From Candidatus Methanomethylicia archaeon (GTDB lineage: Archaea > Thermoproteota > Methanomethylicia > CALHIW01): a stretch of DNA of 36,664 bases. This document shows positions 1 to 36,664 of the stretch, piece by piece. Below the pieces are notes generated by a model that did no database searches, was not told the DNA's origin, and saw only the letters and a program-made list of their open reading frames with translations. Made by a program: the position numbers and the translations under genes. Position 1 is the stretch's first letter. Every line of letters begins with the position of its first letter. The stretch lies in NCBI GenBank assembly GCA_938030905.1, contig CALHIW010000013.1, positions 1-36,664 on the forward strand, written 5' to 3'.

Positions 1-37
1 TAAGCAATATAGCAATAAAGCTCCTCCTGCTAACCAT
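1..37 (-). CDS. 5' end of a probable secreted protein with twin-arginine-like signal (runs off window)
   Basis: Minus-strand ATG at 37 reads MVSRRSFIAILL..., matching S-R-R-x-F-(L/I) followed by hydrophobic residues; AAAGATATTTAT (BRE/TATA-like) about 25 nt upstream. Confidence 0.5.
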   Translation of the reverse strand, partial: MVSRRSFIAILL

Positions 38-549
38 ACTATAAATACAGTTAGAGACATAAATATCTTACATCTTAAGCAACTCCACATAGAATACATT
101 GAACTATTTGCTGGAACTGTACTAAAATTTATTAGTTAAACCTCGCTAACCCATCTTAAATAATAGGATATCAAACTACATATGGGTAATGTATAATGCT
201 ATTTATGCTTAACTAAACTAATTCGTACAAGCTCAATACATTCCTCTACTCATAGTTAACATATTAATGTGATGCTGAGTTCATAATGAGCCGCCTAAAT
301 ATTTAACAGTTAAAATTCTTATGTTTTATTATATTTATAATACCATCTCCTTATACTTGAATCGTTTCAAATATATGACTTTGAATATTCAATATGAATT
401 AAGTGGAGGCTGTGATGGAATTTTATTATAGACGTGATTGAGATAAAGTTAATAAAATCCATTTACACTAGGAGGCTTTCCAGCATTATTTCTACACTAC
501 GGATTATAATAATACTATGAAGTATTGCAGTAGTTTTATAAGTATTTGA

Positions 550-2289
550 ATGTTTAGGTTTAGCGCTGTTACTGGGATGATTGTCTTGGGCAAACCTGAT
601 TTAGTACTTATTCATCCGCCAAGCATATACGATTTTAGAGAGAAGACTATACTTTATGGTCCTATTAGCGATGTTGTACCTTCAACTCCTATTTTCGAAA
701 TGTATCCTATTGGCTTCATTAGCTTAATGGGGTATCTTGAATACAATGGATTTCACATACATATCATTAACCTAGCTGTTAAAATGCTTAGAAGGAGAGA
801 CTTTAATCCTGAGAACTATCTTTCAAAAATAGAGGCTAAAGCATATGGCGTAGATATTCACTGGCTTGTCCACTCCCATGGAGGAATTGAGGTTGCAAAA
901 ATATTGAAGAAAATCAGGCCAAATAGACCAGTTATAATTGGCGGGCTTTCATCAACGTATTTCCATAGGGAAATCATTAGGAACTATTTAGAGATAGATT
1001 ACATTGTTAGAGGAGATAGTGGAGAATACCCATTGCTTAAACTCATGGAGTGTATTGAAGGTAATAAGCATCCAGTAGATGTTCCAAACATTACATGGAG
1101 GGGTGATGACGGGAAAATTCATGAGAACCCATTAACACATGTTCCAGAATCAATCGATAAATACACTATCAACTATGAATATGCTGTTAAAAATGTTGTT
1201 AGGCATTTAAATATTGAGGATTACCTACCATATGGGGACTGGCTTAGCTATCCATACTGTGCTCTTATAACATGTAAGGGATGTAGCCAAAACTGCATTA
1301 CATGCGGAGGATCAGCATATAGCTTTAGTAAAATATATGGTAGGGGGAAAGTAGCTTTAAAAAGTCCTGAAGTACTTATAGACGAAATGAGAATTATCCA
1401 AAGCTACTTTAAATCTCCAATATTCCTTCTCGGAGATATTTGGCAGTATGGTGATGAGCATGGCTTAAAAATATTAAAGCTAATAAGAAGGGAGGGAATA
1501 GATAATCCGATAACATTTGAGCTTTTCAACCCAATAAATATAGAGAAAATTGTGGAAATTGAGCGGTCATGTAGTGAATTCAGCATTGAAATATCTCCTG
1601 AAAGCCATGATGAAGACATAAGGAGGATGCAGGGAAGACTCTATAGTAATGAGATGCTTGAGAAAATGATTGAAGATAGCTTAAATCATGAATGCGCAAA
1701 GCTCGATGTATTCTTCATGATAGGGCTGCCAAGACAAACACCCAAGTCAGTTACTGAAACTATTAACTACTGTGATAGACTACTATCAAAATATAGTGAT
1801 GGAAGACTACATATATTTATAGCACCACTAGCACCATTCCTTGATCCTGGAAGTATAGCGTTTGAGAATCCGGATACTGTAGGGTATATAGTCATATTTA
1901 AAACCTTTAATGAACATAGAGAAGCACTTACAAAGCCAAGCTGGAAACATTATTTAAACTATGAGACGGTATGGATGAATAGAAGCCAAATTGTAGATTC
2001 AACATATAATGCCGCTAGGGCAATGAATTATATTAGATTTAAACATGGTATAGTTGATGAAGACCATTATGAAGCAACTAGGATGAGAATAGATTTCATA
2101 GAGAATATTACTAGAAAAATAGATAAATTCATAGCTAAGAGGAGTGGCTTAGAGAGGTTAAGAGAATATGTAAGGAAGACATATAGTATTCTATGTCCAA
2201 GAGAGGAGTTGAAAAGTGTACCGATGGCTAAGGTGAAATGGCTTAGGGGAGGATTAACATTAATGTTAAAATACCTACATATACTCTAG
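550..2289 (+). CDS. B12-binding domain radical SAM protein (resembles TIGR04190/Ta0216 family); true start may be ATG at 577
   Basis: N-terminal cobalamin-binding-like domain (DLVLIHPPSIYDFR...YPIGF...DIHWLVHSHG...IIGGLSS), CxxxCxxC motif CSQNCITC, SPES and FFMIGLP motifs. Confidence 0.85.
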   Translation: MFRFSAVTGMIVLGKPDLVLIHPPSIYDFREKTILYGPISDVVPSTPIFEMYPIGFISLMGYLEYNGFHIHIINLAVKMLRRRDFNPENYLSKIEAKAYGVDIHWLVHSHGGIEVAKILKKIRPNRPVIIGGLSSTYFHREIIRNYLEIDYIVRGDSGEYPLLKLMECIEGNKHPVDVPNITWRGDDGKIHENPLTHVPESIDKYTINYEYAVKNVVRHLNIEDYLPYGDWLSYPYCALITCKGCSQNCITCGGSAYSFSKIYGRGKVALKSPEVLIDEMRIIQSYFKSPIFLLGDIWQYGDEHGLKILKLIRREGIDNPITFELFNPINIEKIVEIERSCSEFSIEISPESHDEDIRRMQGRLYSNEMLEKMIEDSLNHECAKLDVFFMIGLPRQTPKSVTETINYCDRLLSKYSDGRLHIFIAPLAPFLDPGSIAFENPDTVGYIVIFKTFNEHREALTKPSWKHYLNYETVWMNRSQIVDSTYNAARAMNYIRFKHGIVDEDHYEATRMRIDFIENITRKIDKFIAKRSGLERLREYVRKTYSILCPREELKSVPMAKVKWLRGGLTLMLKYLHIL

Positions 2290-3485
2290 GTAAACATACT
2301 TAAAATCCTGGCAAGTATTAGGTGGGGAGTATTTTCAGCTTTCAACACTTTTGCCAGCACTTTCCTACCGAGAAATAGAGCTCCTAATCTTATAAGCTTC
2401 CTATTATACATTAATAAGTCACCTGTCTTCCTGTATAGTAGGCCGTTTTCAATAACCTTTCCAAGCACTCTATGAAGCTCCAAGCTATAGCTTAATCCTC
2501 TACCCTCAACAATCGATTTTAAACAGTTACTTGCAATACATCCTGAAATCATAGCATTAACTATTCCAGCACCATTAATAGGCTCACATGTTCCAGCAGC
2601 ATCCCCAATAAGCATTACACACCCACTTTCAACATTACTTACAATTCCACCTACAGGTACAGTTTTCAAGTAGAAAAGTTCAGTCGGTCTAGCTCCCTTA
2701 AGAAATGAGGACTCAACATCACTCAGAAACTTCTTAAAACACTCAACTATCTTAAAACCCTTCTTAACTAAATACATTCTAACTCCAAGCCCTACATTTG
2801 CTCTACCACCACCCTTAGGTATTATCCATCCAAATCCTCCAGGAGCATAGCGTGGCGATATAAATACATAAACCTTACTTTCATCAATTTTAAGACTTGA
2901 AAACCTCTGGTTAATACATAGAGCAATATCCTTATCATCATATCCACTATCAATACTGAATACTTGAGAAACTCTTGATGGAGTGGAGTCAGCACCAATA
3001 AGATAGTCAACTTTAAAACTCAACTCAACACCTCCCCTCTTAGCCTTAAATATAATTACTCCATCTCTATATTTAGCATCTGTAAAAAATGCAGAGTTAA
3101 CCAGCTTTACACCATTTCTCTCAGCATCATCAACTATTTGCTGAATCATTAAATCCTTACGTATAACGTAACCATCAAGCTTAATATCTAGAAGTGGTCT
3201 TCCACCCTCTAGATAAATTTCTATAAGAGATATTTTATTCTCTACAATATTTCTACCTACAATGTACTTATATGATTCATCAACATCTCTACTATCACGT
3301 ATAATTCCACTATCTACGTAAAGCCTCCTGGTTTCATTAGGTGTTAGTAGAAACTCCCCGCATACAATGTGTGAGCTAGGCTTAGCTTTACGTTCAACAA
3401 CTAAAACATCAAAGCCCAACTTTGCAGCTAATAGTGAAAACAAAGCACCACTAGGACCAGAGCCAATAACAGCTACTGAAACCAT
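2286..3485 (-). CDS. Geranylgeranyl reductase family FAD-dependent oxidoreductase
   Basis: GSGPSG Rossmann motif, VCGE, GADS, PGGFGWIIP (PxxYxWxFP-like), ANVGLG, GDAAG...GAGI. Confidence 0.88.
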   Translation of the reverse strand: MVSVAVIGSGPSGALFSLLAAKLGFDVLVVERKAKPSSHIVCGEFLLTPNETRRLYVDSGIIRDSRDVDESYKYIVGRNIVENKISLIEIYLEGGRPLLDIKLDGYVIRKDLMIQQIVDDAERNGVKLVNSAFFTDAKYRDGVIIFKAKRGGVELSFKVDYLIGADSTPSRVSQVFSIDSGYDDKDIALCINQRFSSLKIDESKVYVFISPRYAPGGFGWIIPKGGGRANVGLGVRMYLVKKGFKIVECFKKFLSDVESSFLKGARPTELFYLKTVPVGGIVSNVESGCVMLIGDAAGTCEPINGAGIVNAMISGCIASNCLKSIVEGRGLSYSLELHRVLGKVIENGLLYRKTGDLLMYNRKLIRLGALFLGRKVLAKVLKAENTPHLILARILSMFT

Positions 3486-3551
3486 ACAATACCAAGCTAA
3501 TAAAATTTAAATATTTAACTCGCAATTCAAGTCAAACCATATTGGTGAGTA

Positions 3552-4250
3552 ATGCTGAACACTAGGAATTTATGGATTAATATTATTGAAAGCCTAAGAG
3601 AGATAATTCCATATTATGATTTAATGAATAAAATAATATCACTTAGTAGGGATATTAAGTATAGAGTTGAGGGGTTGAAGATGATTGTAAAAGGAGGAGA
3701 GTTAATGCTTGATGCAGGTAGTGGTGCAGGAATATTGACATTAATAGCTTTTAAAATAGGAGTTTTAGAGTCAGTACTTCTCGACCCATTAATTGAAATG
3801 CATATTGAAGCTAGAAGAAGAATGAGAAACTATAAAAACATGTATAGTGTTAGAGGTGTTTTCGAATATCCACCATTTAGAAAGAATGCGTTCAACATTA
3901 TAGGATGCGCATTCTCTCTTAGAGATGCTAGAAACATTATTAGAGCAGCTAAAATGCTAACTGAAAAACTAAAACCTAATGGATATATACTAATAGTTGA
4001 TATAGGAAAGCCGGAAAGCCATATTTTAAGCTTTACACTACACATCTATTGGAGATATATAGTCCCAATAATAGCTGCAATAATAGTAAGAAGGAAGTGG
4101 AGAAAATATACAGCTCTAGGTGAAACATATCTTAAACTACCTGAAAACAACCAGCTAAAGAGACTTCTTAAAACACTCTATAAAGTAGTAGTGTTCAAAG
4201 AGAAGTTTATGGGTGGGGGATTAATAGCCATAGGGAAGTTTAGAAGATAA
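3552..4250 (+). CDS. Class I SAM methyltransferase, UbiE/MenG-like
   Basis: YDLMNKIIS, LDAGSGAG motif I, PF...F..I.CAFSLRD, LKPNG. Confidence 0.8.
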   Translation: MLNTRNLWINIIESLREIIPYYDLMNKIISLSRDIKYRVEGLKMIVKGGELMLDAGSGAGILTLIAFKIGVLESVLLDPLIEMHIEARRRMRNYKNMYSVRGVFEYPPFRKNAFNIIGCAFSLRDARNIIRAAKMLTEKLKPNGYILIVDIGKPESHILSFTLHIYWRYIVPIIAAIIVRRKWRKYTALGETYLKLPENNQLKRLLKTLYKVVVFKEKFMGGGLIAIGKFRR

Positions 4251-4497
4251 TTAGTATTCTATTATAGTTAAGGCTATAATTAGGTTTCCCAGTTTAAGCT
4301 ATGGTGAAAGCTAAGTGAAAAATAAAGAATCTTAGAATAACATCACATAAACTTAATAGAGAGAACTAAAGTTTAAAGTGGAATAAATTGTCTTAAAATT
4401 TAAATCATTATTTAGAATTCATAGAGTTAGATAAATTGTCAGTGGGTTTAAATAGTGTTATGCTTTATAGTGCTGGAGAGTACTGGTAGGTGAGCTA

Positions 4498-5346
4498 ATG
4501 GTTAAAGCATACATGCCCCTTCCACTATTTCCAGCGATATCTATAACTGGGGAATGGTGTGGCTTAAAATGTAAGTATTGTGGGGGGGAGCTTCTTAAAG
4601 GTATGTTAAGAGTTAATACACCCCATGAGCTTTACAGTCTATGTAGGAGGCTTAAGGAGAATGGGGTTATTGGCTGCCTGATTAGTGGAGGATTTAACAA
4701 GAATGGAATACTACCTATTAAACCATTTATACAGGCTATACGTGATATTAAGAGGAATTTAGAGTTTATCATTAGTATTCATGTTGGTTTTGCTGGTAGA
4801 GATTATGCTAAAATATTAAGAGATTGTGGTGTTGATATAGTGGATTTAAACATTATTAATAGTATTAGGGTATTTAGAGATGTTATGGGTTTAAATGCTA
4901 ATTCAAGCATTATGGAGGAAACAATTAAAAACCTTAGAGACTACGGCCCACCATACATTGCACCACATATTATGATTGGGGCAGATTATGGTAAAGTATA
5001 CTGGGAAATTGAAGCTATTGATCTTTTAAAAGACATAGATTTGGATACTCTAATATTTGTTGTATTTTCACCAATACATGGTACAGATATGGAGTATGTT
5101 TCAAGCCCAAACATCATAGATGTAGTTAAAGTATTTCAACAAGCCAGGAGAAAGCTTTCAAATATTGAAATCGGGCTTGGATGTGCTAGACCTCGAGGAA
5201 GCTATAGTGTAAAGCTTGAGAAGAAACTCATACAAAATAGACTTGTTGATAGAGTAGTAATACCTAGTAGAGCTAGTGAATACTTAATGTCATGCTGTTC
5301 AATACCTAAAGAGCTTGAAGACAGAATTCCAAGAAAACACTTATAG
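4498..5346 (+). CDS. Biotin-synthase-related radical SAM protein, LipS1-like (archaeal lipoyl synthase subunit)
   Basis: SITG..CGLKCKYC, GCLISGG, APHIMIG, plus C-terminal GCAR and CC motifs as recalled for Thermococcus LipS1. Confidence 0.65.
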   Translation: MVKAYMPLPLFPAISITGEWCGLKCKYCGGELLKGMLRVNTPHELYSLCRRLKENGVIGCLISGGFNKNGILPIKPFIQAIRDIKRNLEFIISIHVGFAGRDYAKILRDCGVDIVDLNIINSIRVFRDVMGLNANSSIMEETIKNLRDYGPPYIAPHIMIGADYGKVYWEIEAIDLLKDIDLDTLIFVVFSPIHGTDMEYVSSPNIIDVVKVFQQARRKLSNIEIGLGCARPRGSYSVKLEKKLIQNRLVDRVVIPSRASEYLMSCCSIPKELEDRIPRKHL

Positions 5347-5393
5347 ATATTTAAACAGCTGGAAAAATTTAAGTTTTACAGCTACGCATATAT

Positions 5394-6116
5394 GTGATGC
5401 CGGTACACATTATAGCTAAGCCTGAAGACATAGCGAAAAGAGCTATTATTGCAGGAGACCCTGCGAGAGTTGAGCAGATAGCTGGAATGCTTGAAAACCC
5501 ATATCTAGTAAATAGTAATAGAGGATACATAACATATACGGGATACTATAAGGGTGAGAGAGTAACTGTAGCAACACATGGTGTTGGAGCTCCATCAGCA
5601 GCTATTGTAGTTGAGGAGTTGAAAATGCTTGGAGTTGAAGTAATCATTAGGCTTGGAACAACGGGGGCGCTTATTAATAATCTTGAAATAGGGGATATAG
5701 TAATACCTACAGGTGCATCATATCCATATGGTGGTAATACTACAAGTATGTATACACCAGATGGCTACATGGCAGCTGTACCTAACCCTATAGTTCTAGG
5801 TAAGCTAATAGAGAAAGCTAGAATATTCAATGTAAGATTTACTGCTGGACCAATATTTAGCAGTGATGCATTCTATGCAGAGGATCCACTATTCGTTAGG
5901 AGGTGGGCTTTAAGAGGAATGATATCGGTTGAGATGGAATGCGCAGCGGTCTTCATAGTTGGATTACTAAGAAAAATTAAAACAGGAGCTCTACTAATTG
6001 TAAGTAATAATTTAACTAGAGAAGATAGAAAGGAGATACCGGTTGCTGAAGGTCTTAAAAAATATGTAGATGTTGCTTCAAGAATAGCTCTTGAAACAAT
6101 AGTAGAGATACAGTAG
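5394..6116 (+). CDS. deoD: Purine nucleoside / methylthioadenosine phosphorylase (DeoD-type)
   Basis: GDPARV, THGVGAPSAAIVVEEL, IRLGTTG, SSDAFY, VEMECAA motifs. Confidence 0.9.
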   Translation: MMPVHIIAKPEDIAKRAIIAGDPARVEQIAGMLENPYLVNSNRGYITYTGYYKGERVTVATHGVGAPSAAIVVEELKMLGVEVIIRLGTTGALINNLEIGDIVIPTGASYPYGGNTTSMYTPDGYMAAVPNPIVLGKLIEKARIFNVRFTAGPIFSSDAFYAEDPLFVRRWALRGMISVEMECAAVFIVGLLRKIKTGALLIVSNNLTREDRKEIPVAEGLKKYVDVASRIALETIVEIQ

Positions 6117-6139
6117 TAAGTAGCTAGCTACTAGTAATA

Positions 6140-7141
6140 TAGAACCATCGGTTTTGAAGTTGAGAAGATGTTGTTTCCCCCTATGTTAAGATTGCGAGGA
6201 AAGATCATTTGGACCTTAAGAAGGAGGCGGAAAGAAGCTATGTGATGAATTGCTAAAAGATCAGGAGTTTTCAAAGCACTACGTTGATTTCACGGTCAAT
6301 TCGGTCATAGGACCCGTTAAAGGATTGATATCGCTCTACAATCAGGGGAGGGTGAAGAGAAAACCTGAGATAATAAAAGGAATAGTCTTTTCAGCCTTAG
6401 AAATAACATTTTGAGAATTAGCATCAAGCCAAATAAAAGGTTTCTCGATTTAACGAAGTATTTCCTGGCTTCCAAAAGATTTCGATAGAGTCGGTGGCTG
6501 CTTTTGACTGAAAAGAAGCTTATAATCCCGTTCAAGAAAAGCGTAGAGCAAAAGCGGAGAAATTCGCCTCATTCAACGTAAACTTAACAAATATAACTGC
6601 TTTCATAGATGGGGGAATAGAATGCTACGATCTAAGGGGCTTTACCACATTCACAGAACTTACAAGATAAAGTGAAGAAGGATTCAGAAACTCACAAAGT
6701 TCAAGCCGAAGACTTTGAAAAAGCTTTTGGAGAAGTATTCGAAGCGTGAAAGAAATAGAGCAAAGGACTTCATGTACAAGCTCACAACTTTGATAGCAAA
6801 GACTTAAAGAGCTTAAAAGCGGAGCAATTCTTAGGGCATCAAGAGAATCAGAGAAAGAGTTTTCACGACTCTAAAAAATGAACAGAAAGCTTTCAACATG
6901 GAACGCGAGGACTTTTCAATTCATGCTTGAATACAGGCTGGATTGGTTGGAACTACTTGTGAAACACGTTGATTCAAAAACAGCTCCAAGACGCCCTCTC
7001 TGCTCTGGAAGCTTAGCCTCCTATGAGGGTATGTTGATGAGATGTGAGAGATGTAATTTAGCGGTGGATAGAGATGTTGTAGCTGTTTTGAACCTTCAGA
7101 TGTGGGGGTTTGGATTCACCCCGAAGGCCTCAATGAGCTAA
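6140..7141 (+). pseudogene. tnpB: IS200/IS605-family TnpB (RNA-guided endonuclease) pseudogene, multiply frameshifted and 5'-truncated
   Basis: Fragments across frames: KHYVD, FNVNLTNI (RuvC-I, D to N), LLEKYSKRERNRAKDFMYKLTT, NRKLSTWN..FQFMLEY, partial Zn ribbon CERC, DRDVVAVLNL (RuvC-III); left boundary approximate. Confidence 0.85.
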
Positions 7142-7208
7142 TCGAGAGGGATGGGTTAGGTAGGAATGAAAGTAATGGAAAGCTATATATTCCTATTTAA
7201 CTCAGAAC
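6140..7208 (+). mobile_element. Degenerate IS605/IS1341-like element with tnpB only; right end inferred at ...TTTAACTCAGAAC
   Basis: tnpB remnant plus ~70 nt tail; sequence character changes back to host-like after ~7208; no tnpA visible; ends inferred. Confidence 0.6.
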
Positions 7209-7456
7209 CCGTCATTAGAGTTGAGGTGAAGGTTGAGGTTGATGCCCTAAGGCTTAAAAATGTATTTATGAATTTTACATTGGCTAAAATGCTAAATCCT
7301 GATGTAAAAACAATTCTAGTATATGTTAATTGGAATGTGTTAGAGATTCTTAAATATATTATGTTGAAATATGTTGATAGGCTTTACTGGTTTGGATCTG
7401 GATGAATGGGTAATGTGAATGAATTTATAGATTATTTAAATCAAGCTATATCATAA
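7209..7456 (+). pseudogene. 3' remnant of a host gene, possibly PD-(D/E)xK nuclease-like
   Basis: Frame reads VIRVEVKVEVDA...YWFGSG*, then continues in frame MGNVNEFIDYLNQAIS*; the ORF-track start at 7166 lies in the IS tail. Confidence 0.35.
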
Positions 7457-7473
7457 ATATATTGATAAGTCTA

Positions 7474-9822
7474 CTAAAAGAAGGATTCAAGTCCTCTACC
7501 GGCAGATTTAATAAGCTTTTCAAGATCTTTTTCCTTCACCCCAACAGTTTCAAGTATTCTAGCGCATACTGGAATTAGCTGCTTTTCAATATAGTATTCT
7601 AAATCAACCTCATTTAGAGATGTTTTTGAATAGTGTTTAGCTCTTGTATATATTGGTCCAGTACCCTTGGTTACTATAAACCCTATATAATCCCCCTTAT
7701 CCACACTCCATTCATCTTCTTTAAGAGCATGAGCTACAACAACATGTGGAGCATTTACCTCATACTCTTCAAGCCTCTTTGCGAGCTGCTTCCATATAAT
7801 AAGGCTTTCTAAATTAACCTGCCTATTTCTTAGCTTAGCTACTCTATCCCTAACAAAATCTATTAAACTACTTCTATCTTCACCTTTAAGTAGCTTCTCC
7901 ACAAGGGCTTTCTGTATTTCCTTAGCATACCTACACCAGTCCCCTCTAACAGCCTCCAGCCCTACTATATCTAGAACACCATCAACAGTTATACCTGCAT
8001 ACTTCTTCTTAGCCTCTGTAAATACTACCTTACTATATATCTTATCTATTTTAGCTTCCAATCCAAGATCTCTATTAATCCATTCAAGAAGTTTACCTAT
8101 TCTCTCCTCATCATACTTTATAAATATGCTATCAGTATCTCCATAAATAACTTCTAATCCTAGTTCTGATGCCTTCCTTATGGTTTCAGAAATTATTCTA
8201 CGACCTAGACTCGCTACTGTTTCAGCTCCCTCTTTAAGATACCATCTAGCACCTACCCACCCCATATATCCATACATAGCATTAGCTAAAACCTTCAATA
8301 TCTTCTGAGCTGAATCTAGAAACCTATACTCTGCACTATCCTTAGGATACTTATTCATCTCCACTCTTACCCTCTCTCTCTCCCTAATGGTGGTTTCCAG
8401 AATATGGGTGAAGAAGCCCTTTCTATCCTGTATTATGCATGTATTAGCATCCTTAACCTCAATAATATTTCTAAACCCTACACATGGTAGAGGCTTTACA
8501 GTATCTGGTGATATATTGTATTTCAACATTAAGCTCGGATACATTGCCTTAAAGTCAACAACAGCTATTTCCTCATGTACACCCATTCTAGGTGTAAGTA
8601 CTCTCCCACCTGGATAGCTTGGGAAAACCTTTCCCTTCACTTTAGGTATAAGTTCACCACGTTTAACAGCCTCCCTCATTAAGAAGTTTTCAAGTCGGAA
8701 GCCTGCAGCCGCCGTGAAAACATGGTCTACAGGTATACCTGTAATTGCTGAGAGACTAAATACATAGTCTGATATCATGTTGAAAATAGTTAGATATGTT
8801 TTAGCTCTCCACATAGAGTATTTTAAAAGCATACTTCTCCCATCTTCATCAATCCAGTATTTTGAATGGTAGAATTCATCTATAGATTCAGTATCAACTC
8901 CAATACCTAAATACTCAGCAAGCTCTTCAATGGTTCCCCTTTCAAGCTCAGCTATTTCATCAGCATACTCCTTTAAGTCGAAGTTTATCCTACCAGCTAC
9001 TGAGAAGTGGCCGTAGAGGCTTTGATGAGGTTCACTATTAATCTTACCTACTTCAAGCTTTAACTCATGCCTACTACATCTCTTAAGTAGGAAGGGCCAG
9101 TGAAATGTGTTTAGCTTAAACCCAACAATTACGTCGGGATCAAAGCTTTTAATAGCTTCTATAAAGGACTTTAAAACTTCATATTCACTACCTGCGAACT
9201 GTATGTTTTCACCATTGCTTTTAGCTATTGAAATAGCTACAATAGGATTTATTTCAGGCTTTGGTGAGCCTTTATCAGAGTAATATATGAAGTCAACCCC
9301 TATAATTTTCAAGTTTGGATTAGAAGTAGTTTCAACTCTACGTATAGAATTGAGAATATATACTTTATCTACACCATCCCTAAATGTAACATCGGAATTC
9401 TCAACTTCAGCTTCATACCATGATGAGGGGGAAATGTCATTATCTAGTAGAAACCTATTAGAGAAACGTACATCATCCTCGAAAAGCTCCCCATTAAATA
9501 CTCTGCTCTTAATAGCTTTAATAACATCCTCGGATTTTGAGGGTATACATGAAACCTCAATAGTGTTCTTCTCATCACCGAAGCTTCTCTTAATAGTAGG
9601 TTTACATTCAATAACACCAGGTAGATCTCTAATACTGTTTAGAACCCTATCCAACTCCGCATCATTACCGATTACTACATAGAATTTCTGCTTCTGATTT
9701 AAACATCTAAAAATACATCTCCTACCATCTCTTGTAATCCCCCATATCCAAATTTCATCAAATCCATTAACCTGCTCAGCTGATACGTCAACTAGCCAGA
9801 AAACCTCCCTCATCATCCCCAA
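7474..9822 (-). CDS. polB: Family B DNA polymerase (PolB3-like) with degenerate 3'-5' exonuclease motifs
   Basis: Pol motifs DFKAMYPS, KVLANAMYGY, YGDTDS, KKKYAG, GLEAVRGDW intact; C-terminal PIP-like GLESFF; ExoI DFI, ExoII GFKLNTFH, ExoIII YSMWR lack acidic ligands. Confidence 0.95.
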   Translation of the reverse strand: MGMMREVFWLVDVSAEQVNGFDEIWIWGITRDGRRCIFRCLNQKQKFYVVIGNDAELDRVLNSIRDLPGVIECKPTIKRSFGDEKNTIEVSCIPSKSEDVIKAIKSRVFNGELFEDDVRFSNRFLLDNDISPSSWYEAEVENSDVTFRDGVDKVYILNSIRRVETTSNPNLKIIGVDFIYYSDKGSPKPEINPIVAISIAKSNGENIQFAGSEYEVLKSFIEAIKSFDPDVIVGFKLNTFHWPFLLKRCSRHELKLEVGKINSEPHQSLYGHFSVAGRINFDLKEYADEIAELERGTIEELAEYLGIGVDTESIDEFYHSKYWIDEDGRSMLLKYSMWRAKTYLTIFNMISDYVFSLSAITGIPVDHVFTAAAGFRLENFLMREAVKRGELIPKVKGKVFPSYPGGRVLTPRMGVHEEIAVVDFKAMYPSLMLKYNISPDTVKPLPCVGFRNIIEVKDANTCIIQDRKGFFTHILETTIRERERVRVEMNKYPKDSAEYRFLDSAQKILKVLANAMYGYMGWVGARWYLKEGAETVASLGRRIISETIRKASELGLEVIYGDTDSIFIKYDEERIGKLLEWINRDLGLEAKIDKIYSKVVFTEAKKKYAGITVDGVLDIVGLEAVRGDWCRYAKEIQKALVEKLLKGEDRSSLIDFVRDRVAKLRNRQVNLESLIIWKQLAKRLEEYEVNAPHVVVAHALKEDEWSVDKGDYIGFIVTKGTGPIYTRAKHYSKTSLNEVDLEYYIEKQLIPVCARILETVGVKEKDLEKLIKSAGRGLESFF

Positions 9823-9870
9823 TAAATTTAGTAAACATCCTTAAAATACTTTCCTATAGTATAGTGGCTT

Positions 9871-9970
9871 TATGAACTTAGATGTGAAAGTATATGTGGC
9901 TAATGACTTAACTTACAGAACAGTATAATGGGGAAATGGCTAATACTTTAAGTTAAGTTTTACTATATGT
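9871..9970. repeat. Dispersed degenerate ~100-bp repeat, copy 1
   Basis: TTAGATGTGAAAGTATAT (9878-9895) recurs exactly at 25468-25485, with weaker similarity continuing downstream. Confidence 0.55.
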
Positions 9971-10047
9971 AACTCCACACATACCAACTTGGCAGGGCTT
10001 AATAGTTGAACGTAAAATTTAAAGCTTCAACTTTAGTCTAGCTAACT

Positions 10048-10320
10048 ATGGTTAGAGGAGTAATATTGAGGATTGGCTATAGTACAGGTAATAGAAGACT
10101 TAGTAGAAGAATTAGGGAATGTATAGTGAAGTTTAATGGATGTAACAGTGCTAGTGAAGCAGCAAAGCTAATAGGTAGAAGAATTGTAGCTACATTTAGG
10201 AAGAGGAAGTATCTAGGTAAGGTAATTCGAACACATGGTAATAATGGAGCTGTTGTTGTAAAGTTTAAAAAAACACCTCCAACAGAGTATTTTAGCGAAA
10301 TTATTTTAGAAGCTATTTAA
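10048..10320 (+). CDS. rpl35ae: 50S ribosomal protein L35Ae (eL33), divergent
   Basis: 90 aa, basic; EAAKLIGRRIV and GKVIRTHGNNGAVVVKF match the L35Ae signature. Confidence 0.8.
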   Translation: MVRGVILRIGYSTGNRRLSRRIRECIVKFNGCNSASEAAKLIGRRIVATFRKRKYLGKVIRTHGNNGAVVVKFKKTPPTEYFSEIILEAI

Positions 10321-10501
10321 TACACTGTTTTGATTTAGTATTAGGCTAAAATGAATTAGTAAAGCTGTTAAGAAGTTATGCAGCTCACTACACTTAGTAA
10401 TCCACAGAGTATTAAATAAATCTAAATATAACTTATCAACTCTTAATGTAATTAGAGAATTTAACGTTAAGTAAATATATTAGTATTCTAATCCTTTATG
10501 T

Positions 10502-11392
10502 ATGATGAGAATTACTGGTCAGGCTGTAGGTATGGATTTATTATCTTTTATCGTTAGTAATTTATGGATTATACTATTCCTATTCTTCTTCCTAACACCA
10601 GTAATTCAGAAGTATATTTTAAACTCTGCGAGGAGAAATGTTTTAATGAGGCTTTCAAGAAAGAGGAAAGCACAGGTTATAACACTAATACATAGACAGG
10701 AAACTATAGCCTTTCTAGGAATACCTATCTCTAGATATATTGATATTGAGGATAGTGAAGAGATTCTAAGAGCTATTAGAATGACTCCTCCAAATACGCC
10801 AATAGATCTTATAATTCATACTCCAGGTGGAATAGCTTTAGCAGCAGCTCAAATAGCAGCTGCACTTAAAGCACATTCAGGTAAGAAAACAGTTATAATA
10901 CCACACTACGCTATGAGTGGGGGGACTCTAATAGCTTTAGCAGCAGATGAAATATTGATGGATCCGCATGCTGTTTTAGGACCTATTGATCCGCAAATCA
11001 TTGATCAGAATAGATCATACTCAGCAGCATCAATACTTAAAGTATTGGAGAAGAAGGATATTAACAGTATTGATGATAGAACCCTAATACTAGCTGAGGA
11101 GGCACGTAAAGCAATAGATCAGATGAAAACATTTGTAGAGTGGCTTTTATCAGGTAAATGTGGGGAGGAAACAATTAGGAAAGTCATTGAGGAATTGGTA
11201 AGTGGGAAATATACACATGACAAGCCAATATTTCCGGAGGATATAAAAAAGCTTTTAGGAGAATGTGTTAAAACCGAAATACCTGAGGAAGTATATACGT
11301 TAATGAGATTATACAAGATGGAGATAAGACCTAGAAGACCAGGTGTTGAATTTACTCCAATAGTACCTACAAAACCACAAGCTCAACAGTAA
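10502..11392 (+). CDS. SDH-family ClpP/crotonase-fold serine protease with N-terminal membrane anchor
   Basis: Hydrophobic N-terminus; LIHRQE, DLIIHTPGG, AMSGGTLIALAADEI, LGPIDPQ, THD motifs. Confidence 0.88.
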   Translation: MMRITGQAVGMDLLSFIVSNLWIILFLFFFLTPVIQKYILNSARRNVLMRLSRKRKAQVITLIHRQETIAFLGIPISRYIDIEDSEEILRAIRMTPPNTPIDLIIHTPGGIALAAAQIAAALKAHSGKKTVIIPHYAMSGGTLIALAADEILMDPHAVLGPIDPQIIDQNRSYSAASILKVLEKKDINSIDDRTLILAEEARKAIDQMKTFVEWLLSGKCGEETIRKVIEELVSGKYTHDKPIFPEDIKKLLGECVKTEIPEEVYTLMRLYKMEIRPRRPGVEFTPIVPTKPQAQQ

Positions 11393-11448
11393 TAGATTTA
11401 ACAAACATAATTAACACATTATATAGCTAGATACTAATAATGGAGTAG

Positions 11449-12042
11449 TTAAATTAGAAAGTCTGCTAAGGTTTTTTTCTTCTTAATTCTCGGAAATTTA
11501 TCAGTAATATCGAAAACACCATCTGGATGATATGTTATAAGTTCAAGATCGAGAAGCTTCCTTATAAATCTCCTAGGATTCTGTATCCCCATCTTCTCAA
11601 GATCATTCATAATCTTTAAATCACCAACACTCCAATGTTCACTTAAATATTCAATAACTCTAAGCATTTCAGGATCTTTTAAAAGCTCATCAACATTAAC
11701 CTTTCCAACTCCAGTATTTACTTTGACTTTAACAATATCCTCTCCAGGATGAGGTATGTTGATAGTAGGCTTTACCACACTAGGCTCTAAACCTTTAACT
11801 CTTATAGCTTTAGGAACTGATTTTTTAAATAGTGGAAAGGATAATTCTGGGGGAGTGAAGAATTCACCTTCAGGCTCAACAATTCCTCTAGATAGAAGCT
11901 CCTCTATAATTACTGATAATGTGATTGATGATATATTTTCAGTATTAGCCCATTTAACCATTTCATCATAGGTTACAATACTACGTTTCTCAATAAACTC
12001 CTTAGCCTTCATAACCAATCTATTAAACAAATCACTCGACAA
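11449..12042 (-). CDS. Hypothetical protein, probably two winged-helix-like domains and C-terminal PIP-box-like motif
   Basis: TTG start preceded by GGAG; helix-then-strand endings EELLSRGIV and RKLLDLELI; Pro/Val-rich linker; ends KKKTLADFLI. Confidence 0.65.
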   Translation of the reverse strand: MSSDLFNRLVMKAKEFIEKRSIVTYDEMVKWANTENISSITLSVIIEELLSRGIVEPEGEFFTPPELSFPLFKKSVPKAIRVKGLEPSVVKPTINIPHPGEDIVKVKVNTGVGKVNVDELLKDPEMLRVIEYLSEHWSVGDLKIMNDLEKMGIQNPRRFIRKLLDLELITYHPDGVFDITDKFPRIKKKKTLADFLI

Positions 12043-12956
12043 TTCAGCTCCAACATAATAACTATAAATACTAATACTTAAAAATAACTGTAAAACTAAA
12101 TCATGAATATCACTCTACAATTTAGCTTTACGTCTTGATTACTTTTTACAAACACCTTATCCATATTCAGTATTCGAAATAGTAATTGGGATGAATTATA
12201 TAGAGTATTGGAAGAGAGTTAAACTGCAAAGCCTAGTTTTAAAATTCATTAATATTAACACCATTAGATGAAATATTAAGCCATAAGCATCTAGCTTTAA
12301 ATATCGAAGCATAACTGCAAATTAACTTCAACCACAACTATGAAGCTAGCATCAGGTAACGATAGATATACAATAATTCATCAATATCCATGGCTTCTAC
12401 TCGAACCCATGAAGCCCTGAAGACAAGTTGGCATAGTACACGGCTCCAAACATGGGAATGTATAGCGTAAACTGGAAGCTAGCTAATTATGGATACATCA
12501 CATAACGGTAAAACTTATAGCTTCTTAAACTAAGCAATTCTAATGAAGTATCTTAATAGATATGCCCGTAAACTTCTGAAAAACATGCTTAAACTAAATA
12601 GAAATAGCCATAATGGTAGAAGATGGAGGATAAATATTGATAGTAGTAAGGGTATTATAGAAGTATTTGATGAGAAAAGTAGAAGGAAAAACATTCTATT
12701 CATATAGAGCTTTAAATAATCAACTACGCTGAACATCATAATTCCTAATGAATTCAACTATAGCTATAGTCTTGAATGTAAGTCCACTAATAGAAAGATG
12801 TTTAATGCCAAGCCATCCTCTAATAGATAGAGGATAAATAATGACTGTAGCCTCAAGAGTTACAATACTTAAAAGTCTATTCAACTCAAATTCTGACTAC
12901 TAAGTTGATTTATTATGAGTGGAGAAAATATAAGAAGCTACTGGATAATGCTATAG

Positions 12957-13547
12957 ATGTATAGAAGCTATGATGGTTTAAAGTTTATAGTTTCAAGGGA
13001 TGTTTATGAGCCGGCAGAGGATACATATCTACTCATATCAGCTATTATGGGGGAGGGGGGAAAGAAGGCTTTAGATCTTGGATGTGGATGTGGACTCATA
13101 GCTTTAATCCTTGCTAGAAAGTTTGATGAAGTTATTGCTGTAGATATAAATCCAAATGCAGTAAAACTTACAGCATGTAATGCTAAGCTTAACAATATAA
13201 GCAACATCTATACAGTTAGATGTAGCTCAGGATCATCATTAAGGGGTCACATATTCGACGTTGTAGCATGCAATCCACCATACATACCAGTTACTGAAGA
13301 AGGGGGCTGGATTCATAAAGCATGGAGTGGGGGGTTAACAGGTAGGGAAGTCACATATAAAATGGCTGAGGAGGCATGGAGACTTCTTAAGGAGAATGGG
13401 AGACTATATATTGTAGCCTCAAGCCTCTCAAAAATTAAACATATTAAGAATCATCTAGTAAAATTAGGATTTAAAAACATTAGGAGGATATTATCTAGAA
13501 AGTTCTTTTTTGAGGAATTAACAGTTATTAGGTGTGTAAGATGTTAA
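12957..13547 (+). CDS. HemK2/Mtq2-family protein glutamine methyltransferase
   Basis: VYEPAEDTYLL, LDLGCGCG, VDINP, NPPY, WSGGLTGR, FFEEL. Confidence 0.9.
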   Translation: MYRSYDGLKFIVSRDVYEPAEDTYLLISAIMGEGGKKALDLGCGCGLIALILARKFDEVIAVDINPNAVKLTACNAKLNNISNIYTVRCSSGSSLRGHIFDVVACNPPYIPVTEEGGWIHKAWSGGLTGREVTYKMAEEAWRLLKENGRLYIVASSLSKIKHIKNHLVKLGFKNIRRILSRKFFFEELTVIRCVRC

Positions 13548-14035
13548 ATAATGCTATCTCTCTCATACAGTCTAAAGAAGGCCAATATCGAATCCTATAT
13601 GTAAATACGTAGAAACTCCAATAAATGAATTAAGAATTGCTGGAAGCATAAAGAATCAATTAGAATAATTTAAGATACCTCATAACATAGACATATCTAT
13701 ATAATACATTTTATCAAAATCCGGTAAACAACTAAACATTTTAGAATGTGGAGGAAAACTTAACACTCAACTCATATTAAGCTACATATGTGTTGAAGAT
13801 ATGAAGATAGATATAATCTGAAATATAGAAGTCATCTCCTATAAACTGAAACATTATTTCTTAATAATTTAAACAGCTCTCTACATACTAATATTTTACA
13901 GGCTTCCCACTGATATTTTAGATGGCTTCAGTAGTTCTCAGCCTACATTTAAAGTATTTTCCTTACTCATGAAGTACACAATACCGTCGTGAATGATGGT
14001 GATTAAGTATTTAAATATAGTATAGCATAGTTCTT

Positions 14036-14620
14036 ATGTATACCTGTCTAAAAATCTCCGATAGGTTGAGGAATGCTTTAAGAAAGCCTTTAGGCTACTT
14101 CATAGCTGAACCCAATGCAGAGTTTAAAGCGAAGAAATACATTGAGGATATCAATCCAGTAAAGATAATTACTGTTGGTGATGTTGTTTCATCAACTCTA
14201 TATGAAGCTAAACTCCATATAAATATGGTAGTAGTTGATGGAAAAACCTTAAGAAGTATAGGTAGATATTATGGTTTTAAATCAAACCGTATTTTTAGGG
14301 TTGAAAACTATCCAGGTACAATAAGTATTAATGCATGGAATATCTTAAAAGAGGCTTTAAAGATTAATGATGATGTTCTAGTATTAGTATATGGGGAGGA
14401 GGATCTGCTTGTAATACCAGCAGTTATTCTAGCACCTGAAAACTCAGTGGTTGCTTATGGTCAGCCTCCACTATGGGGTGAGGGGGGAATTGTTATTGTA
14501 AAGGTAGATATGGAGAAGAAAAAAGAGTTTATTAATTATTTAAGGGAAATGGAGGTTGAAGAGGAAGGTAAGGAGGAGGTTCTTAGTAGGATGCTAGATG
14601 AATATATGAATTATACTTAG
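14036..14620 (+). CDS. GTP-dependent dephospho-CoA kinase family (DUF359)
   Basis: LRKPLG, ITVGDVVS, VVDGKTLR, NYPGTI, GEEDLL, YGQP motifs. Confidence 0.88.
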   Translation: MYTCLKISDRLRNALRKPLGYFIAEPNAEFKAKKYIEDINPVKIITVGDVVSSTLYEAKLHINMVVVDGKTLRSIGRYYGFKSNRIFRVENYPGTISINAWNILKEALKINDDVLVLVYGEEDLLVIPAVILAPENSVVAYGQPPLWGEGGIVIVKVDMEKKKEFINYLREMEVEEEGKEEVLSRMLDEYMNYT

Positions 14621-15073
14621 GGTTGAAAGCCATACTATCAATACAGTAGCTGAAACACCTATACTTATTGCTACTATTGATCTACCATATTTTAAACCTA
14701 ATATGTAGGCTAATGCAGACCCAGTCCATGCACCGGATCCAGGTATAGGTACCGCAACAAATATTGTTAATCCTAGTAAGCCATATTTATCAATGTATTT
14801 ACGTCCTCTACTCCTAATATTATCTAGCATGTTTAGATATAGAGCTATTAGACACTTAACTCTACCATTTAATCTAGATCTTCTTAAAACCCTCTCTATA
14901 AGGTTAAGTACTGGAATTAGTATTGGAGCTATAGCTAGATTTCCAGTAAGTGAGATAGCTAATACTTGAAGAGGATTTAACCCAACAGCTATGCCGTAAA
15001 CTATACTTCCACGAGCCTCAATTATAGGCATCATAGATAGAAACAATACTGTCAAAATCTTAAAATCATACAA
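14594..15073 (-). CDS. COG2426 'small multi-drug export' family membrane protein
   Basis: PIIEARGSI and FVAVPIPGSGAWTG signatures; several TM segments. Confidence 0.85.
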   Translation of the reverse strand: MYDFKILTVLFLSMMPIIEARGSIVYGIAVGLNPLQVLAISLTGNLAIAPILIPVLNLIERVLRRSRLNGRVKCLIALYLNMLDNIRSRGRKYIDKYGLLGLTIFVAVPIPGSGAWTGSALAYILGLKYGRSIVAISIGVSATVLIVWLSTLSIIHIFI

Positions 15074-15659
15074 TTAAATCACCAGGTTTAGGTAGAATCA
15101 TTAAGACCTCTCTAGGATCCCCTATTTCTAAAGCCTTACCCTCAAGGTAAAGCCTACCAGTAACCGCACATGTAATGGCGTCAAGCTCATGAGCTGAAAG
15201 CTTTAAATCAATACTTCCATAAAGACTAAATCTATTCTTTAACATTAACCTTAACCTTTCAGGATCAGATTTACTTCTAGGTAGCTTAAGTATATCTTGA
15301 GCCCCTCCAGGATATGTTTCAACAACTCTTAATCCTCTAGACTCAAGTATAATTCTAAGTCTTATACCCCTCTCAGTAAGCTTTCGCATACCTGCAAAAT
15401 TTATTGGGAAAAACCTTATACCCATACGTCGAAGCTCACGGTCACAATTTCTTATACATTCCTTAGAGTCTAATGTTTTACCTAAAGGCAATGCTAGTGG
15501 AGCATCTATAGCTACAATCTGAGGATTAAAGGATACTGTGGTTAATATTATTTCATCATCATGGCGTACAATTAAGGTTTCAACATGACTACCTCTAAGC
15601 AAACATATTCCAGTATCTCTACTCTCAACCCCAGCTAGATCAATACCTACAACTCTCAC
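15066..15659 (-). CDS. DUF429 family RNase H-fold predicted nuclease
   Basis: GIDLAG, VAIDAPL, R.CDREL, VETYP, HELDAITCA. Confidence 0.85.
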   Translation of the reverse strand: MRVVGIDLAGVESRDTGICLLRGSHVETLIVRHDDEIILTTVSFNPQIVAIDAPLALPLGKTLDSKECIRNCDRELRRMGIRFFPINFAGMRKLTERGIRLRIILESRGLRVVETYPGGAQDILKLPRSKSDPERLRLMLKNRFSLYGSIDLKLSAHELDAITCAVTGRLYLEGKALEIGDPREVLMILPKPGDLIV

Positions 15660-16467
15660 TAAGCCTCAACTCACCAGTTATCTCAAGAAGTAATTTTCTT
15701 GTAGCTGAAGCTATGAATGGGGTTGTTGATGGGGGGTAGATGGGTATTTCAAGATCATTACCTTTAACATCAACCACTACACCTCCAGCCTTCCTAACTA
15801 TGAATACAGCAGCTGTTAAATCTGTACTTCTAAGAAAACCTCTTAAATCAATAAAGGCATCAGCAGCGCCTGAAGCTACAAGACAAATTTCAAGAGCATC
15901 TGTACCTAAAAACCTTACATGTGCGGCCTTTTCAAGTATTGATGAAATCCTAGCAATATAGCCTGGAATCCTACCCTTAACATTTAGATCAGCAGATATT
16001 AATGCCTCCCTAATACTTTCAATACTTGAAACCCTAATAGACTTACCGTTTAAATATGCTCCATAATCTCTTTCAGCATAGTATACATCTCCATTAACAA
16101 TGTTTACTACACCACCAGCAATAACACTACTTAACATAACTCCCTCAGCAATAGCTATTGAAGTACTAAAGCATGGATAACCACGTACAGCATTAACACT
16201 ACCATCTATTGGATCAACAATAATGTATGGAGAACCACCACACCCAATAATAATTTCTCCACTCTCCTCACTTACAATAGTAGCATTATTAAAATACCTC
16301 CTCAACGACTCAATAATAGACTCCTCAGCAACAAGATCTATAAGCTTCATTTCATCACCGAAGACGTTACGTTGAATAGGCTGTTTATAGCTTGAATACT
16401 TCATACAGTCTAAAACCCTACTCCTACATTGAAGTAGAGTCTGCACTACAATATTAAAATATTTCAT
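15640..16467 (-). CDS. suhB: Inositol monophosphatase / FBPase family protein
   Basis: DLVAEE, SEESG, DPIDGSVN, GAYLNG, RFLG, D(L)TA motifs. Confidence 0.88.
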   Translation of the reverse strand: MKYFNIVVQTLLQCRSRVLDCMKYSSYKQPIQRNVFGDEMKLIDLVAEESIIESLRRYFNNATIVSEESGEIIIGCGGSPYIIVDPIDGSVNAVRGYPCFSTSIAIAEGVMLSSVIAGGVVNIVNGDVYYAERDYGAYLNGKSIRVSSIESIREALISADLNVKGRIPGYIARISSILEKAAHVRFLGTDALEICLVASGAADAFIDLRGFLRSTDLTAAVFIVRKAGGVVVDVKGNDLEIPIYPPSTTPFIASATRKLLLEITGELRLSESCRY

Positions 16468-16524
16468 AAATGCTCAACTATAAAACAATATTTAAACTTT
16501 AATAACTATAAATTTAAATACTGT

Positions 16525-17206
16525 ATGCAGATACCATTGGAGATTATAAATAAGCTTGAGGATTGGTATGGTAGAAACTGGTGGAGTAAAGAGGAGGAGT
16601 TTGATGGGATACTCTATAATCCATTTAAGAACTTAATTTTCACAATTCTCTCACAGAGTACCTCAAGTATAAATGCTTATAGGGCATATAGGGGTTTAAG
16701 CTTAAAGTTTTCAATAAATCCTAAAACCCTAGCAAATACTAATGAGGAGGAGATAGCTGAAGCTATTAGGACTAGTGGACTATATAGAGTTAAAGCTAAG
16801 AGAATTAGGGAGGCATCAAAATACATAATCGAGGAACTGAATAGTAGACTAGATGAAGTGTTAAAGCTACCAAGAGAGAAAGCACGGGGAAATACTTAAG
16901 CAGATTCCAGGTGTAGGTGATAAACAACTGATGCAGTTTTATCATGTATATATAGTCCATGTGAGGTAATAGTTATTGATACTCATATGGATAGACTGGC
17001 TAAACATTTAGGTATAGCTAGTGGGGGTATGAAGTATAGTGGAGCACAGAATGCCTTAATAAACTTTATACTTGGAGTAGAATTCTAAGTTGGAAGTAGA
17101 GTAGAGTTTAGGATTACTATGGCTTCTTGCAAAACATACATGTAAAACTAGAAATCCTAGATGTAGTGAGTGTGTTTTAAACATTGTATGTTCCAAGATA
17201 ATATAA
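16525..17206 (+). pseudogene. nth: Endonuclease III (HhH-GPD, 4Fe-4S) pseudogene
   Basis: PF..LIFTILSQ, GLYRVKA; after a frameshift at G4 near 16886, LKQIPGVGDK; after a further shift VIDTHMDR; C-terminal CKTRNPRCSECVLNIVC; several frameshifts and stops. Confidence 0.9.
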
Positions 17207-17304
17207 GTATTTATTTGGAATTTTAATACTACTATACTTAGTATTATTTTGAGTTAAACTTGATAAGCTATATATTCTCTATTGGGTATGTTGATAGAGA
17301 GATT

Positions 17305-17940
17305 ATGTCGGAGAAATTTAGTAAGAAATGGAGTAGAAATGAAAACTCTATTCTCAGCCGAGTAAAGAGGTTATTCCACTCAAAACAGTCACTTAGCGAG
17401 AAGATATTAATGGTAACATTTAGAATTAATAGTTTAAAAACGAGACTTGAACAGGAATCCTATAAGCTTCTACAGCGTGATAGAGATTTATTTGAGAAAT
17501 GCATCCAGGCATTAACATCTAGGGATGAGCTTAGAGCTAAAATATATGCAAATGAGGTTGTAGAGCTTAGAAAGATTACGGGATTAGTTCTGAAGAGTAA
17601 GCTTGCCTTAGAGCAGGTTTCGCTAAGACTTGAAACCATACGTGACTTCGGAAACCTAGTAGCAGTAGTAGCTCCAGTATCGAGGGTTGTAGGAGACTTA
17701 AGAAGTCAGCTCTCAGGATTTATGCCTCAAATAGGTAGTGAACTTGGAGAAATTAGTGAAAGCCTACAGACAATGATTAATGAGGCTGGAATTAATGTTC
17801 AGACAGGATTTGAAATTGAGGCATCAAATGAAGCGCAGAAAATACTTAGTGAAGCAACAGTAGTTGCTGAACAGAAAATGAAGGAGAAACTACCGGAAAT
17901 ACCAATACATCTACCAATAGCATTAAGGGAGAAGATATAG
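17305..17940 (+). CDS. cdvB: ESCRT-III / CdvB-family (Snf7 domain) protein; ATG 17305 preferred to TTG 17260
   Basis: RDRDLFEKC...RAKIYANEVVELRK...LEQVSLRLET, MPQI..EL, EAQKILSEA...LPEIP. Confidence 0.88.
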   Translation: MSEKFSKKWSRNENSILSRVKRLFHSKQSLSEKILMVTFRINSLKTRLEQESYKLLQRDRDLFEKCIQALTSRDELRAKIYANEVVELRKITGLVLKSKLALEQVSLRLETIRDFGNLVAVVAPVSRVVGDLRSQLSGFMPQIGSELGEISESLQTMINEAGINVQTGFEIEASNEAQKILSEATVVAEQKMKEKLPEIPIHLPIALREKI

Positions 17941-17990
17941 TTAAAATAGCAGTCTCACCAGCTATTTAAGTAGTTTAATCTATAAATATT

Positions 17991-18971
17991 ATGGATAGTT
18001 TAGCTTTAGGAATTGATATTGGAGCAACTCATATTAGAGCTGCTATTGGAAATTCAAGTAGAATTCTATTTAAAACATTTGAGGAAACAGTTAATCAAGG
18101 AGATGAATATGCAATTGCAAATCAAATAATTAAACTAGCTAGAAAAATCCCGGAGAAACTCATTAGTAAAATAGTTGGAGTAGGTATTGGATCAATAGGT
18201 CCAGTCAATATTAGGAGGGGAGTAATAGTTAAACCTTCAAACCTACCATTTAGAAAAATTGTTATTACAGAGCCTTTAATAGATAAGTTTAAAACTCCAA
18301 TATATCTAGTTAATGACTGTGTTGCTGCTGTTATTGGTGAAAGATTTTTTGGAGCTGGTAGAAATATAGATAATCTAGTATATGTTACCATTAGTACAGG
18401 TATTGGATGTGGAGCATATGTTAATGGCGGCTTACTCCTAGGTAAGGATGGAAATGCTCATGAGGTTGGGCATATGGTAATAGATTTTAATGGAAGACTT
18501 AAATGTGGATGTGGGGGAAGAGGACATTGGGAAGCATACTGTTCAGGCAAAAACATACCGAAATATGCAAGATTAATATTGAAAAAAGCAGATAAAGTAA
18601 AAGCTGAGAAAAGCCCTCTATACAGGCAGCTTGAAAACCTAACATCTGAAACCATATTTCTAAATGCTAGAATAGGTGATTACCTAGCTTTAAGAATAGT
18701 TGAAGAAGTCGGTAGATTAAACGCTGTAGGATTCGCTAACATTATAAACATGTATGATCCAGCATTAATAACTGTAGGTGGAGCTGTAATCCTTAGAAAT
18801 ATTGATATTACAATACCAATAATAAGGAGAAACATAAACAAATACGCTATAAATAGAATACCTAAAATAACTCCTACACCACTAGGTGAAGATATAGTAT
18901 TGTATGGAGCAATAGCTACAGCGCTTAACCCACCAATACAGCTACAAGATATGGTTAAGACTTCTTTATAA
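17991..18971 (+). CDS. ROK family sugar kinase (glucokinase-like)
   Basis: GIDIGATH, GIGSIGP, NDCVAA, STGIG, EVGH, CGCGGRGHWEAY. Confidence 0.92.
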   Translation: MDSLALGIDIGATHIRAAIGNSSRILFKTFEETVNQGDEYAIANQIIKLARKIPEKLISKIVGVGIGSIGPVNIRRGVIVKPSNLPFRKIVITEPLIDKFKTPIYLVNDCVAAVIGERFFGAGRNIDNLVYVTISTGIGCGAYVNGGLLLGKDGNAHEVGHMVIDFNGRLKCGCGGRGHWEAYCSGKNIPKYARLILKKADKVKAEKSPLYRQLENLTSETIFLNARIGDYLALRIVEEVGRLNAVGFANIINMYDPALITVGGAVILRNIDITIPIIRRNINKYAINRIPKITPTPLGEDIVLYGAIATALNPPIQLQDMVKTSL

Positions 18972-20136
18972 GTCTAGCTATGAAGTATCCAGATGTATCG
19001 TGAGCATCAGGATAAAACCTCTGTAGTAAATCATAATTCTCAACAATATTTAAGCCTCTTGAAGCAATATAGATAGGCTGCTCATCAACTTTTAAGTTAA
19101 GACTTCTAACAGCATAATCAACTATGAGCTCATTCTCCTCAGGTGTTATTGTACATGTAGAGTATACAATTACACCTCCATCTTTAACTATCTTAGCAGC
19201 TACCTTAATAAATTGTTTCTGATAGTCTGCAAGAGCCTTAACAATTCTATACGTCTTAACATCTTGAAGCTTAGGTCTTACACCAATAGTTGAGCATGGA
19301 GGATCTATAAGAATCCTATCAGCCTTAATCCATGGATAGTAAACATCTAGATAACGTGAATCAGCCTTAAAAACACGAATACAGTTAGCACCAACCCTAC
19401 AAACCTCCCTCCTCAACCTATTAATTCTACGATTAGAATTATCGAAAGCTAAAACTAAGGCATTATCACCTGTAAGCTGAGCTATATGTGTTGTCTTACC
19501 ACCAGGAGCAGCACACATATCAACAATAACCTCACCAGGCTTAGGATCTAGAACAATACTTGTAATTATTGCTGGTAGACTCTGATCAAATATGAGGCCG
19601 CTCCTATACTCCTTAAGATTCTGAATCTTCGGAGTCTCATAAACAGATCTTAATACACGAACTGCAAGCCCATAATTGCACTTAACCATTTCACAACCAT
19701 CAATCTCAGCAATACCCCAACCAACAGGCTCACCATGGGGTGTAGTGATGAGAACCTCATTACCTTTAAAAACACCATCAGCTCTTACAACACCAGGAGC
19801 ATAGAGATCAGCACCCTGATAAACACTTTCAGAAGCATACTTATCAGCAACAACAACCTTACAAGCTACTGGAAGCCTATTAGGACCTTTAACTCTAAAA
19901 TAGAGAGCATCCCTAACCAAACAATCCTTGTAAACCTCAAAGCCTCTAGATAATAAACTCTCATAAACATCGTTAATAGATGCCTTTAAAGTATTAACCC
20001 TAACATAGTATCTACCTGGAGGCTTCCTTAAAGCCTCAATAATACTTTTCAATCTATCCCCAAATACACTACTAAGATTCTCTATAAGCCTCTCATCTAG
20101 AAGTATAGCTTTCGAATACTCAATAAGACCTACCAT
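18955..20136 (-). CDS. RsmB/NOP2-family RNA m5C methyltransferase with PUA domain (NSUN6-like)
   Basis: RVNTLK, PUA segment GADLYAPGV, DMCAAPGGKTTH, DPPCS, VYSTCT. Confidence 0.92.
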   Translation of the reverse strand: MVGLIEYSKAILLDERLIENLSSVFGDRLKSIIEALRKPPGRYYVRVNTLKASINDVYESLLSRGFEVYKDCLVRDALYFRVKGPNRLPVACKVVVADKYASESVYQGADLYAPGVVRADGVFKGNEVLITTPHGEPVGWGIAEIDGCEMVKCNYGLAVRVLRSVYETPKIQNLKEYRSGLIFDQSLPAIITSIVLDPKPGEVIVDMCAAPGGKTTHIAQLTGDNALVLAFDNSNRRINRLRREVCRVGANCIRVFKADSRYLDVYYPWIKADRILIDPPCSTIGVRPKLQDVKTYRIVKALADYQKQFIKVAAKIVKDGGVIVYSTCTITPEENELIVDYAVRSLNLKVDEQPIYIASRGLNIVENYDLLQRFYPDAHDTSGYFIARLIKKS

Positions 20137-20139
20137 AGC

Positions 20140-20631
20140 TTACAGTAAAGAGTCTGGAAGTTTATATAGATAGATTTTATGGATATGAATGCCATGAGTA
20201 TCAATATATTCAACTCTTAAAGGCTTTAATACTGGAACCTCATAGTCATGAGATACTATACGTGAACCATTCTTCATCTCCTCAACTATACGTTTACTAA
20301 GAACCCCTAATGCTTTAGGTGTTAAGTACAGGGTAAGAATATCTACATCACTAATATCAGCCTTAAAAAGGTCCCTCCTAAATATCTTAACATTCCTAAT
20401 ACCCCTACTTCTAATCTCCCTAACTGCTTCACAAATAAGATTATTATCAATCTCATATCCTATACATCTACATCCATACAGCTCAGAAGCAAGAATAAGT
20501 ATTCTACCATCACCACATCCAAGATCAACCAGCAACTCACCTCTTAAAGGCTTAGTAAGCTCAAGCATTCTTAAAGCAACTTCAATAGGTGTCGGTAAAT
20601 AAGGAATTTCCAACCTATATAATCGATACAT
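20140..20631 (-). CDS. Class I SAM methyltransferase, archaeal protein-lysine methyltransferase (aKMT/FAM173)-like
   Basis: PYLPTP, DLGCGDGRIL, GYEID, LTLYL, RIVSHDY. Confidence 0.8.
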   Translation of the reverse strand: MYRLYRLEIPYLPTPIEVALRMLELTKPLRGELLVDLGCGDGRILILASELYGCRCIGYEIDNNLICEAVREIRSRGIRNVKIFRRDLFKADISDVDILTLYLTPKALGVLSKRIVEEMKNGSRIVSHDYEVPVLKPLRVEYIDTHGIHIHKIYLYKLPDSLL

Positions 20632-21031
20632 AATAATACTTAATACAAATTATTTTAAAAGCTTATCCCATACTACGCCGCCATAGACTCCCAGCCACAA
20701 TTAAGTAAAGATATACATTAACAGTTTACCCCCACCCAAATCCTAATTTTACACAGTACACCATAGCCACTTCACTTACTAACTGTCTTCATATATTCCA
20801 GTTTTCTATGCTGTGCTTCTTTAAAACATATTTTCAAGACTCTTACATATTAAGCCACATTTATATTATACCTACTAAACATTAATTCTGATTTACATCA
20901 TTAATAGATTACATCAGGAGAGTAATGTCCATAATAGCATATTGTAGCTATGAGACTACATATCGGTAAGCAGTAGACAACATGTAGGGGAATAAATAGC
21001 ATAACATATACAATTACATGATTAGAAGAAT

Positions 21032-21868
21032 CTAGCTTATATTTGATAGTAGGAATCCTATAAGTGCTACTAGCATTATGTATATCATTACGTTTTTTAC
21101 AGTTTGAGCTTTTTCTGGATTTAGAATTACCTTCAAAATGAGTAGGATATAAAGAACCCCACATACTCCTAGAATTACTGTATATACTAACCCTGCTAGT
21201 TTTGTTAAACCTATTACTATAGCTACTATAACTCCTACTAATGATAGTAGGAATGCTACCTTAGCTGAATTTTCAATACCATATACTGTTACTACTGTTT
21301 TGTAGTTGTATTTTAAATCCCCGCTCATATCCGCTATACTCTTAATGAATTCTCTAGAAGTATTTACCAGGAAAACAACTATTGAGAATAAAATTATAAA
21401 TACCGTTTTCTCGGTTTTAGCTAGTGTTAAGCCGTATATGAATGGACCTGTTACAGCTAAGCTAACTAGAAACTGGCTATATAAATTCCTCCTTAGGAAG
21501 CTATAAATATAGGCTATTATGGAGTATATGAGGGATGTTATGAGGGATGTGAGCGAGGTAAAAACATTTATTACCACTCCTGTTATTAAGAATGCTAGGC
21601 TAATATTCATTATAGATTTAGGTTTAAATATGCCTCTCGGTAATGGCTTCCAAGGCTTATTAATCTTATCCACCTCTAAATCAACAACATCATTAATAAG
21701 CATTGCGGCTGATGAAGCTAGAAACCCTGTAAGAAAGCCTATAATAATATTAATGTAGTTACCAGTTGTATAGTTTTCAGCTACAAAAATAGTGGAGATA
21801 ACAGCCAATCCAGCCATACTGCAGTTCACACATCTAATCATCCTAGTAAACTCAATAATCCTACTCAT
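21032..21868 (-). CDS. UbiA prenyltransferase, probable digeranylgeranylglyceryl phosphate (DGGGP) synthase
   Basis: NDVVDLEVDKINKPWKPLPRG and REFIKSIADMSGD Asp-rich motifs; multiple TM helices. Confidence 0.85.
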   Translation of the reverse strand: MSRIIEFTRMIRCVNCSMAGLAVISTIFVAENYTTGNYINIIIGFLTGFLASSAAMLINDVVDLEVDKINKPWKPLPRGIFKPKSIMNISLAFLITGVVINVFTSLTSLITSLIYSIIAYIYSFLRRNLYSQFLVSLAVTGPFIYGLTLAKTEKTVFIILFSIVVFLVNTSREFIKSIADMSGDLKYNYKTVVTVYGIENSAKVAFLLSLVGVIVAIVIGLTKLAGLVYTVILGVCGVLYILLILKVILNPEKAQTVKNVMIYIMLVALIGFLLSNIS

Positions 21869-22364
21869 CCTATCAACATTTCAACAAGCAATATAAACCT
21901 ATCTCTAATACTCTATAAATCTACTCATTTAGAAATATATAGATACCAATTCAGTACATGGGAAGCTGATGTCTTTCAAAATTTTAAAACAACATTGGGA
22001 AGCAATTTAACTCTATCTACTATAAATTTAAGCTATCAATTCATTTAAGTTTACATATTCCATTTCCAACTCTACCTACTCTCTTTACGAATTTACTACT
22101 TAAGAATATAAGCTATATAACTGCATAGCTTTAGGCTTACAATCATAACTATTAAAATCTAAGAAGTTTACTACATCTAATAAGTTCATAATCAATACTT
22201 CCCTAAATCATAAATTAAAGTTAAAAGTTAATATGCAAGCTATAGTTTAAGGGTTGAGGTAATAAATATGTTTACTGAAGGTAAAATTTCAAGAGCAACT
22301 AGCTATCTTAAATGATTTAGTAGGTTCACTGAATATTTATATTTATGTATAAAATTAGTAATCT

Positions 22365-22979
22365 ATGTCTCAAACTAGGTTAAAGGAGAAACTTCTAAAA
22401 TTACTTAGTGAAGATGTAGAGTTTAGATATGCTGTACTTGGCTTACTAGGTATTCAGGAAGTATTAAGTGCAATCAAATCACTCCAAGAACAAGTAGCTA
22501 ACAATACAAGTGCAATCAAATCACTCCAAGAACAAGTAGCTATGCATACTGAGATACTTGAAGTTCATGCTAGAAGTGTTGAGAAAATATCTTCTAAGAT
22601 AGATGCTCTCGGAGTTAGGTGGGGGATCATTACTGAGGAGACATTTAGAGAATCAATAAAGTACCTAGTTGAAGATTTACTAAAGATATATAAGACTGAT
22701 AAATGGATTCATTATGATAGGGACGGATTTGTATATGGTTATCCTAGTACAGTAGAGGCAGATCTCCTAATTAAGAATAAGGAGCACATAATCGTAGAGT
22801 TTAAATCTCATGCTGACAGATCAGATATTAGCGAACTATTTAAAATAGGACAGCTATATGGAAAAATAACTGGAGTAAAACCAAAAATGCTTATGATAGC
22901 CTCAGCAATTAGGAGAAAAGCAAAGGAATTAGCAGATAAGATAGAAATAGAATGTAGGGGAACAGTACTAGAATACTAG
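22365..22979 (+). CDS. Coiled-coil plus PD-(D/E)xK nuclease-like protein (DUF3782/PaRep-like)
   Basis: EDVEFRYAVLGLLG, heptad repeats, ALGVRWGI..EETFR, EADLLI...IVEFKS. Confidence 0.8.
   Translation: MSQTRLKEKLLKLLSEDVEFRYAVLGLLGIQEVLSAIKSLQEQVANNTSAIKSLQEQVAMHTEILEVHARSVEKISSKIDALGVRWGIITEETFRESIKYLVEDLLKIYKTDKWIHYDRDGFVYGYPSTVEADLLIKNKEHIIVEFKSHADRSDISELFKIGQLYGKITGVKPKMLMIASAIRRKAKELADKIEIECRGTVLEY
22466..22542 (+). repeat. Intragenic tandem duplication, 42-bp period, 35 bp identical
   Basis: AAGTGCAATCAAATCACTCCAAGAACAAGTAGCTA at 22466-22500 and 22508-22542 (SAIKSLQEQVA twice). Confidence 0.95.
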
Positions 22980-23280
22980 TTATCACTCTTATAAAGTCCT
23001 CATAACCATTAGATATTAGTATCTAAACTTGTATTAGATAGTATATAAGCCTTTTCTATACGGCTTTCCATATGACTTATATGTAGATGTAGAAATGTTA
23101 AGGGATCCCGGGAAGTTGTGGGTTTAAGATAAATACTTAGCTTTCTATTATCTAAGAGTATGAATAAGGCAGCTGTAGATAGATAACTCTAGAGGCTAGG
23201 GGAAATGATAAGTTATGATGATTCAAATAGGGAGGTAAAAATTTATGCAATAGATATTTAAGAATTGCTATTTATCAAAA

Positions 23281-23340
23281 GGATACTGTCAAGTTAGTAC
23301 ATGTAAGCATGTACGGTTAATGGCTTAACTTGACAATATC
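23281..23340. mobile_element. ~60-bp MITE with IS6-like terminal inverted repeats
   Basis: GATACTGTCAAGTTA ... TAACTTGACAATATC (14/15 IR), similar to the IS ends at 24770/25446; flanks TATCAAAA/TACTAAAA resemble a decayed 8-bp TSD; internal GTACATG...CATGTAC hairpin. Confidence 0.7.
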
Positions 23341-23366
23341 TACTAAAAGTGAGGAGTATCCTAACT

Positions 23367-24719
23367 CTAATAAGATTGCTTGGTCTTCATGGCTTCATTA
23401 ATCATTCTAATTTCAGCCTTTACAACTTCATCCCATGATCCATAAGTTTCTAAGAGCTTGAGAGTTAACATATCTTCGTGCAGCTCAGCTAATCTATCTA
23501 AATCCATTTTTAAGGATATTAATAATTTTATAAGCCATAGCATTAATATCATACTCCGAAACGGTTAGAACAGCTTTAATACCACTATAAGTAGACTTTA
23601 TTGCTGGAATATCATATGCAACTACAGTTGTTCCAAGAGCTAAACTTTCCAAAACAATTAGAGGAAAAGCATCTTTATGTGATGGATAAATAAGAGTTCT
23701 TGCCTTAGATATGATTTTAATATGATTATTTCTATCTACATATCCTAAATACTCCACATTTTTACTAAGATTAAACCTTCTCAGCAATCTTTCAAACTCC
23801 CCCCTTACCCTTTGCTTAGTGAAAGCGCCAGTTATAATTAGCTTTGCATCTGGAAGCTTTGATATTACTTTACGCCAAATATAGGGTATTTCTAAAACTC
23901 CTTTTTCACATGTAAGCCTAGCTGAAAATACAGCATAGTTGTCTTTAGTATAACTCCTATACTTAATTAATTCATTATCGTAAGCATTAGATGGATGTAA
24001 AAACCCTACTACACTTACAATATTTCCTTAGCCCTGAAACTATAAATGGAGCTTCGGAAACTGAAGCTATGAACCCCAATCTAGGGCTTCTAATAATATC
24101 ATTATATACTTTCTTTATGTACATATTAGTATATGAGGCTAAGAGATGCTTTATGCTTAATCTAAGTATATTCCACTTCTCCATGGAAAGAAAGTGAAAC
24201 ATAACCTTTAAATTTTCATAGTAAGGTTCAAGCTGAAGCAAAATACCAAAGGGTTTTTTGGAGCTTGTTAGCAATATAGCTTGCCATAATTACAGCATCC
24301 ATAGCTTCATGGAGGGAGTATATGAAGTCCACCTTAAATGTTTTTATATCCTCCAGGTACTTGTTTGAGGTTTCATACTCAATCTTCCTAATCCTTAATA
24401 GTTTATGAGCTGTCACTCTCCTTTTAAGATCAATCTCTACCTCATCTAATACTTCTTCCAATATATTCCATACATTACTAGGAATAATAACTCCCTTTAT
24501 GGATAGGTAGTTAAATATCTTGTTGAATTCATTTAGAATGTCTTCCCTATTAGCTAAGCCAATACGTATTTTAGCTAGTACATCACTATATAATTCATTA
24601 TATGGTATAAATAGTACTGGCTCAACATTATAATTAATGTAACGTGTAATAACATTAAAAGCTCTTCTTGCACCGCCGCCAAGCTCTAAGAAGGGGTTTG
24701 CAACTACTATAAGCCTCAT
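23367..24719 (-). pseudogene. GT4 glycosyltransferase broken by three +1 frameshifts
   Basis: GGGARRA N-terminus; FSARLTCEKG; YPSHKDAFPLIVLESLALG; SWDEVVKAE C-terminus; removing one base from each run at 24254-24259, 23999-24003 and 23507-23511 restores a 449-aa ORF. Confidence 0.88.
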
Positions 24720-24769
24720 TAAACTAAAATGGTTTTCAAGGAATTTAAATATTTTTCGATAATGTTAGA

Positions 24770-25446
24770 GATACTGATAAGATAAGCTCACCATCCTAAA
24801 GGTGGAGTCTGAGGCTTTGATGGATTCTTAAGTAGTTATACTCATATGTTAGGATTTGATCTGTGGCTTCAAAATCTACAATTCCTCTTGATGTGGCATT
24901 TAAATTGTTATGGAGGCTTTTAGATGCTCTTCACTGCTCTGAAGTAGTGCTTTATAGTATTTAAGCTAGGCGATTTCAAAGCTCATGGATACATGAACCA
25001 CCTCCACAGAATCCAGGCTTATTCCCTACATGCCCTCAGGACCATCTTATGAACTTATAGGTGTAAAGGCTAGACTGATACTTGGGCATAAATGGCTATT
25101 ATTTCCCGATTCTACATCAATCACCCCCAAGATAGAGCCATCTACCCCCTGAAGCTTTGCCTCCACCCTATCAATTACTACATGACCCCCTGTTTGGAGG
25201 CCATGATGAGCTAGAGATTCAAACCTATGAATCATAGCCCTACAGCCCCCGCTTACCCTAACAAGCCAACAATGCCCAGCCATCCCCATGCCTAAACAGC
25301 TAAATAAGGATTACCCCAGCCTCAATAAAACATCACTACGTATGAAGAGCCATTTATCCTTACAGCCTCCAAAGCTTAAGGCATCCATAAATACTAACCC
25401 AAAGAAAGCCTGAAGGAGTTTCTAAAAACCTTATCTTGTCAGTATC
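24770..25446 (-). mobile_element. IS6-family insertion sequence with decayed DDE transposase
   Basis: 17-bp IRs GATACTGATAAGATAAG / CTTATCTTGTCAGTATC (16/17); 8-bp TSD ATGTTAGA/ATATTAGA; transposase fragments VVID..EAKLQG...IDVESG, NKP, HNNLNA. Confidence 0.85.
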
Positions 25447-25457
25447 ATATTAGAAGC

Positions 25458-25565
25458 TATGTGAACTTTAGATGTGAAAGTATATTAGTTAATGGTTTAA
25501 GTTAACAAACTAGCATTAAATGGGTTTGCTGAAAACTTCAATAATTAAGTTAGGTCTGCGTGTGA
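25458..25565. repeat. Dispersed degenerate ~100-bp repeat, copy 2
   Basis: Shares an 18-bp exact core with 9878-9895 plus downstream similarity (TAATG..TTAA.TTA, AATGGG, TTAAGTTA). Confidence 0.55.
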
Positions 25566-25893
25566 TTCTTCTAATTTTCTTTTACTTATATTGTTTATGA
25601 GTCTAGAACTCTTTATTTGTCTGATGGGAAGATGCCTTCTTTACATGTCTTCATGAGGGGGATAAAGGGTATAAAAGGGATAAGCAATAATTATGAGGTT
25701 TGAGAATTTATAATCTAGATATAGCTTAAGCAGGTTGTTATGGAAGTTGTTAAGTAAATAATAGGTATAAGATACTGAGCTTGATAGATTAAGGGTAAGC
25801 TTAGGCTTGATGAGGAGTCTAGACTTAGTAGTAAAGATGAAAGATTGCAGCTTCATAAGAAGTACCAATGTGTAGATTTCTATTATTTCGTCC

Positions 25894-26743
25894 TTAATAT
25901 CTAGTGTATAAATACTTTGTGGGGCATAAGTACCCCTGAAGTTTACCAGCCTCAGTAACCATTACGTAAGGAATTATTAATGGATTACCTCTACTTATAG
26001 ATGCAATAATTGATTTCAATATGTTTTTAATTATTAATTTATAAATTGATTTGCTATTAATGAATTCCATCATTTTAATACCAGCTGAATTCCATCTAGA
26101 TTTCTTAAATGCTTCCTACATAGATGTAGGAGTATAATGCTTTGCAGTATAGTCTAATAGTATCCTCCACTTGTATCCTTGAGTAACTACGTGTCTAAGT
26201 AAATGATAATCTTCATATGCTGCAAGCCATGCTGGTGGGTTCCAGCTTGCAACTATATCAGTTATTAGATATTGTATTTGTAGTATAACCTCTAAAAGCA
26301 TAGGGATTTATAGATGTTACATCAATAATTCTACTTGGATATATTTTATATAACCTTTTTAAATTCCAGAGAGAATATTCAGTAGCGTACGTTAAGTTTA
26401 TATTTATATGTAATCCATGAACTGCACCTACACCACCATCTAGTATGCTTGTAAGTTTAGTAAACCATCCACTAGTTAACTCAATATCGTCGTCGATAAA
26501 TACAAAGGAGTCCGTATCAACATACTTAACTCCGAGTCTTCTTGCATATGCAAGCTTAGCTCTAGTCTTCACTATAATAGCATCTGGAAAAATTGATTTA
26601 ATAGTATGAACTGTATCATCATATGAATAATTATCAACAACTACCAAATGACAAATAGGTACTTCACGTTTAATTGATGATAGACATCGTTTAAACCATG
26701 GTTTACAACTATTATACGTACACATCACAGCATCCAGTACCAT
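25894..26743 (-). pseudogene. GT2 glycosyltransferase pseudogene
   Basis: VMCTYNS, VVDNYSYDDT, FIDDD; frameshift near 26270 into AYEDYHL frame; TAG at 26116-26118, then frame continues (KKSRWNSAG...GYL) to TAA at 25894. Confidence 0.85.
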
Positions 26744-27029
26744 ACATACTAAATTTACTAAAGAAACTTATAAACTGTAAACTTAGTTGCAGTTAAGGTT
26801 TATGGAGCATATTGGATAGACTAACTTAAACAATGCCTTGCCACATGATTTCGCTTTTTATACTTCTTTACTGGTCCTAGTCTAAGTTACAAATGCTTTT
26901 CGAATTGCGAATCAAGGTAAAACAGTGGAGGTCATTCCTTCGCTATAAGAAAGCTTAATTACGCAACAAAACAACATTAAGCTTCCTAACATAAGGTTAA
27001 GAGATATATTGATAGGATAGAATATATGT

Positions 27030-27665
27030 TTTAGATGATGATGTTAAGATAAGGCTTTGGGTTCAAGGAATGTTTTCTTTGGAGAGTTTGTTTAGATGTT
27101 TAAGTGGTTTCTCGAAGCTGTTAGAAAGCTAAGATATTTAAGCATAATGAGGATTCGCTTACTCATAAGGTTAGCTGTATTAATGGCTGTTTAAGTTACG
27201 GGTTATGACCATTATGTTGGCTCAGATCCTTAGGTCAAGGCTCTGCTATTATTGGTTCAAAGTTAGGAAGCTCCAGTCTATGTAAGCTAGGTAAGAGGGA
27301 TATTGCAGTTAATGAAGCAAACTGAGGGTGGAAAGCTGTGACTATTTGTTGCTACAGTGTGAATTCCAAAGAATAGCCGTACATGCTAACTAATAGTGTT
27401 CAGCAATGAATACTGTATATGTTCTTAAAGAGGATTAGGCTCTACCTTATAAGTCATTAATTCTAGTTGATAAGGCTCATGGTATTTGAATGTTCCTTAA
27501 GAGCTTTAGGATCAAATAGACACATATTACTGCGGATTAAGAAACGGGATTGAAAAGCTATTCAGAGCTCTGAAGGATAGGATGAAGGTTTCACAATAAC
27601 TTTCCATCTAAGAGGGAGAAGGAAAGATTAGGAAAATTTTGATGACTGATGTTTGCTATTTCCTC
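27030..27665 (+). mobile_element. Second, heavily decayed IS6-family transposase remnant
   Basis: Fragments EAVRK, IAVNEAKLRVE, LILVDK, LRNGIEKLFRALKDRMK, HNNFP; ends not resolved. Confidence 0.75.
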
Positions 27666-27669
27666 AAAA

Positions 27670-27930
27670 GCTAAGGATTTACCTTTAGTACTATTGGAGG
27701 CTATGGCTTTAGATAAGGCGATCATTGCATTTAAAGCCGGCAGTGTATCTGAGGTTATTAGGATAAATATAATAATAGTATTCTTACAGAAACTGAATAT
27801 AGTTTAATTAAAAATTCAATAAAAAATTAATTTGCAATGAAGAATTACATAGAAAATTAGAGGCTATACTCACATACAGCTTGTAAGTTTCCTACATACG
27901 AAAATTTTATTAAAACTATAAAAACACTTA
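27670..27930 (+). pseudogene. C-terminal remnant of a GT4 glycosyltransferase
   Basis: DLPLVLLEAMALDKAIIAFKAGSVSEVIR matches the GT4 donor-binding segment; 5' part absent. Confidence 0.7.
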
Positions 27931-27969
27931 AGACAGTAAAAATATAAATTTTAAAGTTTCACTTCTACT

Positions 27970-28992
27970 ATGACCCATATAGTTTATATAGTTGATTCAC
28001 TATCTTCATTTAGACTACGTGACTATAAGATACTTAAGGAGATGGGATTTAAAATAGAGGTTGTAGAGGCACAATCAATTATTAGATTAGCGAGTAAAAG
28101 CTTTATTAAAGGTTTTAAGGGGGATGTTTTTTATGCATGGTATGCTACCTCACCCGGTCTTACAGCAGTAATTTTAGGTAAATTTTACCGAAAGCCAAGC
28201 ATCGTAAATGTTGCTGGATTTGAAGTCTGTAAGCAAGAAGATATTGGATACGGTTTAAGAATAACCAACCCTGAAAAAGTTAAATATGTAAAGTATACTT
28301 TACGAAATGCTACAAGAATTATTGCTGCTTCTCAATATTTAGCTGATGTGATTAATGAAGTTGAACCTCAATCTAATACTGAAGTTATATACAATAGTGT
28401 TGATACTTCTAAGTTTTCCCCCTCACAAGCCTTAACCAAGAAAAGATTACTTGTAAGTATTGGAATTTTATCCAAGGAAAATATTGTTAAAAAGGGCTTC
28501 CATACTTTACTTAATGCTATGCCGATTATTCTGAAGCATGATAAAAATATTAGGTTAATACTTATTGGAGAGAAGAGAGATGGCTACCCAATACTACTTA
28601 GAATGGTGAAAAAACTAAAAATTGAGAATAACGTTACTTTCACAGGGTTCATTGATGAAGATATGCTGATATCTATTCTAAGAAAAGCAATGGTATATGT
28701 GCATCCAGCTGGTCATGAAAGCTTTGGTATCTCTATAGCTGAGGCTATGAGCTGCAGCTTACCAGTTATAACAACTAGAAGAGGAGCTATACCAGAGGTT
28801 GTTGGTGATGCTGGATTATATGTTCCATTTAATGATGAATACTCACTAGCTGAAAACATTCTAACACTACTAAGCAATGAAGAACTTAGAAGAGAACTCT
28901 CTGTAAAGGCTAGGGAGAGAGTTGTTAAAATGTTTGATGTAAGGATTAGAGCTAAAAGATTAAAGGAGTTAATTAGCAGAGTTACAGCTTAA
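27970..28992 (+). CDS. GT4 (GT-B fold) glycosyltransferase
   Basis: VIYNSVD, KKG, HESFGISIAEAMSCSLPVITT, IPEVVGDAG. Confidence 0.92.
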   Translation: MTHIVYIVDSLSSFRLRDYKILKEMGFKIEVVEAQSIIRLASKSFIKGFKGDVFYAWYATSPGLTAVILGKFYRKPSIVNVAGFEVCKQEDIGYGLRITNPEKVKYVKYTLRNATRIIAASQYLADVINEVEPQSNTEVIYNSVDTSKFSPSQALTKKRLLVSIGILSKENIVKKGFHTLLNAMPIILKHDKNIRLILIGEKRDGYPILLRMVKKLKIENNVTFTGFIDEDMLISILRKAMVYVHPAGHESFGISIAEAMSCSLPVITTRRGAIPEVVGDAGLYVPFNDEYSLAENILTLLSNEELRRELSVKARERVVKMFDVRIRAKRLKELISRVTA

Positions 28993-29030
28993 AGATTTCC
29001 TTAACTATATTAACCATTCTTCATAAATCC

Positions 29031-29051
29031 CTCCATTATTAAATGATGGAG
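29031..29051. terminator. Imperfect palindrome between convergent genes
   Basis: CTCCATTATT-A-AATGATGGAG (9/10 arms); function not established. Confidence 0.25.
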
Positions 29052-29166
29052 AGAATGAAGGTTTACTAATTCATTGAATACCTTTCTCATCTCTACCAAT
29101 ATGGATTTGTTTATACTACCTTGACAAATCAGTCTTTACCGTTTTAGGTCTCTCAATAGATGCTTT

Positions 29167-30510
29167 TTATATATTACCAACACCTAAATAAACGAATCCT
29201 AACTTCGAAACCTCCTTACTCAAAACATTCCTTCCATCTATGATTACCCTGCACCTCATTTCTCTTGCCATCTTTTCTAAATTAAGGCTCTTAAATTCCT
29301 CATGATCAGTTGCGATTATTACAGCATCAATGCCTTTAAAATCCTCTTTCCATTTAGCTCCGAATTTTTCTGCGTCTCCTCTACTGCAGAGAGGATCGTA
29401 GGCGTAAACCTCAACATTCCGTTTCTTTAGTTCTCTTATTATTTCTAAAGCTGGACTATTTATGAATTCCTTAACGCCACCCCTAAAACTTAATCCTAAA
29501 ACCAAAATTCTGCTACCATTTAAAAGCTTCTCAACTTCGTTAAGTCCCTTTATTGCCAGCTCAACTATATGCTTCGGCATTGCATCGTTTATCTCTCTTG
29601 CAGTTCTTATAAGTCTTGGATTTGTCTTTTTAGCTAAGTTTATTACAAACCAAGGATAGACTGGAATACAGTGTCCGCCAACACCGGCTCCAGGCATGTG
29701 GAGATGACAGTAGGGCTGGGTGTTTGCAGCTTTAAAGATCTCTAAAGCATTTAACCCATGCTCTTCACACCATAAGGCCAACTCATTTGCTAGGGCAATA
29801 TTAACGTCTCTGTATATCCCCTCAAAAACCTTGACAGCCTCGGCGGTTTTTATTGAGCTAACTGGGATAACCCCCTTCTTGTTTATTGCCTCATAGATTC
29901 CAATAACAGCTTCAAGGGTTTCCTTATCACTTGCACCAACTATCTTTGGATATTTTTCAGTTATATCTCTTATTGCGGTCCCGCTCATTACCCTTTCAGG
30001 AGCGTGGGCTAAACCAAATTCTCCAAGCTTTAATCCACTTTTCTCTAGAATTGGAATTAAGCTTTCAGTAGTGCCTGGGGGCATTGTAGCCTCGGTTATA
30101 ACTATATCTCCCTTCTTCAAACCTTGAGAAATTTTATAGGTAACATCATAAACAGGCTCAAGCTTAATTTCCCTGTCATTAGCTAAGGTTGGAACCAGAA
30201 TTACCATAACATCTGCCTTTTTTGCTGCTTCAACACCATCATTTGTGGCTTCTAGCCTACCCTCCTCAACGTTTCTTCTTACGAGTTCATCTAATTCAGG
30301 CTCTTCTTTAATGTGATTTTCTCCCTTATTTACCATCTTAACAATTTTTTCGTTAACATCAACACCTACTACCTTAGTGTGTTCTGCAAATATAGCGGCT
30401 AAGGGCAATCCAATCCTACCAAGACCATAAACAGCTATAGAAACCTTTCCTTCTTTAAGGACCCTCTTAACCTCCTCCCTATTCAGACCAATCAGCTTCA
30501 CCTCAATCAC
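29167..30510 (-). CDS. UDP-N-acetylhexosamine 6-dehydrogenase (WecC/WbpA family)
   Basis: GLGRIGLP, ILVPT, PPGTT, PER, RDVNIALANE, GVGGHCIP, YDP, IIDGRN. Confidence 0.93.
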   Translation of the reverse strand: MIEVKLIGLNREEVKRVLKEGKVSIAVYGLGRIGLPLAAIFAEHTKVVGVDVNEKIVKMVNKGENHIKEEPELDELVRRNVEEGRLEATNDGVEAAKKADVMVILVPTLANDREIKLEPVYDVTYKISQGLKKGDIVITEATMPPGTTESLIPILEKSGLKLGEFGLAHAPERVMSGTAIRDITEKYPKIVGASDKETLEAVIGIYEAINKKGVIPVSSIKTAEAVKVFEGIYRDVNIALANELALWCEEHGLNALEIFKAANTQPYCHLHMPGAGVGGHCIPVYPWFVINLAKKTNPRLIRTAREINDAMPKHIVELAIKGLNEVEKLLNGSRILVLGLSFRGGVKEFINSPALEIIRELKKRNVEVYAYDPLCSRGDAEKFGAKWKEDFKGIDAVIIATDHEEFKSLNLEKMAREMRCRVIIDGRNVLSKEVSKLGFVYLGVGNI

Positions 30511-30874
30511 CTAGTCTAACAGCTTTGCTCCCCTTGGTATTTTCTAAGGTCTTTATAGCAATTTTTAAGGCATGCAATTTATCTTTTTCAGACACAATCA
30601 ACCCTCCCATTTACAATACATTCAATGAAATACTTAAACTCTACTTTTAAAGGCTCCATTTTCTGACTCTTTACTTCTCTCATCCATTTCTCATCACATA
30701 TTCCACGTAATCTTTAAAAGTCTTCGTTTCAAACTGGAGGCAACTTCTTTAGTTCTCTTGAAGTTTGTATCTGTCACTTCAATTAGTTTAATTTCCCCCT
30801 CTAGCTAATTCTGAATAGATTCTGGCATGATGAAAACCTATATTTTCGACGTCAACAACTCCGACTTTTATCAT
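30511..30874 (-). pseudogene. Gfo/Idh/MocA oxidoreductase (WbpB/WlbA-like) pseudogene with large internal deletion
   Basis: N-terminus MIKVGVVDVENIGFHHARIYSELAR (decayed GxG.xG) and C-terminal KVEFKYFIECI...LHALKIA, only ~360 bp in total. Confidence 0.75.
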
Positions 30875-32488
30875 GATAACACTATTTGAAATCTAATAAA
30901 ACTTCGCTCATAAATAAGACTTTGGGTACTATGTAATTATAGGTTGCTCTCTCTGTTATGCTTATCTTAGTGAATGACTTGTTATGGATATAAGTGTTTC
31001 AAATTAATTATGAAGTGGTTGTTAGTGTACCTTATGAGGACTATGACAAGTATGTTTCTAAGCTCTTCTGTTGAGACTAGTGTATCAATTTATGTTTGTA
31101 TATTTGAAACTCCATCAGTCTCTCTATTTGGTTTGTAATGTAGGTATTTCTACATCTTCTATTACTAGCTTGTAAAGAGAATCATGAAGCCTATGTTTCT
31201 AACTGTAAATGATGATTATTTAGTAGCCTTCTTCCTCAAGGTCATCAGCTATCTTGCAGAGCCTCTAAGTATCTTTCAATTCTAGCTTTCAGCCATTTCA
31301 TCTCTTCTTTACCAAGTTTACCAGCATGAGGAATACTTATTGACTGCTTCTCGACATCTGTCTTCTTTGAGTTATTCTAGAGGTTGGTGTAGATGTTTCA
31401 GGTATGTAGTATGCTCAGCCACCCTTTTAGCCTTAACAACATTTATTAATTCCCATCATCTAATATAAGGATCTTAGCCTTTAATGTGGCTATTTACCGC
31501 TAATCCAGATGTAAAGCCTTCAAATAGGAGTACATGAACATTACTCATTCCCACTCTAACACTCTTACTTCTGCGGAGCAGCATCACCATTCCAGACTTA
31601 CCATTCATCCTTGCCATGGAAGCTTGGAAGTCATCTCCTCTAAGAAGCTATGGCAGTCCCTTTGAGAAGTTTAATAGTAGTATTGATTCCCTGAAGGCAG
31701 CCTTATAACTCACTGAAACGAACTCTAGGAGCTTCATTCAGACATCGTAGAGTACCTATTATGTCTACATCTAAGAGCTCAAGAGTTAAGAGTCTGCCTT
31801 CTCTGTGATTTCCTCACCTTGAACCATCTTTCCTGCATCTGTGATTAGGATTTTTCAGTATAAGCTATACCTTCCGTAGAGATAATTATGGGAATCTTTT
31901 TACCTGCAAGCTGATTGATAAGCTGCTTCTCCTCAACTTAATCAGCTGGGTGAGGTTTCTCTAAACATAAATAACCATTAGAATGCTCAATGAGATATAA
32001 AAAGATCCATAGTAGTGAAGTGATATACTCTTTCAGGCTTATTTTTATCTTCGTATTATATGCATAATATAGAGAAAATGAAAGGTAGGCCTAAAAGCTA
32101 ACTTACAACTGCACACCATGAATTTTTCTGAAAAGTAGCTTAAGTTTTATAGGCTGAGGACAAAATTTCTTAGGAGGCCGCAGAAGATAAATCTCAAAGA
32201 GGAGGTATGAGGTGATAGTTTTAATATCAATAAAATTCTACTCTATATAATGTATTCAAAAATTTGACCTGAACTATTACTTCATGGAGGTTTTCAAGGG
32301 AATAAATTCATTTCCTTCAGTCCCGGAGGACACATAACCTAACTATGTAAGCTGGCAGATTTTTGGGATATCTTTTTATATTAAAGTTTTTATACTGAAT
32401 GGCCTGTTTAAAAAGGGTAGTGAATAAGGGAATAGTAAAACTGGTAGGAAGAGGAGTAGTAAGGACATGAAAATGGAGGTGAATAAAA

Positions 32489-33547
32489 ATGAAAATAGCA
32501 TCTATTATTGGAGCAAGACCAAACTTCATTAAGCTTGCACCTGTTTCAAGGGAGATAAGGGGAAAGTTTAATGAAATCATTATCCACACAGGGCAGCACT
32601 ATGATTATGAGATGGATAAAGTTTTTTTCGATGAGCTTGGGATTCCTGAACCTGATTACCATTTAGATGTTGGCTCCGGATCCCATGGAGAGCAAACTGG
32701 GGAAATGTTAAAGAGGGTGGAAAAGGTACTAATTAGGGAGGAACCGGATTTAATCTTGGTTTACGGTGATACAAATACTACTTTAGCAGGAGCTTTAGCA
32801 GCTTCAAAGCTACACATTAAAGTCGGCCATATTGAAGCTGGATTGAGAAGCTTTGATAGGAGGATGCCGGAGGAGATAAATAGAATTTTAGTTGATCATT
32901 GCTCTGACTTATTGTTTTGCCCTACTAAAACAGCAGTTAAAAACCTGGAAAAAGAGGGAATTGTAAGAGGTGTCTATCTAACGGGGGATGTGATGGTTGA
33001 TGCTCTGCAAAGAAGCATAGGAATTGCAGAGAGGAACTCCAGAATTTTGGAGAAGCTAAATTTGGGTCTAAGAGATTATTATTTGGCAACTATTCATAGA
33101 GCAGAAAACACAGATGATTTTAAAAGATTAAAGGCTATTGTAGAGGCATTTTGTGAAATTGGGAACATAGTATTCCCCTGTCATCCAAGAACTGAGAAAT
33201 GTTTAAAAAACTTTGGCTTGTGGGATACACTAAAGCAAGTTAAAGTTATAAAACCAGTTGGCTATCTTGATATGCTTATATTGGAGAAAAATGCAAAGAA
33301 AATTATAACAGACTCTGGTGGTGTGCAAAAGGAGGCATATATTTTCAGGGTTCCGTGTATTACGTTAAGGGAGAATACAGAATGGATTGAGACCGTAGAA
33401 GATGGATGGAATCTACTTGTTGAAGCAGATAAAGAAAAAATTGTTAAAGTGGTGAGGGAGTTTGAGCCTAGGAATAAACAGAGAAATGTTTTTGGTGATG
33501 GAGTGGCAAGTAGGAAAATCGCAGAGATAATAGGAGGAATAAAATGA
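32489..33547 (+). CDS. wecB: UDP-N-acetylglucosamine 2-epimerase (non-hydrolysing)
   Basis: GARPNFIK, HTGQHYD, GDTNT, HIEAGLRS, PEEINR, HRAEN, TDSGGVQKEA; GGAGGTG RBS. Confidence 0.96.
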   Translation: MKIASIIGARPNFIKLAPVSREIRGKFNEIIIHTGQHYDYEMDKVFFDELGIPEPDYHLDVGSGSHGEQTGEMLKRVEKVLIREEPDLILVYGDTNTTLAGALAASKLHIKVGHIEAGLRSFDRRMPEEINRILVDHCSDLLFCPTKTAVKNLEKEGIVRGVYLTGDVMVDALQRSIGIAERNSRILEKLNLGLRDYYLATIHRAENTDDFKRLKAIVEAFCEIGNIVFPCHPRTEKCLKNFGLWDTLKQVKVIKPVGYLDMLILEKNAKKIITDSGGVQKEAYIFRVPCITLRENTEWIETVEDGWNLLVEADKEKIVKVVREFEPRNKQRNVFGDGVASRKIAEIIGGIK

Positions 33548-34450
33548 GGAAAAATTAAAAAATCTCTTTGTACACTTATCTTCTCCATCATTTATTCAGA
33601 TAGACTTGGATATGCTAGGAAGTCTTTAATGTGTGGGTTGCGTATTATAAGGCAAGAAGAGATTGTTAAATTTCTTGATAGGACACTAAAAAGACATTTT
33701 GTAGTCAAAACAATATTTTCATAGTTTGCAGGAATTCATGTTTCCATAGTAATTCCGCCCCTAAGGCATTTAGATGAGATCAGTTGTAGTTGTTGGCAGT
33801 TATGAAGTGGTAAAGTGTACTAAAGTAGGATGTGAAGCATTGTTAAACCCATGTTCCTATAGTGGAGTATATGTTGGGAAATGTAGAAAAAGTTTTAGTA
33901 GTTAATAATTTCTTAAAGTTAGATGCTGTTAAGAATTTAGGTTATGGATGGCAAAATATTTTATGATTATAGGAAGCCCAACCTGAAGAGAAAAAGAAAA
34001 TTTAGTAACGAGAAGGGTTTTAGCGATACTTAGAGAAGAATTCGGCTGGAGGGTTTGGATGTACTTGTAGAATTAGCTAAATTTCTTCCAGATGTAATTT
34101 TTAGTGATGGTATCCAAGAAGATACGTTTAATAGACTTAAAGAAGACGCATCTTCAAATGTAGAATTCTTGGTTCTTTAACCAACATGAGCCTTACTCTC
34201 TATTATTAAAAAGCAAAACTTTATTGTCGGCTCTTGATGTGGGAAGCTTCTAAATGCTTTATGTGAAAATGCTTTGTGAATGTATGCCTGTTAAAATTGA
34301 GACAGTGGAATTCCAATAGTAATTGGTAATGTTGGATTTTATATTCCTTACGAAGATGCAAAGGCAACAGCAGAGGTGAGGAAAGGATTAGGAAAACATT
34401 TTCAATAGGGAATTAAAAGGAATAATAAATATTTGACATGGAGGTTATAA
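33544..34450 (+). pseudogene. Heavily decayed GT4 glycosyltransferase pseudogene
   Basis: Fragments PSFIQIDLDML, GSYEV, NALCE, MLCECMPV, GIPIVIGNVGFYIPYEDAKATAE; many stops and shifts. Confidence 0.75.
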
Positions 34451-34494
34451 GAGGTAAAGGAATCAATAACTAATCCTTTTTATTTTGTGCTCTA

Positions 34495-34700
34495 AAGGTT
34501 AAGACTGTAGTAGACAGAATGAACTATGTCATAGAAATATTCAAAAGAAAGAAAGTTTTGTGTCTAGAATGCGTTGATGGAAGACTGACTCACGGAAGGA
34601 TTCAAAAACAGAAAATTCCTATATTTAAGATTATAAGTGATGCTAAAGATATATGAGATATCAGATATAAATAAATGATTTTAAATTAGAGACTTAACTA
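34495..34700 (+). pseudogene. Probable class I methyltransferase 5' remnant
   Basis: VVDRMNYVIEIFKRKKVLCLECVDG resembles a decayed K.VL.LGC.D motif I. Confidence 0.4.
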
Positions 34701-34772
34701 GATATGATAATATGAAAAACCTAATAGGAGGAATGATGAAATGATATATTATCTAGGATTGGGGTAGAATGT

Positions 34773-35834
34773 ATGAGGGTAACTCTTATAGGGGCTAATC
34801 CTTGGAAAATGATTAGGTTAAGGCTCATAGCTAAATCCCTAATAAAGCATGGATTCGATGTTAATGTCTTTACGCCTAGAGTTGATGTGAGATTTAGACC
34901 AAAAGTTCTCTCAGCATTTCTAAGATACTCGGCGTTTATTATTCAGGAGTTATTTATGGGTTCAGATATAATTCACTTCTTTAATATTCCTGACATATAT
35001 GGTTTAGTTCCTCTCTTAAGGAAGAGCTTTGGAAAAGCTAAACTAATTTATGATGTTAGAGGTCCTTGGGGTGATGAGCTAGTAGAGTTTGGCTATAAAT
35101 CATTGCATGGTTTGGCTGAAAGCATAGAGAGAATATTAACAGTTAAGGCTTCACTGGTTACTACGGTTAATAATATACTTGCTGAGAGAGCTAGAAAATG
35201 GGGTGCAAGAAGAGTATATGTTATCCCTAACTATCCAAGTATGGATTTTAAACCCTTAGTTAATCCTTTAGAGTTTAAACGTAAACTGGGTTTGGAGGGG
35301 AGGGTGTTGCTTTTTGTTGGTTCATTTACGAGTATTGAGTGTGCTTTAGATGTTGTATTCATTTTTTATAGGGTTTATAGGAGGATGCCTGATGTTAGAT
35401 TGGTGATGGTTGGAGATGGGGGTTTAATGCCTGAAATTAGGAGGAGTATTTTAAAGTTAGGATTAAGAGATAAGGTAATATTAACAGGATGGATTCCTCA
35501 TAGGGAAGTTGCGGATTGGATTTCTATAGCTGATCTATGTCTTCTACCTAGAAGAGAAGAGGGGGAAGCTTCCAAGTTTTTCGCTCCCGAATCTATATTG
35601 AAAGTTAATGAGTATTTAGCTTTAGGTAAACCTGTAGTTACTACTCCAGTTGGAGGCTTTAAGAATGCACCATCACCACCATTCATTATAGCTCCATTTA
35701 ATAGACTTAGTGATGCTATAATTAAAGCTTTAGAGGAACCTATTAAAGTTAAAGATCAATTAAAATATACATGGAATACATCGGAGAAAATCCTCATTAA
35801 AGCATACAATGAGTTAATTGAAAATAGTGTATAG
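34773..35834 (+). CDS. GT4 glycosyltransferase
   Basis: IYDVR, VIPNYP, LFVGSF, MVGDG, TGWIPH, LKVNEYLALGKPVVTT. Confidence 0.9.
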   Translation: MRVTLIGANPWKMIRLRLIAKSLIKHGFDVNVFTPRVDVRFRPKVLSAFLRYSAFIIQELFMGSDIIHFFNIPDIYGLVPLLRKSFGKAKLIYDVRGPWGDELVEFGYKSLHGLAESIERILTVKASLVTTVNNILAERARKWGARRVYVIPNYPSMDFKPLVNPLEFKRKLGLEGRVLLFVGSFTSIECALDVVFIFYRVYRRMPDVRLVMVGDGGLMPEIRRSILKLGLRDKVILTGWIPHREVADWISIADLCLLPRREEGEASKFFAPESILKVNEYLALGKPVVTTPVGGFKNAPSPPFIIAPFNRLSDAIIKALEEPIKVKDQLKYTWNTSEKILIKAYNELIENSV

Positions 35835-35972
35835 ATGTAATCGATTAAAACATAATTATGGCAAAGCAACGTATGAGGTGGCGTGTTGATGAGGAAGTAT
35901 TTGAGTGAGGTGTAAATTTCACTATGGCTAAATATACTAGTTGAAGTATAACATATTATGGTAAATTGATGA

Positions 35973-36664
35973 TTATTGATAAATTCTGAATATTCTAAAG
36001 TTGTATAATCTATCGATTAAGCTAATGTTAATATGTGAATTAAACTTAATAACCCCCCCTTTAAGAATAGATCTAGCCTCAAGAGGGAGATCATCAATGT
36101 TTAAAATTAAAATTGTAGCATTATATTTCTCAATAATACTATAGATACTTGTTAAATTTGCATTTCTTGGAATTGCTACTATCTCCCTATCTGTTATCCA
36201 GGCAAAAACTCTTGATGGACCATGTATAGCTATAATTTCCCCATTATCAACACTACTCATTACTCTATTAGCTAAATCTGTTAGCTGCTTTGTTGATGAT
36301 TGATTTATTGTTTTCAATACATCTTGATATTGATATGTATGGTATGTTATGGCTAGGAGGGCTATGATAAGAATAGCTAATAATAGCTTTAAACTATTAA
36401 GCCTAAATGTTCTGGATCCTCTAGTAATTTTAAGTCTTACTTGGAGTTTTGAGGATACTATGTTAATTATGGATGATGATGTTAACGTCATCATTATGAA
36501 TACTGAGAGGAGAAATCTCTTCTCAAGCCAGCCGAGTGGAAAGTATAGTGAGTATAGTATCATATGTGATGCTATAAATATTAATGGTATAGCTTTAACT
36601 ATACTATTTACTTGAGTTAAGTATAGTATTGTTAGTATTATGAATGGAGGGGTTATCCATAAAT
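35973..36664 (-). CDS. 3' part of a polytopic membrane protein, possibly GT-C (ArnT/PMT-like) glycosyltransferase; 5' end outside window
   Basis: Frame is open from the window edge; TM segments, EKRFLL motif, then a soluble C-terminal domain. Confidence 0.6.
   Translation of the reverse strand, partial: LWITPPFIILTILYLTQVNSIVKAIPLIFIASHMILYSLYFPLGWLEKRFLLSVFIMMTLTSSSIINIVSSKLQVRLKITRGSRTFRLNSLKLLLAILIIALLAITYHTYQYQDVLKTINQSSTKQLTDLANRVMSSVDNGEIIAIHGPSRVFAWITDREIVAIPRNANLTSIYSIIEKYNATILILNIDDLPLEARSILKGGVIKFNSHINISLIDRLYNFRIFRIYQ

Follow-up and report, generated by a model that had tools for sequence, protein, structure and literature searches.

A PolB3-type DNA polymerase of Candidatus Methanomethylicia with putatively disabled proofreading belongs to a large exonuclease-dead lineage

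A family B DNA polymerase of the archaeal PolB3 type, encoded on a contig of a Candidatus Methanomethylicia archaeon, retains the catalytic residues of its polymerase site, and its sequence indicates that all three motifs of its exonuclease domain are disabled. The gene had first been read as a singular oddity; it proves instead, when aligned with its relatives, to be an ordinary member of a large and old lineage of exonuclease-dead (exo-dead) PolB3 present in many public genomes, so that for the single gene the result is more modest and less surprising, and a question at the level of the clade is raised. The reading that we favour, with a probability of roughly 55%, is of a PolB3 that polymerises without proofreading while tethered to PCNA, and that would serve short-patch or damage-tolerant synthesis.

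A PolB3-type polymerase and its motifs

The window, that is, the whole stretch of DNA analysed here, comprises 36,664 nt of contig CALHIW010000013.1 (GCA_938030905.1; forward strand, positions 1-36,664). The open reading frame of the polymerase starts at a TTG at 9822, has its stop codon at 7474-7476 and encodes 782 amino acids. Because close relatives begin at MREVF, the true start is probably the ATG at 9813; the residue numbers of the preliminary description, which are also used below, hold for the TTG start and would shift by -3 for the probable ATG start.

Both family B domains score above their Pfam cut-offs of 23 (PF00136, DNA_pol_B, 221.8 bits, E = 2e-65; PF03104, DNA_pol_B_exo1, 83.1 bits, E = 2.7e-23). 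By HMMER, the best solved relative of the query is PDB 5mdn_A (E = 5e-160, residues 8-768), and the PolB1 structure 1s5j matches far more weakly (E = 5.5e-41). All nine matches to the NCBIfam equivalogs for archaeal DNA polymerase I/II fell under their cut-offs, the top one being NF004421 with 232.3 bits against 570; TIGR00592 reached 230.9 bits against 239.95. The archaeal PolB3 group is defined by phylogeny (Makarova 2014, PMC4104785; Kazlauskas 2020, PMC7544198). In our trees, which had the genome's own PolB1 as outgroup and were built without any PolB2 sequence, the query nests among the PolB3 of Thermoprotei, Methanocellales and Sifarchaeum, a placement by which we assign it to that group. 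The features on which the analysis turns are as follows.

7474-9822, reverse strand (-): PolB3-type family B DNA polymerase gene, from the list of open reading frames and its translation
9775-9789, reverse strand (-): first uracil-pocket position, DVSAE, with A15 in place of the Tyr found in 5mdn and in the majority of intact PolB3
9676-9696, reverse strand (-): second uracil-pocket position, QKQKFYV, with Q45-K46 where 5mdn has Pro-Tyr
9280-9300, reverse strand (-): Exo I, GVDFIYY, D177 kept and the catalytic Glu replaced by I179
9094-9123, reverse strand (-): Exo II, GFKLNTFHWP, Asn replaced by K236 and the catalytic Asp by H241
8800-8826, reverse strand (-): Exo III, LKYSMWRAK, Y335 kept, YxxDD changed to YxxWR and the catalytic Asp replaced by R339
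8533-8562, reverse strand (-): motif A, VVDFKAMYPS, with D423 and the steric-gate Y428
8263-8301, reverse strand (-): motif B (fingers), ILKVLANAMYGYM, with K510, N514, Y517 and G518
8125-8151, reverse strand (-): motif C, VIYGDTDSI, with both catalytic Asp, D562 and D564
7477-7500, reverse strand (-): C-terminal PIP-like tail, GRGLESFF, with LxxFF at the extreme end

The states of the exonuclease motifs were read residue by residue from a HMMER alignment to 5mdn_A and then re-read from the DNA. In this alignment FDIEVY of 5mdn stands opposite VDFIYY of the query in Exo I, GYNSNGFDWP opposite GFKLNTFHWP in Exo II and YVLDD opposite YSMWR in Exo III; three of the four acidic ligands are gone (Glu to I179, Asp to H241 and Asp to R339). 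The replaced residues are identical in a congener (genome G001, locus L085, 89% amino-acid identity) and in an independent metagenome contig (L114), which rules out an assembly error or chance. The replacements persist throughout the 17-row subclade to which the query belongs, down to about 40% identity, and D177 is conserved within it. In a 13-row subclade, W338 and R339 reach a conservation of 85% or more, at positions where Thermoprotei have D-D.

On the polymerase side, D423, K510, D562 and D564 are all present in the query and invariant in alignment A1, as are M427, Y428 and P429 of motif A, and the motif A, B and C positions hold D, K, D and D in 211 of 214 rows, the query among them. 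The polymerase motifs show no relaxation relative to intact PolB3, so the active site bears no mark of a translesion enzyme. At the C terminus, LESFF is present without the Gln of QxxLxxFF; F781 is invariant in alignment A1, the tails of relatives are similar, and pLDDT in the structural model drops below 50 at residues 777-782, as expected of a free tail.

The N-terminal uracil pocket is altered as well. DVSA of the query lies opposite DATY of 5mdn, and QKFY opposite PYFY; we take A15, Q45 and K46 to be the equivalents of Tyr7, Pro36 and Tyr37 in the read-ahead pocket. At the first pocket column, 105 of the 132 intact rows carry Tyr, against 0 of the 17 rows of the query's subclade. The full set of three pocket residues survives in 100 of these 132 intact rows, in 10 of the 54 other dead rows and, again, in 0 of 17 in the subclade. 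Alignment with 5mdn and re-reading from the DNA thus bear out the preliminary description of a PolB3-type enzyme with intact polymerase motifs, the loss of three acidic ligands across three apparently disabled exonuclease motifs, a PIP-like tail and an altered uracil pocket.

A proposed exo-dead PolB3 lineage

Among 213 PolB3-like sequences, which are those nearest to the query, so that their dead share does not stand for that among all PolB3, 132 retain all four acidic ligands and 71 have one or none left, and almost all of the exo-dead forms retain their polymerase residues. The census covers representatives of 700-900 aa, with 44 of 149 (fragments and intein-bearing forms) falling outside this range, and it sets aside as partial 5 of 80 named loci and 4 loci of the class. 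Dead forms are held by Bathyarchaeia, Korarchaeia, Methanomethylicia, Geothermarchaeota and thaumarchaeal MAGs.

These forms make up one clade in three of the four trees. The dead clade holds 61 dead rows out of 61, with support of 99, in a full-length FastTree that took in only every fourth intact representative; in IQ-TREE analyses of the polymerase domain alone it holds 36 of 36, with SH-aLRT of 98 under LG+G4 (73 rows) and 98.5 under LG+C20 PMSF. It was not recovered in the polymerase-domain FastTree of all 214 rows, in which the dead forms make a weak grade with key nodes at 30-60. If the exo-dead PolB3 lineage is taken, as we propose, as the sequences that fall on one side of a branch without recourse to the exonuclease domain and keep at most one ligand, the query belongs to it.

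The group is apparently undescribed. A PolB3 dead in the exonuclease only finds no mention in the literature searched, which included the available portions of PMC4104785, PMC7544198, PMC2527604 and PMC2669801 (the supplementary logos and tables of Makarova 2014 and Kazlauskas 2020 may show the state), and likewise those of PMC7281927, PMC12680538, PMC5418573 and bioRxiv 10.1101/235028.

Companion polymerases and probable role

The genome of the window, 62% complete, holds two PolB genes, the query and a PolB1 (1s5j_A, E = 1.9e-237) with intact exonuclease motifs (DE/ND/YD). The search for a second canonical PolB3 that the preliminary description had suggested found none in it, and genomes of the same class mostly carry one PolB3-type and one PolB1-type gene each. 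The PolD subunit DP2 is present; DP1 (PF04042) was not found in this genome and is present in the congener, and at 62% completeness a polymerase missing from the assembly is not thereby absent.

Across genomes, DP2 accompanies the exo-dead PolB3 in 22 of 25 cases, against 0 of 22 for the Thermoprotei-type intact PolB3, and PolB1 is clear in 23 of the 25, with one fragment besides. Within the window's class, families with a dead or partly dead PolB3 have DP2 in 14 of 15, and the intact-PolB3 families f3 and f5 have it in 0 of 4 and 0 of 10. Exceptions are three exo-dead genomes without DP2 (those of L010, L042 and L052), and f7, Sifarchaeum and Methanocellales, which carry DP2 together with an intact exonuclease. 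The link between PolD and exonuclease loss rests on few independent events, as five independent pairs yield about two in the expected direction, none against and three that are uninformative (sign test, p = 0.5). In the 30 class genomes outside family f4, the search for a Y-family polymerase came up empty; since the same-class families with intact PolB3 also lack one, this absence is not specific to the dead form.

In the reading that we favour, the enzyme would descend from an old PolB3 lineage in which proofreading had already been lost, and the LxxFF tail at its C terminus is expected to hold it on PCNA. With the exonuclease ligands and the read-ahead residues of the uracil pocket lost, its own errors are expected to escape excision and no stall is expected at template uracil. 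As PolB1, with its intact exonuclease motifs, and PolD could carry out bulk, proofread synthesis, the query most likely performs short-tract synthesis at the clamp, with tasks that may include the filling of gaps, strand-displacement synthesis where Okazaki fragments end and extension along templates that carry damage or deaminated bases. The error-prone, uracil- or lesion-bypassing and Pol alpha/zeta-like extender roles raised in the preliminary description are likewise suggestions that its sequence may prompt.

The alternative that survives best, although we think it unlikely, is a true replicative subunit, either a Pol alpha-like primer extender or a strand-specific replicase, with PolD-DP1, PolB1 or a further nuclease clearing its errors in trans. 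The co-occurring PolD and PolB1 could proofread in this manner, and the gene is strongly conserved (dN/dS 0.16); in the portions of the papers available, T. kodakarensis PolB is reported to take part in lagging-strand synthesis (PMC13136892), and Pol alpha is a known exo-dead replicative enzyme of family B (Kazlauskas 2020, PMC7544198). However, the C terminus of the query, which closes with a PIP-like tail, carries no Zn/CTD module that could receive a B-subunit or primase, and the genes next to it include none for a primase or the replisome. Furthermore, PolB3 is missing from all 32 genomes of family f4 of the same class and is thus dispensable in close kin, and it is described as non-essential where tested in the available parts of PMC7544198 and PMC5418573.

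Returning to a clamp-tethered enzyme that does not proofread, we extend this reading to the clade only tentatively. Proofreading by PolB3 may have been lost once, early, in TACK archaea carrying PolB1 and PolD (Bathyarchaeia, Korarchaeia, Methanomethylicia, Geothermarchaeota and deep thaumarchaeal groups), and kept where PolD is missing. The lineage would then be an archaeal counterpart of Pol alpha/zeta, a clamp-bound, uracil-blind specialist born of a division of labour among three polymerases, and the subclade of the query would have lost its uracil sensor after the exonuclease that this sensor serves. The usual view is of archaeal PolB3 as a high-fidelity, uracil-sensing enzyme, with PolB2 alone described as degenerate. 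An exo-dead lineage that tracks PolD points to such a division of labour in many uncultured archaea, would be a natural parallel to the rise of eukaryotic Pol alpha and zeta, and puts forward the testable hypothesis that PolB3 keeps its proofreading only where it is needed for bulk synthesis. The lineage could also supply family B enzymes that are exo-minus by nature and perhaps tolerant of uracil.

Fold and selection

The AF2 model is confident, exonuclease domain included (pLDDT 89.4, pTM 0.86), and its top Foldseek match is 5mdn_A (TM 0.85, 35% identity). Against the congener, dN/dS is 0.16 overall, with 0.15 for the N-terminal domain (NTD), 0.35 for the exonuclease and 0.14 for the polymerase domain, all from one independent pair, because a metagenome scan gave only two loci, one of them near-identical to the congener. 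The per-domain comparison called for at the outset thus finds the gene under purifying selection, and as this still includes the exonuclease domain, at an omega of 0.35, that domain does something, perhaps through an altered nuclease or binding function. It would persist as a folded, selected scaffold in which three of the four metal-binding carboxylates have been replaced and the former metal site is probably filled by the guanidinium of R339. The ratio of exonuclease-domain to polymerase-domain identity stands at 0.80 for the query's subclade, at 0.89 for the dead clade of Bathyarchaeia and at 0.90-0.91 for the intact clades, and the corresponding ratio for the NTD is 0.57 against 0.75-0.86.

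We judge it very improbable that other residues sustain proofreading, as they might if D177 and H241 formed a different metal site with a nearby acidic residue. The conservation of D177 in the subclade, the frequency of His at Exo II there (P0001-P0008, P0123, L042 and L052) and the purifying selection on the domain would fit such a site. However, with three of four carboxylates lost, an Arg has taken the place of the Exo III Asp; other members of the same subclade show V, I, F or L at Exo II (P0009, P0122, L010/L034 and P0136), so the His is not required; and separate dead subclades each keep a different single carboxylate, which is a pattern of decay and not of redesign. Single Ala changes at these exonuclease positions make the standard exo-minus forms of Vent, KOD and 9N.

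A decaying or non-catalytic gene, whether an incipient pseudogene or a structural PolB in the manner of the classical view of PolB2, would accord with the lost exonuclease motifs, the less conserved NTD and the outright loss of PolB3 in family f4, but is scarcely credible beside a frame that is open over its full length without stops, the low overall dN/dS, polymerase catalytic residues retained across the whole dead clade and an exo-dead state kept from 90% down to about 37% identity.

Comparison with known polymerases

The PolB3 of Pyrobaculum calidifontis (5mdn; named as in Kazlauskas 2020) has its domain order, polymerase motifs and hydrophobic C-terminal tail in common with the query, and differs in having DIE, FD, YxxDD and DATY/PYFY where the query has DFI, FH, YxxWR, DVSA and QKFY. 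Sulfolobales PolB3 (Dpo3), described as a dispensable third polymerase beside PolB1 in the available parts of PMC7785828 and PMC8100216, is of the same PolB3 group. The two Sulfolobales rows (L043 and L075), however, keep all four exonuclease ligands (DE/ND/YD), lie in the intact Thermoprotei-type clade and come from genomes without PolD; the query is therefore outside the Dpo3 group, which settles an affiliation that the preliminary description had raised.

The best functional analogy is PolB2 (Dpo2), likewise a family B enzyme without proofreading beside proofreading replicases. Dpo2 is reported to be an active polymerase devoid of exonuclease that extends mismatches and lesions (PMC8764526, available part). 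By the accounts consulted in part, PolB2 lacks Exo III, shows no conservation of Exo I and has a single Asp in motif C (PMC7544198), and the gene sits with arCOG07300 and an inactivated RadA (PMC4104785). The query, in contrast, retains both Asp of motif C (YGDTDS) and the scaffolds of Exo I-III in recognisable form, and neither arCOG07300 nor RadA is among its neighbours. A PolB2 identity was rejected on the two motif C Asp, the Exo III scaffold and the different neighbours, and the contrast originally drawn with PolB2, namely an intact polymerase site, stands.

The catalytic subunits of eukaryotic Pol alpha and zeta are described, in the available portions of PMC7544198 and PMC2527604, as active polymerases whose exonuclease domain is retained but inactivated. 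They represent the same evolutionary solution as the query in distant relatives (PDB matches at E = 1e-38 to 1e-26), whereas the query, which closes with the PIP-like tail, has neither a Cys-rich Zn-binding C-terminal domain (one Cys within its last 120 residues) nor a B-subunit partner.

In the engineered exo-minus archaeal PolBs (Vent, KOD, 9N and TNA/XNA polymerase variants), Ala replaces the Asp and Glu of Exo I, and the query is thus their natural counterpart. They share its fold (Foldseek ranks 2-50, TM about 0.8); they are euryarchaeal point mutants made in the laboratory, whereas the loss in the query is natural, old and accompanied by changes in the uracil pocket.

Genomic neighbourhood

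The neighbours of the query are L35Ae, an SDH-type protease and a 79-aa open reading frame, with further housekeeping genes around them (PNP, radical SAM and methyltransferases), and a fragment of TnpB (Cas12f-like TNB) lies just downstream of the polymerase gene at 6878-7141. The congener keeps the gene order over about 14 kb, minus the TnpB fragment. When 13 genes of the window were compared by tblastn with six other loci of the same class, PolB3 alone gave a match, and a PBP2-domain neighbour had no tblastn match in any locus compared; with synteny shared with the congener only, there is no conserved partner gene. A sigma-70 and terminator scan, whose model is inapplicable to archaeal promoters, returned fewer promoter-like sites than shuffled sequences.

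A polymerase of a virus or mobile element residing in the chromosome is similarly hard to credit, since the TnpB fragment, the lateral transfer known in PolB3 phylogeny (PMC4104785 and PMC5418573, in the parts available) and the four separate PolB3 lineages within the class are set against housekeeping neighbours, a gene order that the congener preserves without the TnpB fragment, the usual complement of one PolB3-type and one PolB1-type gene per genome and a GC content that is even along the window.

A PolB3-type gene with a degraded exonuclease site

7474-9822, minus strand: PolB3-type family B DNA polymerase gene, one open frame with 782 codons counted from a TTG

The gene product carries the family B polymerase (PF00136, E 2e-65) and exonuclease (PF03104, E 2.7e-23) domains of Pfam, and nine of nine NCBIfam matches fall under curated cut-offs, the models being equivalog, subfamily and superfamily entries for archaeal DNA polymerase I/II and pol2. 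Its closest solved relative is the Pyrobaculum calidifontis family B polymerase 5mdn_A (E 5e-160, residues 8-768), followed by Pyrococcus and Thermococcus PolBs (E ~1e-85); 1s5j, which we take to be Sulfolobus solfataricus PolB1 (its entry says DNA polymerase I only), matches at E 5.5e-41. An AlphaFold2 model built from an 18-sequence alignment reached a pLDDT of 89.4 and a pTM of 0.86, with the exonuclease domain confident too, and 5mdn_A is also its nearest fold in Foldseek (TM 0.85). After the listed TTG, ATG codons occur at 9816 and 9813 (9813-9822, minus strand). Because close relatives begin MREVF and an A/T-rich stretch lies ~30 nt upstream, translation probably begins with the ATG at 9813, three codons into the listed frame, for a product of 779 aa.

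The preliminary description had reported the loss of three of four acidic exonuclease ligands. Residue-by-residue alignment to 5mdn bears this out: at Exo I, VDFIYY lies opposite FDIEVY, with D177 kept and the Glu replaced by I179; at Exo II, GFKLNTFHWP lies opposite GYNSNGFDWP, with Asn replaced by K236 and Asp by H241; and at Exo III, YSMWR lies opposite YVLDD, with Y335 kept and Asp replaced by R339. The motif residues thus stand as first read; their numbering, counted from the TTG, is 3 too high if the 779-aa start suggested by the MREVF relatives holds. Also in agreement with that description, the polymerase motifs re-read from the DNA remain (A, VVDFKAMYPS; B, ILKVLANAMYGYM; C, VIYGDTDSI), as does a PIP-like C-terminal tail (GRGLESFF), and the uracil-pocket columns are altered, with DVSA opposite DATY and QKFY opposite PYFY of 5mdn. 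Identical replaced residues are found in the congener genome (89% amino acid identity) and in a separate metagenome contig, and the exo-dead motif state (one or none of the four ligands kept) is real and heritable.

Spread and phylogeny of exo-dead PolB3

Our census comprised 213 PolB3-like sequences and the second PolB of the same genome (214 rows). Besides the query, the PolB3-like set took in 8 close proteins, 75 loci from named genomes, 24 loci from the same class and, from clusters at 50% identity, 105 representatives; fragments, intein-bearing forms and partial loci had been removed. All four acidic ligands are present in 132 of the 213, two or three in 10 and one or none in 71, shares that do not describe PolB3 at large since only sequences closest to the query were sampled. 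The D, K, D, D residues of motifs A, B and C are kept in 211 of 214 rows, the exceptions being two rows with Arg for Lys and one poorly aligned. By record title, exo-dead forms come from Bathyarchaeota/Bathyarchaeia, Methanomethylicia, Methanodesulfokora (Korarchaeia) and Geothermarchaeota, and from MAGs titled Thaumarchaeota or Nitrososphaerales; the site is intact in every row of Desulfurococcales, Thermoproteales, Thermofilaceae, Acidilobales, Sulfolobales and Methanocellales. The single carboxylate kept differs among dead subclades: it is the Exo II Asp in Bathyarchaeia and Korarchaeia but the Exo I Asp in the subclade of the query. YxxWR at Exo III is that subclade's own conserved replacement, Thermoprotei having YxxDD.

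In a full-length FastTree (154 rows), 61 rows, all dead and none retaining the Exo I Glu, form a clade with support 99, sister to a mostly intact Thermoprotei-type clade of 56 rows. As decay of the exonuclease domain could itself draw dead sequences together, the polymerase domain was also used alone, these trees covering query residues 372-770 only. Quick IQ-TREE runs on 73 rows place 36 core dead rows on one side of a branch (SH-aLRT 98 under LG+G4), and the identical branch is found with the same rows and columns under LG+C20+F+G4 (PMSF; 98.5). The dead clade was not recovered in a FastTree of all 214 rows over the 372-770 columns; there the dead lineages make up a grade beneath the intact clade, and support at key nodes is weak (30-60). 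Given the outcomes of the four trees, one early loss of proofreading is the better-supported reading, although not a settled one.

The query's own subclade is supported at 99-100 in the polymerase-domain trees (8 rows) and at 99 in the full-length tree (17 rows), and unites it with proteins from metagenomes, one from Geothermarchaeales (50% identity) and rows from Geothermarchaeota and thaumarchaeal MAGs. Membership of Sulfolobales Dpo3, which the preliminary description had named as an example of a described degenerate clade, is rejected: the query is placed outside that group, whose order has only intact rows here.

Some census members merit separate mention. Three contigs with Bathyarchaeia-like exo-dead PolB3 (L023, L046 and L047) belong to records with bacterial titles (Acidoferrum, Limnocylindrales and Acidobacteriota) and are probably misbinned in those MAGs. 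In a Nitrososphaerales MAG (L052), the exo-dead frame runs 1073 aa from stop to stop, and the ~335 residues before the match could be an N-terminal extension or merely an open upstream frame.

Other polymerases and a possible association with PolD

The query's genome is 62% complete (110 contigs). Its one other PolB, on contig C39, is a full-length match to 1s5j_A (E 1.9e-237) and keeps its exonuclease (DE/ND/YD) and polymerase residues. A second, canonical PolB3 was looked for and not found among its contigs, in line with same-class genomes mostly having one PolB of ~800 aa and one of ~870 aa. The PolD subunit DP2 is present; neither DP1, which the congener has, nor a Y-family polymerase was found in this 62%-complete assembly.

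PolB3 state and DP2 in 62 same-class genomes (families f1-f9)
f1 (own genome and congener), f2, f9: PolB3 exo-dead; DP2 in 8/9
f8, f6: PolB3 with one or two ligands kept; DP2 in 6/6
f3: PolB3 intact; DP2 in 0/4
f5: PolB3 intact; DP2 in 0/10
f7: PolB3 intact; DP2 in 1/1
f4: PolB3 in 0/32; DP2 in 18/32

Across 50 named genomes, 22 of the 25 whose PolB3 is exo-dead have DP2 (those of L010, L042 and L052 do not), against 0 of the 22 with intact PolB3 of Thermoprotei type; DP2 is also present in Sifarchaeum, Methanocellales and Methanobacteriota genomes. A PolB1 orthologue accompanies 23 of the 25, plus one contig-end fragment, and all 22 of the Thermoprotei-type set. When 75 genomes are pooled, 35 lack PolD and have an intact site, 34 have PolD and a site that is not intact, and the remaining cells hold 3 and 3. 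Five independent contrasts on the gene tree gave about two in the expected direction, none against and three uninformative (p 0.5). The association of PolD with exonuclease loss is suggestive, not demonstrated.

Within the class, PolB3 falls into four separate lineages in the full-length tree (L085-L109): f1 clusters with Geothermarchaeota-like sequences, f2 branches as sister of Bathyarchaeia, f9 joins representatives lacking names, and f3, f5, f6, f7 and f8 adjoin the Thermoprotei type. This distribution suggests that PolB3 was replaced or laterally transferred. Among the Thermoprotei-adjoining families, f6 and f8 represent a second case of partial decay, independent of the first (DE/NV/HA or HS). 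PolB3 (28/30 non-f4 genomes) and Y-family polymerase (f4 only, 17/32; 0/30 elsewhere) are mutually exclusive in the class, an exclusion that counts as one event because it follows a single phylogenetic split.

Selection and the uracil pocket

Nei-Gojobori dN/dS between query and congener, one independent pair, is 0.16 over the whole gene; by domain it is 0.15 (N-terminal), 0.14 (polymerase) and 0.35 (exonuclease; dN 0.063, dS 0.18). Dividing the mean pairwise identity of the exonuclease domain by that of the polymerase domain gives 0.80 for the query's subclade, 0.89 for the dead clade of Bathyarchaeia and 0.90-0.91 for two intact clades. Together, these values argue that the dead domain is a selected, somewhat relaxed scaffold. 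Conservation in the query's subclade is lowest in the N-terminal domain (ratio 0.57 versus 0.75-0.86).

We scored the equivalents of positions 15, 45 and 46, whose pocket role is presumed from Pfu/Tgo work. All three are kept in 100/132 intact, 6/10 partial and 10/54 other dead rows and in 0/17 of the query's subclade, counts in which the N-terminal alignment is less sure for distant representatives. Apparent loss of the uracil sensor goes with loss of the exonuclease.

Proposed function and relation to known polymerases

As judged from sequence, the query is a PolB3 by descent whose exonuclease and uracil-pocket residues depart from the usual description of that family. It differs from PolB2, as first proposed, in having both motif C Asp residues and a recognisable Exo III, and in lacking the arCOG07300/RadA context. 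A Pol alpha/zeta-type identity is rejected, the Zn-binding C-terminal domain of those enzymes being absent. In the portions available of Makarova 2014, Kazlauskas 2020, Rogozin 2008 and Tahirov 2009, exonuclease inactivation is described for PolB2 and eukaryotic Pol alpha, zeta and epsilon-C only. Full-text searches of the literature found no description of a PolB3 dead in the exonuclease alone; supplements may show one. The query is an ordinary member of a widespread, apparently undescribed PolB3 variant, and the weight of the finding lies mostly in the clade-level pattern rather than in the single gene.

What is observed is an intact polymerase site, a folded exonuclease site without its ligands, altered pocket residues and a hydrophobic tail; the gene is also seen to be under purifying selection, to belong to an old exo-dead lineage and to coexist with PolB1 and PolD. 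On this basis, we infer an enzyme that would polymerise without proofreading, with R339 occupying the former metal site, would not stall at uracil and would ride on PCNA. It may serve short-tract work (filling gaps, displacing strands where Okazaki fragments end, and extending on damaged or deaminated templates), leaving bulk synthesis to PolD and PolB1. The exo-less Sulfolobus PolB2, a mismatch and lesion extender according to the available part of PMC8764526, fits the short-tract reading. The main rival is a role in replication, either Pol alpha-like or specific to one strand.

Genomic surroundings

6878-7141, plus strand: TnpB-type fragment, 87 aa, just downstream of the polymerase gene (PF07282, E 7.8e-07)
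Downstream of the polymerase gene: 79-aa ORF without assigned family
10048-10320: L35Ae ribosomal protein gene, upstream and divergent
10502-11392: SDH-type ClpP-like protease gene, upstream and divergent
11449-12042, minus strand: 197-aa protein with a PolB1-binding protein 2 (PBP2) domain (PF22511 at residues 124-170, E 2.8e-11)
16525-16899, plus strand: HhH-GPD base-excision repair family ORF, 124 aa (E 6.4e-13)

The polymerase gene stands alone on its own strand. Gene order around it is shared with the congener, the TnpB fragment excepted, and differs in six other loci of the class. The fragment, whose sole match is the Cas12f1-like TNB domain, looks like the remnant of a TnpB-type transposon gene. 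The remainder of the window holds housekeeping and sugar metabolism genes with even GC, and no tRNA was found in it; gene content, GC and synteny suggest neither a mobile-element setting nor a conserved partner gene.

At 124 aa, the ORF at 16525-16899 seems short for the HhH-GPD family and might be a truncated or split gene; the ORF that follows (17260-17940) gave no Pfam match. The PBP2-domain gene lies 1.6 kb from that of PolB3. The congener has it too (86% identity), but tblastn gave no match in any other locus fetched up to that search or in the six same-class loci. The sections available of Yan et al. 2017 (PMC5418573) report that PBP2 was not found in Thaumarchaea, Korarchaea or Thermoproteales and that no PBP2-PolB3 interaction was seen. 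At the far end, 26258-36664 encodes glycosyltransferases, UDP-glucose/GDP-mannose dehydrogenase and UDP-GlcNAc 2-epimerase, and is an ordinary cell-envelope sugar locus.
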